In this document: positions 1-64,000 of the stretch, piece by piece | Layout of the letters: every line of letters begins with the position of its first letter | How positions within the stretch are numbered: the stretch's first letter is position 1 | Sequence record: MZ291552.2 | Source of the DNA: Escherichia phage vB_EcoM-UFV09 | Strand: one strand, 5' to 3' | Length of the DNA: 64,000 nucleotides | The notes under the pieces: model-generated | What the model was told of the DNA's origin: nothing | Databases searched by the model: none | What the model saw: only the letters and a program-made list of their open reading frames with translations | Position numbers and translations under genes: made by a program

Positions 1-1100
1 GTCAGGGTGCTGCTAAGAAATTCGCTGCTTTGAAAGCAAGTGATACTCTTGAAGTTGGAACTATTTACACCCACTTCTTCCAGGACACTGGTACAGTATA
101 TCTGCAAGCTACAGAAGCTAAACAAATTGATTCAGGCGCATCTGACGCAGCTAAATTAGATGCTGAAATTAAGAAACAAATGGAAGCAGGTGTACTGGTA
201 GAAATCGCTGAAGGTATGGCTACTTCTATCGCTGAACTTCAGGAAGGTTTTAACGGTTCTACCGATAACCCATGGAATGAAATGGGCTTCCGTATCGATA
301 AGCAAGTTATCGAAGCTAAATCTCGTCAGCTGAAAGCTGCTTACTCTATTGAATTAGCACAAGACCTCCGCGCTGTTCACGGTATGGATGCTGATGCTGA
401 ACTGTCTGGTATTCTGGCTACAGAAATTATGCTGGAAATCAACCGTGAAGTTGTTGATTGGATTAACTACTCCGCTCAGGTTGGTAAATCTGGTATGACC
501 CTGACTCCGGGTTCTAAAGCTGGTGTATTCGACTTCCAGGACCCAATCGATATTCGTGGTGCTCGCTGGGCGGGTGAATCCTTTAAAGCTCTGTTGTTCC
601 AGATTGACAAAGAAGCAGTTGAAATTGCTCGTCAGACCGGTCGTGGTGAAGGTAACTTCATTATTGCTTCCCGTAACGTAGTTAACGTTCTGGCTTCAGT
701 TGATACCGGCATTTCTTATGCTGCACAGGGTCTGGCTACCGGCTTTAACACTGATACTACCAAGTCAGTATTTGCTGGTGTTCTGGGTGGTAAATACCGT
801 GTATATATCGACCAGTATGCTAAACAGGATTATTTCACTGTAGGTTATAAAGGTCCGAACGAAATGGATGCTGGTATTTACTACGCTCCATATGTAGCTC
901 TGACTCCACTGCGTGGTTCTGATCCGAAGAACTTCCAACCGGTAATGGGGTTCAAAACTCGTTACGGTATCGGTATCAACCCATTTGCAGAATCCGCTGC
1001 TCAGGCTCCGGCTTCTCGCATTCAGAGTGGTATGCCTTCTATCCTGAACAGCCTTGGTAAGAACGCTTACTTCCGCCGTGTATATGTTAAAGGTATCTAA
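1..1100 (+). CDS. 23: Major capsid protein gp23, C-terminal portion (5' end upstream of window)
   Basis: Open frame from nt 3 to stop at 1100; translation recognised as T4 gp23 C-terminus. Confidence 0.95.
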   Translation, partial: QGAAKKFAALKASDTLEVGTIYTHFFQDTGTVYLQATEAKQIDSGASDAAKLDAEIKKQMEAGVLVEIAEGMATSIAELQEGFNGSTDNPWNEMGFRIDKQVIEAKSRQLKAAYSIELAQDLRAVHGMDADAELSGILATEIMLEINREVVDWINYSAQVGKSGMTLTPGSKAGVFDFQDPIDIRGARWAGESFKALLFQIDKEAVEIARQTGRGEGNFIIASRNVVNVLASVDTGISYAAQGLATGFNTDTTKSVFAGVLGGKYRVYIDQYAKQDYFTVGYKGPNEMDAGIYYAPYVALTPLRGSDPKNFQPVMGFKTRYGIGINPFAESAAQAPASRIQSGMPSILNSLGKNAYFRRVYVKGI

Positions 1101-1114
1101 TCTTTGACGATTTA

Positions 1115-1132
1115 AGGGACCTTCGGGTCCCT
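1115..1132 (+). terminator. Stem-loop (UUCG tetraloop) plus T-rich tract downstream of gene 23
   Basis: agggacc-ttcg-ggtccct followed by ttagttgttttta. Confidence 0.5.
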
Positions 1133-1148
1133 TTAGTTGTTTTTATGG

Positions 1149-1156
1149 TATAAATA
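1149..1156 (+). promoter_or_regulatory. T4-type late promoter for gene 24
   Basis: Exact TATAAATA about 28 nt upstream of the gene 24 ATG. Confidence 0.6.
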
Positions 1157-1183
1157 AATCATATAAACTGAAAGGAAAGCGCA

Positions 1184-2467
1184 ATGGCTAAAATCAACGA
1201 ACTTCTGCGCGAATCAACCACAACGAATAGCAACTCAATCGGTCGCCCAAATCTCGTTGCTTTGACTCGCGCTACCACTAAATTAATATATTCTGACATT
1301 GTAGCAACGCAAAGAACTAATCAACCTGTTGCTGCTTTTTATGGTATCAAATACCTTAACCCAGACAACGAATTTACATTTAAAACTGGTGCTACTTATG
1401 CTGGCGAAGCTGGATATGTAGACCGAGAACAAATCACAGAATTAACAGAAGAGTCTAAATTAACTCTCAATAAAGGCGATTTATTCAAATATAATAATAT
1501 CGTTTATAAAGTATTAGAAGATACACCATTTGCTGATATTGAAGAAAGTGATTTAGAATTAGCTCTTCAGATTGCAATTGTTCTTTTAAAGGTTCGTCTA
1601 TTTTCTGACGCAGCGTCAACAAGCAAATTTGAAAGCTCTGATAGTGAAATTGCGGATGCTAGATTCCAGATTAATAAATGGCAAACCGCAGTTAAATCTC
1701 GCAAACTTAAAACTGGTATCACAGTTGAATTAGCACAAGATTTAGAAGCAAACGGATTCGATGCTCCTAATTTCTTAGAAGATTTGCTTGCAACCGAAAT
1801 GGCAGATGAAATCAATAAAGATATTCTGCAGTCTTTGATTACAGTATCAAAACGTTATAAAGTTACAGGAATTACTGATACTGGATTCATTGATTTGAGT
1901 TATGCATCTGCACCTGAAGCTGGTCGTTCATTATACCGAATGGTATGCGAAATGGTTTCACATATCCAGAAAGAATCAACTTATACTGCAACGTTCTGTG
2001 TTGCTTCAGCTCGTGCTGCTGCGATTCTTGCTGCATCAGGTTGGTTAAAACATAAACCAGAAGATGATAAATATCTTTCACAAAATGCCTATGGGTTCTT
2101 AGCTAATGGTTTGCCGCTTTATTGCGATACTAACAGCCCATTAGATTATGTAATCGTTGGCGTAGTAGAAAATATCGGTGAAAAAGAAATTGTTGGATCA
2201 ATTTTCTATGCTCCATATACAGAAGGTCTCGACTTAGATGACCCTGAACATGTAGGTGCATTTAAAGTTGTGGTTGATCCAGAAAGCTTACAACCGTCTA
2301 TCGGTTTATTAGTTAGATATGCTTTATCTGCAAATCCTTACACCGTAGCAAAAGATGAAAAAGAAGCAAGAGTAATTGATGGTGGAGACATGGATAAAAT
2401 GGCGGGTCGTTCAGATTTGTCTGTTTTATTAGGTGTTAAGCTACCGAAAATTATCATTGATGAATAA
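1184..2467 (+). CDS. 24: Capsid vertex protein gp24
   Basis: 427-aa ORF, size and sequence as recalled for T4 gp24; directly follows gene 23. Confidence 0.95.
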   Translation: MAKINELLRESTTTNSNSIGRPNLVALTRATTKLIYSDIVATQRTNQPVAAFYGIKYLNPDNEFTFKTGATYAGEAGYVDREQITELTEESKLTLNKGDLFKYNNIVYKVLEDTPFADIEESDLELALQIAIVLLKVRLFSDAASTSKFESSDSEIADARFQINKWQTAVKSRKLKTGITVELAQDLEANGFDAPNFLEDLLATEMADEINKDILQSLITVSKRYKVTGITDTGFIDLSYASAPEAGRSLYRMVCEMVSHIQKESTYTATFCVASARAAAILAASGWLKHKPEDDKYLSQNAYGFLANGLPLYCDTNSPLDYVIVGVVENIGEKEIVGSIFYAPYTEGLDLDDPEHVGAFKVVVDPESLQPSIGLLVRYALSANPYTVAKDEKEARVIDGGDMDKMAGRSDLSVLLGVKLPKIIIDE

Positions 2468-2472
2468 AACAA

Positions 2473-2498
2473 AGGGACCGAAAGGTCCCTTTTTATTT
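2473..2498. terminator. Bidirectional hairpin (GAAA tetraloop) between convergent genes 24 and rnlB
   Basis: agggacc-gaaa-ggtccct followed by ttttattt. Confidence 0.5.
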
Positions 2499-3501
2499 AG
2501 CTCACCAACTCAATCCAAGCCGGACGAAGTACATCTTGTACCATTTTAACTAATTCCTTTTTAACCAAAGAAGGATTATCCGCTTGAGTTAGAGTAATAC
2601 CTTCACGAGAAGTTTCTTCCAAAATATCTTGAACAGTTAATCCCATCACCTTTCCAAAATCTTTTGGACCAATTTCGCCAATTTTGGAAATAACGTTATT
2701 TACTCGGTTCAATGTAACATAACAAGCTAAAATTCCAACCAATTTATTATCAGCTTCTGACAATTCAACTTTAGCTTTAATAGGCTTATCAGACTTTTTC
2801 TTTTCACTAAATTTAGAGTTCTTGCATTTGATGGCCACACGATTGCGATTAGGCAGCCAAGAAGGATAACAAGGTTTCAATACATATCCTTCAGCAGTAA
2901 ATACTTCGCCTTTTGCTTCGGCATTCCAAACGCATTTATTTGCATCAACTAATCCAGCATGGTCTACTGTAAAATTATAATCTTGGACGACAGAATCTAA
3001 ATCATTTGGCAATTTAATAAGCTCTTCAAATTTACCGCGACCTAAAAGTGGAGCCATTTTAAATTTAAATGTATTACAGAATGATTCCATCATATAATCA
3101 TCGACATAAGTCACATCACCACTTTCTGTAGTGACAATAATGTCAAATACATAAAAATCTTTATCACCATAATCAACATTCTTCTGAATGCCAGGACCAG
3201 CGAATTCGCCAAATACCTGATAAGTCACAACAGCTGAAGTTTCCATAATATCTTGTACTGCTTTAATGGAATCAGCGTAATTCTTTAGAATAATTTCATA
3301 CCCAAAGAAATCTTCAGCAGGAAGAATCGGTCCAGTACGTTTAGCGCAAGTTAATTTATCACGCTCAATAATCAATGAGAAATTTGTGCCGTGAATCTTT
3401 TCACGAGCTACCCATTCGCCGCCAGTCAATCCCAAGCTATAAAGTTTTTCAATAAATTTAGAGTTGTAATGATTTTCAAGACTGCTATACTTTTTAAACA
3501 T
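2497..3501 (-). CDS. rnlB: RNA ligase 2 (Rnl2)
   Basis: 334-aa ORF; sequence recognised as T4 Rnl2; T4 position after gene 24. Confidence 0.93.
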
Positions 3502-3510
3502 AATTAATCC

Positions 3511-3789
3511 TCAAAATGTAATTTCTAACCAATCACCATCACGCTGATCACTATTGACTTTAAAATTAAATCCTTCTTTTCTCAACCAATCACCAATTTC
3601 TTCAGTAATCAATTTATCGCGAGCAGTACAATAATAACTAAAATATGTTTTACCTTGTTCAGCTGCTTTATTAGCAAGTTCTGAAAAATCTTTAATAAAG
3701 CACTCTAGCTTAAACTGTTTGCTTTTTAATGCTTTTTCGCGTAATTGATTAGCAAAAGATTCATTTTCATAAAGATCATACTGTTCCAT
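3511..3789 (-). CDS. 24.2: Hypothetical protein 24.2
   Basis: 92-aa ORF at the T4 24.2 position. Confidence 0.7.
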   Translation of the reverse strand: MEQYDLYENESFANQLREKALKSKQFKLECFIKDFSELANKAAEQGKTYFSYYCTARDKLITEEIGDWLRKEGFNFKVNSDQRDGDWLEITF

Positions 3790-3991
3790 TTTTCACCTTT
3801 TTATTGATATGTCTTTTTCTATAGACAACTTTTTCTCGAGTTTCAAATTTATTCTTAGCAGTCATAGCTCGAGCCCATAATACAGCCACTTCTTTTGCCT
3901 GTAAGTTCAATTCACGAGCAATTTCAATGAATGACTTTCCAGACTCATGAAGAGTAAACACCACAACCTCAGTTCTCATAATCAATCTCAT
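3776..3991 (-). CDS. 24.3: Small basic protein 24.3, possible helix-turn-helix
   Basis: 71-aa ORF at the T4 24.3 position. Confidence 0.7.
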   Translation of the reverse strand: MRLIMRTEVVVFTLHESGKSFIEIARELNLQAKEVAVLWARAMTAKNKFETREKVVYRKRHINKKVKNGTV

Positions 3992-4080
3992 GTTATTGAG
4001 TTGGTGCCATTATATACATCGTTTTCTGATTGTGTTTTGTGTGCTTTCAAAATGAAGAAAGGGGCCGAAGCCCCTTACGA

Positions 4081-5499
4081 TTATGGATAGGTATAGATGA
4101 TACCAGTTTCTAAAGCTGTTTTGTGAATGATGTATCCATTACGCGATTCTTGGACATCAACTTCTGGATAGTCTTTCATCATCTTCTGAAGCGTATAACG
4201 ATGCAAGTAGTACTTACTATCTGGGTCGTCAGTTTTCCAATCTTTACCTTCTTCAGTCATTTTTTGGATTTCATCCATAACCCACCAACCGCACCAGATA
4301 TAAGCTGAAGTACGGTGCGGAAGAGGATGAACATAAGGCAATTCACCTTCTGGTTCTGGAGCAACTTTATCAGTCACTTGAACTTGACCTGTTGTTTTAA
4401 CTGTTTTGCTATCATAATCAGTTGCTGTAACGACAGCAGTAACTTCAATAGTTTGACTTCCAACAGATGAGGTATCGACAGTATATACGTTAGTTGACCC
4501 TTCTACAGGAGAAGAATCTTTCTTCCACGAGTAAGTAATTTGTGCTTCTTCTGGAGCATCCGTAACATTAGCAGTAAATGTAGCCGAAGCATCTTGCTGA
4601 ACGTTAATAGAAGGAGGAGTCAATGTAACCTGTGGATTCATTGTCTTCTTATTAACTGTCAATGATACTTCATTAGAAGTAACTTCCTTTTCATTGTAAT
4701 TTTCTGCTGTTACTTGGGCTACGCATTTAATTCTTTTTACTCCACTTGTAGTTGGAGTATAGCTAAATGTAGAGTTAGTTTCTCCACCAACTTGTGAATC
4801 ATCTACATACCATTTATATGTAGCAGACGCTCCATCAGGTTGAGAAGCTAAGGCAGCAGTAAATTGAACTGGGGTTCCAATTACTCCAGCTGAAGGACTA
4901 GCAGGAGTTACTGCCAATGTAGTTGTCTGTGTCTTTTTATTAACAGTCAGTGATACTTCATTCGAAGTAACGGTTTTTTCATCATAATTTGTCGCGGTTA
5001 CTTGAGCTACACACTTGATTTTTTTAACTCCGCTTGCGGCAGGAGTGTAATTGAATGTAGCAGAAGTCGCTTCGTCTACAGGAGAACTGTCAACGTACCA
5101 TTGATACGTAGCAGATGCACCTGATGGCTGCGAAGCTAAAGCAGCGGTAAATTTAACAGCTGTTCCAATTACTCCTGCTGGAGGACTATTGGGAGTTACG
5201 GCTAAGGTAGTCGTCTGAGTTTTGTTTTTGACTGTGATAGTTGTAGTAGCTTCTGCTGTTTCAGCTTCAGATTCTGGAACTGTATTTGTTGCAACAACTT
5301 TAATAGTCTTTTAACCAGCAGGACCTTTTAATACATAATCAAAAGTTGCTTCAGACCCATCTTGTGGAGCATTATCTACACTCCAAGCATAAGTAATAGT
5401 TCCACCTCCAGTTTCACCACTGGGTGCAGCAGTAAACTGCTTGGTTTCATCAATAACTCCTGACGGTGCTTTAGGAGTTATATCAACTGTAAAAGCCAT
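4081..5499 (-). pseudogene. hoc: hoc (outer capsid decoration protein) interrupted by a single in-frame TAA at 5311..5313; reading frame otherwise open for 471 codons with four Ig-like domains plus capsid-binding C-terminus
   Basis: Track ORFs 5311..5499 and 4081..4917 are in one frame; I translated 4918..5310 by hand and found no other stop; stop falls where I recall T4 Hoc having Gln (GPAG-Q-KTIKV). Confidence 0.8.
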
Positions 5500-5508
5500 A
5501 AGTTATCC

Positions 5509-6189
5509 TTATTTTAATGTTACGAAAGAAGAATTGCGTGTTTCACGAATTAAAACTGATCCGTCGCGATTAATGTAATAAATTAAGCTAAACAAAGTTT
5601 GGTGTGCTGACGCGTGTTCAAAACTAGTTGGATGAGATTTCCAATCAGGAGTTTCAGCGATCCATTGATAAATCCACCAAGGAACCGTACAGAATCCTGG
5701 ATTTTTCCCCAATAATTGAAGATTCGGGCTAAAGTTTTCCGGAAGAGTAAATACAGACGGCTTTTCAGATTCAATAATCTCAGCTACAGCTTGTTCAAAC
5801 TTTTCTTCAACAAAAGGAGTGTCTTCAATCAAAACATCAGTATTTTCAGGAATTTTATCCGTTTCTACAACTTCAATTTTAATATCAGATTTAACTGGAG
5901 AATCAATCAGAAGCGCTGCTTCTGGATTAACTTCTTCATCGTCATATTTTAATCCCTCTGCAGCATCAGCAGCATCAATTAAGTCTTTAATAGATAACCC
6001 ATCAGTCTCTGGCATAGGTTCACTAGCGAGCTTCTGGAGGGCTTCTTCAATATCAACAACGATATTATCAAAAGATTTATTCTTTTTGACCTTTATACCA
6101 AACTGTTCAGCATATTCAGCTAATTTAGCTTTAGCTTCTTTATTATCATCAAGAGCCTTCAGCTCTGCAATATAATCTTTATCTATCAT
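5509..6189 (-). CDS. inh: Inh, inhibitor of prohead protease
   Basis: 226-aa acidic ORF immediately upstream of hoc, as in T4. Confidence 0.8.
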   Translation of the reverse strand: MIDKDYIAELKALDDNKEAKAKLAEYAEQFGIKVKKNKSFDNIVVDIEEALQKLASEPMPETDGLSIKDLIDAADAAEGLKYDDEEVNPEAALLIDSPVKSDIKIEVVETDKIPENTDVLIEDTPFVEEKFEQAVAEIIESEKPSVFTLPENFSPNLQLLGKNPGFCTVPWWIYQWIAETPDWKSHPTSFEHASAHQTLFSLIYYINRDGSVLIRETRNSSFVTLK

Positions 6190-6202
6190 AATATTTCCTC
6201 AG

Positions 6203-6210
6203 TATAAATA
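6203..6210 (+). promoter_or_regulatory. T4-type late promoter upstream of uvsW
   Basis: Exact TATAAATA about 30 nt upstream of the uvsW ATG. Confidence 0.5.
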
Positions 6211-6239
6211 TAGATATATTTATTACATGGTATTTAGAC

Positions 6240-7751
6240 ATGACTGACATTAAAGTACATTTTTATGATTTTAGTCACGTGAGAATTGATTGTGAAGAAA
6301 GTACATTTCATGAACTCCGTGATTTCTTTTCGTTTGAGGCCGATGGATATAGATTTAACCCTCGCTTCAGATATGGCAACTGGGATGGACGAATCCGTCT
6401 TTTAGATTATAATCGCCTTCTTCCATTCGGCTTAGTCGGGCAAATTAAAAAGTTCTGTGATAACTTTGGCTATAAAGCCTGGATTGACCCACAAATTAAC
6501 GAAAAAGAAGAATTATCAAGAAAAGATTTTGATGAATGGCTTTCTAAATTAGAAATCTATTCAGGAAATAAAAGAATTGAACCACACTGGTATCAAAAAG
6601 ATGCAGTGTTCGAAGGATTAGTTAATCGTCGTAGAATTCTTAATCTTCCAACATCTGCAGGTAAATCTTTAATTCAAGCTTTGCTTGCACGTTATTATTT
6701 GGAAAATTATGAAGGTAAAATTCTTATCATTGTTCCAACAACTGCTCTGACAACTCAGATGGCTGATGACTTTGTTGACTATCGTTTATTCAGTCATGCA
6801 ATGATAAAGAAAATTGGTGGCGGAGCATCAAAAGATGATAAATATAAAAATGATGCACCAGTCGTTGTTGGTACATGGCAAACTGTAGTAAAACAACCAA
6901 AAGAATGGTTCTCACAATTTGGAATGATGATGAATGATGAATGTCATCTTGCTACAGGAAAAAGTATTTCATCTATCATATCAGGTTTAAATAACTGCAT
7001 GTTCAAATTTGGTCTATCAGGTTCATTACGTGATGGCAAAGCCAATATCATGCAGTATGTTGGAATGTTCGGTGAAATATTTAAGCCAGTAACGACTTCT
7101 AAATTAATGGAAGATGGGCAAGTAACTGAGCTAAAAATTAATAGTATTTTTCTTCGTTATCCTGATGAGTTCACTACTAAATTAAAGGGAAAAACTTACC
7201 AAGAAGAAATAAAAATTATTACTGGGCTCAGTAAAAGAAATAAATGGATCGCTAAATTAGCTATTAAGCTTGCGCAAAAAGATGAAAACGCTTTTGTCAT
7301 GTTTAAACATGTATCGCACGGTAAAGCTATTTTCGATTTAATTAAAAATGAATACGATAAAGTTTATTACGTATCAGGGGAAGTTGATACCGAAACCCGC
7401 AATATAATGAAAACCTTAGCTGAAAATGGTAAAGGAATAATTATAGTAGCTAGTTATGGTGTATTTTCTACTGGTATTTCAGTTAAAAATCTGCATCACG
7501 TTGTTTTAGCGCACGGTGTTAAATCAAAAATCATTGTATTACAAACAATCGGTCGTGTATTACGTAAGCATGGTTCTAAAACAATCGCAACTGTCTGGGA
7601 CCTCATAGATGATTGTGGTGTTAAGCCAAAATCTGCTAATACGAAAAAGAAATATGTTCATTTGAACTATCTTTTAAAACACGGCATTGATCGTATTCAG
7701 CGCTACGCAGATGAAAAATTCAATTACGTAATGAAAACAGTTAATTTATAA
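6240..7751 (+). CDS. uvsW: UvsW, SF2 DNA helicase for recombination and repair
   Basis: 503-aa ORF with Walker A (PTSAGKS) and DExH-like (MNDECH) motifs; recognised as T4 UvsW. Confidence 0.95.
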   Translation: MTDIKVHFYDFSHVRIDCEESTFHELRDFFSFEADGYRFNPRFRYGNWDGRIRLLDYNRLLPFGLVGQIKKFCDNFGYKAWIDPQINEKEELSRKDFDEWLSKLEIYSGNKRIEPHWYQKDAVFEGLVNRRRILNLPTSAGKSLIQALLARYYLENYEGKILIIVPTTALTTQMADDFVDYRLFSHAMIKKIGGGASKDDKYKNDAPVVVGTWQTVVKQPKEWFSQFGMMMNDECHLATGKSISSIISGLNNCMFKFGLSGSLRDGKANIMQYVGMFGEIFKPVTTSKLMEDGQVTELKINSIFLRYPDEFTTKLKGKTYQEEIKIITGLSKRNKWIAKLAIKLAQKDENAFVMFKHVSHGKAIFDLIKNEYDKVYYVSGEVDTETRNIMKTLAENGKGIIIVASYGVFSTGISVKNLHHVVLAHGVKSKIIVLQTIGRVLRKHGSKTIATVWDLIDDCGVKPKSANTKKKYVHLNYLLKHGIDRIQRYADEKFNYVMKTVNL

Positions 7752-7776
7752 GGGCTTCGGCCCTTTGGAGAAAAAG

Positions 7777-8010
7777 ATGTTACTAGAATTTAAACAATTT
7801 CTTTATGAAGCTTCTATTGATGAATTTATGGGTAAAATTGCCTCTTGTCAAACATTAGAAGGTTTAGAAGAACTTGAAGCTTATTATAAGAAAAGAGTCA
7901 AAGAAACTGAATTAAAAGATACTGATGACATCTCTGTGAGAGATGCTTTGGCAGGAAAAAGAGCTGAATTAGAAGATTCAGACGATGATGAAGTAGAAGA
8001 AAGTTTTTAA
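7777..8010 (+). CDS. uvsW.1: UvsW.1 small acidic protein
   Basis: ATG with GGAG Shine-Dalgarno; track ORF 7765..8010 begins at an upstream non-ATG codon. Confidence 0.8.
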   Translation: MLLEFKQFLYEASIDEFMGKIASCQTLEGLEELEAYYKKRVKETELKDTDDISVRDALAGKRAELEDSDDDEVEESF

Positions 8011-8065
8011 ATAAAAAAGGCCCAACCAAAAAAGGAAGGGCCAAAACTATAGACTAAAGGTCACA

Positions 8066-8233
8066 CTATAGCAAAAGTTGTGTTTCATTTAATTGTTCTT
8101 CCGAACTTTCTGAAACTGGTAGTTCTTTAATGTAATTATAGCAAGGCCCAGGATGTACAGGACCTTTGTCTGTTTCAACAACCAATGCAGAATCGATTGG
8201 AGTTTTACAGACAACACAAATCTTATCTGACAT
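8066..8233 (-). CDS. uvsY.-2: Small Cys-rich protein (CxxC...C, possible zinc ribbon)
   Basis: Start re-assigned to internal ATG with AAGGAG Shine-Dalgarno; TATAAATA on minus strand at about 8259..8266. Confidence 0.6.
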   Translation of the reverse strand: MSDKICVVCKTPIDSALVVETDKGPVHPGPCYNYIKELPVSESSEEQLNETQLLL

Positions 8234-8356
8234 GATTGTCTCCTTTTGAATATAGTAATATTTATAAACCCATTTTAATCCGCATTTCTTGTACACGGAT
8301 TAAGCAAGCTTCCATCTCTGCTAATAGTCGAAATACTTCTTTATAATCTGTCATAT

Positions 8357-8584
8357 TTACCCCATATCTCTCATATGCATATCAATGCCCATATCTTTAG
8401 AATAAAAATATTCATCAAGATATCCGGCAAATTTTCCTTTAATATAAAGAACATCTTCACCACATGGGTGGTCGGCCAGGATACGAATATCCTGACGCTT
8501 AAGATTATGCTTTTTCATTAAGAATTGAATTTCCGTTTCAAATTCTTCTTCATAATTAAAAGCATCATCAATGCTATATCTCAT
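8357..8584 (-). CDS. uvsY.-1: Hypothetical protein uvsY.-1
   Basis: 75-aa ORF immediately downstream of uvsY. Confidence 0.7.
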   Translation of the reverse strand: MRYSIDDAFNYEEEFETEIQFLMKKHNLKRQDIRILADHPCGEDVLYIKGKFAGYLDEYFYSKDMGIDMHMRDMG

Positions 8585-8997
8585 TATTTTCCAGCCTCAA
8601 ATGCTCGCATGTCTTGAATATGCTTAATAGCAAATCCACGTGATTTAATAGCATCAAGAGCTCCGCTACAGAAATCTAATAAAATTCCCCAATATTGTAA
8701 TGAAGTATCAACCTTTAAAACATCCTTATCAGCTGATAGGACTGTCTTCATTTCTGATTTCTCGTAACGATCCATACTAAATTCATCACCATCTCCTCGT
8801 CCCGAGTAGTAATCTAATTTAGCTTTAAGAGCAACTTTTTTCTGTGCTTCAATTCTAAGCATTTCCTTTTTAATACTTGAATGCTTATTAAGCCATTTAC
8901 TATATAACATCACATTATTAGCTGCTTCATACTGTAATTTAGTCGAATCTATAAACACATCTTTCTTCAATTCTTCTTGAAGATCTTCTAATCTCAT
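8584..8997 (-). CDS. uvsY: UvsY recombination mediator
   Basis: 137-aa ORF; sequence recognised as T4 UvsY. Confidence 0.95.
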   Translation of the reverse strand: MRLEDLQEELKKDVFIDSTKLQYEAANNVMLYSKWLNKHSSIKKEMLRIEAQKKVALKAKLDYYSGRGDGDEFSMDRYEKSEMKTVLSADKDVLKVDTSLQYWGILLDFCSGALDAIKSRGFAIKHIQDMRAFEAGK

Positions 8998-9037
8998 ATT
9001 GTTCTCTATTCAATTGTTATTGGATGGACTTAGATTC

Positions 9038-9065
9038 ATTATACCACGTTTTAACGTGAAGCATT
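9038..9065 (-). promoter_or_regulatory. MotA-dependent middle promoter for uvsY
   Basis: Minus strand reads AATGCTTCA (MotA box), 13 nt, then TATAAT; box overlaps the 3' end of gene 25. Confidence 0.55.
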
Positions 9066-9462
9066 ATACCCTATTACTGGAAGCCAGTTGCAGTTTTATC
9101 TGCTCAATATCATCAGGATTATCGATGACCGAAAAGCGTATTTCTACTATCAGAGTATAATCATCATAAACCGGTATTACATTAACTGCTAATTTATCAA
9201 TACGTGGCTCATAGTTTCTTACTGCGCTTTCGATATTGCGCTCAACCGTGTCAGCAGTAAGAGGAGTCATATTCTCAAAAAGCTGGTCAGATAAATCACA
9301 TCCAAATTCAGGGTCAAACGGTCTTGAACCTTTTCTTGTTGTAATAATTCCTAAAAGACTATTTTTAATTGACCTTAATCCAAGTGATCTTGAAACGTCT
9401 TTGTTCCAATCCATTTTCATCTCTGGGTCAATATCAGAATAAAGCTTATTAATATTTGCCAT
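9064..9462 (-). CDS. 25: Baseplate wedge protein gp25
   Basis: 132-aa ORF; T4 gp25 size and sequence. Confidence 0.95.
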   Translation of the reverse strand: MANINKLYSDIDPEMKMDWNKDVSRSLGLRSIKNSLLGIITTRKGSRPFDPEFGCDLSDQLFENMTPLTADTVERNIESAVRNYEPRIDKLAVNVIPVYDDYTLIVEIRFSVIDNPDDIEQIKLQLASSNRV

Positions 9463-10088
9463 TACAATAGCTCAAAGAATTCTTTGAGTCCTCTTATTAC
9501 ATGAGCGTGAGTTTTTCCACACTCTGGACATTTAATTGGAACAGCCAAATAAACAGTAGGCTTTAAAAGAATATCTTTTATAGCTACAATATCTGACTCT
9601 GTGATGATAGAATATAAATCTTCCAACTCTTTTTCATTCAAGTCTTCAACTGGAATGCTTTCCCCGTTAGCGTGAATCGTTTCTATACATGATACTATCA
9701 TGTGGGCTATATTTTTATCATCAAAAATTTTAGGGTAATGGAATTTAATTTTAATGTCACCCAGTGTATACCAGAGGTCTTCTGGTGCATCTATTTGTGT
9801 ATGTAATAGATTTATATGGGTTGGTATTTCAGTTCCGCAGGTGCACTTCCAGGAGTTTTCGTGATTAACTTCGCCAAGAGAATGTGCCCATAAATGAATC
9901 AACAATAGTTCTGATTCTTGACGATTTAAATCTTTTGCATTTGTGCAGTCTTTGATTAGCTTTTTAACAATTACTTCTACGGAACCATTATTTTTGGCAG
10001 TAATAAGTTCTAGATATTCTTTAAGCGTGAATGCGCGACAATTGATTATTTTAGAACCAACTCTCACATCAAATTTGTATTCATACAT
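9462..10088 (-). CDS. 26: Baseplate hub protein gp26
   Basis: 208-aa ORF at the T4 gene 26 position. Confidence 0.9.
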
Positions 10089-10109
10089 ATTTAGCTCCTT
10101 TATTTATCA

Positions 10110-10121
10110 TATTTATAAATA
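10110..10121. promoter_or_regulatory. Divergent overlapping late promoters within the palindrome TATTTATAAATA (gene 51 on plus, genes 26/25 on minus)
   Basis: TATAAATA readable on both strands between divergently transcribed late genes. Confidence 0.55.
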
Positions 10122-10138
10122 GAATAAAAGGAGCATCT

Positions 10139-10891
10139 ATGGCAAACATTATTCGTTGTAAATTACCAGATGGTGTTCATCGTTTTAAACCATTTACGGT
10201 AGAAGATTATCGAGATTTTTTGTTAGTTCGAAACGATATAGAACATCGGTCACCACAAGAACAAAAAGAAGTAATTGCTGATTTAATTGCTGATTATTTT
10301 GGAGACTATCCAAAGACTTGGCAACCATTTATATTTTTGCAGGTATTTGTAGGTTCAATAGGTAAAACTAAAGTACCAGTCACATTTGTATGTCCAAAAT
10401 GTAAAAAAGAAAAGACAGTTCCATTTGAAATATATCAAAAAGAATTAAAGGAACCTATTTTTGATGTAGCTAATGTTAAAATTAAATTAAATTTTCCTTC
10501 TGAGTTTTATGAAAATAAAGCAAAGATGATTACTGAAAATATTCATTCTGTTCAAGTAGATGAAATGTGGTATGATTGGAAGGAAATTAGTGAATCAAGT
10601 CAAATAGAACTTGTTGACGCCATCGAGATAGAAACATTAGAAAAAATTCTCGATGCAATGAATCCTATTAATTTAACATTGCACATGTCGTGTTGCGATA
10701 AGTACATTAAAAAATACACTGATATAGTAGATGTGTTTAAGCTATTAGTTAATCCAGATGAGATATTTACTTTTTATCAAATCAATCACACGCTTGTAAA
10801 AAGTAATTATAGCTTAAATTCAATAATGAAAATGATTCCTGCCGAGCGCGGATTCGTATTAAAACTGATTGAGAAGGATAAACATCAATGA
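10139..10891 (+). CDS. 51: Baseplate hub assembly protein gp51
   Basis: 250-aa ORF at the T4 gene 51 position. Confidence 0.9.
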
Positions 10892-12060
10892 GTATGTTAC
10901 AACGTCCTGGATATCCAAATCTCAGCGTTAAATTATTTGAGAGTTATGACGCTTGGAGTAATAATAGATTTGTTGAATTAGCTGCTACTATTACCACATT
11001 AACTATGCGTGACTCTCTTTATGGTCGAAATGAAGGAATGCTGCAGTTTTATGATTCTAAAAACATCCATACAAAAATGGATGGAAATGAAATAATTCAG
11101 ATTTCTGTAGCTAATGCAAACGATATTAATAATGTTAAAACACGAATTTATGGATGCAAGCATTTTTCCGTGTCAGTAGATTCAAAAGGCGATAACATCA
11201 TTGCTATTGAATTGGGAACTATTCATTCTATAGAAAATCTTAAATTTGGTAGACCATTTTTCCCTGATGCCGGTGAATCTATAAAGGAAATGCTTGGCGT
11301 AATTTATCAAGATCGTACATTATTAACTCCAGCGATAAATGCTATTAATGCTTATGTTCCTGATATTCCATGGACTAGCACATTTGAAAACTATTTGTCA
11401 TATGTAAGAGAAGTTGCTCTAGCGGTAGGAAGCGATAAGTTCGTGTTTGTATGGCAAGACATCATGGGAGTTAACATGATGGACTATGATATGATGATAA
11501 ATCAAGAACCATATCCAATGATTGTCGGTGAGCCAACTTTAATAGGTCAATTCGTCCAAGAATTGAAATATCCATTAGCATATGATTTTGTTTGGTTGAC
11601 TAAATCAAACCCGCATAAACGCGATCCAATGAAAAATGCTACTATCTATGCTCATTCATTTTTAGATTCTTCATTACCAATGATTACTACAGGAAAGGGT
11701 GAAAACTCTATTGTAGTGTCAAGGTCAGGTGCTTATTCTGAAATGACTTATAGAAATGGATATGAAGAAGCTATTCGTCTTCAGACTATGGCGCAGTATG
11801 ATGGTTACGCTAAATGTTCTACTGTCGGTAATTTTAACTTGACTCCTGGCGTTAAAATTATTTTTAATGATAGTAAAAACCAATTTAAAACAGAATTTTA
11901 CGTTGATGAAGTTATTCACGAATTATCAAATAATAATTCCGTAACTCATCTTTATATGTTCACTAATGCAACGAAACTGGAAACAATCGACCCAGTTAAG
12001 GTTAAAAATGAATTTAAAACTGATACTACCACTGAAGAAAGTAGTTCTTCCGATAAGTAA
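10888..12060 (+). CDS. 27: Baseplate hub protein gp27
   Basis: 390-aa ORF; T4 gp27 size and order. Confidence 0.95.
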
Positions 12061-12541
12061 TAAAGAAGTTTCTATTCCTAAGATGGGTCTTAAACATTAT
12101 AACATTTTAAAAGATGTTAAAGGTCCTGATGAAAATTTAAAGCTTCTTATTGATTCTATTTGTCCAAATTTATCACCGGCAGAAGTTGATTTCGTTTCTA
12201 TTCATTTGCTAGAATTTAATGGAAAGATTAAATCTCGTAAAGAAATAGATGGTTATACTTATGATATTAATGACGTTTATGTATGTCAAAGATTGGAATT
12301 TCAATACCAAGGAAATACATTTTATTTTAGACCTCCTGGAAAATTTGAACAATTTTTAACTGTAAGCGATATGTTATCCAAATGCTTGCTTAAGGTCAAT
12401 GATGAAGTTAAAGAAATTAATTTTCTTGAGATGCCAGCATTTGTTTTAAAATGGGCAAATGATATTTCTACAACTTTAGCAATTCCTGGCCCTAATGGTC
12501 CAATAACCGGAATTGGCAATATTATTGGATTATTTGAATGA
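12008..12541 (+). CDS. 28: Baseplate hub distal subunit gp28
   Basis: Internal ATG with AAGG Shine-Dalgarno gives 177 aa (the T4 gp28 size I recall); track ORF 11966..12541 starts further upstream. Confidence 0.8.
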
Positions 12542-14310
12542 AAAAGCCACAAGAAATGCAAACGATGCGTAGAAAAGTTATTTCAGATAATAAACCAACA
12601 CAGGAAGCGGCTAAATCCGCTTCTAATACTTTATCTGGTCTTAATGACATTTCTACAAAATTAGATGATGCTCAAGCTGCCTCTGAATTAATAGCTCAAA
12701 CTGTCGAAGAAAAATCGAATGAAATAGTTGGAGCAATTGATAACGTTGAAAGCGCAGTAAGTGATACTACTGCCGGTTCTGAGTTAATTGCTGAAACTGT
12801 TGAAATTGGCAACAATATTAATAAAGAAATCGGTGAATCGCTCGGAAGCAAATTAGATAAATTAACAAGTTTACTGGAACAAAAAATTCAGACAGCTGGA
12901 ATTCAGCAAACTGGAACGAGTTTAGCAGTAGTCGAAAATGCTATTCCTGTTAAAGTCGTCGAGGATGATACAGCTGAATCTGTGGGTCCTTTATTACCGG
13001 CTCCTGAAGCAGTTAATAATGATCCTGATGCTGATTTTTTCCCTACTCCTCAGCCAATTGAACAAAAACAAGAGTCTCCAGAAGAGAAGCAAAAAAGAGA
13101 CGCATTTAACTTAAAAATATCTAATGCATTAGATAAATTAACAAAGACAGTTGATTTCGGATTTAAGAAATCTATTTCAATTACTGATAAAATATCTAGT
13201 ATGCTATTTAAGTATACCGTCAGTGCTGCTATTGAAGCTGCTAAAATGGTTGCATTGATAATGGCTGTTGTTATTGGAATAGACCTGCTGATGGTTCATT
13301 TTAAATACTGGTCAGATAAATTTTCAAAAGCCTGGGATTTATTTGGTACTGATTTTACTAAATTCTCTAGCGAAACCGGAACATGGGGTCCTTTATTACA
13401 GAGCATCTTTGATTCTATTGATAAAATTAAACAACTTTGGGAAGCTGGAGATTGGGGCGGATTAACAGTAGCTATTGTTGAAGGGCTTGGAAGTGTTCTT
13501 TATAATTTAGGAGAGCTTATTCAATTAGGTATGGCTAAATTATCTGCAGCAATTCTTCGAGTCATTCCTGGCATGAAGGATACTGCTGATGAAGTAGAAG
13601 GAAGAGCATTAGAAAATTTCCAAAATTCTACTGGAGCATCTCTTAATAAAGAAGACCAAGAAAAAGTAGCAAATTATCAAGATAAACGAATGAATGACGA
13701 TCTTGGCCCAATAGCAAAAGGATTAGACAAAATTGCGAACTGGAAAACTCGTGCATCTAACTGGATTCGTGGTGTAGATAATAAAGAAGCATTGACTACT
13801 GACGAAGAACGTGCAGCAGAAGAAGAAAAATTAAAACAACTTTCACCGGAAGAAAGAAAAAATGCTTTAATGAAAGCTAATGAAGCTCGTGCTGCGATGA
13901 TTCGTTTTGAAAAATACGCTGATTCAGCTGATATGAGCAAAGACTCGACAGTTAAATCAATTGAAGCTGCTCATGAAGACCTTAAAAAACGAATGAATGA
14001 TCCGGATTTAAATAATTCACCAGCGGTTAAAAAAGAACTTGCTTCTAGATTTGCTAAAATTGATGCCACTTATCAAGAGCTCAAGAAAAATCAACCTGAA
14101 GCAAAACCTGAAACTTCTGCTAAATCACCAGAAGCAAAACAGGTCCAGGTGATTGAAAAGAACAAAGCACAACAAGCTCCTGTTCAACAAGCATCTCCTT
14201 CAATCAATAATACTAATAATGTTATTAAGAAAAATACTGTCGTTCATAACATGACACCTGTCACAAGCACAACTGCTCCTGGTGTATTTGGCGCGACGGG
14301 AGTTAATTAA
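12538..14310 (+). CDS. 29: Baseplate hub protein / tail length determinant gp29
   Basis: 590-aa ORF at the T4 gene 29 position. Confidence 0.95.
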   Translation: MKKPQEMQTMRRKVISDNKPTQEAAKSASNTLSGLNDISTKLDDAQAASELIAQTVEEKSNEIVGAIDNVESAVSDTTAGSELIAETVEIGNNINKEIGESLGSKLDKLTSLLEQKIQTAGIQQTGTSLAVVENAIPVKVVEDDTAESVGPLLPAPEAVNNDPDADFFPTPQPIEQKQESPEEKQKRDAFNLKISNALDKLTKTVDFGFKKSISITDKISSMLFKYTVSAAIEAAKMVALIMAVVIGIDLLMVHFKYWSDKFSKAWDLFGTDFTKFSSETGTWGPLLQSIFDSIDKIKQLWEAGDWGGLTVAIVEGLGSVLYNLGELIQLGMAKLSAAILRVIPGMKDTADEVEGRALENFQNSTGASLNKEDQEKVANYQDKRMNDDLGPIAKGLDKIANWKTRASNWIRGVDNKEALTTDEERAAEEEKLKQLSPEERKNALMKANEARAAMIRFEKYADSADMSKDSTVKSIEAAHEDLKKRMNDPDLNNSPAVKKELASRFAKIDATYQELKKNQPEAKPETSAKSPEAKQVQVIEKNKAQQAPVQQASPSINNTNNVIKKNTVVHNMTPVTSTTAPGVFGATGVN

Positions 14311-14318
14311 GGAATAAT

Positions 14319-15413
14319 ATGGCAATTGTTAAAGAAATAACTGCTGATTTAATTAAAAAGTCCGGTGAAACAATTTCAGCCGGACAGAGTACTAAATCAG
14401 AAGTAGGAACTAAAACATACACAGCCCAGTTTCCAACTGGGCGTGCTAGTGGTAATGACACTACAGGGGACTTCCAGGTAACAGATCTATATAAGAATGG
14501 ATTATTATTTACTGCATACAATATGTCATCTAGGGATTCTGGAAGTCTTAGAACGATGAGATCTAACTACTCTTCTTCATCTTCGAGTATTTTACGTACA
14601 GCCAGAAACACTATCAGTAATACAGTATCAAAACTATCAAATGGACTAATATCAGATAATAATTCAGGAACAATAAGTAAAGTTCCTGTTGCAAATATTC
14701 TTTTACCTAGATCTAAATCTGACGTCGATACGTCATCACATAGATTTAATGATGTTCAAGATAGTCTTATTACAAAAGGCGGAGGTACTGCTACTGGTGT
14801 GCTAAGCAATATGGCTTCAACCGCAGTATTTGGAGCGTTGGAAAGTATAACACAAGGTATAATGGCTGATAATAATGAACAGATCTATACAACAGCCAGA
14901 AGCATGTACGGCGGTGCTGAAAATAGAACAAAAGTGTTCACTTGGGATTTGACTCCACGCTCAACAGAAGATTTAATGGCTATTATTAATATCTATCAGT
15001 ATTTTAACTATTTTTCTTACGGTGAAACTGGTAAATCTCAATATGCTGCTGAAATAAAAGGATATTTAGATGAGTGGTATCGTTCTACATTTATTGAACC
15101 ATTAACGCCAGAAGACGCGATTAAAAACAAGACGTTATTTGAAAAAATGACATCGAGTTTAACGAACGTTCTTGTAGTTTCAAACCCGACAATTTGGATG
15201 GTGAAAAACTTTGGTGCAACTTCTAAATTTGATGGAAAGACTGAAGTATTCGGTCCATGCCAAATACAGAGTATTAGATTTGATAAAACACCAAATGGTA
15301 ACTTTAATGGATTAGCTATTGCTCCTAACCTTCCAAGTTCTTTTACACTCGAGATTACTATGAGAGAGATTATTACGTTAAACCGTGCTTCTTTATATAC
15401 GGGGACTTTCTAA
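14319..15413 (+). CDS. 48: Baseplate tail-tube junction protein gp48
   Basis: 364-aa ORF at the T4 gene 48 position. Confidence 0.95.
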   Translation: MAIVKEITADLIKKSGETISAGQSTKSEVGTKTYTAQFPTGRASGNDTTGDFQVTDLYKNGLLFTAYNMSSRDSGSLRTMRSNYSSSSSSILRTARNTISNTVSKLSNGLISDNNSGTISKVPVANILLPRSKSDVDTSSHRFNDVQDSLITKGGGTATGVLSNMASTAVFGALESITQGIMADNNEQIYTTARSMYGGAENRTKVFTWDLTPRSTEDLMAIINIYQYFNYFSYGETGKSQYAAEIKGYLDEWYRSTFIEPLTPEDAIKNKTLFEKMTSSLTNVLVVSNPTIWMVKNFGATSKFDGKTEVFGPCQIQSIRFDKTPNGNFNGLAIAPNLPSSFTLEITMREIITLNRASLYTGTF

Positions 15414-16378
15414 TGTATTCTTTAGAGGAATTTAATAATCAAGCAATAAACGCAGACTTCCAACGTAATAATATGTTCAGCTGTGTTTTTGCTACAACTC
15501 CATCAACTAAAAGCTCATCGTTAATAAGCTCAATTAGTAACTTTGCTTATAATAACTTGGGTCTAAATTCAGATTGGTTGGGATTAACTCAAGGTGATAT
15601 TAATCAGGGAATTACCACGCTAATTACTGCTGGCACACAAAAACTAATAAGAAAATCGGGAGTCAGTAAATATCTTATTGGCGCTATGAGTCAGCGTACT
15701 GTTCAGAGTTTATTAGGCTCATTTACAGTTGGTACATATTTAATTGACTTCTTTAACATGGCATATAACTCATCTGGATTGATGATATACTCTGTAAAAA
15801 TGCCAGAGAATAGATTATCCTATGAAACTGACTGGAACTATAATTCTCCTAATATTCGTATAACTGGAAGAGAATTAGACCCTTTGGTTATTTCATTCAG
15901 AATGGATTCAGAAGCTTGTAACTATCGTGCAATGCAAGACTGGGTTAACGCTGTTCAAGACCCAGTAACTGGATTGCGTGCTTTGCCGCAAGATGTCGAG
16001 GCAGATATTCAGGTTAATCTTCATTCTCGCAATGGATTACCTCATACTGCGGTGATGTTCACTGGATGCATTCCAATATCAGTGAGCGCTCCTGAGTTAT
16101 CATATGATGGAGATAACCAAATAACTACATTTGACGTTACTTTTGCGTATAGAGTGATGCAGGCTGGAGCAGTTGATAGACAAGCTGCCCTTGAATGGCT
16201 TGAATCTGCTACTATAAATGGTATTCAAAGCGTTCTCGGAAATAGTGGAGGTGTTACTGGACTATCTAATTCGCTTTCACGACTTAGTAGATTAGGGGGA
16301 ACTGCAGGAAGCATTTCAAATATTAATACTATGACAGGAATTGTCAATTCGCAAAGTAAAATATTAGGAGCAATATAA
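15413..16378 (+). CDS. 54: Baseplate tail-tube initiator gp54
   Basis: 321-aa ORF at the T4 gene 54 position. Confidence 0.95.
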   Translation: MYSLEEFNNQAINADFQRNNMFSCVFATTPSTKSSSLISSISNFAYNNLGLNSDWLGLTQGDINQGITTLITAGTQKLIRKSGVSKYLIGAMSQRTVQSLLGSFTVGTYLIDFFNMAYNSSGLMIYSVKMPENRLSYETDWNYNSPNIRITGRELDPLVISFRMDSEACNYRAMQDWVNAVQDPVTGLRALPQDVEADIQVNLHSRNGLPHTAVMFTGCIPISVSAPELSYDGDNQITTFDVTFAYRVMQAGAVDRQAALEWLESATINGIQSVLGNSGGVTGLSNSLSRLSRLGGTAGSISNINTMTGIVNSQSKILGAI

Positions 16379-16383
16379 CAATG

Positions 16384-16409
16384 GGGACCGAAAGGTCCCC
16401 ATATTTTTA
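16384..16409. terminator. Bidirectional hairpin (GAAA tetraloop) between gene 54 and the minus-strand early cluster
   Basis: ggggacc-gaaa-ggtcccc followed by atatttttattt. Confidence 0.5.
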
Positions 16410-16697
16410 TTTACGGAATGAAATAAAAGCAGCAACTGAAGCAACAGAGGTTTCTTCAATATAAACCTCAATTTTTACCGGAGCTTCTGACTCAAATTTA
16501 CCTGTTACTACACCTTGGAAAATACTTTCAGTCTGTTCTGGCTTTGAAAAATTTTCAGAAGGAAAAATTCCAAACTTTTTATCGGTTCCGAAAATTTTAA
16601 TAAATTCATCATAAACTGCTTCATTGAAAGCGTTATCAGCGGGAATAACGCCTTCAACGACGAGTTCTTGACCTAAAAAGCGCAAAGAAGATTTCAT
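16407..16697 (-). CDS. Hypothetical early protein (96 aa)
   Basis: ORF with GAGGA Shine-Dalgarno directly downstream of an early promoter. Confidence 0.7.
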   Translation of the reverse strand: MKSSLRFLGQELVVEGVIPADNAFNEAVYDEFIKIFGTDKKFGIFPSENFSKPEQTESIFQGVVTGKFESEAPVKIEVYIEETSVASVAAFISFRK

Positions 16698-16704
16698 TTT
16701 GTGT

Positions 16705-16758
16705 TCCTCATGTTATGTCAGTAAGATTATTATAACACAACACGAGGGACTTGTAAAC
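16705..16758 (-). promoter_or_regulatory. Early promoter plus leader cassette, copy 1
   Basis: Minus strand GTTTAC-N18-TATAAT then leader with GAGGA; identical over 54 bp to 32013..32066. Confidence 0.6.
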
Positions 16759-18815
16759 TACATTTTGAACTTTTTAGACATTCCGTTGATGTTAACCAAA
16801 GAAGCTAAGATTTGAGAAACTTCGTTTTCCTCTTCTTTTGATTCTTCTACAAGGAATTGATTAAATCCAGCCATTGGACGAACTTCACCAGTTTCCATCA
16901 GATGGTCGCCATCATATACTGATTCTTCTAATTGTTCAGAAGGAGGAACGATTGTACCTTCGATTAGATACTTGTTATAAGCAGTTTCTTTCATCATGTA
17001 CGTACTTACTTTATTAATCTTCAGTAAAATTCCACGCGGCAAAATAACTTCAGCTTCGGATGGAAATCCTGATAAATGACCTGGAACGATAACTTTAACT
17101 CGTTCAGCTCCTTTAATTACCATACCTACATTAGTTTCAGCGTCTTCATTCGCATATGTAGAATGACTACCCATATGCATTAAATCTTCAGCATCAACTG
17201 AACCTTCTCCTTCACCAGAAAATACTGCTCCGGAATCATCTAAGGCCATATAATTTTTACCATATTCACCGAAGATATTTGGCTTGAGTGAAGTAGATAC
17301 AAAGTTCTTGAAATAGAACATTTTATTTTCTATATTATGACGTAAAGTTTTAAAGGTAACTTCTTGCCCACGATAAAGAGTAGTTCCTGGAGGAAGAACT
17401 GAACCTTTAGAAAATGCAGAATCCAGCGTCTCAATATGTTTAATAGCTCGTTCCATATATTCTTCACGGGTAGAATCAGGTTTACCTAGAAGGAACGAGT
17501 TCATTTCAACATATGAATCTGCGCAATAATCTTCAATTACATCAGACTCAGCCTGAGTTAATCCTTTTGGAGTTACTTCAGTGCTTGCATATTCATATGC
17601 CTGAGCAGCAGATTCATCAATTAATTTATAAATTCCATTCATTACAAATTGAATAATAGCTGTCTTTTCATCTGGTGTAGCTTTAGAACCTTTAACTAAA
17701 TCATTGACAATTTTCTTAATAACATCAAAGCTATTAGAAATATTAATGTCAGCAAGATCGCTTAAAATTTTATCAGTTTTATAATCAAAGAATTCTTTAT
17801 TCTTTAAATATTCTTGAGAACCTTGATATGTTATATCGCTCTGCAGCTTGATAGATGGATCGCGTAAACGTGCATGGGCCAATGCAATATGATTTCGGAA
17901 GCTTTCGAGTTCATAATCACTAGATTTAAAACGAGAAGCACTTCTCATACCACCGATAGCTCCTTTGCTAAAGTTTGAACCAACCTGAATAACGCCAGAG
18001 TTCATTGGTCCTTCTGCTTTATATACCGGAACTTTAGATTCAAACTCTTGATATTTCTTAGCAGCGAAGCTATCACCCTGAAGTGAAGCATCAACAGTAG
18101 AATATTGAGCTTGTGCTGCTAATCGACGACTAATTTTAGTTTTCTGAATAACAGCTTGATCCGTGCGCTTATCATTTTCTAAAGCAATAGAAGCAGCAAC
18201 AGCAACAGCTTTAGGAACAGCATTACCTGTTTTAACGTCTACATAAACATCACCAACCTTTGATTCAACTTTTGTGAATAACTCGGTTGAAATAGGAGGT
18301 ACACCTGGAATGTCTTCTAAATTGGCATTTTTACGGTAAACCATAATATATGCGTACTTTTTATCATAATCCCAGATTTCCTTTAAAAGAACATATCGAC
18401 CTGCTCCTTTAGTACGTACTAAACGGTCAGCAATAACTTGCATTTGCCGAGCAGCGCCATTTGTTTTACTTTTTAGTACGCGGAATAAGCATGCATCAAT
18501 TTTATACTGTTTCATTGTTTGAAGAGCAGTATCAAAAACAGCATTAATGACGCCAATTGGATTTCCACCCAAGTTTTTAAGCTTAACTAATGATAGTTTC
18601 TCATTAACGCCTATCATTACGATATGCATCATTTTGTCGCCTGGCTTAACGTTTTTATTCGTATCACCGCCAGAGGTGTATGTACAAAATCTAAATCCAG
18701 GAAGCACGCTTTCTTCACCTGCTTGAATAGCAAAAATTTGAGGTATTTTATGCTTAGGATTTAAGTTAACAACCGGCGCCGAAGCGCCGTCAAATAATTC
18801 TGTAATAAGTTCCAT
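16758..18815 (-). CDS. Alt-like ADP-ribosyltransferase paralogue (685 aa)
   Basis: Paralogous to the adjacent 697-aa ORF (shared MELITELFD N-terminus); YRGQ, FVSTS and EAEVILPRG motifs resemble an ART R-S-E triad. Confidence 0.8.
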   Translation of the reverse strand: MELITELFDGASAPVVNLNPKHKIPQIFAIQAGEESVLPGFRFCTYTSGGDTNKNVKPGDKMMHIVMIGVNEKLSLVKLKNLGGNPIGVINAVFDTALQTMKQYKIDACLFRVLKSKTNGAARQMQVIADRLVRTKGAGRYVLLKEIWDYDKKYAYIMVYRKNANLEDIPGVPPISTELFTKVESKVGDVYVDVKTGNAVPKAVAVAASIALENDKRTDQAVIQKTKISRRLAAQAQYSTVDASLQGDSFAAKKYQEFESKVPVYKAEGPMNSGVIQVGSNFSKGAIGGMRSASRFKSSDYELESFRNHIALAHARLRDPSIKLQSDITYQGSQEYLKNKEFFDYKTDKILSDLADINISNSFDVIKKIVNDLVKGSKATPDEKTAIIQFVMNGIYKLIDESAAQAYEYASTEVTPKGLTQAESDVIEDYCADSYVEMNSFLLGKPDSTREEYMERAIKHIETLDSAFSKGSVLPPGTTLYRGQEVTFKTLRHNIENKMFYFKNFVSTSLKPNIFGEYGKNYMALDDSGAVFSGEGEGSVDAEDLMHMGSHSTYANEDAETNVGMVIKGAERVKVIVPGHLSGFPSEAEVILPRGILLKINKVSTYMMKETAYNKYLIEGTIVPPSEQLEESVYDGDHLMETGEVRPMAGFNQFLVEESKEEENEVSQILASLVNINGMSKKFKM

Positions 18816-18818
18816 GAT

Positions 18819-20912
18819 TTATCCTTGAACGAACTTGTAAGGCATGTTTGTAATATCTATGCAAGACGCAATAATTCCAAGAGATGATTCTACTTTCTGT
18901 TTAATATTTGATGAAACAAATGATGCAAAGTCAACTCTGTCTTCTATTTCAATATCACCTGTCATTGCAACCAATTCACCAGTTTCCATTAAATGGTCTC
19001 CATCATAGATTACCGATTCGGTGAGCTCTTCCGTGGTCATAACTTCAGCTTGAATGAGTTTTGTATTATTAGATGTTGTTCCGTCATTATTAGAAGCATC
19101 GATTATTTTATTAACTTTGACCATCAATCCACGCGGTAGAATAACTTCAGCTTCTGTTGCTATTCCGAGACTTCCTGGATATACAACATTAACTTTATGA
19201 GCTCCATCAATTGCCCATCCTATTTGAACTTTAACATATTCAGGATTTTCTTTATACGCTCTTATTTCGTTTGGATTAATAGTTATTCCTTCTTCATTTT
19301 TATCAACTGTTAATTCATTGCGAGCTTCTGGTTCTAAAAGACCAATACCAGCATGTGTGATTCCAAAACGTCCAAAAATGATAGGAGTTAAAGAAGTAGA
19401 TACAAAATTTCTGAAGTAGAACACTTTATTTTTAACTAACGCTTCATATATAGGAGCAGTCATACTTTGAGCACGATAAACTGTAATGCCTTCTGGTATA
19501 CGGTCACCATTTTCAAAAGCTGAATCTAAGTTATTTATAGCAGATTCAATTTCTTTTTCACTCATTACATCGTATCGTTCTGGATTGTAACGACCTAAAA
19601 GAAGATTATTGATGTCAGTATATCCTGAACCGCAATATTCTCTAATGCCACGCTTTTGTGATGGAGTATATTTAGAACCATCGCGGGCAATAGTAATATC
19701 AATCATTGGACCAGCACCAATTCCAGAAAAACTGTAAATCATTCGTTTGAGGAATTTAGTTTTTGCTGCGTTCCAGGAATTTTTAGTTATTTCTTCCCAG
19801 ACTTCATCTGGTTGTCCTTTACGATTTTTATTATGATTAGCAAGCCATTTATCTTTATAATCTTCAAAGAATTGATTTACAGCTGCTGCGTATTTCTCTA
19901 AACATTTTATTGAAGTAGTTGGTTCATTTTTAATTGCATTAAAAATTACTTCTTTAATTTTTTCTGAAACTTCACCGACTTGACTCATTGGAAAGAATTT
20001 ATAATCATAGTGAAGTTCATCTGCCGTTCCTTCAGCAATAATTTTTGCTGCCTTTGTTTTAGAAGCTAATGAATTAATTCCAATTTTCATTTCTTCTGCT
20101 TCGGGAATTAAAGGTGCAGTAGCTGGTTTATTAAAATTAGCTGCTGTAGATTCATACTTCTGGAATAATTCACTTTCAAATCTAGAAGATTCCAATGACT
20201 GACTTTGTGCAATTGCTCTACGGGAAATTTTAACTTTAACGATTACAGCTTGGTCAGAACGTTTATCATTTTCTTGCGCAATAGATGCTGCAATTGCTTC
20301 ATTTTTAGTTACTTGAGCTCCAGTATCTTTATTGATATAAACATCACCGACCTTCGATTCAACTTTAGTAAAGAGTTCAGTGCTAATTTCTGGAACTCCT
20401 GGAATGTCTTCTAATGATACATTTTTGCGATGTATAAGAATATATGCATACTTTTTATCGTAATCCCAGAGTTCCTTAAGAAGGACGTATCTGCCACCTG
20501 AACGACTACGGATAAGTCTATCAGCAATAACTTGAATTTGTCGAGCTTGGCCAGCAGTTTTAGACTTAAGAATACGAAGCATGCAGGCATCAATTTTATA
20601 TTGACGCATCGTTTGCATTGCAACAGTAAAAACTGAATTGATATAATTAATTGGGCTTGGACCAAGACCTTTTAATTTAGCAATTGAGCCTTTAGCAGTT
20701 AATGTAAAAGGAACAATATGCATCATTTTATCGCCCATCTTTAAATCGCGATTAGTATCACCTCCAGATGTATAGGTACATAAACGAAAGCCTGGTTGTT
20801 CAATTGCATCATCAACATGAACTGAAAAAATTTGTGGTATTTTCTTCTTTGGATTTAAGTTTGTAATCGGAAGAGTAGTATCTTCGTCAAATAATTCTGT
20901 AATAAGTTCCAT
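18819..20912 (-). CDS. alt: Alt ADP-ribosyltransferase (virion-packaged, modifies host RNA polymerase)
   Basis: 697-aa ORF with YRAQ, FVSTS, EAEVILPRG motifs; late promoter upstream; T4 alt position between 54 and 30. Confidence 0.8.
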   Translation of the reverse strand: MELITELFDEDTTLPITNLNPKKKIPQIFSVHVDDAIEQPGFRLCTYTSGGDTNRDLKMGDKMMHIVPFTLTAKGSIAKLKGLGPSPINYINSVFTVAMQTMRQYKIDACMLRILKSKTAGQARQIQVIADRLIRSRSGGRYVLLKELWDYDKKYAYILIHRKNVSLEDIPGVPEISTELFTKVESKVGDVYINKDTGAQVTKNEAIAASIAQENDKRSDQAVIVKVKISRRAIAQSQSLESSRFESELFQKYESTAANFNKPATAPLIPEAEEMKIGINSLASKTKAAKIIAEGTADELHYDYKFFPMSQVGEVSEKIKEVIFNAIKNEPTTSIKCLEKYAAAVNQFFEDYKDKWLANHNKNRKGQPDEVWEEITKNSWNAAKTKFLKRMIYSFSGIGAGPMIDITIARDGSKYTPSQKRGIREYCGSGYTDINNLLLGRYNPERYDVMSEKEIESAINNLDSAFENGDRIPEGITVYRAQSMTAPIYEALVKNKVFYFRNFVSTSLTPIIFGRFGITHAGIGLLEPEARNELTVDKNEEGITINPNEIRAYKENPEYVKVQIGWAIDGAHKVNVVYPGSLGIATEAEVILPRGLMVKVNKIIDASNNDGTTSNNTKLIQAEVMTTEELTESVIYDGDHLMETGELVAMTGDIEIEDRVDFASFVSSNIKQKVESSLGIIASCIDITNMPYKFVQG

Positions 20913-20935
20913 GTTATCCTCTCTAGTGTTTATTC

Positions 20936-20943
20936 TATTTATA
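20936..20943 (-). promoter_or_regulatory. Late promoter for alt
   Basis: Minus strand TATAAATA about 21 nt upstream of the alt ATG, followed by GAGAGGA Shine-Dalgarno. Confidence 0.55.
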
Positions 20944-20968
20944 AAATTAAAGGCCCGAAGGCCTTTAA

Positions 20969-21154
20969 TTAATAGAGAGCTAAAAGAGTACGATATACTT
21001 CAAACTTTGGACCTTTTTCATATGGATCAAATCTTTCCGTGAATTCATCATATGCTAGTTTATCTGGGAATTCAAGAATAACCTGCGATACCGCAGTGGA
21101 AACATCTCCACCTTCTTTTTGAGCCACGACAATTGTTTCTAAGTAAGCTTTCAT
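20969..21154 (-). CDS. Hypothetical protein (61 aa) between gene 30 and alt
   Basis: ATG overlaps the gene 30 stop (ATGA coupling). Confidence 0.55.
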   Translation of the reverse strand: MKAYLETIVVAQKEGGDVSTAVSQVILEFPDKLAYDEFTERFDPYEKGPKFEVYRTLLALY

Positions 21155-22614
21155 AAACCAGTTACCTCATGAAAATCGCCAAATACATCTTCGAACGTAT
21201 TAGCTTTAGTTTTATCTTCACGTAAACGAATTGCAATTGGAAGAAATAGCTTAACGTAATCAGTACGTCCATCTAATTTTACCCAGCCGTTGCATTCGCA
21301 CTCTAGAATTTTTCCAATATAATAATTTTGGTTTTCCATAATGCGAGTACGATCAAGTTCATGCGATTTTATACCGGCTTTATCTTTTAAGCCTGAACCA
21401 GCATTTACTTTAATTTTTCCACACTCTGATTCAAGAATGAAACCACCTGCTTTAGTAGGGTCTTTACGGTGAGGATAAATTCCTACAATTTTTAAATCAA
21501 CATCAATTACTTCTTTAAATTTATAAAGATTTTTTGAACGAGCATTTTCCCATAATCCATCGATATTTTTGAGAATAATACCTTCAAGACCTTGGTCAAT
21601 ATACTTTTTATAAATTACCTTAGCTTCATCTAGGTTATTTACTATCTGGTTTTCAATTAAAATTACTTTATCATAGCCTGATGTCATTTGTTCTAGTTTA
21701 GAAAAACGTACATCATATTTTAAACGAAATGCTGGAAGACCATATATTTCTACTAATGGAACATAGTCCCAGACCTGAAACTTCATGCATTGTGCTTCTT
21801 TTTCCGAAATGGTTCCCTTTAAAGATTTATTAGCGATTCCATTAGAAGTAGTACGTGATTCAGCTACTTCGGCGAATTCTTTAGCTTTACTAATTTCAGG
21901 ATAAGCATCAAAAAGAAAATCTAGGCCTTCTGGCTCCTTTTTAACCTGCTCATGGTATACCAATTCGCCATCAATTAACACACCTTCTGGATGAATCTGG
22001 CGAGCTTCTGCAGTCATTTTGATTAACTCTTCTTTAAGAAGATCTAATCCTAGATATTCATTGCCAGCTCGTGATAAAAGACGAACATCATCTAATTCAT
22101 CACCTCTGACTTCAGCAAAACAGCGAGCTCCATCAGCTTTTAGCTGTGCAAAGGCTGGAAATTTGATATTCTTATTAATGCCTTTTTCGTCATAAGAACT
22201 TGCTAGCATTTGAGGTTGTTCAGGAATTAAACCTGGCCAAACTTTGTTTGCAATAGATACTGATGCACCGCATTCAAGGTCTCGCATCATCACCCGACGC
22301 AAAACTTCAACATCATCTTTTTTACCATCGGTGATATATCCGATTAATTCCTCAATTGCCGCATTTCCAGTCAATTTCCGAGTAGCTAACGTGAATTCAA
22401 TGAAGTCAAGCATATCGGTAAGAGTCAACATTCCAAAACTCTGGGTAGTAATACCCGGTTTAGGCCATTTCTTGATATAATACTGTAACCCACGAGAATA
22501 AGTCAGACGATATACTCGTTTAAGCAATTCATTATCTTTATTCTTTTCAAGAATTGCTTGCTTCTGCTTAGTTGAACCAATAGATGCTATTTCGTTCAGA
22601 ATTTTAAGAATCAT
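21151..22614 (-). CDS. 30: ATP-dependent DNA ligase
   Basis: 487-aa ORF recognised as T4 DNA ligase. Confidence 0.97.
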   Translation of the reverse strand: MILKILNEIASIGSTKQKQAILEKNKDNELLKRVYRLTYSRGLQYYIKKWPKPGITTQSFGMLTLTDMLDFIEFTLATRKLTGNAAIEELIGYITDGKKDDVEVLRRVMMRDLECGASVSIANKVWPGLIPEQPQMLASSYDEKGINKNIKFPAFAQLKADGARCFAEVRGDELDDVRLLSRAGNEYLGLDLLKEELIKMTAEARQIHPEGVLIDGELVYHEQVKKEPEGLDFLFDAYPEISKAKEFAEVAESRTTSNGIANKSLKGTISEKEAQCMKFQVWDYVPLVEIYGLPAFRLKYDVRFSKLEQMTSGYDKVILIENQIVNNLDEAKVIYKKYIDQGLEGIILKNIDGLWENARSKNLYKFKEVIDVDLKIVGIYPHRKDPTKAGGFILESECGKIKVNAGSGLKDKAGIKSHELDRTRIMENQNYYIGKILECECNGWVKLDGRTDYVKLFLPIAIRLREDKTKANTFEDVFGDFHEVTGL

Positions 22615-22880
22615 TGTTCATCCTTTAGAGTTTGGTTTACAGCTCTATTATAAATCAATTCATCATTAAGCTCAGTCAAAGACCTGTGGTACGTGGTTCT
22701 AACTTTATTTCCTTGCATCCAGTGCTTGACGTAAATGAAACCTTGCTCTACACATTTTTTAAAAATTCGTTCGTCTTTTTGAGCTCGGAATTCTGGATTG
22801 CATCTAAAAAATTGATTTACGTGACCGTAATCACGTGTAGTATTACCTTCATTTTCATAAATAGTATGAACAACAAACAT
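22611..22880 (-). CDS. 30.1: Hypothetical protein 30.1
   Basis: 89-aa ORF; first of nine ORFs between 30 and rIII, as in T4. Confidence 0.7.
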   Translation of the reverse strand: MFVVHTIYENEGNTTRDYGHVNQFFRCNPEFRAQKDERIFKKCVEQGFIYVKHWMQGNKVRTTYHRSLTELNDELIYNRAVNQTLKDEQ

Positions 22881-23722
22881 TAGAATGCTCCTTGTAAAAT
22901 ATTATCACCACTAGTAGGTCTATTATACAAATACTCTATGCCACCGGGTTTAATATAATTCCATGTCTGAAACGGATACACATGATATGGATGTGTATAA
23001 TATGGATGGTATGGATTTAATCCAGGAGTTCTCCAGGTAGTGTTCCAAGGAAAAGAATCGTTTTTAATCATCTTTTCAATTACATCTTTTATAGCTTTTT
23101 CACTATCAAAACTTTCTTTATTTTCCTTCGATGGAAAAAGCTTATTCTCTACATCATTCCATGTATAAACTCGCTGTGCAGTTTTTGGAATACTGTCACG
23201 CTCCCCTCGAGCCATCCAATAAACAGGAACATTTAATATTTCACTCGCATGATCGCAGTGGTGAGCGAGATCGTCAATATAACAAATTACGTTATATTTC
23301 TCTTTTGCCTTTTTGAATAACTCTTCTTTTGAAGAATCATGACCACACATCAATACTTCTGAGAAGGCACCAGGAAAAAGAGCATTCAAATTAAATTGAC
23401 GATTCAGCAGAGCGTCAATAGAATCACCCAGTGCTGTAACAGCTACAAAATTATAATCTTCTTTTAATTTGTTAATTACACACAGGGCATCTTTATATGG
23501 AGACAAATAGCGAATAAAATCTGAACGATTATACTTTTCGATTAATTTAACACCAAGTTCTTCATCGCAATTAAAGAGCTTACCAGGAGAAATAAATTTT
23601 TCATCCTGAATCATTTTTAAAATATGTTCTAACGGAAGATTATATTTTTGGGCAAAATAAGGAAGGCCTGATTGCCAGCTTAAACACACCCCGTCAATAT
23701 CAGTCAAAATAGTAGGCTTCAT
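22880..23722 (-). CDS. 30.2: 30.2, HAD-superfamily-like hydrolase
   Basis: N-terminal ILTDIDGV resembles HAD motif I (DxDG). Confidence 0.65.
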   Translation of the reverse strand: MKPTILTDIDGVCLSWQSGLPYFAQKYNLPLEHILKMIQDEKFISPGKLFNCDEELGVKLIEKYNRSDFIRYLSPYKDALCVINKLKEDYNFVAVTALGDSIDALLNRQFNLNALFPGAFSEVLMCGHDSSKEELFKKAKEKYNVICYIDDLAHHCDHASEILNVPVYWMARGERDSIPKTAQRVYTWNDVENKLFPSKENKESFDSEKAIKDVIEKMIKNDSFPWNTTWRTPGLNPYHPYYTHPYHVYPFQTWNYIKPGGIEYLYNRPTSGDNILQGAF

Positions 23723-24183
23723 AGAGAGTCTCTTAATAGGTTTAACACATCAATAAATTCAGCTTCGGTTAGTATTGTATCATCTTTTGTTAGACCACTA
23801 GCCATGCTGTGCTTCAAAACTTTTCCTTTTGAGGCTTGTAAGGCATCACGAAACCCCTTGTTTTGAATCGCTGCTTCAAAATATGCATTTGTATACAACT
23901 CTTTCCATGCTGCAGAGTATCTTGAAAAGGGAATTCCAAGCCAGAAAAGCGTCCCACGGTCCGCAGCTCTTGCATAAGCTCTTCCACTTTGCTGGGCGGC
24001 CAAGCCGGAGAGCCTAAATATACGACGTTGTTGTTCAACATTTTTCACCTTGCATCCTTGGAGGAATCCTTCAAGACCTCCGAATTGAATACCATCCATG
24101 ACGAAAGGCCATTGGGCGAAATTACTTAATGCACACGATGGCCATCTAAAATTGCTTCTAATCTCTAACTCAGACATTTTCAA
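23719..24183 (-). CDS. 30.3: 30.3, possible NADAR/YbiA-like protein
   Basis: 154-aa ORF; family assignment from memory only. Confidence 0.55.
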   Translation of the reverse strand: MKMSELEIRSNFRWPSCALSNFAQWPFVMDGIQFGGLEGFLQGCKVKNVEQQRRIFRLSGLAAQQSGRAYARAADRGTLFWLGIPFSRYSAAWKELYTNAYFEAAIQNKGFRDALQASKGKVLKHSMASGLTKDDTILTEAEFIDVLNLLRDSL

Positions 24184-24376
24184 TACTTATAATTTCAACA
24201 TCAGCCCAATGACCATAGCAAGGAAGACGAAATTCAACTGGCCAGTTAGGGTCCTTTTCTAATATAATAGACTTAACTTGTGGTTCTTCATGTTCATCAG
24301 TATATGGATTTTTATCTGTTACTTTATATGTGACCTTAATGTATTGAATTCCAAAAATCTTATTAATTATATTCAT
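24170..24376 (-). CDS. 30.4: Hypothetical protein 30.4
   Basis: 68-aa ORF in a tightly packed operon. Confidence 0.65.
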   Translation of the reverse strand: MNIINKIFGIQYIKVTYKVTDKNPYTDEHEEPQVKSIILEKDPNWPVEFRLPCYGHWADVEIISIENV

Positions 24377-24570
24377 ACTAATTCCTTTAATCCGTAAATA
24401 GGAGACAATTCATCACCCATACGAAGGTCTTCATTTCCATCTACCCAGGAAACAATATAAGCCTCTTTTATTTGAACACCACTCCATTTAAACGGAGGTA
24501 GAACCTTAGAAATTAATCCAGGTATACCAACTCCCTTTAATTCAACAGTTTGACCTAAAAAGAATTTCAT
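24373..24570 (-). CDS. 30.5: Hypothetical protein 30.5
   Basis: 65-aa ORF. Confidence 0.65.
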   Translation of the reverse strand: MKFFLGQTVELKGVGIPGLISKVLPPFKWSGVQIKEAYIVSWVDGNEDLRMGDELSPIYGLKELV

Positions 24571-24857
24571 TAGAACCTCATCTGAAAACCATGCGATTTA
24601 ACATTACCGCCGCCAATATCAGAAATATTAATTTCACGCGCAATCGAAGGATCGATGTCAATTTCACGATTAAGTTTAGCGATAGCTAAAGTATCACGCC
24701 CATTTACAGTACGGAACTCTAAAGGACAAACCACATCAACGTAATTTTTAATCGATTCACTGGTAGGTTGCAAATGAGCAGGAAGGTCTTTGGGCGCCTT
24801 TGAGAAAACCACTTCACAGAAATTTTTGCGGGTGTCAAAATAAGTAGTCATAAACAT
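24570..24857 (-). CDS. 30.6: Hypothetical protein 30.6
   Basis: 95-aa ORF. Confidence 0.65.
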   Translation of the reverse strand: MFMTTYFDTRKNFCEVVFSKAPKDLPAHLQPTSESIKNYVDVVCPLEFRTVNGRDTLAIAKLNREIDIDPSIAREINISDIGGGNVKSHGFQMRF

Positions 24858-24898
24858 AATATTTTCCTCAGTAAGGGGCCGAAGCCCCTCATTTATTT

Positions 24899-25264
24899 TT
24901 AAATATCAAATTCGTTAAGAACTACATCAAAGATTGCTTCAAGATGCTCAGGTTTAGCTCTGTTACTCAGAATATGACGAATCCAAGTTTTAACCAAAAG
25001 CTTACGATTATCACCATTCCAGCAAGGATGAGTCCCTAAATCGCGTTGACGAAAATCATCATCCAAAGCGATTTTGAAGTTGGAACCTTCCATTGTGATT
25101 GAAACCGTGATGCCATTTTCAAATCGCATATAAACATAATTAGGAGTCATATACTGTTCAATTTCGCATACTGATCCATTTTGATGTTTCCAAAGGCAAA
25201 TAGTATCAATAGAACCTGCAATACCATTAGAAACATATTTACGTTCAAAGTTGATGTAGTTCAT
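24899..25264 (-). CDS. 30.7: Hypothetical protein 30.7
   Basis: 121-aa ORF preceded by an early-promoter-like sequence at about 25295..25330. Confidence 0.7.
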   Translation of the reverse strand: MNYINFERKYVSNGIAGSIDTICLWKHQNGSVCEIEQYMTPNYVYMRFENGITVSITMEGSNFKIALDDDFRQRDLGTHPCWNGDNRKLLVKTWIRHILSNRAKPEHLEAIFDVVLNEFDI

Positions 25265-25332
25265 TTTTGTTCTCCGAGATGTTTAATTGCGGTACAGGTA
25301 TATAATATCATATCCTGTACCAAAGTAAACAA

Positions 25333-25665
25333 TTATTTTACTACTTTCCAGTGCTGCATGTCAAGTTTACCGACTTTTTTCATCTTCTCAATTAAGCGTT
25401 CGGCACGTTGGCGAGCTGTAACATAATACCATTCACCTAATTCATTTTGTTCAATTTTTCCAACGATTACTGTATTCAATTCATAAATCCAACCAGTAAA
25501 GAAATTATGAACTTGAATTGTAAAGGTGAAATCTGTTCCCATACCTTCTGTTGTTTCTACTTCAATAATATCACCTTCAACTGCCATTAAGAACCACATA
25601 GTTTCGTTATATTCACCATTGAAGCATTTAGCTTTAACTGAAGCGTTCAGATTAATCGTTTTCAT
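25333..25665 (-). CDS. 30.8: Hypothetical protein 30.8
   Basis: 110-aa ORF preceded by an early-promoter-like sequence at about 25690..25730. Confidence 0.7.
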   Translation of the reverse strand: MKTINLNASVKAKCFNGEYNETMWFLMAVEGDIIEVETTEGMGTDFTFTIQVHNFFTGWIYELNTVIVGKIEQNELGEWYYVTARQRAERLIEKMKKVGKLDMQHWKVVK

Positions 25666-25775
25666 TTTATTCTCCTTTGTTTGTGTAAGATAATACTATC
25701 ACAAAGGAACCATACTGTAAACAACTTTATGCAATCGTTGGAAAATAAAAAAGGACTCCCGAAGGAGTCCTCAAC

Positions 25776-25952
25776 TTATGCTTTCTGCTTACCAAAACGA
25801 GAAGCATCATCTCGAAGAACCGCACGTGCTCGGCGCATGATCTTCTCAACAGTTTGATTGATACGAGAGTTCGACCCACGCTTGTAGCCAGCGCGTTTAG
25901 AATCACCAACTTTCTTTTCAACTGCTTTCTTTGCTTTAACTTGTTTTGCCAT
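25776..25952 (-). CDS. 30.9: 30.9, small highly basic protein (about 58 aa)
   Basis: Internal ATG (MAKQVKAKK...) chosen; track ORF extends to 25994. Confidence 0.55.
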   Translation of the reverse strand: MAKQVKAKKAVEKKVGDSKRAGYKRGSNSRINQTVEKIMRRARAVLRDDASRFGKQKA

Positions 25953-26197
25953 TATAAATTCTCTTTTAAATGAAAATGCAGGACTTATTGGCATTGCCTG
26001 CGCAAGCCCTCAAGGGGAACATAGGTTTTTGGGTATTTAACGACCAGGATAACCATAAACCCGTCATCATTCACATTCAAGAGGTACACCATAAAACTGC
26101 CGGGGTCTTAAAACTATAATGATTCGCAAATCATTAATCAGACAGTTCGATGGCTCCTCGATTTTAGCTCACACTAAGGCAGTGAATCTCCAATAAA

Positions 26198-26446
26198 TTA
26201 CTTCAATGTTACCACAAAGTGACGAACTGCTTTTCGTGCAGCAGAAGCCAGAGGCTTAGCATACTTAAGTTCATCTTTTTCCTGAAGCTCAGCAGCTAAT
26301 GCAGTTTGAGCAGGATTTAGATGTTTGAAATAACGCAGGATTTCAAGAGCTTCGGCTTCAACATCAATAGATGCGCCATAGTTTTCGTGACCATTATTCC
26401 ATGCGTTTCGTTGCAGTTCAAGAGCGTGTTGTAATTGTTTAATCAT
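26198..26446 (-). CDS. rIII: rIII lysis-inhibition accessory protein
   Basis: 82-aa ORF at the T4 rIII position; TATAAATA on minus strand upstream. Confidence 0.85.
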   Translation of the reverse strand: MIKQLQHALELQRNAWNNGHENYGASIDVEAEALEILRYFKHLNPAQTALAAELQEKDELKYAKPLASAARKAVRHFVVTLK

Positions 26447-26593
26447 TTAAAAATTCTCGTTAGAGATTAAAACTCGGTAGTCACGTTCTTCTGAATTTCA
26501 TCTTCTTTCGACAGATCTCTCAGTTGTAGACTACCACATAGAATTGTTCGGTTAACTTATTATTCCGACACCCAATTCATATTATTATTTATA

Positions 26594-26929
26594 TCACTTA
26601 TAAAGACATGGAATAGCTTTATAGTGACAAGTAACGAATTTTTGTTTAATTTCTTTTGGCTGCTTAAGACCCAGAGCTACAAAAGGATGCGGAACATTTC
26701 GAATTTGACCAACTGGAAGAGAAGTCAAATCACCGACTTCGCAGAAACCTTCAGGAACATCAGGACCAACAGAGTGAACTACACACAGTTCAGGAACTTC
26801 ACCTTGAACACGTTTACCGATAATAAGTCCTGATTCTGTAACTTCTTCATCACCAGCCTGTGCAGGTTCAGAAACTAAAATAACATATTCACCGACAGCA
26901 CGAATTGGTAGCTGTTGTACTTCAGACAT
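26594..26929 (-). CDS. 31: gp31 co-chaperonin (GroES-like, needed for gp23 folding)
   Basis: 111-aa ORF recognised as T4 gp31; MotA-box-like AATGCTTTA upstream. Confidence 0.93.
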
Positions 26930-26985
26930 CGTTTTTCCTTTTTGTTAACAGATGAATTAATAATAACAAATAATTCTTAAAGCAT

Positions 26986-27294
26986 TTATTTACCAATAAA
27001 TTGAAGCAAATGCTCAACTTTCATACCATTAACAGAAATCAATTTGTCAATAGAAAAACCTCGCCATGCGCCAAGTTCAACATCAAATATCGGAATCATA
27101 TCAGTAGATTCTTTCCGAGTAGATTCAGTCAATTTACCAGTTTGCATGGTTGGCATAAAGTCTGCATCACGAGTACCTTTCATAATACGAATAGTACCAT
27201 CAGATTTTTCAAAAACTACGTTTGAAACACCCATGGACAATTTGGTTTTCAAAATTTCGCGAATTGCTACTTTCTGCTCAGTTGTCAGTTTCAT
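26986..27294 (-). CDS. 31.1: Hypothetical protein 31.1
   Basis: 102-aa ORF. Confidence 0.7.
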   Translation of the reverse strand: MKLTTEQKVAIREILKTKLSMGVSNVVFEKSDGTIRIMKGTRDADFMPTMQTGKLTESTRKESTDMIPIFDVELGAWRGFSIDKLISVNGMKVEHLLQFIGK

Positions 27295-27531
27295 TTATTT
27301 ACCTATTACAGTTTTAATATGAGTTGTTCCACGTTCTTTAAGGGTGGAAAGTAATTTTTGGCATTTTTCTAAATCAGATTTCCAACTATATGGTCTATCA
27401 ATACTAGTCCAATCAGTTTTATAATACTGTTTCCATTTAGAGAAAAAATATTTCTTATACTCTACAGCAAACGAGATGTTCTCGTTAGAATAAGAACTAA
27501 TTGCTGTGAGCTTTACCAAACGAAATTTCAT
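27295..27531 (-). CDS. 31.2: Hypothetical protein 31.2
   Basis: 78-aa ORF. Confidence 0.65.
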   Translation of the reverse strand: MKFRLVKLTAISSYSNENISFAVEYKKYFFSKWKQYYKTDWTSIDRPYSWKSDLEKCQKLLSTLKERGTTHIKTVIGK

Positions 27532-28112
27532 TATTCACCACAGAATTCGTTGATATTTTCCCAGTTTAACTTATTCAAGTTTTTCTTAGGAACATTAAAC
27601 ACTTCAATACCTGCATTTCGCAGAATATCATCCCAGCCAGGTTTATTTTTATCGTATGTTTCACAATAAACCAACTTTTTAATTCCAGATTGAGCTATTG
27701 CTTTTGCACAATCTGGGCAAGGAGAAAGTGTTACATACATAGTAGCACCTTCAATTGAAGAACCATTTCGTGCAGCAAACAAAATCGCATTTAGTTCAGC
27801 ATGAATTTCATTTTTAGACGACCATTCAGAGTGAGCGCTACGATGTTCTTTCGCCAAGACAAAACGATCAGTTGAACCAAATGATACACATTCAGGCTTA
27901 TGACCTTGAATGATAGTATGTTTAGGTTTATTCAGCAACCAACCTTGCTCAGCGGCATAATCACAACAGTTCACACCACCAGCAGGTGAACCGTTATATC
28001 CAGTAGAAATAATACGTCCATTCTTTTCAATTACTGCTCCTACCTTCCAGGAGCAACATTTTGATTCTTGTGATACTAAATATGCAATTTGAAGTACTGT
28101 ACTCGCTTTCAT
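27531..28112 (-). CDS. cd: dCMP deaminase
   Basis: 193-aa ORF with cytidine/dCMP deaminase zinc motifs (HAE...PCxxC). Confidence 0.93.
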   Translation of the reverse strand: MKASTVLQIAYLVSQESKCCSWKVGAVIEKNGRIISTGYNGSPAGGVNCCDYAAEQGWLLNKPKHTIIQGHKPECVSFGSTDRFVLAKEHRSAHSEWSSKNEIHAELNAILFAARNGSSIEGATMYVTLSPCPDCAKAIAQSGIKKLVYCETYDKNKPGWDDILRNAGIEVFNVPKKNLNKLNWENINEFCGE

Positions 28113-28447
28113 TTCATAATCACCAGATAAGCAGATTTAGCAGTTTCAACACGATAAATTTCATGACGAAGTTTAGTTATACTTTTAATAACAGAACTAA
28201 TTATATTCTGTCCGTCTTTAAAGCGGTTTTTCTTATCAATAAAAATTGCACCAACCATCTTTTTGTGAAGCTCAACTGGATACTTCGTCACAATAATAGC
28301 ATCATACACAGAAGGATGAATACTATTCACCAGAGTGTCATTCATTAAAGTTATTCTAATGAACTGCGCTGTTTCAGAGTCAAGCGCTCTATGATCGCCA
28401 GTATCATTTTCAAGACAATTATCAATTATATCAGTTAAATTCATCAT
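28109..28447 (-). CDS. cd.1: Hypothetical protein cd.1
   Basis: 112-aa ORF. Confidence 0.65.
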   Translation of the reverse strand: MMNLTDIIDNCLENDTGDHRALDSETAQFIRITLMNDTLVNSIHPSVYDAIIVTKYPVELHKKMVGAIFIDKKNRFKDGQNIISSVIKSITKLRHEIYRVETAKSAYLVIMK

Positions 28448-28683
28448 AGTACGCCATACACCCTTTGTGCTTCAACTAATCCATCAAAATCTAATTTAAG
28501 ATGCGATATTTGATCGCCATCACCTGGATTCACAATTACTAATACTGAACGAGGAATTTCGGTAATAACACGAACCGATGTTTCTGGAAATCGTTCAGAA
28601 ACCTTATTTACCAATTCCTGAGCAAATAGTTTAACTTTTTCTTGGAATTCTTTAACAGTAATTGGTTTTTCACTTAGCAGCAT
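28444..28683 (-). CDS. cd.2: Hypothetical protein cd.2
   Basis: 79-aa ORF preceded by an early-promoter-like sequence at about 28700..28745. Confidence 0.65.
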   Translation of the reverse strand: MLLSEKPITVKEFQEKVKLFAQELVNKVSERFPETSVRVITEIPRSVLVIVNPGDGDQISHLKLDFDGLVEAQRVYGVL

Positions 28684-28744
28684 TTTGTTTTCCTCATTTA
28701 TTTGGTAGAGCTATAATATCACAACTCTACCGTAAAGTAAACTA

Positions 28745-29026
28745 TTAAATTGCTTTGAATTCTGCTGTCTGCGATTCAAAACGAATATCGCCTTTGATGA
28801 CTAGCTCAGCATCAAGACCGAATACGACAATGATATGTGCGGAACCTGGATACAGCGTAATTGCAATAGAATCCACCTGGTCTGGAAGCAAAGTGTTCAA
28901 TACATGAGTCACTTGAGCATGAATTCGAAGCTCGGCTGCGTTATCAAGCTTTTCAAACATATTATTAGCGATAATTTGACTAAACACTACTTCTACGATT
29001 TTAGAATAAGTCGGAAACATATTCAC
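28745..29026 (-). CDS. cd.3: Hypothetical protein cd.3
   Basis: 93-aa ORF. Confidence 0.65.
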   Translation of the reverse strand: MNMFPTYSKIVEVVFSQIIANNMFEKLDNAAELRIHAQVTHVLNTLLPDQVDSIAITLYPGSAHIIVVFGLDAELVIKGDIRFESQTAEFKAI

Positions 29027-29223
29027 CTCACATAATTTTCTTCAAGCCAATTAATAACATCCAACGCATTATCAAAAGTTGAACCATCTACTATGTCTTC
29101 TGTTTCATAATCAAGAATATCTAAGTCTACTCTTCCATCAACAATAGGCCATAAACAAAATAGATATTTCTTTTCTTTTTCAATTTTATCACAAAGTTGA
29201 TAAATCTTTTCTATGTTATTCAT
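29023..29223 (-). CDS. cd.4: Hypothetical protein cd.4
   Basis: 66-aa ORF. Confidence 0.65.
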   Translation of the reverse strand: MNNIEKIYQLCDKIEKEKKYLFCLWPIVDGRVDLDILDYETEDIVDGSTFDNALDVINWLEENYVR

Positions 29224-29412
29224 AAGTTTTCCATGGTAAAGGCAGTTTAGTTTTCTTTACTGTTAGTTCAACATCAGGATTCTTTTCTCTTAATTTAAGA
29301 CATTCCTCCCAAGCTCTGATTTCACTAGTGAATACACAAAATTGCCCATTACTAGTACCAACTAAACCACTATTTACAATAACAATAGACCAAGTTTCAT
29401 GATGCCACGCCA

Positions 29413-29413
<1 letters not shown>
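29216..29413 (-). CDS. cd.5: Hypothetical protein cd.5
   Basis: Start set at ATG overlapping the pseT stop (TAATG); track ORF extends to 29443. Confidence 0.6.
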
Positions 29414-30634
<1,221 letters not shown>

Positions 30635-30638
<4 letters not shown>

Positions 30639-30865
30639 TTATTTTTCTCAACTAATGATTGAATATAATCATGCAGATCTTTAGACGCCTTAGCCCAATT
30701 ATTTTGATATTCATTTTTAAGATTAGCACGTGATTGAGCTAATAAAACATCATTAGTTGGAGGTAAAGATTCTAACCGCTGAATCTGGCGTCCGTAAATC
30801 ATTGCAGCCATCTCGGATTCATAAATCAATCCTTTGAGATGTTCAAATTGATGCCATGAAATCAT
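30635..30865 (-). CDS. Hypothetical protein (76 aa)
   Basis: ORF in the pseT-alc interval. Confidence 0.6.
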
Positions 30866-31161
30866 TTACATTTATCCTCTTTTAACTCTTGACGATAATA
30901 ACATATCATAGTTTTTTGATCATGTACATATCGTTTTACATCATTAAGCCAAATACGAAATTCCTGGGAATCTTCAAATGGCATACCGACCCAAGCTTTA
31001 CCATCAATAACTTTAACTTGCCAAGATAGTTTAGCTTCGTCATATGACTTTATTTGTACAGGCCAATTAGGATGAACTGTTTCTTTCTTTACTTCTAGAG
31101 GCTTTGTCGAACAACCAACTAGAAGACCAATAGATAATATTACTGCTGATAGTTTAATCAT
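30862..31161 (-). CDS. pseT.2: Outer-membrane spanin lipoprotein (o-spanin)
   Basis: Signal peptide with lipobox (LLVGC) then Cys-containing periplasmic domain; overlaps the upstream i-spanin by 4 nt. Confidence 0.75.
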   Translation of the reverse strand: MIKLSAVILSIGLLVGCSTKPLEVKKETVHPNWPVQIKSYDEAKLSWQVKVIDGKAWVGMPFEDSQEFRIWLNDVKRYVHDQKTMICYYRQELKEDKCK

Positions 31162-31511
31162 TTAGAAAGGTCCTGGATGTCTTCTGCGAACTTGTTGAAG
31201 GAGTTGTTGATTTGTTTTTCAACCAATCCTGGCTTACGAGCCACCACATCCGCCTTCTTTGCGTCTTTGCGCAGCTTTTCATTTTCACGCTCAATAGCAG
31301 CAATTGCCTCACGATTTTTATTATTCATCGCGTCAATATAATTATACTGAATTCGCAAATTATTTAATGCTAAGGCGTTTTCATTGGCCGTTTTTGTAAT
31401 TTCAGTAACTGATGTTTCTAATCTTTCTACCTTATTTTTTAAAATAATAGATGTTCCGCCTAATGCTATTACAATTAATAGCAAACCTGCTGTAGTATTA
31501 CTTAATTGCAT
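31158..31511 (-). CDS. pseT.3: Inner-membrane spanin (i-spanin)
   Basis: N-terminal transmembrane helix followed by coiled-coil-like sequence; adjacent to the o-spanin. Confidence 0.75.
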   Translation of the reverse strand: MQLSNTTAGLLLIVIALGGTSIILKNKVERLETSVTEITKTANENALALNNLRIQYNYIDAMNNKNREAIAAIERENEKLRKDAKKADVVARKPGLVEKQINNSFNKFAEDIQDLSK

Positions 31512-32005
31512 AAAGTTTTAATAACCTCTACAATATCATCTTGAGAAAGACCGTTAATTAAAATATGATGTTCAGCCGGAGATTTAGAAATTTTAAAGCA
31601 TGCCTCAACATCTTCTGCCATATCCGATGCACTACGATTTGGATTACTAATTCCAAGACGATGCTTTCCAGTCAAAGGATTAACGATGATATAGCATTTA
31701 CAGCTATTGATATGAACATTGGGCTGAGTCTGATTAATGAACACTTCGCACTCATACTTAGCGAGTTGATTTTCTAAAAAGACTTTCATCTCTTCAACCG
31801 CATCAGGAAGCATATCGCGGGCTTGCTCAAGACGACGATTTCGATATTCTTTAATGGTAGTTTTCCGCTTGACTTGCTTAGCTAAATCTTTCTTAAGATC
31901 GGTGATATATCCAACTCGACGATTTCCTTTGAATACAGAAATCCCATCTGTAGTATCACCGTATGCTTCAACGACCATCTCAGTAGTAATAAGCTGCAAA
32001 TCCAT
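31502..32005 (-). CDS. alc: Alc, terminator of host transcription on dC-containing DNA
   Basis: 167-aa ORF at the T4 alc position. Confidence 0.8.
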   Translation of the reverse strand: MDLQLITTEMVVEAYGDTTDGISVFKGNRRVGYITDLKKDLAKQVKRKTTIKEYRNRRLEQARDMLPDAVEEMKVFLENQLAKYECEVFINQTQPNVHINSCKCYIIVNPLTGKHRLGISNPNRSASDMAEDVEACFKISKSPAEHHILINGLSQDDIVEVIKTLCN

Positions 32006-32012
32006 TATAAAG

Positions 32013-32066
32013 TCCTCATGTTATGTCAGTAAGATTATTATAACACAACACGAGGGACTTGTAAAC
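32013..32066 (-). promoter_or_regulatory. Early promoter plus leader cassette, copy 2 (drives alc)
   Basis: Identical over 54 bp to 16705..16758. Confidence 0.6.
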
Positions 32067-32069
32067 AGC

Positions 32070-33657
<1,588 letters not shown>

Positions 33658-33663
33658 AATAAA

Positions 33664-33680
33664 ATGGGCCTTGCGGCCCA
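33664..33680 (-). terminator. Hairpin between nrdB and denA
   Basis: gggccgcaaggccc on minus strand (GGGCC / GGCCC stem). Confidence 0.4.
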
Positions 33681-33684
33681 CTCC

Positions 33685-34863
33685 TTAAAAATATTTTTTA
33701 AAACTCATCATAACTTTATCATCAACATCATTATCAATCTGTGCAACAAGATAAGATGACAGTTCTACTTCTTGCGGCGCGGATTGAACATTATCAGAAT
33801 TAAGGTATTCACGAATCCAAGGATATGGATGTTTAACCGGAGCATCGGTAATTGGGCATGGAAGACCGCACTGTTTCATACGAGATACAGTTAAGTAATC
33901 AATAAAACTCCACATGCTATTTGTATTTAATCCAGGAACATCGCCATCTTTAAATAAATGAACTGCCCAATCTTTTTCTTGGCGGTTAACTTCCATGAAA
34001 ATATCAACTGCTTCTTGTTCACACTCTTGAGCAATTTTAACCCATTCATCGCCATCAGTGCCAAGTTGAAGTTGACGAATAATATATTGGGTGCCTTTAA
34101 GGTGAAGCTGCTCATCACGTGCAATGAACTTCATAATCTTGGCATTACCTTCCATGATTTCCATGTTTTTATGGAAGTTAAAGGTACATGCGAAAGATAC
34201 ATAAAAACGAATAGCTTCCAATGCGTTGATTACATGAAGGCAAAGATAAAGAGATTTCATTAGCTCACGCTTCCAATATGTCTCATGCTCAATAGCATCT
34301 TCAATAACGTCTTCGTCTGCATTAATTTCTTTTTGGTATTCGATATCAGCTTTAGCATTTTCCCAATAACGAGTTTTAGTCAGAACATCATCATAATAGC
34401 GTCCAATAGATTCGGCTCGTTTCATGATTGCTTCATCTAATACAATCTCATCAAATACCTTTGACGGATCAGTATAAAGATTTCGCATGATATGTGTATA
34501 TGAACGACTGTGAATAGTTTCACTAAAAGTCCATGTAGCAACCCATGTATCAAGGCTAGGGTCTGAAATTAATGACATAAGTACAGCAGATGGCGCACGA
34601 CCCTGAATGCTATCCAAAAGTGATTGATACTTCAAGTTATTAGTAAAAATATTCTGCTGATACTGAGGAAGCTTATTAAACTGTGCAGCATCCATCATTA
34701 AGTTTACTTCTTCGGGACGCCAGAAAAATGATAAGGACTTCTCTGTAAGTTCTTCAAATACTCGATGCCGTTGAATATCATAACGCGCAATACCAAGACC
34801 TGAACCAAAAAACATAGGTTCTTTTAAAACATCAACTGGATTTGTATTAAAAACTGTGCTCAT
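33685..34863 (-). CDS. nrdB: Ribonucleotide reductase small subunit, uninterrupted (no intron)
   Basis: Continuous 392-aa ORF with R2-type residues. Confidence 0.93.
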   Translation of the reverse strand: MSTVFNTNPVDVLKEPMFFGSGLGIARYDIQRHRVFEELTEKSLSFFWRPEEVNLMMDAAQFNKLPQYQQNIFTNNLKYQSLLDSIQGRAPSAVLMSLISDPSLDTWVATWTFSETIHSRSYTHIMRNLYTDPSKVFDEIVLDEAIMKRAESIGRYYDDVLTKTRYWENAKADIEYQKEINADEDVIEDAIEHETYWKRELMKSLYLCLHVINALEAIRFYVSFACTFNFHKNMEIMEGNAKIMKFIARDEQLHLKGTQYIIRQLQLGTDGDEWVKIAQECEQEAVDIFMEVNRQEKDWAVHLFKDGDVPGLNTNSMWSFIDYLTVSRMKQCGLPCPITDAPVKHPYPWIREYLNSDNVQSAPQEVELSSYLVAQIDNDVDDKVMMSFKKYF

Positions 34864-34914
34864 AAATTTTCCACTTAGTTAATAGTTGGTGACTCGTCCG
34901 TGAGTCAAATTATA

Positions 34915-37179
34915 TCATAATTTACAGGATGAACAATCTTCAGCTTTAGGAGTTTCTATTTCATAATCATCAGTACCAGAACCATCACGGGTATTATGAT
35001 AATAGAAATTTTTAATGCCATAATACCATCCGTATAGCATGTCATCAATCATTATTGACATTGGAACCTTTCCTTTTGGAAAAATCTGTGGGTCATAATA
35101 TGTATTCGCTGAAGCTGATTGACATACCCATTTCAGCATAATAGCTACCTGCGTAAGATAAGGTTTATTACCTTTCTTAGCTAATTTCCATGTATAATCA
35201 TAGAGGTCTATGTTATGCTCAATATTGGGCACGACTTGATTAAAGGAACCCTCTTTTGATTCTTTAACAGAGACTGGTCCACGTGGAGGCTCGATACCGT
35301 TTGTACTGTTAGAAACTTGGGAAGATGACTCACATGGCATAAGTGCTGATAATGTGCTATTACGGATGCCAAAGAGCTTAAGGTCTTCCCGCAGCGACGA
35401 CCAGTCACAAACGTATTTTGGAGCTGCGATTTGGTCAATCTTTTTATTGTACCAGTCGATAGGTAATTCGCCTCGAGACCAACGAGTGTCTGAATAATAT
35501 TCACAAGGTCCTTTTTCTTTGGCGAGCTTAATGGATGCTTTAATGAGTCCATACTGTAATCTCTCAAATAGTTCATGTGTTAAATCGTTAGCATCTTCAT
35601 AAGAAGCAAAGTTACTTGCCAGCCAAGCTGCATAGTTAGTAACACCTACACCGAGGTTACGACGCTTTTTAGCTTTTTCTGCTTCAGGAACTGGATATCC
35701 TTGGTAATCCAAAAGATTATCAAGAGCACGAACTTGGACTTCTGCCAATTCATTAATTTTATCTTGGTCTTGCCAATCGAAGTTATCCAGCACAAATGCA
35801 GATAACGTGCACAATCCAATTTCAGCATCAGGACTATTCACATCATTTGTTGGAATAGCAATTTCACAACACAAGTTACTCTGACGAATAGGTGCCTTTT
35901 CACGAATAAACGGAGTATAGTTATTCGTATTATCAATGAACTGTACATAAATCCTTGCTGTTCCTGAACGTTCAGTCATGAGCAATTCAAATAGTTCACG
36001 GGCTTTAATACGCTTTTTACGAATATTAGGGTCTTTTTCTGCTGCTTCGTATAATTCACGGAAACGGTCTTGGTCTTTAAAATAAGAATAATAAAGCTCT
36101 CCACCCATTTCATGCGGACTGAACAAAGTAATGTAATCGTTCTTTCCAAAACGTTCCATCATCAAATCATTCAGCTGGACGCCATAATCCATATGACGGA
36201 TACGGTTTTCTTCTACACCTTTGTTATTTTTCAAAACGAGAAGATTTTCAACTTCCAAATGCCAAATAGGATAATAAGCAGTAGCAGCGCCGCCCCGAAT
36301 TCCACCTTGTGAGCATGATTTAACAGCAGTCTGAAAATGTTTCCAAAAAGGAATAACACCAGTATGGCGTACTTCACCCATGCCAATCTTAGAACCTTCG
36401 GCACGAATCATACCAACGTTAATACCAATTCCAGCACGTTTGGAGATATATTCAACAATTGAAGCGGAAGCCTTATTGATAGACTTTAATGAATCACCTG
36501 CCTCAATAACAACACATGAACTAAACTGTCGAGTCGGAGTACGACAACCAGCCATAATAGGAGTTGGTAATGAAATCTGTCGAGTAGATACTGCTTCATA
36601 AAAATGAATAACATGTTTTAATCTATCAACAGGTTCATCTTGATGCAATGCCATTCCAATAGTCATAAATGCAAACTGAGGAGTTTCATAAATTTGACCA
36701 GTGGTTTTATCTTTAACTAGATATTTTTCTTTTAATTGCATCGCCCCGGAATAAGTAAATTCCATATCCCGCTCGTGCTTAATTTTTGATTCTAAAAATG
36801 TAATTTCTTCTGCTGAATATTTTGACAATAATTCAGGGTCATATTTACCTGCATTTACACAATAAGAAATATGGTCAATAAATGAACGCGGTTCATACTG
36901 CCCATAAACATGCTTACGAAGAGCGAACATTAGACAACGTGCAGCTACATATTGATAATCAGGCTCTTCAACCGAAATAGAATTCGCAGCGGCCTTAATG
37001 ACAATAGTCTGAATATCATCAGTTGTCATTCCATCACGGAGATAAGATTTAATATTTTCATATAATTCATAAGGATCGACTGATGTTCCTTCAGCTGCCC
37101 AAGATAAAACTTTAATAATTTTTTGTGGGTCAAAGCTCTGAGAAACACCACTACTTTTGATAACATTAATTAATTGCAT
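34915..37179 (-). CDS. nrdA: Ribonucleotide reductase large subunit
   Basis: 754-aa ORF with class Ia RNR motifs. Confidence 0.95.
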   Translation of the reverse strand: MQLINVIKSSGVSQSFDPQKIIKVLSWAAEGTSVDPYELYENIKSYLRDGMTTDDIQTIVIKAAANSISVEEPDYQYVAARCLMFALRKHVYGQYEPRSFIDHISYCVNAGKYDPELLSKYSAEEITFLESKIKHERDMEFTYSGAMQLKEKYLVKDKTTGQIYETPQFAFMTIGMALHQDEPVDRLKHVIHFYEAVSTRQISLPTPIMAGCRTPTRQFSSCVVIEAGDSLKSINKASASIVEYISKRAGIGINVGMIRAEGSKIGMGEVRHTGVIPFWKHFQTAVKSCSQGGIRGGAATAYYPIWHLEVENLLVLKNNKGVEENRIRHMDYGVQLNDLMMERFGKNDYITLFSPHEMGGELYYSYFKDQDRFRELYEAAEKDPNIRKKRIKARELFELLMTERSGTARIYVQFIDNTNNYTPFIREKAPIRQSNLCCEIAIPTNDVNSPDAEIGLCTLSAFVLDNFDWQDQDKINELAEVQVRALDNLLDYQGYPVPEAEKAKKRRNLGVGVTNYAAWLASNFASYEDANDLTHELFERLQYGLIKASIKLAKEKGPCEYYSDTRWSRGELPIDWYNKKIDQIAAPKYVCDWSSLREDLKLFGIRNSTLSALMPCESSSQVSNSTNGIEPPRGPVSVKESKEGSFNQVVPNIEHNIDLYDYTWKLAKKGNKPYLTQVAIMLKWVCQSASANTYYDPQIFPKGKVPMSIMIDDMLYGWYYGIKNFYYHNTRDGSGTDDYEIETPKAEDCSSCKL

Positions 37180-37496
37180 AAGTCCTCAACTTGAAAATCG
37201 TCTTTAAACAATCGGTTAACTATATGAGCTATTATATCACCATGACACGGCTTTGGTTTACATGTGCATCCTAGCCTCATTCCACGTAAAGGCTCTAAAT
37301 GTGCTTTAGTTATTTCTCCGGATTTAATTCGACGTATAAAATCTTTTTTGAATAATTCAATGGCAGCCTCCCGGCTGCCAGCATCTTTACCGACGTAATT
37401 TCCCCAAAATGTACCACGGTGAATATTAACATCAAAGTCGGATTTATATTTATTCACTACCCGGCATAGACGGCCCGCGCGGTTGTAGGTGTTCAT
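37170..37496 (-). CDS. nrdA.1: Hypothetical protein nrdA.1 (CxC...CHGD motif)
   Basis: 108-aa ORF; start overlaps the nrdA.2 3' end by 47 nt. Confidence 0.6.
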
Positions 37497-37713
37497 ATTG
37501 TTCTTCCGTTAAAACAGTAATATCGTAGTAACAGTCAGAAGAAGTTTTAACTGTGGAAATTTTATTATCAAAATACTCACGAGTCATTTTATGAGTATAA
37601 TATTTTTTGCCATAAATGATAATAGGCTGATTTGGTCCTGGAACTTCTAACTCACTTGGATTAGGAAGTGTAAAAAGAACGGCACCAGAAGTATCTTTAA
37701 ATCGTAAAATCAT
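37450..37713 (-). CDS. nrdA.2: Hypothetical protein nrdA.2
   Basis: Internal ATG chosen; track ORF extends to 37725. Confidence 0.55.
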
Positions 37714-37736
37714 ATATCCTCTCAATTAAATTAAAA

Positions 37737-38597
37737 TTATACCGCCATCTTTCCTTTAATTGACGGATGAGATACATAGTTATTAAGAACAAAATTATGA
37801 GGCTTTGCAAATTGACTCAACCAAAATACCTGCGATTCTGTGTCCCATTCATCAAATTCATCTGGAAATTTTAATTGTAATTCGCATAAATCCATAGGTT
37901 CACGGCGTAAAATTTCTTTACATTGTTCTACGTGATTCATATAGATATGAGTATTACCACCAGAAAATATCAAATCTCCAGGAATAAGATTACACATTTT
38001 AGCTACAATATGAACTAACGTAGCATATGATGCAATATTAAATGGAAGACCGAGGAAAACATCTACCGAACGTTGATACCACTGCAAATCCAAATAGCCA
38101 TTACGCACATTAAACTGATAGAACATATGACAAGGCGGTAATGCCATATATTTAAGTTCAGCTGGATTCCATGCAGAAACAATTTGACGCCTATCATTTG
38201 GCAGTTTTTTAATACGATCAATAACTTCTATAATTTGGTCTACACCGCCAAAATCACGCCACTGTTTTCCATAAATTGGACCAAGTTCACCACTATGGTA
38301 TCCTAAATCTTTTGCTTGATTTTCGTAATTTTCATCCCAGACTGTTTTGCCTTGAATTAATGAATCATGTTGAATTAATCGTAAATCATTGACATTTGTG
38401 CTTCCTGATAAAAACCATATTAGCTCAGCAATGCATGCATTCCAGGCGAGCTTTTTAGTTGTTACTGCAGGAAAGCCTTTAGTTAAATCCCAACGCAATT
38501 TAGTACCGAACAGAGCAATTGTTCCTGTGCCCGTTCGGTCATCGGTTTCATAGCCATTTTCAAAAATGTCTTTAATTAAATCTTGGTATTGTTTCAT
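37737..38597 (-). CDS. td: Thymidylate synthase, uninterrupted (no intron)
   Basis: Continuous 286-aa ORF with the TS active-site region (ALPPCH). Confidence 0.95.
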   Translation of the reverse strand: MKQYQDLIKDIFENGYETDDRTGTGTIALFGTKLRWDLTKGFPAVTTKKLAWNACIAELIWFLSGSTNVNDLRLIQHDSLIQGKTVWDENYENQAKDLGYHSGELGPIYGKQWRDFGGVDQIIEVIDRIKKLPNDRRQIVSAWNPAELKYMALPPCHMFYQFNVRNGYLDLQWYQRSVDVFLGLPFNIASYATLVHIVAKMCNLIPGDLIFSGGNTHIYMNHVEQCKEILRREPMDLCELQLKFPDEFDEWDTESQVFWLSQFAKPHNFVLNNYVSHPSIKGKMAV

Positions 38598-38642
38598 TTA
38601 GTACCTTATATAAATTATAATACATTTTATGAAGCTAAATAA

Positions 38643-38990
38643 TCAATACGGTTTAGCATCAAATTTTCTCTCAATTTCAGGCGTGAAATATAATTCTTTA
38701 CCGCGTTTGGAAAAGCGACCAATAATATGATAATTATTCTCATCAAACGTGATATTACCAATATCCATAGCTTTCAACCAAATATCGATATTTCTATCCA
38801 GCTTTATGTCAAAATTCCAATATGGAGAACTATTACCGAAAATACTGCAAGCGGATTCAGTGAAACAACTGCTATAAATCTTGTCTTTAGGAACTACTAA
38901 TTGATAGACACCTTTAATAAACTGAGGACCCTGCCACTTTGGCTGTTTCTCGTCTTTTTCTAATAGAATAGGGTAATAATTAAAATTCAT
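38643..38990 (-). CDS. Hypothetical protein (115 aa) between frd and td
   Basis: ORF filling a 413-bp gap between frd stop and td start; no recognisable motif. Confidence 0.6.
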   Translation of the reverse strand: MNFNYYPILLEKDEKQPKWQGPQFIKGVYQLVVPKDKIYSSCFTESACSIFGNSSPYWNFDIKLDRNIDIWLKAMDIGNITFDENNYHIIGRFSKRGKELYFTPEIERKFDAKPY

Positions 38991-39009
38991 ATTTCCGCCA
39001 CGCGTTATT

Positions 39010-39835
<826 letters not shown>

Positions 39836-39839
<4 letters not shown>

Positions 39840-40195
39840 ATTACCTCCCATTGAAAAGAGTCATGAGCATATCCGCTAGCGTCAATCATTTTAACTAAAG
39901 TTACCATTCCTCTGTTAACTGCTTGTGCGATTTCATCAAAAACTTCATCACTATCATCGTAAAGATCATTAAAAAGTTCTAACACGTTCTTCTGAACTTT
40001 TAATTTACGGCCGACAATTTCCCCTACAGTAAATTCGTTTCCGCCAAATCCAGCGTAAAATGTAATTACACCCATTAACTGGCTTTCACGGGAATCTATG
40101 TCGTGTGATAAATTAATAAAAGCCGTCCCAGGCGCGGTTTTAAGTTGGCAACGAATTTTTACTTGGGTAATTCCAGTTATATGAATGTTAGACAT
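39836..40195 (-). CDS. frd.2: Hypothetical protein frd.2
   Basis: 119-aa ORF. Confidence 0.65.
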
Positions 40196-40205
40196 AATAT
40201 TTTCC

Positions 40206-40448
40206 TCAGACAGACTTTTTCACAATTTTCCAATCAGCTTTAAACTGATCAACATCAGAATGATAAATCCAGAATCCTGCGCTTTCTCCATCTTCATAAA
40301 GAGGACATCCATCGCATTCATCTTCCCATCCCATATCACGTAAAAGATGTTCAGCTTTTTCAATGAGTTCAGAATCTTTACCGATGATATTAAAATACCA
40401 TTTACCTCTAACTTCCGAATCTTTGATGCTCTGGCGTTGTAATCTCAT
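40206..40448 (-). CDS. frd.3: Hypothetical protein frd.3
   Basis: 80-aa ORF with early promoter immediately upstream. Confidence 0.65.
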   Translation of the reverse strand: MRLQRQSIKDSEVRGKWYFNIIGKDSELIEKAEHLLRDMGWEDECDGCPLYEDGESAGFWIYHSDVDQFKADWKIVKKSV

Positions 40449-40469
40449 TTTATTCTCCTCAGTAGTTGA

Positions 40470-40508
40470 TAGGGTAATAGTATCACACTACTACCCTGTT
40501 GTAAACAA
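40470..40508 (-). promoter_or_regulatory. Early promoter for frd.3
   Basis: Minus strand GTTTACAA, 18 nt, TACTAT. Confidence 0.5.
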
Positions 40509-40769
40509 TTATTTTTGAATTTTATCTAGCCACTTACCAAGCTTAATCATTTCTTTAGTAGCCTTTTCCATACTTCTGAACTTAACCAATAGAGGATAGG
40601 TATCGACACTCATAACTAAATTGGTTGCAAGACTGTGTTCACCCACAAGCCATAACGAATACGTTTGAATATCGAGTCCGTAATTTCTGTCTTTATGGAC
40701 CCGTACACCCATCACTTCAAATTTCTCACTAGCTTTTTCTACCGCATCCAGGAAATCATCTTTAGTCAT
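40509..40769 (-). CDS. Hypothetical protein (about 86 aa)
   Basis: Start set at internal ATG with AAGG Shine-Dalgarno; track ORF 40509..40811. Confidence 0.55.
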   Translation of the reverse strand: MTKDDFLDAVEKASEKFEVMGVRVHKDRNYGLDIQTYSLWLVGEHSLATNLVMSVDTYPLLVKFRSMEKATKEMIKLGKWLDKIQK

Positions 40770-40770
40770 A

Positions 40771-41157
40771 TTAGGCCTTAAAAGTTTTTCGCAAAAGTTC
40801 AATGATTTCATCTACATTGTTTTCGTCAACAATACAGTGAATTTTTGTTACGCCAGAAACTATACCTTCATTAGCGGATTGAGGCTTTTCTAAAGTTACC
40901 TCAGTAAAGTATTTGAATTCTTCAGGGTAAATCTCAAAATACGTCTCAAGTGGGCCACCCGCCATGTATTCAGTGCCATCTTCCATAGTTACACGTACCA
41001 CACATTCACCAGTACAATCATCACTTTCCATTTCATCTACAACAAAACTAGGTCCGTGCTTCTCTATTAAATTTAGCATCATTACATTGCAACGGCACTC
41101 GTTAGCAAAGTCATTTTTAAATAAAGGGTTAATGATATAAGTTTTTCCAACTTCCAT
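40771..41157 (-). CDS. Hypothetical acidic protein (128 aa)
   Basis: ORF in the frd-32 interval. Confidence 0.65.
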   Translation of the reverse strand: MEVGKTYIINPLFKNDFANECRCNVMMLNLIEKHGPSFVVDEMESDDCTGECVVRVTMEDGTEYMAGGPLETYFEIYPEEFKYFTEVTLEKPQSANEGIVSGVTKIHCIVDENNVDEIIELLRKTFKA

Positions 41158-41202
41158 TTTGATTTCCTCATTTTAACGGGGCTATTATAGCCCCCTTGAT
41201 AA

Positions 41203-41433
41203 TTATTGTTCAATCAATCCCATGTAAAATTCTGCGTCTTCAGAATCCATACCATCACAATATTCATTAGCCATAAAGCGGGTGAGGTCTTCAAGAGGAC
41301 CTTCAATGACAATAGAAAAATTGCAATAATTGGGATCATCATGAATACTTGTGATACTAAGTTCAGGATAACGATTACGAATAGTCTCTTCAATATATTC
41401 AAAATCAACGATGTCAATATCAACTTTAGCCAT
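41203..41433 (-). CDS. Hypothetical acidic protein (about 76 aa)
   Basis: Start set at ATG with AAAGAGGA Shine-Dalgarno downstream of an early promoter; track ORF 41203..41496 begins inside the promoter. Confidence 0.6.
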
Positions 41434-41469
41434 ATTATTTTCCTCTTTAATCATCAGCAGTATTGCCGA

Positions 41470-41510
41470 TAGTTGTATAGTACCATGGAAGGACAAGGAT
41501 GTAAACAGTT
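41470..41510 (-). promoter_or_regulatory. Early promoter
   Basis: Minus strand GTTTACAT, 18 nt, TACTAT, with AT-rich upstream element. Confidence 0.5.
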
Positions 41511-41578
41511 TTGTGAAAAATTTTTGAAATAAAAAAAGGGGACCTCTAGGGTCCCCAATTAATTAGTAATATAATCTA

Positions 41579-42487
41579 TTAAAGGTCATTCAAAAGGTCA
41601 TCCAGGTCCGTGTCATCAGCACTAGATGAACTGCCAGAGCTTGAGCTCATAAAATCATCTTCAGTTTTTGTTTTGAAGTCATCAACATTGAATGCATCCA
41701 AATCATCAGCAACTTTATCAGCTTTCTTAGCAGCAGTTGCAGCGGCACCGCCCATCACAGCAGTTCCCATAACTTGACCGAATTTAGTATTCAGTTCTTC
41801 AAACGATTTGAATTTATCTTTAGAAGTCATTTCAGAAAGGTCAACCATTTGTTCGAACAGTTCTTTCTGGAAAGATTCATCGTCAATGTTTGGAATCGCA
41901 GATTGATTCAGGAATTTAGATTCGTCGTAGTTACTAAATCCAGAAACTTGTTTAACTTTCAATACAAAGTTAGCACCTTCCCACGGACAAGTTACATCAA
42001 CCGGAGTTTCACCCATTTCAACATCAACTGCAATCATTGCATTGATTTTATCCCAGATTTTCTTACCGAAACGGTATTTAAATACTTTACCTTCATTTTC
42101 TGGAGCAGCTGGGTCTTTTACTACAAGAATGTTAGCCCAGTAAGAAGTTTTACGTTTAACAAGACCGTACTCTTTATTGTCAGTGTTGTACAAATCATTT
42201 TTACTGATGTACTGACATACTGGACAAGAATCGTAATCACCGTGTGTAGATGAACAGTTTTCAATATACCATTTACCATTTTTCTTGAAACCGTGATTTA
42301 CAAGAATTGCGAATGGTGCTTGTTCATCATTTTTAGACGGAAGAAAACGAATTACTGCTTGACCGTTACCCGCATTGTCGAGTTTCAGTTTCCACTCGCC
42401 TTTATCTTCAGAAGAAAAACCACCTTTATTTCCAGCCAGTTTAGCCATTTGTGCAGCGAGTTCAGCAGTAGATTTACGTTTAAACAT
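41579..42487 (-). CDS. 32: gp32 single-stranded DNA-binding protein
   Basis: 302-aa ORF recognised as T4 gp32 (zinc-binding Cys/His, acidic Ser-rich C-terminus). Confidence 0.97.
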
Positions 42488-42586
42488 TTTTATTTCCTTT
42501 TTAATTTAATTAACAGTTGGTGCTATGACGATGTATGACCTCATAGCTGGTCAGTGAGATAATTATAATCTATTTATAATAAGCAA
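42488..42586 (-). promoter_or_regulatory. Gene 32 leader: late promoter (42571..42578) plus A/U-rich translational operator
   Basis: Minus strand TATAAATA, then leader ending AUUAAAUUAAAAAGGAAAUAAAA-AUG. Confidence 0.55.
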
Positions 42587-43240
42587 TTAATACTTGCAAG
42601 ATTTCACAGTTTCAATAAAAACTTTTTTAGCTTCCTGTGAATCAATATTTAAAATTTTTCTATAAGCCTTTAACTTTATAGAATAATTATTCCAGACTAA
42701 ATTATCAGTCTGTTCATCATGTTTATCGATTATATTTAAAAACGAATCAAGCAAGATAAACGTCTCAAACGAAATTATATTCGATTGAAGTAGTTTAAAA
42801 ATATAACTTGACTGAACTTTTGGATTATAATCAAAGATTTCTTTAAAAGCAGAAACTTCAACTTTTTTACTAAAATAATAAATGTTGCGAATATCTTCTT
42901 CAAACTTAAATTTAATTTGCTTTAAGCGTCCGATATATTCACGATAAAACACAAGTGCATCAGCGTCAGAGATGTCACCAATCCAAGCATCCTGGTTAGC
43001 AACCAGATTGCTTATAAAGATTAAAGCAAGTTCCTTTAATTTATATTTTTCTGATAACTTCTGAAAAAAATACTTATCCCTTCGCTTTTGATAAGCGGCA
43101 TCAGACACCCGCATGCACCAATTATACTTAATAACATCATACTTTCCATTCATATGTTGTTTTATCATTAAGTATAATTTATAAACTGATTTACCATCAA
43201 TATATCTTTCACCACCAGCAGGCATGCGGAGTTTAATCAT
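42587..43240 (-). CDS. 59: gp59 helicase loader
   Basis: 217-aa ORF at the T4 gene 59 position. Confidence 0.9.
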   Translation of the reverse strand: MIKLRMPAGGERYIDGKSVYKLYLMIKQHMNGKYDVIKYNWCMRVSDAAYQKRRDKYFFQKLSEKYKLKELALIFISNLVANQDAWIGDISDADALVFYREYIGRLKQIKFKFEEDIRNIYYFSKKVEVSAFKEIFDYNPKVQSSYIFKLLQSNIISFETFILLDSFLNIIDKHDEQTDNLVWNNYSIKLKAYRKILNIDSQEAKKVFIETVKSCKY

Positions 43241-43575
43241 AGCAGAAAGTCTAACGTATTTGTTTTTTCACAACGAACAACAGAAGGACGTAAAAGATTT
43301 TCGTCAATAGCTTCTGACTGAATTTTTTCAATTATACCCGAAGGAATAAATTTAGCAAATTGAGTTTCAGGAATAGAGTTTTCTTCCAAGAATGCTGTCG
43401 TAGCTTCAAGATAACTCATTCCAAACTCTTCTACCATTTTTTCAATAATAAATCCATTTTCTTGACGATCAAGAAGCTTTGCTATTTCATCCTTTTCTTT
43501 CTTAATTGAAAGTTCTTTTTCTGAAAGACCGGTCTCATCGACCGGACGAATATCATTTAGAGAAAACTGTGTCAT
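43237..43575 (-). CDS. 33: gp33 late-transcription co-activator
   Basis: Internal ATG gives 112 aa (the T4 gp33 size I recall); track ORF extends to 43584. Confidence 0.85.
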   Translation of the reverse strand: MTQFSLNDIRPVDETGLSEKELSIKKEKDEIAKLLDRQENGFIIEKMVEEFGMSYLEATTAFLEENSIPETQFAKFIPSGIIEKIQSEAIDENLLRPSVVRCEKTNTLDFLL

Positions 43576-43822
43576 AAAGTTCAACTACCTCTTCGGTTTC
43601 AGCTTCAAACACATCACGGTTATCTTTATGATACAAAGCTAATAGACGATTAAACATCTTACCATCAACGCCAAGTTCATCTTTGGCACGAATTCGAATA
43701 TCTTTAATCAGTTCATTATAACCGGAAATTTTCAGTTTATGATCAGATGCTTCTTTGATAAATTTAGCCAAGTCTTCGCCATGGATAGCTTCATCAAATT
43801 CAACCATTTCTTTTTTAGCCAT
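43553..43822 (-). CDS. dsbA: DsbA, dsDNA-binding late transcription enhancer
   Basis: 89-aa ORF at the T4 dsbA position. Confidence 0.8.
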   Translation of the reverse strand: MAKKEMVEFDEAIHGEDLAKFIKEASDHKLKISGYNELIKDIRIRAKDELGVDGKMFNRLLALYHKDNRDVFEAETEEVVELYDTVFSK

Positions 43823-43830
43823 TATTCACC

Positions 43831-44748
43831 TCAAAATTCATTAATGCTGTTAGTTAATTTAGAAAGACCAGATTTTACAAAATAAGAATAAATTTTGCCA
43901 CGCGGTGGTAATTTATATGAATTATAGTAATTCACAATGTTTGAAGCAATATTATCAGGAATATAATCAAAATCAATTAGAACTAAATTTTCTTTATAAC
44001 GATTATATTCAGATTCTGTGAGAAGCACCTTAGCTTGTTCACGGTCATTAGCAATAGCTTCAACGATTGAAGTTTTCATTGAAGGGGTTCGTTCACCTTC
44101 AACTTTGGTAAACCAAAAGTCAGATCGTACTTTAACTGAAGCAACGTTATCCTTTTTGTCACCTTTAAGGATTTTAGTCATACAGTCAATTTCAGCAGAA
44201 CCGCTTTTAATTTTAACCCATTTCTTATGCATCGGTGACCATTGCTTAACATTTGGATATTTGTGAAGTTGAGTAAAGTCACCATCCGATGAAATGATTA
44301 AAATCTTGTGTCCTTCTAAAGAGAACTTTTTAACAAGAACAGCAATATGGTCATCTGCTTCATACTTATCAATATCCATAACAATGTATGGCATATAAGC
44401 TTTCAATTCATCTATAACTTTATGGCTGGATTCAAAATAACCTTCCCAGTCCCAAGTTGATTCTTCTCGTGCTTTTCCACGGTTTTTCTTATAATAATAC
44501 GCGAAATCACGACGCCAGTATCCAGATTTCGCATTATCAATACACAGTACAATTTTAGTGTATCCAAGAGTTTTTGCTTTTTTGACATTAAACTTAATTG
44601 AGTTCAATATCAAATGACGAACCATTGATAAATTAATTTTTTCTTTATCTGGGAAGTTTACCAGAGCAGTTGAAAGCGCAATTTGACTAAAGTCAATAAA
44701 GCAAATTCCTTCTTTGTAATCTTCATCCAGCATCATTTCTAAATCCAT
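43831..44748 (-). CDS. rnh: RNase H / 5'-3' exonuclease (FEN-1 family)
   Basis: Internal ATG (MDLEMML...) with GAGG Shine-Dalgarno gives 305 aa. Confidence 0.93.
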   Translation of the reverse strand: MDLEMMLDEDYKEGICFIDFSQIALSTALVNFPDKEKINLSMVRHLILNSIKFNVKKAKTLGYTKIVLCIDNAKSGYWRRDFAYYYKKNRGKAREESTWDWEGYFESSHKVIDELKAYMPYIVMDIDKYEADDHIAVLVKKFSLEGHKILIISSDGDFTQLHKYPNVKQWSPMHKKWVKIKSGSAEIDCMTKILKGDKKDNVASVKVRSDFWFTKVEGERTPSMKTSIVEAIANDREQAKVLLTESEYNRYKENLVLIDFDYIPDNIASNIVNYYNSYKLPPRGKIYSYFVKSGLSKLTNSINEF

Positions 44749-44810
44749 ATGAACCTCGTTCAATTAGTGAGATTTCTATTATATACCATCCAAATCTTAA
44801 AGTAAACAAG

Positions 44811-44818
44811 TATAAATA
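44811..44818 (+). promoter_or_regulatory. Late promoter for gene 34
   Basis: Exact TATAAATA about 35 nt upstream of the gene 34 ATG; AGGAG Shine-Dalgarno. Confidence 0.6.
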
Positions 44819-44852
44819 CTTATTATTGAAAACACAATAGGAGCCCGGGAGA

Positions 44853-47800
44853 ATGGCCGAGATTAAAAGAAAGTTCAGAGCAGAAGACGGTCTGGACGCA
44901 GGTGGTGATAAAATAATCAACGTAGCTTTAGCTGATCGTACCGTAGGAACTGACGGTGTTAACGTTGATTACTTAATTCAAGAAAACACAGTTCAACAAT
45001 ATGATCCAACTCGTGGATATTTAAAAGATTTTGTAATCATTTATGATAACCGCTTTTGGGCTGCTATAAATGATATTCCAAAACCAGCAGGAGCTTTTAA
45101 TAGCGTACGATGGAGAGCGTTACGTACTGATGCAAACTGGACAACTGTTTCGTCAGGACCTTATCAATTAAAATCAGGCGAATCGATTTCAGTTAACACT
45201 GCAGCGGGTAATGACATTACATTTACTTTGCCATCTTCTCCAATTGATGGTGATACTATCGTTCTCCAAGATATTGGAGGAAAACCTGGAGTTAACCAGG
45301 TTTTAATTACAGCTCCGGTACAAAGCATTGTAAACTTTAGAGGTCAACAAGTACGCTCAGTACTAATGACTCATCCAAAATCACAGATAGTTTTAATTTT
45401 TAGTAATCGTCTGTGGCAAATGTATGTTGCTGATTATAGCAGAGAAGCGGCAGTTGTAACGCCAGCGAGTCTTTATCAAGCGCAATCAAACGATTTTATC
45501 GTGCGTAGATTTACTTCTGCTTCAGCAATTAATATTAAACTTCCTAGATTTGCTAATCATGGGGATATTATTAATTTTGTTGATTTAGATAAATTAAATC
45601 CGTTATATCATACTATCGTTACTACATACGATGAAACGACTTCAGTACAAGAAGTTGGAACTCATTCCATTGAAGGCCGTACATCTATTGATGGTTTCTT
45701 AATGTTTGATGATAATGAGAAATTGTGGAGATTATTTGACGGTGATAGTAAAGCGCGTTTACGCATTATAACAACTAATTCAAACATTCGTCCAAATGAA
45801 GAAGTCATGGTATTTGGCGCGAATAATGGAACAACTCAAACGATTGAACTTCAGCTTCCAACTGATATTTCTATCGGTGATACTGTTAAGATTTCCATGA
45901 ATTACATGAGAAAAGGACAAACAGTTAAAATCAAAGCTGCCGGTGAAGATAAAATTGCTTCTTCAGTTCAATTGTTGCAATTTCCAAAACGTTCAGAATA
46001 CCCACCTGAAACTAAATGGGTGACTGTTCAAGAATTAGTTTTTAACGGCGAAACTAATTATGTTCCAGTTTTACAGCTTGCTTATATCGAAGATTCCGAT
46101 GGAAAATATTGGGTTGTACAGCAAAACGTTCCAACAGTTGAAAGAGTAGACTCTTTAAATAATTCTACTAGAGCAAGATTAGGTGTAATTGCATTAGCTA
46201 CACAGGCTCAAGCTAATGCAGATTTAGAAAATTCTCCACAAAAAGAATTGGCAATTACTCCAGAAACGTTAGCTAATCGTACTGCTACAGAAACTCGTAG
46301 AGGTATTGCAAGAATAGCAACAACTGCGCAAGTAAACCAGGATACCACATTCTCTTTTGCAGATGACCTTATCATCACTCCTAAAAAGTTGAATGAAAGA
46401 ACTGCTACAGAAACTCGCAGAGGTGTCGCAGAAATTGCTACGCAGCAGGAAACTAATACAGGTACTGATGATACTACAATCATTACTCCTAAAAAGCTTC
46501 AAGCTCGCCAAGGTTCTGAATCATTATCTGGTATTGTAACTTTTGTATCTACTGCAGGAGCTACTCCAGCTTCTAGCCGCGAATTAAATGGTACGAATGT
46601 TTATAATAAAAACACTAATAACTTAGTTGTTTCACCTAAAGCCTTGGATCAGTATAAAGCTACTCCAACACAGCAAGGTGCGGTAATTTTAGCAGTTGAA
46701 AGTGAAGTAATTGCTGGACAAAGTCAAGAAGGATGGGCAAATGCGGTTGTAACGCCAGAAACGTTACATAAAAAGACATCAACTGATGGAAGAATTGGTT
46801 TAATTGAAATTGCTACTCAAAGTGAAGTTAATACAGGAACTGATTATACTCGTGCAGTCACTCCTAAAACTTTAAATGACCGTAGAGCAACTGAAAGTTT
46901 AAGTGGTATAGCTGAAATTGCTACACAAGTTGAATTCGACGCAGGCGTCGACGATACTCGTATCTCTACACCATTAAAAATTAAAACTAGATTTAATAGT
47001 ACTGATCGTACTTCAATTGCTACACAAGTTGAATTCGACGCAGGCGTCGACGATACTCGTATCTCTACACCATTAAAAATTAAAACTAGATTTAATAGTA
47101 CTGATCGTACTTCTGTTGTTGCTCTATCTGGATTAGTTGAATCAGGAACTCTCTGGGACCATTATACCCTTAATATTCTTGAAGCAAATGAGACACAACG
47201 TGGTACACTTCGTGTGGCTACACAAGTTGAAGCTGCTGCCGGAAAATTAGATAATGTTTTAATAACTCCTAAAAAGCTTTTAGGTACTAAATCTACCGAA
47301 TCGCAAGAAGGTGTTATTAAAGTTGCAACTCAGTCTGAAACTGTGGCTGGAACGTCAGTAAACACTGCTGTATCTCCAAAAAATTTAAAATGGATTGTAC
47401 AGAGTGAACCTACCTGGGCAGCTACTACTGCGATAAGAGGTTTTGTTAAAACTTCATCTGGTTCAATTACATTTGTCGGTAATGATACAGTCGGTTCTAC
47501 CCAAGATTTAGAACTGTATGAGAAAAATAGCTATGCAGTATCACCATATGAATTAAACCGTGTATTAGCAAATTATTTGCCATTAAAAGCAAAAGCTGCA
47601 GATAGTAATTTATTGGATGGTCTAGATTCATCTCAGTTCATTCGTAGGGACATTGCGCAGACGGTTAATGGTTCACTAACCTTAACCCAACAAACGAATC
47701 TGAGTGCCCCTCTTGTATCATCTAGTACTGCTACGTTTGGTGGATCAGTTTCAGCAAATAGTACATTAACTATTTCTAATACTGGAACAGCAACTCGATT

Positions 47801-48821
47801 GATTTTTGAGAAAGGACCTCAAACTGGAACAAACCCAGCCCAAACGATGACTGTTAGAGTGTGGGGAAATCAATTTAGTGGGGAATTAGATACAACACGT
47901 TCTACCGTATTTGAAGTTAGTGATGAAACATCTAGTCATTTTTATTCTCAGCGCAATAAAGCCGGAAATATAACATTTAATATCAACGGTACAGTAACAC
48001 CGATAAATGTTAATGCTTCAGGAACATTGAATGCAAATGGCGTAGCAACATTTGGTAATTCAGTCACTGCAACTGGTGAAATTATTTCTCGAAGCGCAAA
48101 TGCTTTCCGTGCTATTAACGGAAATTATGGTTTCATTGTTCGCAATGATGGATCAGTAACGAATTTTATGCTTACTGCATCGGGTGATCAGACTGGTGGA
48201 TTTAACGGATTACGTCCTTTGGCTATTAATAATGCATCTGGTCAAGTAACGATTGGTGAAAGCTTAATCATCGCCAAAGGTGCTACTATAAATTCTGGTG
48301 GTTTAACTGTTAATTCGAGAATTCGTTCTCAAGGTACTAAAACTTCTGATTTATATACCCGTGCGCCAACATCTGATACTGTAGGATTCTGGTCAATTGA
48401 TATTAATGATTCAGCTACTTATAACCAGTTCCCCGGTTATTTTAAAATGGTTGAAAAAACTAATGAAGTGACTGGACTTCCGTACTTAGAACGTGGCGAA
48501 GAAGTTAAATCTCCTGGTACACTGACACAGTTTGGTAACACACTTGATTCGCTTTACCAAGATTGGATTACTTATCCAACGACACCAGAAGCGCGTACCA
48601 CTCGTTGGACCCGCACATGGCAGAAAACCAAAAATTCTTGGTCAAGTTTTGTTCAGGTATTTGATGGAGGTAACCCTCCTCAACCGTCTGATATCGGTGC
48701 TTTACCATCTGATAATGCTACAATGGGGAATCTTACTATTCGTGATTTCTTACGAATTGGTAATGTTCGCATTATTCCTGACCCAGTGAATAAAACTGTT
48801 AAATTTGAATGGGTTGAATAA
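44853..48821 (+). CDS. 34: Long tail fibre proximal subunit gp34 (1322 aa) with an internal 33-aa tandem duplication
   Basis: Large repeat-rich ORF at the T4 gene 34 position; contains the 99-bp perfect tandem repeat at 46916..47113. Confidence 0.95.
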   Translation: MAEIKRKFRAEDGLDAGGDKIINVALADRTVGTDGVNVDYLIQENTVQQYDPTRGYLKDFVIIYDNRFWAAINDIPKPAGAFNSVRWRALRTDANWTTVSSGPYQLKSGESISVNTAAGNDITFTLPSSPIDGDTIVLQDIGGKPGVNQVLITAPVQSIVNFRGQQVRSVLMTHPKSQIVLIFSNRLWQMYVADYSREAAVVTPASLYQAQSNDFIVRRFTSASAINIKLPRFANHGDIINFVDLDKLNPLYHTIVTTYDETTSVQEVGTHSIEGRTSIDGFLMFDDNEKLWRLFDGDSKARLRIITTNSNIRPNEEVMVFGANNGTTQTIELQLPTDISIGDTVKISMNYMRKGQTVKIKAAGEDKIASSVQLLQFPKRSEYPPETKWVTVQELVFNGETNYVPVLQLAYIEDSDGKYWVVQQNVPTVERVDSLNNSTRARLGVIALATQAQANADLENSPQKELAITPETLANRTATETRRGIARIATTAQVNQDTTFSFADDLIITPKKLNERTATETRRGVAEIATQQETNTGTDDTTIITPKKLQARQGSESLSGIVTFVSTAGATPASSRELNGTNVYNKNTNNLVVSPKALDQYKATPTQQGAVILAVESEVIAGQSQEGWANAVVTPETLHKKTSTDGRIGLIEIATQSEVNTGTDYTRAVTPKTLNDRRATESLSGIAEIATQVEFDAGVDDTRISTPLKIKTRFNSTDRTSIATQVEFDAGVDDTRISTPLKIKTRFNSTDRTSVVALSGLVESGTLWDHYTLNILEANETQRGTLRVATQVEAAAGKLDNVLITPKKLLGTKSTESQEGVIKVATQSETVAGTSVNTAVSPKNLKWIVQSEPTWAATTAIRGFVKTSSGSITFVGNDTVGSTQDLELYEKNSYAVSPYELNRVLANYLPLKAKAADSNLLDGLDSSQFIRRDIAQTVNGSLTLTQQTNLSAPLVSSSTATFGGSVSANSTLTISNTGTATRLIFEKGPQTGTNPAQTMTVRVWGNQFSGELDTTRSTVFEVSDETSSHFYSQRNKAGNITFNINGTVTPINVNASGTLNANGVATFGNSVTATGEIISRSANAFRAINGNYGFIVRNDGSVTNFMLTASGDQTGGFNGLRPLAINNASGQVTIGESLIIAKGATINSGGLTVNSRIRSQGTKTSDLYTRAPTSDTVGFWSIDINDSATYNQFPGYFKMVEKTNEVTGLPYLERGEEVKSPGTLTQFGNTLDSLYQDWITYPTTPEARTTRWTRTWQKTKNSWSSFVQVFDGGNPPQPSDIGALPSDNATMGNLTIRDFLRIGNVRIIPDPVNKTVKFEWVE
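46916..47113 (+). repeat. Perfect 99-bp direct tandem duplication (2 copies), in frame, inside gene 34
   Basis: 46916..47014 is identical to 47015..47113; encodes IATQVEFDAGVDDTRISTPLKIKTRFNSTDRTS twice. Confidence 0.95.
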
Positions 48822-48829
48822 GAGGTATT

Positions 48830-49945
48830 ATGGAAAAATTTATGGCAGAGTTTGGACAAGGATATGTCCAAACGCCATTTTTATCGGAAAGCAATTCAGT
48901 AAGATATAAAATAAGCATAGCGGGTTCTTGCCCGCTTTCTACAGCAGGATCATACGTTAAATTTCAGGATAATCCTGTAGGAAGTCAAACATTTAGTGCA
49001 GGTCTTCATTTAAGAGTTTTTGACCCTTCCACGGGAGCATTGGTTGATAGTAAGTCATATGTTTTTTCTACTTCAAATGATACAACATCTGCTGCTTTTG
49101 TTAGTTTCATGAATTCTTTTTCAAGCAATAGACTTGTTGCCATATTAACTAGCGGAAAGGTTAATTTTCCTCCTGAAGTAGTATCTTGGTTAAGAACGGC
49201 AGGAACATCTGCTTTTCCATCTGATTCTTTATTGTCAAGATTTGATGTATCATATGCTGCCTTTTACACTTCTTCTAAAAGAGCTATCGCACTAGAGCAT
49301 GTTAAACTGAGTAACAGAAAAAGCACAGATGACTATCAAACTATATTAGATGTAGTATTTGACAGTTTAGAAGATGTTGGAGCGACAGGATTTCCTAAAA
49401 GAACATATGAAAGCGTTGAGCAATTTATGTCAGCTGTTGGTGGAACTAATAACGAAATTGCACGTCTACCTACAGCATCTGCAATAAGTAAACTTTCTGA
49501 CTATAATTTAATTCCTGGAGATGTTCTTTATCTTAAAGCACAACTATATGCTGATGCTGATTTACTTGCTCTTGGAACTACAAATATATCTATCCGTTTT
49601 TATAATGCGTCGAATGGATATATTTCCTCGACACAAGCTGAGTTTACCGGACAAGCTGGGTCTTGGGAATTAAAGGAAGATTATGTAGTTGTTCCTGAAA
49701 ATGCAGTTGGATTTACGATATATGCACAGAGAACTGCTCAAGCGGGACAAGGCGGTATGCGAAATTTAAGCTTTTCTGAAGTATCAAGAAACGGCGGTAT
49801 TTCAAAACCTGCTGAATTTGGCGTCAATGGTATTCGTGTTAATTATATCTGTGAATCTGCTTCACCTCCGGATATAATGGTACTTCCTACGCAAGCATCG
49901 TCTAAAACTGGTAAAGTGTTTGGACAGGAATTTAGAGAAGTTTAA
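48830..49945 (+). CDS. 35: Long tail fibre hinge protein gp35
   Basis: 371-aa ORF at the T4 gene 35 position. Confidence 0.9.
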   Translation: MEKFMAEFGQGYVQTPFLSESNSVRYKISIAGSCPLSTAGSYVKFQDNPVGSQTFSAGLHLRVFDPSTGALVDSKSYVFSTSNDTTSAAFVSFMNSFSSNRLVAILTSGKVNFPPEVVSWLRTAGTSAFPSDSLLSRFDVSYAAFYTSSKRAIALEHVKLSNRKSTDDYQTILDVVFDSLEDVGATGFPKRTYESVEQFMSAVGGTNNEIARLPTASAISKLSDYNLIPGDVLYLKAQLYADADLLALGTTNISIRFYNASNGYISSTQAEFTGQAGSWELKEDYVVVPENAVGFTIYAQRTAQAGQGGMRNLSFSEVSRNGGISKPAEFGVNGIRVNYICESASPPDIMVLPTQASSKTGKVFGQEFREV

Positions 49946-49950
49946 ATTGA

Positions 49951-49975
49951 GGGAGCCTTCGGGTTCCCTTTTTCT
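49951..49975 (+). terminator. Hairpin (UUCG tetraloop) plus T-tract downstream of gene 35
   Basis: gggagcc-ttcg-ggttccc followed by tttttc. Confidence 0.55.
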
Positions 49976-49976
49976 T

Positions 49977-49984
49977 TATAAATA
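49977..49984 (+). promoter_or_regulatory. Late promoter for genes 36-37-38
   Basis: Exact TATAAATA about 24 nt upstream of the gene 36 ATG. Confidence 0.6.
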
Positions 49985-50007
49985 CTATTAAAATAAAGGG
50001 GCATACA

Positions 50008-50664
50008 ATGGCTGATTTAAAAGTAGGTTCAACAACCGGAGGCTCTGTCATTTGGCATCAAGGAAATTTTCCATTGAATCCAGCCGGTGACGATGTACTC
50101 TATAAATCATTTAAAATATATTCAGAATATAATAAACCACAAGCAACTGATAACGATTTCGTTTCTAAAGCTAATGGTGGTACTTATTTAAATAAAGTAA
50201 TTTTTAATAAAGGAATGACTGTTCCTGGTGCTGGGTCAGGTGACAACGGTATTTTTGCCGGTCCTGGTGATAATGCCACATATGATACTACAAATATGGA
50301 TATTGTTTCATGGTATGGTATCGGCTTTAAATCATCACAAGGAGCAGCAGGTAGAACTGTAGTAATTAACACACGAAACGGAGATATTAGCTCAAAGGGT
50401 GTAATTGAAGCATCACAAATACGCGCAACTTCGTTATCACCAGTAAATAATTATGACCTTACGAGAAAAGATTATGTTGATGGAGCAATAAATATTGTTA
50501 CAACAAATGCAAACTCTAGAGTATTACGCTCTGGAGACACTATGACAGGAAATTTAACTGCGCCAAACCTTTTTTCACAGAATCCTGCATCTCAACCCTC
50601 GCATGTTCCGCGATTTGACCAAATCGTAATTAAGGATTCTGTTCAAGATTTCGGCTATTATTAA
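50008..50664 (+). CDS. 36: Long tail fibre distal connector gp36
   Basis: 218-aa ORF at the T4 gene 36 position. Confidence 0.9.
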   Translation: MADLKVGSTTGGSVIWHQGNFPLNPAGDDVLYKSFKIYSEYNKPQATDNDFVSKANGGTYLNKVIFNKGMTVPGAGSGDNGIFAGPGDNATYDTTNMDIVSWYGIGFKSSQGAAGRTVVINTRNGDISSKGVIEASQIRATSLSPVNNYDLTRKDYVDGAINIVTTNANSRVLRSGDTMTGNLTAPNLFSQNPASQPSHVPRFDQIVIKDSVQDFGYY

Positions 50665-50672
50665 GAGGACTT

Positions 50673-53600
50673 ATGGCTACTTTAAAACAAATACAATTTA
50701 AAAGAAGCAAAACGGCAGGTCAACGTCCAGCTGCTTCAGTATTAGCCGAAGGTGAATTGGCTATAAACTTAAAAGACCGTGTACTTTTTACTAAAGATGA
50801 CCAGGGAAATATTATTGATTTAGGTTTTGCTAAAGGCGGTAGTATTGACGGGAATGTTATTCATAAAGGCAATTATAACCAAACTGGAGATTATACTTTA
50901 AACGGTACATTCACCCAGACTGGTAATTTTAATTTAACCGGTATTGCTCGAGTAACTCGTGATATTATTGCTGCTGGGCAGATTATGACTGAAGGCGGAG
51001 AACTTATTACAAAAAGTTCAGGTACATCACATGTTCGTTTTCATGATTCAGCTGACCGTGAACGCGGTATTATTTTTTCTCCTGCTAATGATGGATTAAC
51101 TACACAAGTAATTAACATCAGAGTTCAAGATTACAAAGCCGGTTCAGAAAATACTTTTTCTTTTAGCGGTAGTGGTCTTTTCACATCGCCGGAAGTTTCT
51201 GCATGGAAATCTATGTCAACCCCCCAGATTTTGACTAACAAAGTCATTACTAATAATAAATCTACGAGTGATTATGACATTTATTCGATGGCAGACAATG
51301 TTCCATTGTCTGAAAGCACTACTGCTATTAATCATCTTCGTGTTATGCGTAATGCAGTTGGTTCTGGTATTTTTCATGAAGTTAAAGATAATGATGGAAT
51401 AACATGGTATAGTGGAGATGGATTAGATGCTTATCTGTGGTCATTTACCTGGAGCGGCGGAATTAAATCAAGTCACTCAATTTCCATCGGTTTAACACCC
51501 GGACCTAAGGATTACTCAATATTAGGACCGTCTAGTATCGCTTTAGGAGATAATGATACTGGATTTAAATGGCATCAAGACGGATATTATTTCAGTGTTA
51601 ACAATGGCACAAAAACGTTTTTATTTAGTCCCAGCGAAACAACTAGCCTAAGAAAATTTGTAGCTGGATATTCTACTAACGGAACCGATTTAACTACTCC
51701 TCCAACTGAAAATTATGCTCTTGCTACTGTAGTGACATACCACGATAATAACGCGTTTGAAGATGGTCAGACTCTTTTAGGATATTATCAAGGCGGTAAT
51801 TATCATCACTATTTCCGCGGTAAAGGTACTACAAACATTAATACTCACGGTGGTTTGTTAGTTACTCCTGGTAATATTGACGTTATTGGTGGTTCTGTTA
51901 ATATCGATGGTAGAAATAATGCTTCTACACTGATGTTTAGAGGTAACACAACTGGTAGTAGTTCAGTTGATAATATGACAATTTCCGTTTGGGGCAATAC
52001 GTTTACTAATCCTAGTGTAGGTAATCGTAAAAACGTCATGGAAATTTCTGATGCAACTAGTTGGATGAGCTATATTCAAAGACTTACAACAGGTGAAGTA
52101 GAAATGAACGTTAACGGTTCATTTGAATCATCTGGTGTTACTGCTGGAAATAGAGGAGTTCACACAACAGGCGAAATTTCATCTGGAGCAGTGAATGCGC
52201 TTCGTATTTGGAACGCAGATTATGGAGCCATTTTTAGACGTTCAGAAGGTAGTCTTCATATTATTCCGACTGCTTATGGTGAAGGCAAAAATGGTGATAT
52301 CGGTCCACTTCGTCCATTTAGTATTGCTTTGGATACTGGTAAGGTTGTTATTCCAGATTTAGAATCAAGTTATAACACGTTTGCTGCAAATGGCTACATT
52401 AAATTTGCTGGTCATGGCGCGGGTGCAGGTGGTTATGATATTCAGTATTCACAAGCTGCTCCTATTTTCCAAGAAATCGATGATGCTGCTGTAAGCAAAT
52501 ATTATCCTATTGTTAAACAGAAGTTTTTAAATGGTAAAGCTGTCTGGTCTTTGGGTACTGAAATTAATTCTGGTACATTTGTTTTACATCATTTGAAAGA
52601 AGATGGTTCACAAGGCCATACATCAAGATTTAATGCTGATGGTACAGTCAATTTCCCCGATAACGTTCAAGTCGGTGGTGGTGAAGCTACTATTGCTCGT
52701 AATGGTAATATTTTCTCAGATATTTGGAAATCGTTTACTTCTGCGGGAGAAACCACAAATATTCGCGATGCAATAGCTACTCGTGTTGCCAAAGAAGGCG
52801 ATACGATGACTGGCAAATTAATCGTTAAAAGAGGCTCTGACGCTATTAACATTGCTGCCGATGAAAATGATTCTTGCTATTTACTTGGAACATCGGGTGG
52901 AGCGAATTCATGGTACATTGGTAAAGGAGGAGCAGATGACACTGCTTCATTTTATAATTTCAAAACTACCGCAGGAATTACTCTTAATAGTGTTGGTGAT
53001 ATTGATTTTAACGTTAAAAATCAAGCTACTGCAGCTTCATTAAATTTTTATCGTTTATATTTAAATGGAAGACAGTGGACAGCTACACAAGGACATGGAT
53101 ATAATAATCAATGGCAAACAGAAGCCCCATTCTTCGTTGACTTTGGCGAATCTGTTCCGAAAGATAGTTATATGCCTATAATTAAAGGAAGAAGCCAAAT
53201 CATTAACGAAGGATATGCCACAAAGGCAGATTTTGGTATTATTCGATTAGGCGGAAATGCTACTTGGGGAAATGCAGTAATTCGTGTTGGTTCTGCAGAA
53301 AGCGGAGATAGCAGTCATCCTAATGCAATATTTGTGTTTCAGGCTAATGGCGATTTTAAAGCTCCGGCTGGCCTTCGTGCTGGTGTTAACTTGGGCGTCG
53401 GCACAATTCCAGTATGGGGCGGAGCATCTATCGCCATCGGTGATGATGATACCGGTTTAGTTCATGGCGGCGATGGTCGAATTAATATGTATGCTAACGC
53501 GCAGCATATTGCATCATGGGGCACGATGTATCAATCTCATCCAGGCCTTTGGGATTCATATGGAGCTTTTTGGACAGAAGTTGGCAAAGCAATTATTTCT

Positions 53601-53999
53601 CATGGCCATTTAGTTCAGGCGAATGACAGTTATTCCACATATGTACGCGATGTTTATGTCCGCTCTGATATTCGTGTCAAAAAGGACCTAGTTAAATTTG
53701 AAAATGCTTCTGAGAAGCTTTCAAAAATTAACGGTTACACTTATATGCAGAAGCGAGGTCTAGATGAAGAAGGTAATCAAAAATGGGAACCTAACGCAGG
53801 TTTAATTGCTCAAGAAGTTCAAGCTATTTTACCTGAATTAGTTGAAGGCGATCAGGATGGTGAAGCACTACTTCGTTTGAACTACAACGGTGTAATCGGT
53901 TTAAATACAGCTGCAATCAATGAGCATACTGCAGAAATTGCAGAACTTAAGTCAGAGATTGAAGAGCTTAAAAAATTAGTCAAATCATTGTTAAAATAA
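50673..53999 (+). CDS. 37: Long tail fibre distal subunit gp37 with C-terminal intramolecular-chaperone-like domain (T2-type)
   Basis: 1108-aa ORF; C-terminal about 110 aa (SDIRVKKDL...coiled-coil tail) resembles the autoproteolytic chaperone domains of phage fibres and tailspikes. Confidence 0.9.
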
Positions 54000-54003
54000 A
54001 ATG

Positions 54004-54019
54004 AGGGGCTTCGGCCCCT
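54004..54019 (+). other. Stable RNA hairpin (UUCG tetraloop) between genes 37 and 38
   Basis: aggggc-ttcg-gcccct immediately followed by GGAGG Shine-Dalgarno and the gene 38 ATG. Confidence 0.5.
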
Positions 54020-54030
54020 TGGAGGTTTAT

Positions 54031-54825
54031 ATGGCAGTTGAAGGACCGTGGGTAGGATGGTCTGCGAGGGTACAAACTGGAGACCCTTGGATGGGTGGTG
54101 CCGCGCAGAGATTGAGAATGGGAATTCCGTTTTGGATGAGTAATATGATAGGTCGATCTGTTGAAGTAATTCACACACTTGGAGCGGACCATAACTTCAA
54201 TGGTCAATGGTTCCGAGATAGATGTTTTGAGGCAGGTAGTGCACCTATAGTGTTTAATATTACCGGAAATTTGGTATCATATTCTAGAGACGTTCCTTTA
54301 TTCTTTATGTATGGAGATACACCTAATGAATATGTTCAGTTGAATATTGGTGGCGGCGTCCATATGTGGGGTAGAGGTGGACAAGGTGGATGGACTCATT
54401 CCGGCGGAGATGGTAATGGTCAACAAGGTGGTCATTGTATTCAAAATGACATCGGTGGACGATTAAGAATTAATAACGGTGGAGTAATTTGCGGTGGAGG
54501 TGGAGGTGGAGGTGGTATCGCTTATCGTCCTCGCTCTGGCGCAAAATGGCAAGATATTGGTGGTGGCGGTGGAAGACCATTTGGCCCAGGAGGTGGCGGC
54601 GGTTACTCGGGTGGCGCAGCTTCATACGACGGTCCAGGAGGTGGTTATCAATACGGAAATGCTCACTCCGGCCAGGGTGGCGATGCCGGAGGAAATGGAC
54701 AAAATGCCTGGTCGGATGGCGGTAAAGTTCTAAAAGTTGGAGCTGGTGGCGCTGCCGGATATGCTGTTATAGGATCCGCTCCAACATGGCAAAATGTTGG
54801 AGTAATATATGGTCCAAGGGTATAA
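54031..54825 (+). CDS. 38: gp38 receptor-binding adhesin (T2-type, glycine-rich motifs)
   Basis: 264-aa product from ATG with GGAGG Shine-Dalgarno; conserved N-terminal region then poly-Gly blocks separated by variable segments; track ORF starts at 54001 inside the hairpin. Confidence 0.85.
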
Positions 54826-54855
54826 TTTGAATAAATATCCTTAAAAGGAGGGTCT

Positions 54856-55512
54856 ATGGCAGCACCTAGAATATCATTTTCGCCCTCTGATATTCTATTT
54901 GGTGTTCTAGATCGCTTGTTCAAAGATAACGCTACCGGGAAAGTTCTTGCTTCCCGGGTAGCTGTCGTAATTCTTTTATTTATGATGGCGATTGTTTGGT
55001 ATAGGGGAGATAGTTTCTTTGAGTACTATAAGCAATCAAAGTATGAAACATACAGTGAAATTATTGAAAAGGAAAGAAATGCACGCTTTGAATCTGTCGC
55101 CCTGGAACAACTCCAGATAGTTCACATATCATCTGAGGCAGACTTTAGTGCGGTGTATTCTTTCCGCCCTAAAAACTTAAACTATTTTGTCGATATTATA
55201 GCATATGAAGGAAAATTACCTTCAACAATAAGTGAAAAATCACTTGGAGGATATCCTGTTGATAAAACTATGGATGAATATGCAGTTCATTTAAATGGAC
55301 GTCATTATTATTCCAACTCAAAATTTGCTTTTTTACCAACTAAAAAGCCTACTCCCGAAATAAACTACATGTACAGTTGTCCATATTTTAATTTGGATAA
55401 TATCTATGCTGGAACGATAACCATGTACTGGTATAGAAATGATCATATAAGTAATGACCGCCTTGAATCAATATGCGCCCAGGCGGCCAGAATATTAGGA
55501 AGGGCTAAATAA
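54856..55512 (+). CDS. t: Holin T
   Basis: 218-aa ORF with one N-terminal transmembrane segment and large periplasmic domain. Confidence 0.93.
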   Translation: MAAPRISFSPSDILFGVLDRLFKDNATGKVLASRVAVVILLFMMAIVWYRGDSFFEYYKQSKYETYSEIIEKERNARFESVALEQLQIVHISSEADFSAVYSFRPKNLNYFVDIIAYEGKLPSTISEKSLGGYPVDKTMDEYAVHLNGRHYYSNSKFAFLPTKKPTPEINYMYSCPYFNLDNIYAGTITMYWYRNDHISNDRLESICAQAARILGRAK

Positions 55513-55785
55513 TTATTTGTTCGTATACATCTCTAGATATCGATATACACCCTCAAAACCCTCGTTGAATTCGTCGATGAGGGTTTTCTTATCTTCTTGA
55601 GTTAATTCAGAAACAATTTTACGGAATGAATTCTGATTTAATTTTCTACCTTCATGTGTTACTCCAATCTCATTCAGAAATGCAATAAAATTAGCACGAT
55701 TTTCAACAATATCTTCTCTGGAAAATTTAATCAAAATAGACGCAACAGTAATAATTTCACGAACTGTATCAATATTTTTATTCAT
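55513..55785 (-). CDS. asiA: AsiA anti-sigma-70 factor
   Basis: 90-aa ORF recognised as T4 AsiA. Confidence 0.95.
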   Translation of the reverse strand: MNKNIDTVREIITVASILIKFSREDIVENRANFIAFLNEIGVTHEGRKLNQNSFRKIVSELTQEDKKTLIDEFNEGFEGVYRYLEMYTNK

Positions 55786-55797
55786 TAACTATACCAC

Positions 55798-55950
55798 TCA
55801 ATTAGTTGACTTTGTTATAATATCATCAGACGCTTGATTTGTAAACTGGTCTGTGTTATTTTCTTCAAAAATTTTTTCTACGAATTCCTTGAACGACTTA
55901 CGTTCCTGAGCTACATTATGCTCGATTACTTTTTCAAGATTATGACTCAT
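55798..55950 (-). CDS. asiA.5: Small protein asiA.5 (50 aa); contains the asiA early promoter in its coding sequence
   Basis: Hand-translated ORF below the track threshold; ATG overlaps the arn stop (ATGA); GTTTAC-N18-TATTAT at about 55811..55850. Confidence 0.5.
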   Translation of the reverse strand: MSHNLEKVIEHNVAQERKSFKEFVEKIFEENNTDQFTNQASDDIITKSTN

Positions 55951-56225
55951 TCGAAATAATCTTCAATTTCATAATCATGGACGTAAATCATTATAGTTTT
56001 TAATACATCATCAATACTTTTTCCTGGAGCTGGAATTACGTAGAAATATCCTGCTTTTGAGAGGTCTTTATAAGTTCCAATCAGGAAATCATTATTCTCG
56101 AGATGTAGTTCTTCAACTAATTCATTAACAATTGAGTGGTATAAATTTGGTAGAAACTTATGTAGCTTTTCTAGAATATCAATTTTGATTGTGTATTGAA
56201 CCACAGACTGAGAATCAATAATCAT
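55947..56225 (-). CDS. arn: Arn, anti-restriction protein (McrBC inhibitor)
   Basis: 92-aa acidic ORF at the T4 arn position. Confidence 0.75.
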   Translation of the reverse strand: MIIDSQSVVQYTIKIDILEKLHKFLPNLYHSIVNELVEELHLENNDFLIGTYKDLSKAGYFYVIPAPGKSIDDVLKTIMIYVHDYEIEDYFE

Positions 56226-56308
56226 AGACCTTCCCCTTATGTTTCTGTTTACGATTAGAATCTTTAAACGCTTTCTTCTTATCTTTATGAACAGAAGCTT
56301 TATTAAAA

Positions 56309-56527
56309 TTATGTTTTGCGACTAAATTGTTCATAGTGCTGAATTACCTCTCTTAAACATTTGCATGTGAATGAGAACTTTTTAGCTACACCACATTCAA
56401 ATATATGTTCTCTTAAATCACGTGTATCAGTATATCCCATCTCAACAATAAAATGCCTTATTAGATTTTTATCTTTATCATTGAGAGAATTAAAATAATC
56501 AGATTTTGAATTAATTTCCCTGGCCAA
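56309..56527 (-). CDS. Hypothetical protein (72 aa)
   Basis: ORF in the arn-motA interval. Confidence 0.6.
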   Translation of the reverse strand: MAREINSKSDYFNSLNDKDKNLIRHFIVEMGYTDTRDLREHIFECGVAKKFSFTCKCLREVIQHYEQFSRKT

Positions 56528-56806
56528 ATTGAATCACCTTCAGTTGACGTTTTAATTCTTTTATCATTTCTTCGTTCATCGCAATATAAAGATCGCGTAA
56601 AGCAGGTTTTAGCATTCCATTTACCGGAGAACTAAATGGGCATACATAATCTTTTCCTACAAGCTTTTTGGTAAATTCCATATCACAAAATTTAAATGCT
56701 GGCTCATTCGCATAAATCCCCAATTAGTTGACATCATTTTATTGGCATATTCCAGTGCCTGAATTTGATTCATAATTCCATCAATTTGAAACTTTTTAAT
56801 ATTCAT
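56511..56806 (-). pseudogene. Probable frameshift-split gene: N-terminal ORF 56657..56806 and C-terminal ORF 56511..56723 overlap at a G4 run
   Basis: Upstream ORF has an ATG coupled to the preceding stop (TAATG); downstream ORF has no ATG or Shine-Dalgarno; one extra G at plus 56718..56721 would fuse them into about 98 aa. Confidence 0.4.
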
Positions 56807-57267
56807 TAGTAAAGGTCCTCAGAGTAAAGTTCTTTTTCACTACCACCACGTTCAATACGTACTTGTCCAGCGTAAGTTGCAATAATCATTGCTTCTTCGC
56901 GTGTCCAATAATTACTGTATTGGTCAATAAACCCTTGGTCATCATCACAAACTTGTTGAGTAACTAATTGAGGTTTAACTACATCTAAAACTTCTGCCAT
57001 ATCTTTAGAATAATGACGAGCACCTGGAATAACGAGAGTTCGTCCATCTTTTAATTTAAAACGGTTGGCTGCACAGACAATTCGTCGTTGATACTTTTGG
57101 TTTTCATCCCAATACGCAGTCTGCCAACATATTTCAGGAACTTCATCTAAAACATTTTGTTCTGTATATTCACCGCCGTAAGAAGCTAATTTAGCAGCCA
57201 GACTTTCCGGAGTCTCACGTAACAAAGCTTTATCTAACAGAGCTAAACGTTCTTTAAAAGTTTTCAT
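56806..57267 (-). CDS. Hypothetical protein (153 aa)
   Basis: ORF in the arn-motA interval. Confidence 0.65.
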
Positions 57268-57593
57268 TTAAACCATCCTTTAATACGTTGCCACAAAGTT
57301 TTCTGTTGAGCTTTGTTAACACCAATTGAGCGAATAACCGGTTGAGATTCCTGGAATTCTTTATAATCAGCAAGATAAATTTCGTAAGCTGCATCTGTAA
57401 AGGAACTTATCGCTGCCATAAAATTATTACGAATACCTACTGGAGCATCTTTACTTTCACGAATAATCATGTATTTACCAGTCTTAATCTTTACGATAGT
57501 TCCAAGATAAGCTCCATGATACCAGATGTCCCAACCCTCTTGAGTAGGTTCTGCACAACGACGAAGTTCATTGACAATTTCTAACTTGTTCAT
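57264..57593 (-). CDS. Hypothetical protein (109 aa) immediately downstream of motA
   Basis: ORF overlapping the next gene by 4 nt. Confidence 0.65.
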
Positions 57594-57603
57594 TATTTAT
57601 TCC

Positions 57604-58239
57604 TCACAGTTCAGATGCTACAGTTATTACTGCTTCAATGTTTTCTGCTGAGCGTTTAATGTCAAGATACACATTACCGTTTTTAGCGATTTTACATGAC
57701 ATTCCGATGTCAGTAAATTTCTGAATATGATGTTCCATCATTTTGTATCCAAAAATTCGCATGTTTCCATTATTGTTAATTTCAAAATTGCGAATTCCGT
57801 GAGTGCGTTTTTCTAAAATAGCAAGATAGTTACTGCGGTAAGTTTCAACCTTTTTAAGAACAAATCCATTTTCATCTAAAAGTTTTAACATGAGGTCTTT
57901 ATCTTCTTCCATATCGGAAGTAATTTCGCGAGCTTTACGAGTTGCTCGTTTTTTCAGCAGTTCGGGAGCATTTTCCTGTGCATATAAAGTTGCTGCATTT
58001 GAAATAATATCCTGAGCTTCACCAGTAATGATTAATCCATCACCAGATTTCTCTACCAGGCCTTTTTTAATCAATACCCCAATATTATTATTAACTACTG
58101 CGTTACCTAAATCTGGATGCACCTCACGAACTTCTGCAGCTGTAATGAAATCTTTCTTAGCAATGGTAATTAAAATCGCAGCAGTTTTTTCATTCAGAAC
58201 ATCGTTAGAAGCTTTGATGATGTAAGTTACTTTAGACAT
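57604..58239 (-). CDS. motA: MotA middle-transcription activator
   Basis: 211-aa ORF recognised as T4 MotA. Confidence 0.95.
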   Translation of the reverse strand: MSKVTYIIKASNDVLNEKTAAILITIAKKDFITAAEVREVHPDLGNAVVNNNIGVLIKKGLVEKSGDGLIITGEAQDIISNAATLYAQENAPELLKKRATRKAREITSDMEEDKDLMLKLLDENGFVLKKVETYRSNYLAILEKRTHGIRNFEINNNGNMRIFGYKMMEHHIQKFTDIGMSCKIAKNGNVYLDIKRSAENIEAVITVASEL

Positions 58240-58274
58240 TTTCTAATCTCCGTAATTCTGTATCAGCAGTTGAT

Positions 58275-58312
58275 AGTTGTATAGTACCACAGTATGCTTT
58301 GGTTGTAAACCG
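58275..58312 (-). promoter_or_regulatory. Early promoter for motA
   Basis: Minus strand GTTTACAA, 18 nt, TACTAT, with A/T-rich upstream element. Confidence 0.55.
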
Positions 58313-58320
58313 TTTTGTGA

Positions 58321-58360
58321 AAAAAATTAAAATAAAAAAGGGAGAGCCTTCGGCTCTCCC
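58321..58360 (-). terminator. Intrinsic terminator downstream of gene 52
   Basis: gggagagcc-ttcg-ggctctccc hairpin followed on the minus strand by a U-rich tract. Confidence 0.6.
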
Positions 58361-58370
58361 TAAAAAATTA

Positions 58371-58517
58371 CTACATGACTGTGATAACTGTCATGATAAC
58401 ACGTTGAATTCCGAACGCAAGAAGACCTCCTGCTACGGCTGGAACAACACCTAAACCCGCCAGTAAAATGCTACCGGATACTAATGCAGCGCTTGTAATA
58501 CCAATGAATGGACTCAT
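58371..58517 (-). CDS. Small hydrophobic membrane protein (48 aa)
   Basis: Hand-translated; ATG overlaps the gene 52 stop (ATGA). Confidence 0.45.
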   Translation of the reverse strand: MSPFIGITSAALVSGSILLAGLGVVPAVAGGLLAFGIQRVIMTVITVM

Positions 58518-59842
58518 TTGATTTCCTCTAAATCTTTAGTGTATTCTGTAACTACATCAGTAGTTTTCCAATATTCGTTTTCTTCTTTTTTAGCTTTAGC
58601 TTCTTCAGCAAGTTTCTTTGCTTCGTCGGAAGTCATATGAAAAATATTCATTCCGACTAGTTTATCAACATAAGAAGAATACATCTCAATTTTAGAAAGT
58701 TCTTCAGTCAGTTCTTTGCGAGTTTTACCCTGTACAACGATTTCACCTGAAATTACTTTCTTAATGAAATGTGCCTTGGCAAAAGCTAAACGAAAAGCTG
58801 ACTCAGTTTCTTTAATTTTATTATCAATTCGTTTTTGGACATAAGTTTTACGAACTTCAACGAAGTCTTTGATTAAATCAACTACGTTATCGTAAACTTG
58901 TAGTTTTCCTTTCTCATTAATAACCGTAATATTCTGAGAACGACGCTCAATCAACCCGAAGTCTTTCATAATTTTTGCATGGCGTTCTTCTTCATTATCG
59001 CTCAAAGAATATTCTTTACGGAATTTAACTTTAAAGCCAAACCCGTGCTCACCACAAGCATCATCCCATGTAATGAAGCCTTTATCTTCAAGCGGGTCTA
59101 AGATTTTACTCACATAAGTTTCACGATCATACTTATACGGAATCTCAGTGATATGCATTTGAGTTCGTGAAGTAAACTTATATGTTCCACGAATTTCATA
59201 TTGACCGTCAATTTCAACGACTTCACCGCGAAATTCTGGGAATTCTACCTTTGGTTTAGTTACTTTCTTTCCTTGAAGAGCTTGCAATACAGCTTTCTTG
59301 ACAGAAGAAACACTATGAGGAAGAATGTAAGTTGCATAACCAGTTGCAATACCGGAAACACCATTAAGAAGAACAGTAGGAATAATAGGCAAATAGAAAG
59401 CAGGCGGAATGTGTTCTTTATCTTGATGTACCGGAGCATATTCAGTATCTTTATATACGCTATAGAAATTTTTACTTACACGAGCAAAAATATAACGACT
59501 TGCCGCTGCTTTTTGAACGGTACGAGAACCAAAGTTTCCTTGACCATCTAACAAAGGAAAGTTATTATTCCAAGTATTAGCCATCAAAGCCCCCGCGTCT
59601 TGCGCAGAGTTTTCACCATGATGATATCCAAGGTCCGCTACACCACCTGCAATAGAAGCGAGTTTGTGAAACTTATCTTTATTTCCTCGTGCCAAATCAA
59701 GAGCTCGAGCAATAACAAATCGTTGGACTGGCTTAAATCCATCAATCATATTTGGAATAGCACGATTTTCAACCGTGTACATAGCATAAGCCAATGCTTC
59801 ATTATCAATGATACTTTTTAAATCGCGATTATTCAGTTGCAT
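58514..59842 (-). CDS. 52: DNA topoisomerase II medium subunit gp52
   Basis: 442-aa ORF at the T4 gene 52 position. Confidence 0.93.
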   Translation of the reverse strand: MQLNNRDLKSIIDNEALAYAMYTVENRAIPNMIDGFKPVQRFVIARALDLARGNKDKFHKLASIAGGVADLGYHHGENSAQDAGALMANTWNNNFPLLDGQGNFGSRTVQKAAASRYIFARVSKNFYSVYKDTEYAPVHQDKEHIPPAFYLPIIPTVLLNGVSGIATGYATYILPHSVSSVKKAVLQALQGKKVTKPKVEFPEFRGEVVEIDGQYEIRGTYKFTSRTQMHITEIPYKYDRETYVSKILDPLEDKGFITWDDACGEHGFGFKVKFRKEYSLSDNEEERHAKIMKDFGLIERRSQNITVINEKGKLQVYDNVVDLIKDFVEVRKTYVQKRIDNKIKETESAFRLAFAKAHFIKKVISGEIVVQGKTRKELTEELSKIEMYSSYVDKLVGMNIFHMTSDEAKKLAEEAKAKKEENEYWKTTDVVTEYTKDLEEIK

Positions 59843-59846
59843 AAAT

Positions 59847-59987
59847 TTACCATACTAGTGAATGTAGTGCCATAATAACATCAGAAATGAAAAGCACGAC
59901 TTGAATTAATCCGAACATTACTCCATAATATAGTGCTACTAATAAAGTAGCAAGGGCTAATGAATAGCCCAAGATTTTCTTAATCAT
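59847..59987 (-). CDS. Small hydrophobic membrane protein (46 aa)
   Basis: Hand-translated; no clear Shine-Dalgarno; ATG lies 3 nt upstream of the ac stop. Confidence 0.4.
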   Translation of the reverse strand: MIKKILGYSLALATLLVALYYGVMFGLIQVVLFISDVIMALHSLVW

Positions 59988-60138
59988 TAGTAGATAACAA
60001 CACAAATGTTAAATATGCACACATACCCTGAGCTAAAGCTTGCGAAAACACACTGCTGGCATCAATACAGATAGTTAAAACACATGCTACTATCCAACAA
60101 ATAAATGAAATAACTCCTAATAATTTTGCAATATTCAT
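59980..60138 (-). CDS. ac: Small membrane protein (52 aa), probable Ac (acridine sensitivity)
   Basis: Hand-translated; GAGGAAAAT Shine-Dalgarno; size and position match what I recall of T4 ac. Confidence 0.5.
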   Translation of the reverse strand: MNIAKLLGVISFICWIVACVLTICIDASSVFSQALAQGMCAYLTFVLLSTND

Positions 60139-60148
60139 ATTTTCCTCA

Positions 60149-60226
60149 CTAGCGTCCGAAGACGCCTTTAGTTTTAAGATTATTACGATAGAACTGCATC
60201 ACATGTTCGTTATGGAAATTACTCAT
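60149..60226 (-). CDS. stp: Stp peptide (25 codons), activator of the host PrrC anticodon nuclease
   Basis: Hand-translated [25 protein letters not shown]-stop; ATG overlaps the ndd stop (TAATG). Confidence 0.65.
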
Positions 60227-60684
60227 TAATATGCCTGCAAAACAAATTTAAAGTTATCAGCCAACATACGGTTCATTTCTTCAAGTGTTTGATACTCAGA
60301 ATGATGATTACGAGTAAACGCTAAAGCTAACTGTCCTTTTCCAAATCCCGTCGTCAGAGGTTTCATCTTAGAAGCAGGCAGATAAAATACTGTGTATGGA
60401 ACATTGTTATTTGCAATAGTACGCGCAAGCTGAGACCGGCGTTGACGAATATGACTTAAAACTGCGCTGAATCCTTGCTTAGAACGCTGATTACCTACAT
60501 AAAATCGTGCAGACACACATGGATTACTAAATAGACGACCATCTAATTTACTCACTAAAAAGTAAAATCCAGGTTTAGATAAAAAGTCTTTATGTGGAAC
60601 TCCCAAAAACCATTCACCGTTCTTGATTGTACCAATAACGGTAGCGCCTGCATTATTCAGATCAGTAACAGTCATATATTTCAT
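60226..60684 (-). CDS. ndd: Ndd nucleoid disruption protein
   Basis: Internal ATG (MKYMTVTDL...) with GAGGAAAT Shine-Dalgarno; track ORF extends to 60732. Confidence 0.85.
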
Positions 60685-60744
60685 ATTAATTTCCTCTAAA
60701 TTATTTTCTACTCCAAGGCCGCATGAATACATACGGCCGATAAA

Positions 60745-60960
60745 TTAATCGTCGCAGTCGACGCTCAATTCCCAAAACTCTTCTACAGTATAAGTTTCAG
60801 TATCATTTTCAATACAGAAACGTTCATTACTGTTATTTGCTAAAGTAGCATTAACTGTCGGTTTCTCGCTAGTGCTCTTAAGAGGTGAAATACGAATTAA
60901 CTGATCACCGTTATCTAAACAGAAAATTTCACCAACTTTTACATCTTTAAAACTTTTCAT
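60745..60960 (-). CDS. Hypothetical protein (71 aa)
   Basis: ORF upstream of ndd. Confidence 0.6.
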   Translation of the reverse strand: MKSFKDVKVGEIFCLDNGDQLIRISPLKSTSEKPTVNATLANNSNERFCIENDTETYTVEEFWELSVDCDD

Positions 60961-60968
60961 AATTCACC

Positions 60969-61079
60969 TCAAGGAGTATAAAATCCGAATGCAGTTGTTG
61001 ACCATCCCATCCAATATGGGAAATTTGCGCCAATGTAAAACATAAGAATATAAAACCAACCGCTCAGCAAATTCATCAT
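60969..61079 (-). CDS. Small hydrophobic membrane protein (36 aa)
   Basis: Hand-translated; ATG overlaps the upstream gene stop (ATGA). Confidence 0.4.
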   Translation of the reverse strand: MMNLLSGWFYILMFYIGANFPYWMGWSTTAFGFYTP

Positions 61080-61273
61080 TTTACACCATTCCAAATTGTT
61101 TCAACCACGGATTTTAAACCATTTTGATGAATGTCCATTCCGACAACTGCCATCAAATAGATTCCAACTACAACTGAACCCAAGGCGAAAATCAGCATGA
61201 AAATGAATAAAGCCGGAAAAATATTATCGAAAAACCATTCAATAAATGTAAAAGCACTGCGTTTACGCTTCAT
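61076..61273 (-). CDS. Small membrane protein (65 aa)
   Basis: Internal ATG with GAGGAAAAT Shine-Dalgarno; track ORF extends to 61294. Confidence 0.55.
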   Translation of the reverse strand: MKRKRSAFTFIEWFFDNIFPALFIFMLIFALGSVVVGIYLMAVVGMDIHQNGLKSVVETIWNGVK

Positions 61274-61280
61274 ATTTTCC

Positions 61281-61394
61281 TCACATAAATCCAAAGTAAA
61301 CGTTTAATACATCAATCATTAAAACGATTGGGAATATACTCAAAACTATTAGTATTATAACTACATTCCATATAGCTTTAATAATCTTTTTCAT
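61281..61394 (-). CDS. Small membrane protein (37 aa)
   Basis: ATG with GGAGGA Shine-Dalgarno downstream of an early promoter; track ORF 61281..61529 runs through the promoter. Confidence 0.5.
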   Translation of the reverse strand: MKKIIKAIWNVVIILIVLSIFPIVLMIDVLNVYFGFM

Positions 61395-61414
61395 TTTCTG
61401 TTCCTCCGTAGTTG

Positions 61415-61455
61415 ATAGGGTAATAGTACCACGGAAGAACAGTCTTGTAAACAAC
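61415..61455 (-). promoter_or_regulatory. Early promoter
   Basis: Minus strand GTTTACAA, 18 nt, TACTAT. Confidence 0.5.
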
Positions 61456-61637
61456 TTTTTTAAAAATATTCGTAATAAATGTGAATACCAACTACTACCG
61501 CTGAAACCTGTGCAACCCACCACGCGCAAGCAATAAGTACAGAATTCAAAATTTTCATAATAACCTCATTACAAAAGTAAATGTTAAACAAATTACTGGA
61601 ATACTAATTAACCAAATAAAACACCACCATAATGAAC

Positions 61638-61910
61638 TCATAGCTCAATCTCAGCGATTTTCATTTCATTACTATTAATAGCCGCTTTAAGACTATCTGA
61701 AAGAATTACATTCCAGTGGTCATTCATATGACCATTAATTAAGCGTGTAATTTCTTCTGGAGTTGAAAAATAAGGCGTATCAGACTCCCAATGCGATAGT
61801 CCCAAGCGAGTATAAATCATACCTTCATCATCGCTAGAATATTCAACTGACACAAACTCATCAGTTATTTTATGTTTAGCGTAATAAAATTTAAATTTCA
61901 TTTTACTCAA
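61638..61910 (-). CDS. Hypothetical protein (90 aa)
   Basis: ORF overlapping the upstream gene by 4 nt. Confidence 0.65.
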   Translation of the reverse strand: MSKMKFKFYYAKHKITDEFVSVEYSSDDEGMIYTRLGLSHWESDTPYFSTPEEITRLINGHMNDHWNVILSDSLKAAINSNEMKIAEIEL

Positions 61911-62125
61911 TAATCCGCTAAAAGATCGACGATTGCATCACGAAGACACTTATTCGCAATACGTTTAAGAGCAATTTCAGTTTCTGGAGCATTTTGAATA
62001 ATCATCGAATTCAACTCAGCCTCAGCAAACTGAAGTTCTTTAACTAGTTCAGCTTTATATTTCCCTTGCCCTTTCTTAGCCTTTGCCCGTTTTAATTCAG
62101 CTGTAGTAAACATTTTATTCTCCAA
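61907..62125 (-). CDS. Hypothetical protein (72 aa)
   Basis: ORF downstream of an early promoter. Confidence 0.65.
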   Translation of the reverse strand: MENKMFTTAELKRAKAKKGQGKYKAELVKELQFAEAELNSMIIQNAPETEIALKRIANKCLRDAIVDLLADY

Positions 62126-62139
62126 ATCCGTATCAGTTG

Positions 62140-62180
62140 ATAGTTGTATAGTACCACAGTCCTTGTGGTATGTAAACTGT
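62140..62180 (-). promoter_or_regulatory. Early promoter
   Basis: Minus strand GTTTACAT, 18 nt, TACTAT, with A/T-rich upstream element. Confidence 0.5.
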
Positions 62181-62194
62181 TTTATGAAATTTTT

Positions 62195-62752
62195 TTAAAT
62201 AGAAAGATACCATCCATTGTAGTTGCTTTTTCTTACAACCTTACGAAGGTCTTCTCTGTCACCGATGAACTTCGGAGTGTACTGGATGACACCTGGATGA
62301 ATTTCTTTAGTGTTGAATATAATTATACAGTCCGCGACTTGATGATTTAGAATGGGCCCTAGATTTATTCCAGAACCATATGGATACTCTCCGCTGCATC
62401 CCGTTGTTACCGAAATCCAACGCGAGTCAGTTTGATGTGTCTTAACTTCTACACGGAGCCCACAGTATTTTGGATGTGCTAAAACATCCCATGCATATGT
62501 GTACGGATCATCGACATCTTCTTGGCCTTTATTGACATATCCGCTTAGCCAATCTGCCACAAAAAACTCTGCGTACACAGCGATACGGCATCTTTCGATA
62601 ACTTCTGCCTTATCCTGATTCGGATTTTGTTTTAAAGAGTATCTTGCTGTATCAGCAATTTTGACCTTCATTTCACTAGTCAAGTCACTGTTCGATAGGG
62701 TAAATGTCGGAATCTGAAATAGTCTCTGTAAACCCGGATTCGTTTTCTGCAT
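62195..62752 (-). CDS. denB: Endonuclease IV (dC-specific ssDNA endonuclease)
   Basis: 185-aa ORF at the T4 denB position next to rIIB. Confidence 0.85.
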   Translation of the reverse strand: MQKTNPGLQRLFQIPTFTLSNSDLTSEMKVKIADTARYSLKQNPNQDKAEVIERCRIAVYAEFFVADWLSGYVNKGQEDVDDPYTYAWDVLAHPKYCGLRVEVKTHQTDSRWISVTTGCSGEYPYGSGINLGPILNHQVADCIIIFNTKEIHPGVIQYTPKFIGDREDLRKVVRKSNYNGWYLSI

Positions 62753-62838
62753 TAAACTTTCCTTTTACGTCGGAATCACTGATATTCATACAATAAATCA
62801 TAGTTTCCCTTAAAACAAAAGGGCCGAAGCCCCTTATT

Positions 62839-63033
62839 TTATTTGAATTGTGCAATTCTTTTTTCTAAACACTCTGCGTAAGATTTCATTGAGATGAACT
62901 GTGAAAGTAGAAGTTCTTGCTCAACTGCACTAACTGTTAGAAACTTTGCGCTTTCTAAAAATTTGCTCAGTGCATTAATTTTGAGCATTAATTGATCGTA
63001 TTCTTCTTTTACTCGTGCTTGATAACCTAACAT
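62839..63033 (-). CDS. Hypothetical protein (64 aa)
   Basis: ORF flanked by GAA-tetraloop hairpins (gggccgaagccc at about 62821..62837 and 63049..63063). Confidence 0.55.
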   Translation of the reverse strand: MLGYQARVKEEYDQLMLKINALSKFLESAKFLTVSAVEQELLLSQFISMKSYAECLEKRIAQFK

Positions 63034-63061
63034 AATTTTCCTTAGTTAAGGGCCGAAGCCC

Positions 63062-64000
63062 TTATTTAAATTGTTCAGTAACGTCTTCAACTACTTCGTA
63101 TTGGCAGGTACGCATTTTAGCATCGTTGTAATCAATCGGAATTGATACTACATCACGTGGATGTACTTTAACTTTTACAACTCGGCTGGTTGAACTGCCA
63201 AAGTGACGAATATAAGATTTAGAACACACATGCAGACCACGAGAACAAGTTTGTGTATCATCGTCATTCACACGAGTACGTGGCATTTTAACTACTTTGC
63301 CAGGACTGTTATCAAAGGTGTTTGAGTGGCAGTCAAAGTAATTGCTGCGAACTACTTTCCAAGCATAGAAGTAGCCATCTTCTGTAATTTCAATATCGTT
63401 TGCTACCAAGAAATCAAAGAGTCGAGATACCGCTTTTTGGCTTGGGTTTTCCAGCAGATTTTCCAAGAACGGAAAATAAAATTCAAAGTTTTCGCCTTTT
63501 TCCATCGAGTCAAGAATACGATCAACCAAACCAGACCGCAATTCGATATTTTGATAGAACAAGCTTCCACCTTCAATTCGAACATCGCCGGAAATATATT
63601 TTTCAACAGCGCGACGAACATTAATTTTTTGTGCCGCTTCTTCTAACTTATCTGCTACGAGCAGATTAAGAATTTCCTGGAAGTTTGAATGAGTATTAGG
63701 TGTTGCATTATAAGTTACACCATCAACAGTAATCGAAATGAATTTTTTAGATGCATTCCAAATAATGTCAGATTTAGCAACTGGAGCAATAACTGCATCG
63801 CTATTAACTTTAACTGTAATATCACCACTAATAGTAACTTTAGGGCGTTTAGCTTCTTCAGCATTTTTCAAAACACGACGGATTGTGTCAACCGATACAT
63901 CCTTCCAATAAGCTAATTCCTGCTGAGTGTAATTACCACTTGAATACAGTTTAACAATTTCAGCTTGTTCGTTTTTGGTCAGGCATTTAATATTGTACAT
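63062..64000 (-). CDS. rIIB: rIIB protein
   Basis: 312-aa ORF recognised as T4 rIIB; start codon is the last three bases of the window. Confidence 0.93.
   Translation of the reverse strand: MYNIKCLTKNEQAEIVKLYSSGNYTQQELAYWKDVSVDTIRRVLKNAEEAKRPKVTISGDITVKVNSDAVIAPVAKSDIIWNASKKFISITVDGVTYNATPNTHSNFQEILNLLVADKLEEAAQKINVRRAVEKYISGDVRIEGGSLFYQNIELRSGLVDRILDSMEKGENFEFYFPFLENLLENPSQKAVSRLFDFLVANDIEITEDGYFYAWKVVRSNYFDCHSNTFDNSPGKVVKMPRTRVNDDDTQTCSRGLHVCSKSYIRHFGSSTSRVVKVKVHPRDVVSIPIDYNDAKMRTCQYEVVEDVTEQFK

What the first reader, a model, noticed from the sequence alone, without database searches (positions are those of the whole stretch)
46916..47113. Perfect 99-bp in-frame tandem duplication inside proximal tail fibre gene 34
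46916..47014 and 47015..47113 are identical base for base, adding exactly 33 residues to gp34 (1322 aa here versus the 1289 aa I recall for T4). Other repeats in gp34 are diverged, so perfect identity points to a very recent slippage or unequal-crossover event, or an assembly artefact. Insertion of one repeat unit would lengthen the proximal half-fibre.
Basis: seen in the sequence. Interest (0 to 1): 0.6.

Follow-up and report, generated by a model that had tools for sequence, protein, structure and literature searches.

The report
Assembly artefact duplicated in gene 34
The perfect 99-base repeat in the tail-fibre gene is almost certainly the untrimmed overlap of a circular assembly left inside the deposited genome, not a longer fibre, because three near-identical sister genomes each carry the same kind of 99-base repeat at a different place.

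Summary
Window 46916-47014 and 47015-47113 are identical, in frame, inside a 1322-aa gp34.

The biological reading fails. The window is Escherichia phage vB_EcoM-UFV09. Apart from the extra 99 bp, all 64,000 bases match sister record vB_EcoM-UFV10 with no mismatch or other gap. UFV10 has one copy in gene 34 but carries its own perfect 99-bp tandem duplication in a ribosyltransferase gene. UFV11 has one in a small ORF and UFV06 has one in a baseplate wedge gene. Each is private to its record.

Record lengths are 165,859, 165,859, 165,859 and 165,858, that is, a 165,760-bp circle plus 99. The sister records start at or just before the rIIA stop codon, so they were re-opened after assembly. This fits a de Bruijn assembly with final k = 99, whose circular contig repeats its first k bases at its end, rotated without trimming.

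The junction occurs in no other public sequence searched, and other named gp34 proteins in its 371-member cluster are 1289-1290 aa. Because 99 is divisible by 3, the artefact never breaks a reading frame.

Verdict: not a real feature, low interest. It is useful only as a database correction affecting four records.

The parts
44853..48821 (+). Gene 34 (long tail fibre proximal subunit) as deposited, 1322 aa. Removing one 99-bp copy gives 3870 nt / 1289 aa, identical to gene 34 of vB_EcoM-UFV10.
   Evidence: ORF list and translation. Exact protein is UXR08759.1, 'long tail fiber [Escherichia phage vB_EcoM-UFV09]'. Pfam Gp34_trimer and Gp34_2nd match. 94% identity to T4 gp34 with one 33-aa gap. 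The de-duplicated gene is found exactly in UFV10 at 146800.
46916..47014 (+). Copy 1 of the 99-bp unit, encoding residues 689-721 (IATQVEFDAGVDDTRISTPLKIKTRFNSTDRTS).
47015..47113 (+). Copy 2 of the 99-bp unit, identical to copy 1, encoding residues 722-754. One of the two copies is the inferred untrimmed contig-end overlap; which one cannot be told.
47000..47029 (+). The novel junction (ACTGATCGTACTTC|AATTGCTACACAAGTT) created by the duplication. It is the inferred position of the original contig ends. There is no microhomology at the boundary.
   Evidence: The 30-mer has 0 hits in viral contigs, metagenome contigs and genome contigs. An 80-bp junction query against 50,697 phage records gives only split two-piece matches. 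Flanks are shown.

Best explanation
The duplication is an artefact of how the record was built, not a feature of the phage. T4-type genomes are circularly permuted and assemble as a circle. A de Bruijn graph assembler writes a circle as a linear contig whose last k bases repeat its first k bases. Here the final k was 99, and the contig of vB_EcoM-UFV09 happened to be broken inside gene 34. The contig was then rotated to the conventional T4 start next to rIIA without removing the overlap. The two ends were joined head to tail and left a perfect 99-bp tandem duplication at the old break point. Because 99 is a multiple of 3, the reading frame stays open and the annotation pipeline called a gp34 that is 33 residues too long. 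Shown here: the same-length private duplications in sister records, the equal record lengths, the re-opened starts of the sister records, and the absence of the junction elsewhere. Inferred: the assembler, the value k = 99, and the rotate-without-trim step.
For: (1) The window is identical to vB_EcoM-UFV10 (OP555981.1) 101948-165848 over all 64,000 bases, with 0 mismatches and no gap other than the extra 99 bp.
(2) UFV10 has a single copy in gene 34. It carries its own perfect 99-bp x 2.0 tandem duplication at 11793-11991, in a ribosyltransferase CDS.
(3) UFV11 (OP555982.1) has one at 55601-55798, where the CDS is 273 nt against 174 nt in UFV10. UFV06 (OP555980.1) has one at 83384-83581, where the baseplate wedge CDS is 1104 nt against 1005 nt. 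Both are perfect and exactly 99 bp.
(4) Each duplication is private. A 25-kb UFV10 query spans 24,901 bases in UFV11 and UFV06 across UFV10's duplication, and 25,099 bases across the duplication of UFV11 or UFV06.
(5) Record lengths are UFV09 165,859, UFV10 165,859, UFV11 165,859 and UFV06 165,858, that is, 165,760 + 99.
(6) UFV10 and UFV06 begin exactly at the rIIA stop codon, and UFV11 and UFV05 begin 10-11 bases earlier. The records were therefore re-opened after assembly, and UFV10 has no overlap left at its ends.
(7) The junction is absent from the viral, metagenome and genome contig collections and from 50,697 phage records. The other full-length named members listed from the 371-member gp34 cluster are 1289-1290 aa.
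(8) PMC8483715 documents the correct handling for a T4-like phage: a SPAdes contig with 55-bp overlapping ends was trimmed before re-opening at the T4 start.
Against: No raw reads or original contigs could be inspected, and the only paper found on UFV09 gives no assembly method. The assembler and k = 99 are therefore inferred. The start of the UFV09 record lies outside the window and was not seen. UFV05 (165,776 bp) has no 99-bp duplication, so not every record of the series shows the artefact. The duplicated unit roughly resembles one shaft repeat of gp34, so a real variant would not be absurd on its face.
Confidence: 0.95

Rival explanations
1. A genuine, very recent in-frame tandem duplication arose in the UFV09 stock by replication slippage or unequal recombination. 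It would add a 33-residue unit to the shaft of the proximal half-fibre.
For: The duplication is in frame and sits in the repetitive shaft region of gp34, where the motif repeats every 36-66 residues. It covers roughly one such motif. Tail fibre genes are known to evolve by repeat gain and loss (general knowledge). The window's hoc gene holds a genuine old 288-bp duplication.
Against: Three sister records of the same phage have private perfect duplications of exactly the same 99-bp length in unrelated genes. Four independent biological events of identical length in otherwise identical genomes is not credible. Any 99-bp artefact is automatically in frame. There is no microhomology at the junction. 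The resulting 33-residue spacing is shorter than any native spacing, which are 36, 40, 49 and 66. The junction is found in no other public sequence. The record length is exactly circle + 99.
Confidence: 0.03
2. The duplication is another kind of artefact: a mis-resolved repeat loop in the assembly graph, a chimeric read, or a manual editing or joining error specific to this record. It would be unrelated to the contig-end overlap.
For: The duplication is perfect and private, which any artefact would explain. The gp34 shaft is internally repetitive at the protein level.
Against: The internal gp34 repeats are too diverged at the DNA level to form a graph loop. TRF finds no other repeat in the gene, and there is no shared sequence at the unit boundaries. 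This rival does not explain why the sister records show the same 99-bp length at unrelated, non-repetitive loci, or why every record is circle + 99.
Confidence: 0.02

Closest known systems
Untrimmed k-mer overlap at the ends of circular de Bruijn contigs (for example SPAdes), normally seen as a k-length direct terminal repeat
   Same: The repeat is perfectly identical and its length is an odd number usable as an assembler k (99). One occurs per assembly, its position is arbitrary, and the record length is genome + k. For the T4-like phage 132, a 55-bp overlap was recognised and trimmed before re-opening (PMC8483715).
   Different: Here the overlap is not at the record ends. It lies inside a gene, because the contig was rotated to the rIIA start before the overlap was removed. 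It therefore looks like a biological tandem duplication and yields a plausible longer protein.
T4 gp34, long tail fibre proximal subunit (1289 aa; PDB 9x3r chain M full length; 5nxh, 5nxf and 4uxe C-terminal fragments)
   Same: The protein is 94% identical and colinear over its full length. The Gp34_trimer and Gp34_2nd domains are present, and the gene sits in the same place, between rnh and gene 35.
   Different: The deposited protein has 33 extra residues (722-754) that exactly repeat 689-721. No other member seen has them.
Genuine domain duplications in T4-type structural genes, for example the Ig-like domains of Hoc
   Same: These are also in-frame tandem repeats inside a virion protein gene. 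The window itself holds one: 288 bp x 2 at 4642-5217.
   Different: The genuine repeat is diverged (76% identity), is shared with the sister record and corresponds to a whole domain. The 99-bp repeat is perfect and private, and is shorter than the local structural repeat.

Membership tests
Assembler end-overlap artefact (circular contig, overlap k, rotated without trimming) | The two copies are perfectly identical and directly adjacent | tested here: met
   99/99 bases identical, no spacer
Assembler end-overlap artefact (circular contig, overlap k, rotated without trimming) | The repeat length equals a k-mer size and is the same in independent assemblies from the same project | tested here: met
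   The length is exactly 99 bp in UFV09, UFV10, UFV11 and UFV06. That 99 is an odd value commonly used as a k is my own knowledge; the k actually used is not documented.
Assembler end-overlap artefact (circular contig, overlap k, rotated without trimming) | The position is arbitrary and differs between assemblies of the same genome; each duplication is private | tested here: met
   The sites are gene 34, a ribosyltransferase gene, a small ORF and a baseplate wedge gene. Sister records are single-copy at each site.
Assembler end-overlap artefact (circular contig, overlap k, rotated without trimming) | Record length = unique circle + k | tested here: met
   UFV10 is 165,859 - 99 = 165,760. UFV09 and UFV11 are 165,859 and UFV06 is 165,858.
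Assembler end-overlap artefact (circular contig, overlap k, rotated without trimming) | The record was re-opened at a chosen start after assembly | tested here: inconclusive
   Met for the sister records: UFV10 and UFV06 start at the rIIA stop codon, and UFV11 and UFV05 start 10-11 bases upstream. The start of UFV09 itself is outside the window.
Assembler end-overlap artefact (circular contig, overlap k, rotated without trimming) | No sequencing reads span the junction; the original contig ends lie at the repeat | not testable with these tools
   Reads and raw contigs are not available here.
Genuine tandem duplication (slippage / unequal crossover) | The junction is seen in independent sequence data | tested here: not met
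   0 hits for the junction 30-mer in three collections. Only split matches in 50,697 phage records. No contig on record encodes the 1322-aa protein.
Genuine tandem duplication (slippage / unequal crossover) | Short homology at the duplication end points, or a length matching the repeat period that would template misalignment | tested here: not met
   There is no microhomology at the boundaries. The unit is 33 aa, while native shaft repeat spacings are 36, 40, 49 and 66 aa.
T4 gp34 long tail fibre proximal subunit | Full-length colinear similarity to T4 gp34, C-terminal Gp34 domains, and a position upstream of genes 35-37 | tested here: met
   94% identity to a T4 gp34. PF21446 and PF21560 score above their cut-offs. 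PDB 9x3r_M is matched. The neighbours are ribonuclease H upstream and long tail fibre genes downstream.

The most novel reading that the evidence does not exclude
The duplication is real in the UFV09 stock: a spontaneous 33-residue extension of the gp34 shaft that arose during laboratory propagation. It would be a natural length variant of the proximal half-fibre, usable to test how fibre length affects adsorption and fibre retraction.
Probability: 0.03. Interest if true: 0.4.

Novelty: not a real feature. Interest (0 to 1): 0.05.

Why it matters
There is no biological significance. The practical value is data hygiene. At least four GenBank Tequatrovirus records carry a spurious 99-bp insertion that adds 33 residues to an annotated protein without breaking the frame. 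These are vB_EcoM-UFV09, UFV10 (OP555981.1), UFV11 (OP555982.1) and UFV06 (OP555980.1). The affected proteins are gp34, a ribosyltransferase, a small ORF product and a baseplate wedge protein, and they have already entered protein databases (for example UXR08759.1). The case also gives a simple screening rule. A perfect tandem duplication whose length is a typical assembler k (55, 77, 99, 127), found in a circularly permuted genome, should be checked against sister assemblies before being read as biology.

Tried and rejected
1. UFV10 terminal overlap. I first expected UFV10 to have a 99-bp overlap at its record ends. It has none. The prediction was revised to an internal duplication elsewhere in the record, and this was confirmed.
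2. Junction searches. The junction 30-mer was searched in viral, metagenome and genome contig collections, with no hits.
3. Encoding contigs. A look-up of contigs encoding the exact 1322-aa protein, hoping for an independent Logan assembly of the reads, found nothing on record.
4. Assembly method. The only paper on UFV09 (PMC8468216) says the genome was sequenced but gives no method. The Phage Annotation Guide (PMC8785237) warns that terminal redundancies can end up inside a contig but does not describe the k-mer overlap specifically.
5. Timed-out script. A first Python scan for perfect tandem repeats timed out and was replaced by TRF.
6. Planted edit. I considered that the duplication might have been inserted into the window rather than being in the public record. 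This is rejected because the 1322-aa protein is exactly NCBI UXR08759.1.
7. Structure prediction. I did not model the 33-residue insert, because the artefact evidence made it moot.

Full report
**Observation**

The repeat is exactly as described. Window 46916-47014 and 47015-47113 are identical. TRF reports period 99, 2.0 copies, 100% matches and no indels, and direct comparison agrees. The period-99 identity does not extend a single base beyond the two units.

The repeat lies in ORF 44853..48821 (+), 1322 aa. It begins at the third base of codon 688. Residues 689-721 (IATQVEFDAGVDDTRISTPLKIKTRFNSTDRTS) are repeated as 722-754.

The protein is gp34:
- It has the Pfam Gp34_trimer and Gp34_2nd domains.
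- It matches full-length T4 gp34 in PDB 9x3r and the C-terminal crystal fragments.
- It is 94% identical to a 1289-aa T4 gp34, with one 33-residue gap at this site.

**Where the window comes from**

The exact 1322-aa protein is NCBI UXR08759.1, 'long tail fiber [Escherichia phage vB_EcoM-UFV09]', on a contig of 165,859 bp. So the duplication is in the public record.

In the phage collection, the best matches are four sister isolates from the same Brazilian wastewater series: vB_EcoM-UFV05, 06, 10 and 11. All have a single copy in gene 34.

A BLAST of the whole window against UFV10 (OP555981.1) gives 100% identity with zero mismatches. Window 1-47014 and 47015-64000 together cover UFV10 101948-165848, and the only difference is the extra 99 bp. 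With one copy removed, gene 34 is found exactly in UFV10 as a 3870-nt, 1289-aa gene.

**The decisive clue**

UFV09 carries 99 extra bases, yet its record has the same length as UFV10 and UFV11 (165,859 bp). UFV10 must therefore carry 99 bases somewhere that UFV09 lacks.

I assembled the full UFV10 record from fetched pieces and ran TRF. UFV10 has its own perfect 99-bp x 2.0 tandem duplication at 11793-11991, inside a CDS annotated as ribosyltransferase at 11686-12387.

I then used 25-kb pieces of UFV10 as queries. The sister records span 24,901 bases across UFV10's duplication, so it is private to UFV10. UFV11 spans 25,099 bases for UFV10 50,001-75,000. UFV06 spans 25,099 bases for UFV10 75,001-100,000. 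Fetching those stretches and running TRF located the insertions.

| Record | Position of the perfect 99-bp x 2.0 duplication | Gene affected |
|---|---|---|
| UFV09 (this window) | window 46916-47113 | gene 34, 1322 aa versus 1289 aa |
| UFV10 (OP555981.1) | 11793-11991 | ribosyltransferase CDS 11686-12387 |
| UFV11 (OP555982.1) | 55601-55798 | small CDS, 273 nt versus 174 nt in UFV10 |
| UFV06 (OP555980.1) | 83384-83581 | baseplate wedge CDS, 1104 nt versus 1005 nt in UFV10 |

Four essentially identical genomes thus each carry one private, perfect tandem duplication of exactly 99 bp, in four unrelated places. Their lengths are 165,859, 165,859, 165,859 and 165,858 bp, that is, a 165,760-bp circle plus 99. 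UFV05 (165,776 bp) has no such duplication, only small indels.

**Mechanism**

A de Bruijn assembler writes a circular genome as a linear contig whose last k bases repeat its first k bases. This is my own knowledge of such assemblers. PMC8483715 documents it for a T4-like phage: a SPAdes contig had 55-bp overlapping ends, one of which was trimmed before the genome was re-opened at the T4 start.

The UFV records were clearly re-opened after assembly. UFV10 and UFV06 start at the rIIA stop codon, UFV11 and UFV05 start 10-11 bases before it, and UFV10 has no overlap left at its ends.

Rotating a contig without first trimming the overlap joins the two ends head to tail. That leaves a perfect k-length tandem duplication at the old break point. 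The break point is arbitrary and differs between assemblies, which is the pattern seen here.

Because 99 = 3 x 33, the artefact always preserves the reading frame. The annotation pipeline therefore produced plausible proteins 33 residues too long, and nothing flagged them.

The assembler and k = 99 are inferred. The one paper that mentions UFV09 gives no method.

**The rival: a real duplication**

Points in favour:
- The duplication is in frame.
- It sits in the repetitive shaft, where a strand motif and a [TS]P..L motif recur.
- It covers about one such unit.

Points against:
- Being in frame is automatic for a 99-bp unit.
- The native spacings are 40, 40, 36, 49, 40, 36, 66 and 36 residues. 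The duplication creates a 33-residue spacing, shorter than any of them.
- There is no microhomology at the end points.
- The junction 30-mer is absent from the viral, metagenome and genome contig collections.
- An 80-bp junction query against 50,697 phage records gives only split matches to the two ends of the single copy.
- The other full-length named members listed from the 371-member gp34 cluster are 1289 or 1290 aa.
- Above all, the same exact length recurs as a private event in three sister records. This has no biological explanation.

A different kind of artefact, such as a graph loop or an editing slip, would not explain the shared 99-bp length or the circle + 99 record lengths.

**Comparison with known things and verdict**

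The gene is an ordinary member of the T4 gp34 family. The duplication belongs to the class of untrimmed end overlaps of circular contigs, here hidden inside the record by rotation. It is not a real feature of the phage.

My confidence in this is 0.95. About 0.03 remains for a real laboratory-arisen variant. Read mapping or a single PCR across 46850-47200 would settle it: 252 bp for the artefact, 351 bp for a real duplication.

Interest is low. The useful outcome is that four public records and their derived protein entries need correction.

**Seen in passing**

- The window's hoc-like gene (4081-5499, minus strand) is one 473-codon frame interrupted by a single TAA at codon 63. It contains a genuine, diverged 288-bp tandem repeat.
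- The distal fibre ORFs downstream of gene 34 are 1108 and 274 aa. These sizes differ from what I recall for T4.

Noticed in passing
OP555981.1 (UFV10) 11793-11991; OP555982.1 (UFV11) 55601-55798 (L009 5690-5887); OP555980.1 (UFV06) 83384-83581 (L010 8483-8680): Each sister record carries its own perfect 99-bp tandem duplication. They add 33 residues to a ribosyltransferase, a small hypothetical protein and a baseplate wedge protein respectively. They are the same artefact as in the window, and these records need correction too.
   Followed up: yes
window 4081-5499 (-), stop at 5311-5313: The hoc-like head decoration gene is a single 473-codon frame interrupted by one in-frame TAA at codon 63. 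It is annotated in the sister record as separate fragments. It could be a real nonsense mutation in a non-essential gene or a base-call error. The sequence is identical in UFV10.
   Followed up: partly
window 4642-5217: A diverged 288-bp x 2 tandem repeat (76% identity) lies inside the hoc-like gene. It corresponds to repeated ~96-residue units, which look like an extra Ig-like domain compared with the 376-aa T4 Hoc I recall. It is a genuine old duplication and a useful contrast to the perfect 99-bp one.
   Followed up: partly
window 50673-53999 and 54001-54825 (+): The ORFs in the positions of genes 37 and 38 are 1108 and 274 aa. From memory, T4 has 1026 and 183 aa. This suggests a T2/T6-type gp38 adhesin arrangement rather than the T4 type. 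I did not examine it further.
   Followed up: no
whole window versus OP555981.1 101948-165848: UFV09 and UFV10 differ at no base over 63,901 shared positions, and UFV06 and UFV11 are almost as close. The separately named isolates appear to be the same phage sequenced several times. UFV05 (OP572230.1) differs by small indels (+7, +9, +1) and has rIIA annotated in three pieces, which probably reflects sequence errors.
   Followed up: partly

Follow-up and report, generated by a model that had tools for sequence, protein, structure and literature searches.

The window, a stretch of 64,000 nucleotides from Escherichia phage vB_EcoM-UFV09 (MZ291552.2), belongs to a Tequatrovirus, and according to its open reading frames and Pfam matches it carries a tail-fibre locus in the order 34-35-36-37-38-t (Table 1). 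This order is fixed by the gene t found directly past gene 38; gene 38 itself is placed right behind gene 37 and ahead of t, the position expected for a Gp38 adhesin. The sequence here is 100% identical to that of Escherichia phages vB_EcoM-UFV05, UFV06, UFV10 and UFV11, and about 97% identical to wV7 and KIT03. The GenBank records of these four UFV phages name gp37 'hypothetical protein' and gp38 'tail protein and peptidase'; in the correct annotation the peptidase module sits in gp37, and the adhesin is gp38. A literature search found no experimental work on the window phage or other UFV phages. Three minus-strand open reading frames (53882-54178, 53980-54207 and 54663-54923) and one in an alternative plus-strand frame of the GGN-rich stretch (54494-54733) had no PHROG match and were treated as by-products of composition.

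Table 1. Features of the gene 37-38 region and its neighbourhood (positions in the window).
Feature	Position	Strand	Remarks
T4-type late promoter, exact TATAAATA	49977..49984	+	5' of gene 36; nearest exact one upstream of genes 37-38
Gene 37, distal long-tail-fibre subunit, 1108-aa precursor	50673..53999	+	ORF; Pfam Gp34_trimer, gp37_trimer, Peptidase_S74
gp37 aa 993-997, DVYVR, last strand of mature fibre	53649..53663	+	Predicted gp38 docking surface
gp37 aa 998-1108, Peptidase_S74 intramolecular chaperone module	53664..53996	+	PF13884
Putative Ser/Lys dyad, S998 and K1003	53664-53666 and 53679-53681	+	
C(UUCG)G hairpin between genes 37 and 38	54002..54021 (core 54005-54018)	+	2 nt past gene 37 stop
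Shine-Dalgarno GGAGG of gene 38	54021-54025	+	5 nt ahead of ATG; its 5' G doubles as the final base of the extended stem of the hairpin
Gene 38, tail-fibre adhesin, 264 aa plus stop	54031..54825	+	Pfam, PHROG and PDB matches
gp38 aa 1-45, N-terminal attachment domain	54031..54165	+	Contains W7, W20, W35
gp38 aa 46-113, conserved beta-helix core	54166..54369	+	Low column entropy; AF2 strands with pLDDT >90
gp38 aa 114-238, glycine-rich predicted polyglycine-II sandwich and variable loops	54370..54744	+	Fold as 9V85, 6F45_D
Variable segment 1, aa 121-132	54391..54426	+	1.88 bits; PP01 loop-A by alignment
Variable segment 2, aa 163-176, loop-B	54517..54558	+	2.48 bits; holds R166, R168
Variable segment 3, aa 189-202, loop-C	54595..54636	+	1.72 bits
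Variable segment 4, aa 206-213, loop-D	54646..54669	+	2.51 bits; Q207 differs from wV7
Variable segment 5, aa 224-238, loop-E	54700..54744	+	2.30 bits; position 228 is S/H/Y in close relatives
gp38 aa 239-264, C-terminal strands closing the beta-helix	54745..54822	+	Conserved
Gene t, holin	54856..55512	+	Pfam Phage_holin_T, E=5.9e-117; downstream neighbour of gene 38
Bits are column entropies.

The initial annotation had proposed a chaperone-like domain at the C-terminus of gp37, at about 53664..53996. This proposal is borne out by a match to Peptidase_S74 (PF13884; E=1.2e-12, 48.4 bits, cut-off 22) covering aa 998-1057, near the extreme C-terminus of the 1108-residue protein, and codon 998 starts exactly at 53664. 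The cleavage-site serine, on whose presence that annotation had made its reading depend, is retained as S998 and is accompanied by K1003 at +5. The putative cleavage motif DVYVR^S998DIRVK1003 is conserved: the pattern VY(V/I)RSDxRxK is invariant across the eight T-even phages compared, including V, Y and R of DVYVR. The module also matches S16 gp37 (6F45_A, E=3e-45), where VRS^DIRVKKD is aligned with VSS^DRRIKKD and DVYVR with DLNVS, as well as 35 PHROG tail-fibre families at their very C-termini. A further match (E=0.03) was found to the self-cleaving domain of MYRF (7DC3), in which the lysine at +5 is aligned (motif ADLRAK) and alanine occupies the place of S998 in the chain. The concept of a Ser/Lys dyad is taken from endoNF S911/K916 and MYRF, and we assume that it extends to S998/K1003. 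Endosialidase-type S74 domains (K1F endoNF, T5 pb1, phi29 gp12 and MYRF) are members of the same Pfam family; they likewise terminate a trimeric fibre and have a Lys five residues past the one at the cleavage site. They differ in the carrier protein, and also in that cleavage of the window gp37, as proposed here, would prepare a surface on which a second protein, the adhesin, can dock.

Our prediction of gp37 self-cleavage between R997 and S998 is in line with observations on related phages. In S16 gp37 the cleavage site is known and 113 aa are removed (PMC7917993), and processing of gp37 that precedes its capping by gp38 was reported in T2 and T6 (PMC3157838). It could be argued that the S74-like module is an uncleaved relic that stays on the fibre, the case for cleavage here being built from sequence alone. 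We consider this very improbable: the serine, the lysine at +5 and the surrounding motif do not vary even between divergent phages whose gp37 tip and module are otherwise only 17-32% identical, cleavage is documented in S16, T2 and T6, and the docking of gp38 requires an exposed gp37 end.

The start of gene 38 is assigned to position 54031, because residues 1-40 of the protein align with positions 1-40 of Gp38_N, GGAGG stands 5 nt upstream, and the same start is annotated in UFV10. The in-frame ATG at 54001, which the ORF finder lists as well, was rejected; it lacks a Shine-Dalgarno sequence and lies beside the hairpin, and the homologues start at 54031. The full length of two Pfam profiles is matched by gp38, GP38 (PF05268; E=1.7e-68, 231.2 bits) and Gp38_N (PF21721; E=1.4e-19, 70.2 bits), each with a cut-off of 25 bits, and the protein falls into phrog_2056 (E=4e-109). 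Among solved structures the best match is the receptor-binding domain of PP01 (9V85, E=1e-72), and the S16 adhesin 6F45_D is matched over the full length (E=9e-50). The same two entries were the only PDB fold matches of an AF2 model with pLDDT 86.7 (E=1e-26 to 3e-23), with TM-scores of 0.72-0.78 normalised by the query and 0.83-0.85 normalised by the target. The model thus predicts a beta-helix joined to a polyglycine-II sandwich. Tryptophans W7, W20 and W35 are at least 90% conserved among 63 homologues; in S16 the three tryptophans of the attachment domain plug into gp37 pockets (PMC6851490). The C-terminal strands (aa 239-264) are 100% identical in wV7, KIT03, AV119, FL08 and RB32.

These results uphold the earlier view of gp38 as an adhesin, with a conserved N-terminal region followed by poly-glycine blocks, and not as a chaperone of the T4 type. 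In the latter case gp38 would be an assembly factor outside the virion, and gp37 itself would bind the receptor, as might be suggested by the label 'distal long tail fiber assembly catalyst' of some database homologues, a legacy name copied from T4. However, the full-length alignment with T4 gp38 that the initial annotation had singled out as contrary evidence is absent (best BLASTP E=0.85), gp37 is devoid of the T4-type C-terminal receptor domain, and gp38 matches structurally solved adhesins from end to end. At the sequence level the chaperone reading is refuted, and we regard it as scarcely tenable. The likeness to T4 consists of the locus position, the C(UUCG)G hairpin past gene 37, and the N-terminal two-thirds of gp37, where 640 aa are 35% identical; beyond about aa 640 of the window protein the alignment breaks off. 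No relationship is seen in the C-terminal third: T4 gp37 ends without an S74 module and gives no significant match to the C-terminus of the window gp37.

Glycine makes up 40% of aa 111-245 of gp38, compared with 14% of aa 1-110, and forms runs of eight (155-162), five (177-181) and five (187-191) residues. In an alignment of 63 gp38 sequences, the column entropy is 0.4-1.05 bits in the glycine blocks and 1.7-2.5 bits in the intervening segments, which correspond to loops A-E as defined in PMC12892980. Identity to the window gp38 across 62 homologues is 82.9% in the blocks and 39.3% in the five variable segments. The suggestion that these segments set receptor specificity and are suitable for engineering is supported by published work, in which variable segments of this kind determine specificity and have been exchanged or engineered (PMC3157838, PMC12892980, PMC12032242).

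By its sequence, the window adhesin is a member of the wV7/KIT03/AV119/RB32 allele group. Identity of gp38 is 98.1% with wV7, 97.7% with KIT03, 95.8% with AV119 and 93.6% with FL08, and 97% with the receptor domain of RB32; all these proteins are classed as OmpA-type gp38, 'type 1' of Lutz et al. 2025. In wV7, KIT03, AV119 and FL08 the gp37 chaperone module is also 97-99% identical to that of the window. In contrast, the RB32 module is only 31.5% identical, and this phage combines the 97% identical receptor domain with a T6-like N-terminal domain of gp38 (56% identity) and a T6-like gp37 tip (19% identity), which shows that the attachment module of gp38 co-varies with the gp37 tip. The classical adhesins of T2, T6, M1 and Ac3 (Riede, Henning, Tetart, Krisch) belong to the same family and occupy the same gene position. 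The N-terminal domain of Ac3 gp38 is 100% identical to that of the window, and the glycine/loop region of T6, M1 and Ac3 is 45-46% identical. T2 gp38 shows 35-44% identity in the N-terminal, beta-helix and glycine-rich modules and 77% in the last 26 residues. The link to Ox2 comes only from a note in the RB32 record, 'similar to Ox2, T6, M1'.

The receptor of S16 is Salmonella OmpC. The S16 gp37-gp38 complex (6F45; Dunne et al. 2018) shares the architecture of the window proteins from end to end: an S74 chaperone bearing the cleavage motif in gp37, and in gp38 a three-Trp attachment domain, a beta-helix and a polyglycine-II sandwich. Its gp38 is only 43% identical, and the loops and the host are different. 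PP01 gp38 (9V85; Terasaki et al. 2026) has an almost identical beta-helix core (TM 0.72-0.85, 64% identity), whereas its loops A to E vary in both sequence and length; PP01 binds OmpC of O157.

Taking together the domain content, the conserved residues, the fold match, the block and loop pattern and the conservation of the hairpin, all of them shown in this analysis, we are highly confident that the locus encodes the distal tip of a T-even long tail fibre capped by an adhesin, as in T2, T6 and S16. In the proposed mechanism, gp37 would be made as a precursor of 1108 residues, the last 111 of which (998-1108) would form an intramolecular chaperone, bring about trimerisation and then excise themselves between R997 and S998 by means of the Ser998/Lys1003 dyad. 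Cleavage would expose the DVYVR end of the gp37 trimer; the docking role of the last strand of the mature fibre has been described for S16 and the fPS phages (PMC7917993). One gp38 monomer would attach to this end by the helical domain at its N-terminus, making use of W7, W20 and W35, giving a probable gp37:gp38 stoichiometry of 3:1. The conserved glycine blocks of gp38 would then serve as a scaffold, and the five variable loops at the far end would contact an outer-membrane protein. The late promoter at 49977 probably drives joint transcription of genes 36-37-38. Overall, this system is already-known biology, an ordinary T-even receptor-binding tip, and no new biology is implied.

The receptor recognised by the window gp38 allele is most likely OmpA, possibly with an additional dependence on the LPS core. 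This prediction follows from the closest relatives with tested receptors, AV119 (96%), FL08 (94%) and RB32 (receptor domain, 97%), all of which need OmpA. Deletion of ompA abolishes the infectivity of AV119 and FL08 (PMC12032242), while RB32 depends on both OmpA and LPS, a specificity that its variable region confers on RB5 (PMC3157838). In AV119 gp38 residues R165-A170 are predicted OmpA contacts (PMC12032242), and the predicted contact residues R166, R182, D218 and R263 are kept in the window protein. Of the receptors considered in the initial annotation (ompC, ompF, tsx, fadL and ompA), homology points to OmpA; Tsx and FadL are the receptors of T6 and T2, respectively (PMC3157838).

The same architecture would also accommodate a receptor other than OmpA. 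Candidates are OmpC, which PP01 and AR1 use on O157:H7, a different porin, and LPS. The top solved-structure match is indeed the OmpC-binding gp38 of PP01, several near-identical alleles come from O157:H7 phages (wV7, KIT03 and HY03 were isolated on O157:H7), and loop-B bears a private H168R change. Nevertheless, the likeness to PP01 is confined to the scaffold, with different loops and 64% identity overall, the three closest receptor-tested alleles (AV119, FL08 and RB32) are all OmpA-dependent, and the predicted OmpA-contact residues are conserved. We therefore view a non-OmpA receptor as unlikely, and OmpA remains the preferred candidate. A receptor assignment for KIT03 was not found in the literature search, which returned only passing mentions of this phage.

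Compared with wV7, the window gp38 has five substitutions, Q26L, R168H, Q207N, G221A and S228H (window residue first). R168, which adjoins the predicted OmpA-contact residues in loop-B, occurs only in the UFV lineage; at this position the remaining 62 sequences of the alignment have another residue (mostly H, S or N) or a gap. In Ox2 host-range mutants, single changes in the gp38 loops can shift specificity. It is conceivable, though quite improbable, that R168 together with Q207, G221 and S228 has shifted the receptor or loop specificity of the UFV-lineage gp38 relative to wV7, RB32 and AV119. The shifted gp38 could recognise different variants of OmpA or employ a second receptor and, if true, a handful of loop substitutions on a fixed scaffold would retarget the phage. 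The codon differences from wV7, 23 synonymous and five non-synonymous, do not support positive selection in gp38; they are clustered in codons 154-228, and the cluster looks more like a recombination patch.

A stable UUCG hairpin between genes 37 and 38, right before the gp38 Shine-Dalgarno sequence, had also been noted, and its presence is confirmed. The core is GGGGC-UUCG-GCCCC, and the hairpin lies 2-5 nt 3' of the gene 37 stop. The hairpin alone has an MFE of -13.3 kcal/mol, and its 61-nt context folds with z=-2.2 relative to shuffles. In the window, 12 C(UUCG)G hairpins with a stem of at least 5 were observed, against 0.27 expected from dinucleotide shuffles, and 12 of 13 C(UUCG)G hairpins are located no more than 60 nt 3' of a same-strand ORF stop. 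The site is kept, with some pairs changed, in wV7, KIT03, AV119, FL08, RB32 (where the loop is UUU), RB6, T2 and T4. Since T4 has the hairpin at the same place, and twelve others occur elsewhere in the window, it is not specific to loci organised as in T2. No Rfam family was assigned to the hairpin when positions 53500-55000 were scanned at E<=1. Intercistronic C(UUCG)G hairpins were originally discovered in mRNA of T4 (PMC4371310), and the element at 54005-54018 fits this class in the UUCG loop, the C:G closure, the G+C-rich stem and the location just 3' of a coding region. It is presumably one of the generic intercistronic stability elements of T-even mRNAs.

Another possible role, which we judge rather unlikely, is that of a transcription terminator instead of an element of mRNA stability or folding. 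It might act either as a partial plus-strand stop past gene 37 that lowers gp38 relative to gp37, as would suit the 3:1 ratio of these proteins, or as a stop for leftward early transcripts of the minus strand. Read on the minus strand, the stem precedes CATTTTATTT and was classed as terminator-like, and a similar hairpin after gene 35 (49949-49970) has a plus-strand T-run. At the same time, the U-tract is absent on the plus strand here, so that the hairpin is probably not an efficient terminator, and the minus-strand T-run is not kept in T4, which carries the same hairpin next to a chaperone-type gp38. Moreover, no exact late promoter TATAAATA occurs between genes 37 and 38, only one-mismatch sites, and gp38 therefore needs read-through. 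A stability element thus remains the preferred interpretation.

The practical use of these results is limited to annotation and phage engineering, where the five mapped loops together with the probable OmpA receptor give a usable basis for predicting host range or grafting loops. Elsewhere in the locus, gene 34 of the window contains a perfect tandem duplication of 99 bp that stays in frame, either a genuine variant or an assembly artefact, by which it differs from UFV10.

The gp37-gp38 tip of vB_EcoM-UFV09 is a textbook example of a system whose structure and genetics have been characterised, and GenBank already contains its exact sequence; the observation made in the initial annotation is confirmed and its interpretation supported. 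ORF calling around the tip in the window reveals the canonical T-even long-tail-fibre locus (see table), where Pfam backs the identities of gp36 and the holin. In Megablast, the region 53000-55000 shows 100% identity with Escherichia phages vB_EcoM-UFV10/11/06, 99.9% with UFV05, and ~97% with wV7, KIT03, O157 typing phage 7 and Sa45lw (all Tequatrovirus). The added value of this analysis lies in a corrected annotation of the UFV records, a residue-level module map, and a receptor prediction.

Long-tail-fibre genes and examples of C(UUCG)G hairpins in the window; (-), minus strand
Feature	Position	Product length
gene 34	44853-48821	1322 aa
gene 35	48830-49945	371 aa
gene 36	50008-50664	218 aa
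gene 37	50673-53999	1108 aa
gene 38	54031-54825	264 aa
gene t (holin)	54856-55512	218 aa
C(UUCG)G hairpin	1114-1133	
C(UUCG)G hairpin	4059-4076(-)	
C(UUCG)G hairpin	7750-7765	
C(UUCG)G hairpin	20945-20970(-)	
C(UUCG)G hairpin	24872-24891(-)	
C(UUCG)G hairpin	49949-49970	
C(UUCG)G hairpin	62818-62835(-)	
C(UUCG)G hairpin	63047-63064(-)	

The whole of gp38 is spanned by Pfam GP38 (E=1.7e-68) and Gp38_N (E=1.4e-19), and it matches phrog_2056 ('tail fiber protein; host specificity'; E=4e-109), the PP01 gp38 receptor-binding domain (PDB 9V85, E=1e-72), and full-length S16 gp38 (6F45_D, E=9e-50). No similarity to T4 gp38 was detectable in this protein (best E=0.85), and T4 gp37 could be aligned only to the first ~640 residues of gp37. 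Therefore, both objections to the T2-type adhesin proposed earlier in place of a T4 chaperone-type gp38, namely a full-length T4-like gp38 and a gp37 lacking its cleavage-site serine, fall away. Translation starts at ATG 54031, which has GGAGG 5 nt upstream, aligns Gp38_N positions 1-40 with residues 1-40, and is also the start in the UFV10 record; these three features led us to drop the in-frame ATG 54001 called by the ORF finder. The AlphaFold2 model (63 homologues) has a mean pLDDT of 86.7, with low values in the N-terminal 16 residues, as expected because this domain folds against gp37. With this model Foldseek returned from the PDB only 9V85 and 6F45_D (E=1e-26 to 3e-23; TM-scores 0.72-0.78 query-normalised and 0.83-0.85 target-normalised, 0.45 target-normalised for the GFP-fusion chain 9v85_A) and no further folds, all remaining matches having E>4. 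One database protein (P0089, 303 aa, contig labelled E. coli) carries Peptidase_S74, Gp38_N and GP38 in a single chain, which probably stems from read-through of the gp37 end into gp38 or from wrong ORF calling on a partial contig.

In gp38, residues 111-245 are 40% glycine, compared with 14% for residues 1-110. In the 63-sequence alignment, conserved blocks (residues 114-120, 133-162, 177-188, 203-205 and 214-223; mean column entropy 0.4-1.05 bits) alternate with variable segments (121-132, 163-176, 189-202, 206-213 and 224-238; 1.7-2.5 bits), and mean identity of the 62 homologues to our gp38 is 82.9% in the blocks versus 39.3% in the segments, which bears out the predicted division of the glycine blocks by variable segments. 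The five segments are the counterparts of loops A to E of PP01 gp38 and of the five distal loops of S16 gp38 (PMC6851490). Also conserved are W7, W20 and W35, whose S16 equivalents plug pockets of gp37 (PMC6851490).

RB32 gene 38 (record L008, 4501-5301) and Ac3 gp38 (P0044) are chimeric adhesins with the junction near residue 45. RB32 gp38 is 56% identical to ours in residues 1-45 and 97-100% from residue 46 on, combining a T6/RB6-type N-terminal domain with a wV7-type receptor domain, and its gp37 tip is of RB6/T6 type (19% identity). Ac3 has the reverse pattern: its N-terminal domain is of the window type (100%), whereas its glycine/loop region is unrelated (45%). These domain-wise identities show module exchange: the N-terminal module travels with the gp37 tip on which it must dock, and the receptor domain independently, in line with Tetart and Trojet's model of recombination at glycine motifs (PMC3157838).

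OmpA is required by all of the closest gp38 alleles whose receptors have been tested. AV119 and FL08 (95.8% and 93.6% identity) fail on an MG1655 ompA deletion (PMC12032242); RB32 requires OmpA and LPS core genes, and its variable region, moved to RB5, carries its receptor specificity along (PMC3157838). The OmpA contacts predicted for AV119/FL08 by modelling, R165, R181, D217 and R262, correspond to R166, R182, D218 and R263 in our protein. We thus consider OmpA the fairly probable primary receptor on K-12-like hosts. Two caveats apply to this assignment: the contacts are modelled ones, and our allele has R168 at a position where the other 62 aligned sequences have a different residue (mostly H, S or N) or a gap. 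Gene 38 differs from its wV7 counterpart by 23 synonymous and 5 non-synonymous codon changes, concentrated in codons 154-228, a pattern more suggestive of a recombination patch under purifying selection than of an adaptive burst.

The chaperone-like C-terminus of gp37 begins exactly where the initial annotation had placed its start: Peptidase_S74 ('chaperone of endosialidase') matches residues 998-1057 (E=1.2e-12, 48.4 bits; Pfam cut-off 22 bits), and residue 998 is encoded at 53664. Over its last 199 residues, gp37 matches the fragment of S16 gp37 co-crystallised with gp38 (6F45_A, E=3e-45), with S16 LNVSS-DRRIKKD aligned to a 12-residue stretch. A weaker match over these residues is the MYRF self-cleaving domain (7DC3, E=0.03); here, too, the lysine five residues past the cleavage position is aligned. 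In an alignment with wV7, KIT03, AV119, FL08, RB32, RB6 and T2, residues V, Y, R, S, D, R and K of VY(V/I)RSDxRxK are invariant, the cleavage-site serine included, even though in RB32, RB6 and T2 the tip round the motif is only 17-26% identical to ours and the module only 30-32%. S16 gp37 is reported to be cut between the two serines of DLNVS^SDRRIKK, losing 113 residues (PMC7917993), and T2 and T6 gp37 are processed ahead of gp38 capping (PMC3157838). Based on the alignment with S16, a cut is predicted at R997^S998, which would remove 111 residues. The extreme C-terminal ends of 35 different PHROG tail-fibre families match this 111-aa module, which fits a portable folding module.

The stable UUCG hairpin expected between genes 37 and 38 is UGAGGGGC-UUCG-GCCCCUUG at 54002-54021 (MFE -13.3 kcal/mol, five-pair core -9.6 kcal/mol); it begins 2 nt past the gene 37 stop codon and ends on the first G of the gene 38 Shine-Dalgarno. 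A hairpin occupies this site in 8/8 other aligned phages, with some pairs changed and other loops in RB32 and RB6; being present in T2 and T4 alike, it is independent of the kind of gp38 downstream. Across the window there are 13 C(UUCG)G hairpins whose stems have at least 4 pairs, 12 of them within 60 nt past a same-strand ORF stop; with stems of at least 5 pairs there are 12 versus 0.27 expected, a strong over-representation. The class was first described in T4 mRNA (PMC4371310), and no Rfam family matches the post-gene-37 hairpin. Its role is most likely 3' stability or folding nucleation. A partial terminator is a live alternative, although no U-tract follows on the plus strand. Seen from the minus strand (54004-54019), the hairpin precedes CATTTTATTT and was classed as terminator-like; in that orientation it could end early leftward transcripts running antisense to t and gene 38, but the T-run is not retained in T4.

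Between genes 37 and 38 there is no exact late promoter; the closest one upstream is TATAAATA at 49977, and gene 38 therefore needs read-through. This promoter follows by 7 nt the hairpin after gene 35, which has a T-run. At 54830-54837, 19 nt before the start codon (ATG) of the holin gene, AATAAATA has one mismatch to the late-promoter consensus and is followed by the Shine-Dalgarno AAGGAGG. A candidate terminator for the late 36-37-38-t transcript is a 14-pair stem with a T-rich tail (55555-55587, plus strand, within the minus-strand gene asiA), 43 nt past the stop codon of the holin gene.

In the UFV10 record OP555981, gp37 (9674-13000) is named 'hypothetical protein' and gp38 (13032-13826) 'tail protein and peptidase'. 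The S74 peptidase module belongs to gp37, and gp38 is the adhesin. Several other records keep the T4-derived name 'distal long tail fiber assembly catalyst' for gp38. UFV10 equals the window base for base across 23 kb except for a perfect (100%) 99-bp in-frame tandem duplication in gene 34 (46916-47113; IATQVEFDAGVDDTRISTPLKIKTRFNSTDRTS twice), which adds 33 aa (gp34 of 1322 aa versus 1289 without it). The best 15 of 511 matching phage records have a single copy (532 nt across this stretch); the duplication could be a real recent variant adding one shaft repeat or an assembly/editing artefact.

Follow-up and report, generated by a model that had tools for sequence, protein, structure and literature searches.

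Between arn.3 and arn.1, on the minus strand of the window (the whole 64,000-nt stretch of phage DNA analysed here), two short open reading frames overlap in different frames beside a run of four G residues. A reading of this DNA made from sequence only had proposed that a frameshift in the G4 homopolymer splits what would be a single gene of about 98 aa, and had offered a genuine slippage mutation, a sequencing error and a programmed frameshift as possible causes. The locus therefore raises the questions of which gene is split, which base is missing and whether the break is a property of the phage. Our analysis indicates that the gene is arn.2, and we consider it likely that a recent, genuine deletion of a single A has led to its pseudogenisation in the UFV phage lineage.

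The split gene and the missing base

The minus-strand gene order at this locus is motA (57604..58239), arn.4 (57264..57593, 109 aa), arn.3 (56806..57267, 153 aa), the two split ORFs, arn.1 (56309..56440, 132 nt, 43 aa, PF26827), a 39-aa ORF, arn (55947..56225, 92 aa, the inhibitor of McrBC), asiA.1 and asiA, while the holin gene t at the same locus is on the plus strand. The arn transcript begins with arn.4 and ends with arn, and arn.4, arn.3, arn.1 and arn are all intact. The same order is found in annotated T4, RB51, Sf21 and KIT03, and the split ORFs occupy the slot of arn.2 between arn.3 and arn.1, on the strand of motA and asiA, in the synteny t/asiA/asiA.1/arn/.../arn.2/arn.3/arn.4/motA.

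The upstream ORF (56657..56806, minus strand) was correctly described in the sequence-only reading as 49 codons long, with an ATG that overlaps the preceding stop and an end near 56657. Its ATG (56804..56806) is translationally coupled to arn.3, whose stop it overlaps, through a TAATG junction, and its 49 aa comprise 30 native Arn.2 residues followed by 19 out-of-frame residues (FMRMSQHLNFVIWNLPKSL) before a TAG at 56657..56659. The downstream ORF (56511..56723, minus strand, 70 aa) is a mechanical ORF that opens at TTG 56723, runs into GGGG at 56718..56721 and is read in a frame shifted by -1 from that of the upstream ORF. It lacks a Shine-Dalgarno (SD) sequence, as had been noted; the accompanying claim that it has no ATG does not hold, as an in-frame ATG at 56681, equivalent to Met43 of the intact protein, would give a 56-aa product. 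This 56-aa CDS is the one called from ATG 56681 in the GenBank annotation of the sibling genomes, and the upstream fragment is annotated in UFV05 as a separate hypothetical protein.

In Sf21, RB51, KIT03 and T4, the same interval is a single 297-nt ORF, arn.2, encoding 98 aa. The orthologue in the window (T4p259; Phage_T4_Y16C / PHROG 1844) spans 56511..56806 on the minus strand and is 296 nt long. In an alignment that took in Sf21, RB51 and UFV05, the relatives read TGGGGAATTT and the window reads TGGGGATTT, with a lesion junction of GGGGAATTT in orthologues vs GGGGATTT in the window. What is missing is an A from the AA dinucleotide directly 3' of the G4 run (GGGGAA to GGGGA), at codons 30/31; the lesion site thus occupies 56717..56721 (minus strand), with GGGG at 56718..56721 and the single surviving A at 56717. 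The proposal that the event took place in the G4 homopolymer is contradicted by this alignment, in which the G run is unchanged, and slippage of the G run is ruled out as the origin of the lesion in the UFV lineage. An added G would indeed fuse the ORFs into about 98 aa, as would any one-base insertion, and since TGG GGG ATT and TGG GGA ATT both encode W-G-I, it would by coincidence give the same protein; the base actually lost is an A.

When one base is put back, the resulting 98-aa sequence matches PHROG 1844 over residues 1-97 (E = 3.8e-51). The label PF26819 (Phage_T4_Y16C) is precomputed on both fragments in a sibling genome. A Pfam scan of restored Arn.2 with an older release that does not contain PF26819 gave no significant match, and PHROGs and the precomputed Pfam labels were used because PF26819 is newer than the scanned copy. 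A protein search returned 18 full-length homologues of 97-99 aa with 70-99% identity. Judged by the match of the restored sequence to PHROG 1844 and to T4 arn.2, the split arrangement is not a chance ORF pattern, and the core proposal of one gene of about 98 aa divided by a single-base frameshift is borne out by the agreement of alignment, restored ORF and T4 annotation. A member of the family would be expected to have an uninterrupted ORF of about 93-103 codons. The window has instead ORFs of 49 aa and 70 aa (56 aa from the ATG) separated by a 1-nt deletion, and UFV-type arn.2 was for this reason filed as a family pseudogene and not as a functional member. Apart from the lost base, arn.2 is identical to that of RB51 over the 308 nt aligned, and because there are no other differences the lesion appears to be very recent.

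Arn.2 belongs to a small family confined to T4-like phages, which has 11 representatives at 50% identity. An alignment of 11 sequences shows N34, K67 and L70 to be invariant and W29 nearly so, and the break falls inside the best-conserved motif, NWGxYTNE. The AlphaFold2 model, a helical hairpin, is confident (pLDDT 89.6) and places helices at residues 3-41, 44-50 and 60-94; in this model, the reading frame is lost at residue 30, within the first long helix, which is thereby separated from its partner helix. A PDB sequence search and Foldseek searches against PDB and BFVD found no match at E <= 0.001 and returned just generic helical hairpins and one uncharacterised T4-like homologue. Assignment of a function from structure was dropped, as there was no significant structural match despite the confident model. 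The literature likewise gives the Arn.2 protein no known function (bioRxiv 10.64898/2026.06.19.733364).

Distribution of intact and broken arn.2

A 71-nt query centred on the lesion matched 482 phage records, only four of which matched at >=99%: vB_EcoM-UFV05, 06, 10 and 11, from Brazilian wastewater. All other records sampled from this search are one base longer than the UFV type. The intact protein, searched by tblastn, has homologues in 940 records across Tevenvirinae; the 80-90% identity band holds exactly 4 records, and a spread sample of the matches contained the gene in a single piece in 59/60 cases, the sole split one being UFV05. The sequence-only reading had allowed that related phages might also carry two separate ORFs here, and its split-gene proposal withstands this comparison, with a single ORF in T4, RB51, Sf21 and KIT03 as well as in the 59 sampled records. 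The window phage is T4-like (Tequatrovirus) and belongs to the Brazilian vB_EcoM-UFV05/06/10/11 lineage.

Outside a perfect 99-bp tandem duplication in gene 34, the window matches UFV10 at 100% identity over 50 kb; as none of the four deposited genomes has this duplication, the window is counted as a fifth assembly. The duplication (46916..47113, plus strand) is in-frame, adds 33 codons to the long-tail-fibre proximal subunit gene (gp34 homologue, 44853..48821) and extends its product to 1322 aa, compared with 1289 aa for the single-copy form in UFV05/06/10/11; it is either a very recent real event or an assembly artefact. The siblings otherwise differ at a handful of positions, with four non-synonymous changes in gp37 (E376G, Q957E, G963S and Y976N), one in MotA and one synonymous change. 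The SNPs that separate the window from its siblings lie at 51760, 53502, 53520 and 53559 in the gp37 homologue (50634..53999) and at 58088 in motA (N to S); they are mostly non-synonymous and cluster in the distal tail-fibre protein, a pattern that suggests host-range or adaptation variants among sibling isolates. The UFV siblings are taken as distinct isolates because they differ by non-synonymous tail-fibre SNPs. If these are real host-range variants and not noise, as their pattern suggests, then the arn.2 deletion would have been inherited by distinct isolates.

The only other indel among the siblings is in an intergenic homopolymer between motA and motA.1 (~58314..58320), which is A8 in UFV05 and A7 in the window and the other siblings. 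In the annotation of KIT03 (NC_054923.1, 30374..31283), polynucleotide kinase (pseT) is 253 aa long and is accompanied by a separate 30-aa ORF, where the window and UFV genomes have an intact gene of ~302 aa; the KIT03 split may be a lesion or a mis-annotation.

Broken arn.2 alleles were also searched for by looking up the exact 56-aa C-terminal product, which returned 13 contigs. Metagenomic contigs among these carry at least five further independent arn.2 lesions in backgrounds 92-95% identical to Sf21: TGG to TGA (W29*, in two runs), G4 to G5 at the G run of the window's lesion site (in two or three runs), insertion of a T at codon 26, GAG to TAA (E35*), and deletion of a T at about codon 38. 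Two of the lesion contigs have a coverage of just ~2.5-2.8x. Further frameshifted Arn.2 products (P0019 and P0023) came from the protein search. Because nonsense codons cannot be homopolymer errors, arn.2 is genuinely lost from time to time in nature. The clustering of lesions in codons 26-38 was considered as a possible mutational hot spot and rejected as an ascertainment effect, since looking up the exact product that starts at Met43 means that recovered lesions must fall between Met25 and Met43. In another T4-like lineage (contigs L011 and L014, from Logan SRR30994259 and SRR28798923, locus ~1374..1671), arn.2 is broken by G4 to G5, and both loci have an additional 51-aa ORF between arn.4 and arn.3.

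One could imagine that loss of the Arn.2 protein is recurrently selected, for instance if the protein is sensed by, or costly amid, host defence, while the arn.2 RNA is kept as a dock for the host small RNA ArcZ that protects the anti-McrBC gene arn. This would fit the tally of at least six independent truncating lesions (the UFV A deletion, W29*, G4 to G5, the T insertion, E35* and the T deletion) and the near invariance of the 3' third of arn.2, synonymous sites included, across all six lesion types. Against it, cultured phages almost always have arn.2 intact and the lesions were ascertained through one exact product, and we consider selected loss doubtful. What the UFV allele and the independent metagenomic lesions do indicate is that Arn.2 is dispensable under some conditions.

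Origin of the split

A genuine mutation is the best supported of the three causes originally offered. Five sibling assemblies that are distinguished by non-synonymous tail-fibre SNPs all carry the lesion, and when 97 KIT03 genes were translated against the window only arn.2 was split over two frames. T-even DNA has modified cytosines. An artefact would mean that the phage truly reads GGGGAA and that the missing A is a systematic error, for example in basecalling beside the modified-cytosine run of the plus strand, repeated in siblings that were processed alike. The carriers do all come from one laboratory and country and possibly from the same run and pipeline, and the lesion abuts a C4/G4 run; a literature search on the UFV05/06/10/11 genomes found only papers on UFV13 and no publication on the sequencing method. 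The signature is nevertheless not that of a homopolymer error: the base was lost from an AA dinucleotide beside G4 and not from a long homopolymer, the loss is reproduced in all five assemblies alongside real-looking SNPs elsewhere, and none of the 96 other genes is frame-split, although the window has 57 stretches of at least four G or C and systematic basecalling trouble would be expected to break more than one gene. Independent natural lesions, nonsense codons among them, also show that such alleles do occur. We therefore regard an artefact as unlikely.

In a further scenario, full-length Arn.2 is regenerated in regulated amounts by a programmed -1 frameshift, or by transcriptional slippage, at UGG_GGA_U. 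In favour of this idea, tRNA-Gly could slip by -1 from GGA to GGG with compatible codon-anticodon pairing, and the outcome would be exactly the wild-type W-G-I-Y, with a product spanning the junction peptide ...STNWGIYANEPAFK... (...NWGIYANE...). The signals expected of such a site are missing. The zero-frame AAU_UGG_GGA_UUU contains no X_XXY_YYZ slippery heptamer, U_UGG_GGA bars P-site re-pairing, and no SD-like stimulator or anti-SD complementarity was found upstream of the junction. The 77 nt downstream hold no stimulatory structure, folding less well than shuffled controls (MFE -7.2 vs a shuffle mean of -10.3 kcal/mol; z = +1.34; 182/200 shuffles fold at least as well). A G4 run is also too short for efficient transcriptional slippage. 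The two-ORF layout is not conserved beyond one clonal lineage (4/482 records, the other 478 having a plain ORF) and so cannot be an evolved signal, and the other broken alleles carry unrelated lesions, some of them stop codons. Programmed recoding, as raised in the sequence-only reading, is thus extremely improbable. Only slightly less remote is a functional split, in which the 49-aa N-terminal peptide and a C-terminal piece, translated from ATG 56681 after reinitiation or back-scanning, would work as two separate polypeptides, or in which activity would reside in the last 56 aa alone. Termination-reinitiation is conceivable, as this ATG sits 22 nt upstream of the stop of the first ORF, and the 56-aa frame is kept in all recovered broken alleles, though the look-up method dictates that. 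Neither downstream start is preceded by an SD sequence, the anti-SD duplex energies being -0.2 kcal/mol at TTG 56723 and +1.2 kcal/mol at ATG 56681, compared with -5.8 to -9.0 kcal/mol for most accepted starts of the operon and -3.5 for arn.1. The predicted hairpin packs two long helices against each other, and with the break the first piece would lose the invariant residue N34 together with a quarter of helix 1. One ORF is kept in nearly all sampled cultured relatives, and the allele, with no other change from RB51, is too recent to have been shaped by selection. We consider a functional split very unlikely.

The genuine A deletion is thus our preferred account, and the following course of events is proposed. 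The common ancestor of the UFV lineage would have lost one A of GGGGAA in the accessory gene arn.2. The deletion shifts the remaining two thirds of the gene into the -1 frame, the original frame from the arn.3-coupled ATG meets its TAG after 49 codons, and the remaining 68 codons of arn.2 have no ribosome-binding site of their own. Full-length Arn.2, the predicted 98-aa helical hairpin, would then no longer be made, and it is on this basis that arn.2 is called a recent pseudogene. At most, low-level traces of product might arise from a spontaneous -1 slip on G_GGA, which would give the wild-type sequence, or from weak reinitiation at Met43. From the break in the most conserved motif, the cut through the modelled helix 3-41 and the lack of an SD sequence downstream, we infer that Arn.2 function is lost. 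The event is pseudogenisation of an ordinary kind, affecting an accessory gene that is known and conserved yet dispensable. It bears mainly on annotation: the UFV05/06/10/11 records, and the window likewise, should show a single arn.2 pseudogene in place of two "hypothetical proteins".

RNA elements of arn.2 and comparison with known systems

In T2, the host small RNA ArcZ is reported in a 2026 preprint to pair with positions +285..+294 of arn.2 and to shield the arn.4-arn.3-arn.2-arn.1-arn transcript from RNase E, which helps the anti-McrBC protein Arn to be expressed; cleavage is placed at a putative RNase E site, GcAUU, that lies in a 70-nt spacer, 11 nt upstream of arn.1 (bioRxiv 10.64898/2026.06.19.733364). 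The corresponding site in the window, CCAGGGAAAT (56514..56523, minus strand; +285..+294 of intact arn.2), matches the reverse complement of E. coli K-12 ArcZ nt 65-74 at every position and occurs once in the 1647-nt operon mRNA. GCATT at 56452..56456, 11 nt upstream of the arn.1 ATG, is unchanged from the T2 description, as is the 70-nt arn.2-arn.1 spacer (56441..56510, minus strand) in which it lies. An RNAduplex run of full ArcZ against 171 nt of the mRNA gave meaningless long-range structure no better than shuffles, and only the exact 10-nt complement was used. The stretch 56441..56527 (minus strand), which includes the spacer, is open in the arn.1 frame from TTG 56527, creating a mechanical 72-aa ORF (56309..56527) that overlaps the ArcZ site and the RNase E motif. 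This long form is used by one metagenomic gene call (L016), and the extension is probably due to chance in AT-rich sequence.

Among eight distinct arn.2 sequences, synonymous differences per codon per sequence fall from 0.15-0.17 in codons 1-70 to 0.05 in codons 71-99, which in this small sample fits a constraint at the RNA level on the 3' end of the gene. With no change in the ArcZ site, the spacer or the RNase E motif, arn.2 probably keeps its RNA role in the UFV lineage, with ArcZ docking at the 3' end. The premature stop leaves the final ~145 nt of arn.2 untranslated, the ArcZ site among them, and this could alter access of ArcZ, sensitivity to RNase E, or polarity and expression of arn.1 and arn. 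The UFV allele would amount to a natural knock-out of the Arn.2 protein with the ArcZ site, spacer and RNase E motif intact. With the protein lost and the RNA elements retained, the UFV lineage could help to separate the function of the Arn.2 protein from that of its RNA in protecting the arn transcript.

The locus can be set beside several known systems. It shares with T4/T2 arn.2 (T4p259, NP_049870; PF26819; PHROG 1844) the slot between arn.3 and arn.1 and the TAATG coupling to arn.3, and the restored protein is 97-100% identical to Arn.2 of the T4 group; unlike in T4 and T2, the frame is broken after codon 30 and the 98-aa product is not encoded by one ORF. As with the Streisinger-type slippage behind the classical rII frameshifts of T4, one base has been lost from a short run (AA), here beside GGGG, in a non-essential gene and with clonal inheritance, and by this analogy slippage is a plausible origin of the A loss, the run being just two bases long. 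The overlapping ORFs, with the second in the -1 frame, recall E. coli dnaX (A_AAA_AAG with an upstream SD and a downstream hairpin), and a Gly codon could re-pair at -1; in contrast to dnaX-type sites, the arn.2 junction has no slippery heptamer, stimulators or conservation. With the ArcZ-protected arn transcript of T2, the window has in common the 10-nt ArcZ complement, the 70-nt spacer and GCAUU, a likeness seen here at the level of sequence, and it differs in that its ArcZ site lies ~135-145 nt past the premature stop and would be outside any translated ORF unless ribosomes reinitiate.

Follow-up and report, generated by a model that had tools for sequence, protein, structure and literature searches.

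The locus between ndd and ac in this phage raises two linked questions: whether a 25-codon open reading frame (ORF) is the gene for Stp, and what it means that the frame closes one codon earlier than the T4 gene does. Here, the window refers to the whole 64-kb stretch of DNA that was analyzed. The preliminary description of the window had reported the ORF and read it as stp without giving its strand; the ORF is present and lies on the minus strand (Table 1). By itself, a 25-codon ORF is uninformative, since 3.5 kb contain 45 ORFs with a length of 20 aa or more. The analysis covered alignment, family membership, gene order and allele frequencies.

Table 1. Coordinates of the features discussed (positions in the window unless another record is named).
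Feature	Position	Strand	Description	Evidence
pseT	29413..30318	minus	polynucleotide 5'-kinase/3'-phosphatase (Pnk); healing step of tRNA-Lys repair	Pfam PF25109 and AAA_33 (PF13671)
ORF directly upstream of pseT	30318-30638	minus	106 aa	
rnlA (gene 63)	32070..33194	minus	RNA ligase 1 (Rnl1); sealing step of tRNA-Lys repair	Pfam PF09511 and PF20819
ac	59980..60138	minus	acridine resistance membrane protein; directly downstream of stp	PHROG 2501; annotated as ac in matching records
in-frame TGA after codon 26	60146..60148	minus	stop codon of T4 stp; back-up stop in the window; overlaps the ac ribosome-binding site uGAGGaaaauAUG	
codon 26 of stp	60149..60151	minus	polymorphic site; TAG here, CAG (Gln) in T4	
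stp	60149..60226	minus (60226→60149)	25 codons and TAG	ORF, translation, T4 alignment, Pfam PF08133, PHROG 6763
RNA hairpin GCGUC-UUCG-GACGC	60151..60166	minus	stem-loop at the 3' end of stp	palindrome from consensus scan; folds of the window, T4, JS10 and VR25 alleles
ndd	60226..60684	minus	nucleoid disruption protein	Pfam PF06591, E=1.7e-94; synteny annotated in T4, RB27, JS10 and RB51
upstream extension of the mechanical ndd ORF	60685-60732	minus	16 codons upstream of the T4-type start	
Stp of Kagunavirus PDP21P8	OZ035783.1 41066-41140		25 aa	
Stp of HelliStehle_Bas95	PQ850607.1 51552-51626	minus	25 aa	

The predicted peptide agreed with T4 Stp at all 25 of its positions (T4 residues 1-25), so that residues 1-18, including residues 4-14, are those of T4. 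It matched Pfam PF08133, the anticodon nuclease activator family, with 72.1 bits (E=2e-20; gathering cut-off, 25 bits) over profile positions 1-25 of 26, and PHROG 6763 with E=1.6e-20. In function, this family is marked by activation of the latent PrrC nuclease and by inhibition of type IC restriction enzymes (EcoprrI, EcoR124I), and both activities would be expected of the window peptide. Although the peptide has 25 rather than 26 residues, length is no defining feature of this family, whose Pfam-positive or annotated members span 25-27 aa. The T4 reference genome (NC_000866) annotates stp as an 81-nt gene for the "Stp polypeptide (26 amino acids)", ending in Gln, just as the preliminary description had stated; T4 Stp does not stop at Arg-25. 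The sole coding difference of the window from T4 and RB27 is a C→T change in the first base of codon 26 (plus-strand coordinate 60151), which converts CAG to TAG, and the TAG that had been noticed after Arg-25 is there, followed by TGA. Compared with T4, the window gene lacks Gln-26 and carries two synonymous changes, H8 CAC->CAT and N15 AAC->AAT. Judged by alignment and profile score, the identification of this ORF as stp, which the preliminary description had proposed, is far above chance despite the shortness of the frame.

The surroundings of the gene agree with this assignment. The order in the window is the canonical ndd–stp–ac–52.1–52, where 52 is a topoisomerase subunit gene, and the position of stp between ndd and ac, upstream of 52.1 and 52, is the one annotated in T4, RB27, JS10 and RB51. 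The stp ATG and the ndd stop codon share base 60226 in a TAATG overlap. On the 3' side, Arg-25 is followed by the TAG, the in-frame TGA, a GAGG ribosome-binding site and the ac ATG at 60138; the segment after the TGA reads GAGGAAAAT-ATG and comprises the ribosome-binding site and the start of ac. Over positions 59800 to 60800, the sequence matches that of Escherichia phages vB_EcoM-UFV05/06/10/11 at 100% identity, and many further Tequatrovirus genomes reach 97-98.5%. The start of ndd is annotated in two ways: the mechanical ORF of the window corresponds to a long form, also annotated in UFV05 and RB27, while T4, EH2 and teqsoen have a short form that is preceded by GAGGAAAUUAAU. The long start falls within the ndd.1-ndd intergenic hairpin, and the long form is probably an over-extension.

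To determine how frequent the early stop is, we conducted a megablast census in a 50,697-record phage collection, using short queries in which every 28-base seed was forced to include codon 26, so that a match required that exact codon. CAG (26 aa, Gln) was found in 425 records, TAA (25 aa) in 58, CCT (26 aa, Pro) in 22 and TAG (25 aa) in 9; a 25-residue Stp, with a stop at codon 26, is thus encoded in about 13% of records, in counts that include GenBank/RefSeq duplicates and miss alleles without exact 28-mer flanks. Cruder megablast counts, based on the first base only, were 63 versus 433. A scan of IMG/VR without any constraint on codon 26 yielded just 10 contigs, a number that does not suffice for counting alleles.

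The nine TAG records represent eight phages and at least three stp haplotypes. UFV05/06/10/11, of which UFV05 is from Brazil, share the haplotype of the window; EC121, SA20RB (South Africa) and GEP001 (China) carry V22I in addition, and KIT06 (Viet Nam) carries T19I. In these last four phages the TAG is followed by TGA, as in the window, and their genes also differ from that of the window at synonymous sites. Because of V22I or T19I together with the differing synonymous sites, we regard the TAG carriers as independent haplotypes, and the four carriers with a country on record come from four countries. The TAA alleles include those of RB51 (Tequatrovirus) and of JS10, QL01 and MX01 (Dhakavirus). 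The RefSeq Stp entries of JS10 (YP_002922605) and RB51 (YP_002854218) have the same length as that of the window and end at Arg-25; in spite of the different genus, JS10 has the same peptide as the window at every residue, while RB51 also has L17F, and in both phages codon 26 is TAA rather than TAG. Their 78-nt ORFs are annotated in RefSeq as "stp: activator of host PrrC lysyl-tRNA endonuclease". The 25-residue allele is thus already annotated; the gene in the window is a known one, and its polymorphism is frequent and very probably neutral.

The haplotypes indicate that TAG at codon 26 is a recurrent natural allele and not a private lesion. Of the two readings offered at the outset, natural variation or a terminal nonsense change, the former is the right framing in view of the census. 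The latter is also literally true on the sequences compared: EH2 and teqsoen, the nearest relatives at the locus, are identical to the window in the DNA of the other 25 codons and have CAG at codon 26, and the window lineage differs from them by a single transition that reads as a one-base terminal nonsense difference. Signals for the ancestral state conflict, as these nearest relatives encode Gln, whereas Dhakavirus and two 25-aa copies outside the T4 family have a stop.

In the family at large, Stp peptides differ in the length and sequence of their C-terminal tail, and residues 1-18 are near-constant. The tail reads …NFGILGFKK in T2 Stp (27 aa) and …LTGVFGRP in VR25 and JS98 copy 1 (26 aa); Stp has 26 aa in Tunavirus Lg3 and 27 aa in Skatevirus seszw. 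All of these, together with the 25-aa copies of Kagunavirus PDP21P8 and HelliStehle_Bas95, lie above the PF08133 threshold, with 58-66 bits for PDP21P8 and Bas95 and 31-42 bits, over profile positions 1-18, for Lg3 and seszw. The window gene differs from the Kagunavirus copy by 8 synonymous and 2 non-synonymous codons, and from the Bas95 copy by 9 and 4, respectively. The change being mostly synonymous, the translated peptide appears to be under purifying selection. The label of Stp as a 26-mer is therefore better read as 25-27 residues with a variable, dispensable tail.

Stp-family peptides are thus also present outside the T4 family (Straboviridae), where they are mostly unannotated. A tblastn search for Stp gave hits in several hundred records of phages of Salmonella, Citrobacter and Klebsiella, and the siphovirus version is filed apart in PHROGs as phrog_28068, 'unknown function'; a limited literature search found no paper on Stp homologues outside the T4 family. 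In Kagunavirus PDP21P8, which has Stp, T4-type Pnk and Rnl1 were not detected by tblastn (best E>0.7). It has been proposed that Stp is primarily an anti-type-IC-restriction factor, and the presence of Stp without these two enzymes fits that role. In some Dhakavirus genomes, seen as IMG/VR contigs, the stp-ac module is duplicated in tandem (about 295 nt). Copy 1 encodes a divergent 26-aa Stp, and copy 2 has the standard 25-aa form with TAA, in which the ATG is replaced by CGG; judging from this substitution, copy 2 is probably decaying or would need an internal start.

What the shorter peptide would do can be approached from work on T4. According to published accounts (PMC3014915; PMC1484252; PMC12707154), the target of Stp is EcoprrI, a type IC restriction enzyme. 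By binding it, Stp inhibits restriction and unmasks the associated latent anticodon nuclease PrrC; PrrC cleaves tRNA-Lys, and T4 Pnk and Rnl1 repair the cut tRNA-Lys. As relayed in the review by Uzan & Miller (PMC3014915), Penner et al. 1995 found both Stp activities only moderately lower after deletion of the 8 C-terminal codons, and suppressor (loss-of-function) mutations clustered in residues 4-14. The review also describes the N-terminal 18 residues as almost absolutely conserved and the rest as polymorphic, with both activities depending mostly on the same residues (PMC3014915).

A 25-residue Stp keeps the whole functional N-proximal region, and from this literature we infer that it is expressed and active and would act like T4 Stp. 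The window peptide would bind EcoprrI of the host and inhibit DNA restriction; this inhibition would release the associated latent PrrC, which would cut tRNA-Lys, and the break would in turn be healed by Pnk and sealed by Rnl1, both encoded by the phage itself. Loss of Gln-26 is expected to be near-neutral because a C-terminal deletion of eight codons is tolerated and the critical residues 4-14 are unchanged. A small quantitative effect may nevertheless exist, given the 'moderately' lower activity of the eight-codon truncation. No solved structure contains Stp that would show what its C-terminus contacts. There are no tRNA genes within the 64-kb window, which excludes phage-encoded amber suppression in this stretch. 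Taken together, the window very likely carries the stp of a T4-like phage (Tequatrovirus) in the common allele with a stop at codon 26, whose product, as far as sequence can tell, should act like T4 Stp.

The 3' end of stp also has a structural feature at the RNA level. A scan for promoter and terminator consensus sequences around the locus gave matches at chance level, and its only yield was a palindrome. The palindrome corresponds to a hairpin built from stp codons 21-25 (GGC GUC UUC GGA CGC), with a C(UUCG)G tetraloop, a loop type that is very stable. The hairpin sits 5 nt upstream of the ac ribosome-binding site, and it is retained in JS10 and in VR25, where the loop is UUUG.

Several other explanations of the locus were weighed against this reading. 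The ORF is very short, under the cut-off of most gene callers, and stp is unannotated in UFV05 (OP572230), EC121 (NC_054909), GEP001 (PV173775), SA20RB (OL960581), KIT06 (OQ349392), EH2 (OZ034684) and teqsoen (MN895436), as well as in UFV06/10/11, which might suggest a chance open frame rather than a gene. However, its Pfam score of 72 bits against a cut-off of 25, the identity of its peptide to T4 Stp, which has been characterised by genetics and biochemistry, and its conservation among unrelated phage backgrounds, where most codon changes are synonymous, refute this interpretation, and we regard it as vanishingly improbable. A second view would accept the gene and confine the TAG to one isolate, in which it would have arisen recently by nonsense mutation or in the laboratory, or would reflect an error of sequencing. 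The single transition that separates the window from EH2 and teqsoen is compatible with such an event, and the four 100%-identical UFV genomes share one laboratory. The same TAG nevertheless occurs on other haplotypes in EC121, GEP001, SA20RB and KIT06, with China, South Africa and Viet Nam among their origins, and codon 26 is a stop in the form of TAA in 58 more records, including the genus Dhakavirus. A private origin is on these comparisons extremely unlikely and can be considered effectively refuted.

A natural allele might still differ in function, either as a partial loss-of-function or escape form that inhibits type IC restriction but triggers PrrC less, or as a form that depends on a supE host. 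An amber codon followed by TGA would regenerate the exact T4 sequence in a glutamine-inserting suppressor host, so that in supE strains the TAG could be read as Gln and T4 Stp restored. The tail is moreover the variable part of the family, as a region engaged in an arms race would be, and the loss of 8 C-terminal residues has a measurable, if moderate, effect according to the review (PMC3014915). The window allele, however, lacks one residue only and retains residues 4-14, and 1-18 overall, as in T4; the same source attributes both activities mostly to the same residues (PMC3014915). The constraint on codon 26 seems weak, given that it is Gln, Pro or a stop in peptides that are otherwise near-identical; Pnk and Rnl1 are kept intact, and a suppressor tRNA was not found in the window. 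A functional difference is accordingly very unlikely. Somewhat less remote, although still unlikely, is the possibility that the first base of codon 26 is constrained by the hairpin and the ac ribosome-binding site rather than by the peptide. What is kept would then be a pyrimidine able to pair with G, and the toggling between sense and stop would follow from it. This base adds the next pair to the stem, G-C in T4 and G.U in the window, and a pyrimidine begins all four alleles found (CAG, CCT, TAG and TAA). The z-scores of the fold are only about -2, however; C/T transitions are the commonest substitution in any case, so that the pattern may be a coincidence, and the hairpin is wholly missing in T2 and in the copies outside the T4 family. 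A constraint of this kind would supplement the main explanation rather than take its place. We also give little weight to the idea that the sense/stop toggling is itself non-neutral and tunes either the balance between restriction inhibition and PrrC triggering or a junction hairpin that sets ac translation or mRNA stability. If it were true, the C-terminus of Stp in the TAG case would depend on an amber suppressor in the host.

A natural and near-neutral codon-26 stop in an ordinary, known gene thus remains our preferred reading, and its biological significance is very probably small. Its practical value lies in annotation. The exact allele of the window is without independent annotation, as stp is left out of the closest public records, among them UFV05 and EC121; the gene is missing there because its length falls under gene-caller limits, and adding it would correct these genomes. 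Product names at the locus are also odd in places: GEP001 calls the ac product 'sugar ABC transporter permease', and SA20RB lists ndd as 'naphthalene 1,2-dioxygenase'.

The countermeasures to the PrrC nuclease, Pnk and Rnl1, had been reported in the window together with Stp, and both genes are present at the positions given for them, on the minus strand. The pseT product aligns over residues 1-301 with residues 1-301 of T4 Pnk (PDB 1LTQ), full-length, without gaps and near-identical, with a handful of substitutions. It has an N-terminal P-loop kinase domain (PF13671) and a C-terminal HAD phosphatase domain (PF25109), and K15, S16, D35, R38, R126, D165, D167, R176, R213, D254 and D278, the catalytic residues examined, are all present. 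The rnlA product (residues 1-374) likewise aligns full-length, without gaps and near-identically with T4 Rnl1 (PDB 2C5U). Its nucleotidyltransferase domain with the motif I lysine and the Rnl1-specific C-terminal domain are present, as are K99 (in the K99-E-D-G motif), E159, E227, K240 and K242, the catalytic residues examined in this enzyme. The substitutions that separate the two window enzymes from those of T4 are conservative.

That the window holds both sides of a phage-host conflict, as had been stated, is correct as far as the genes are concerned, but its significance was overstated. In T4, pseT (134002-134907), rnlA (136340-137464) and stp (165505-165585) lie on one strand, and their strand and relative order are the same here, with a spacing to stp of 30.7 kb compared with 31.5 kb in T4. 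Because the T4 spacing is almost the same, the occurrence of all three genes within a 64-kb window is simply the canonical layout. The ORF directly upstream of pseT encodes 106 aa, while its T4 counterpart, pseT.1, encodes 75 aa (228 nt); the distance between pseT and rnlA differs from that in T4 by about 320 nt, in part because of this longer ORF. The interplay of Stp, PrrC, Pnk and Rnl1 is a textbook case of phage-host conflict, and this phage has the standard set in the standard order. At stp itself, the window shares with T4 (NP_049878) residues 1-25, the placement between ndd and ac, the TAATG overlap, the TGA after codon 26 and the ribosome-binding site of ac.
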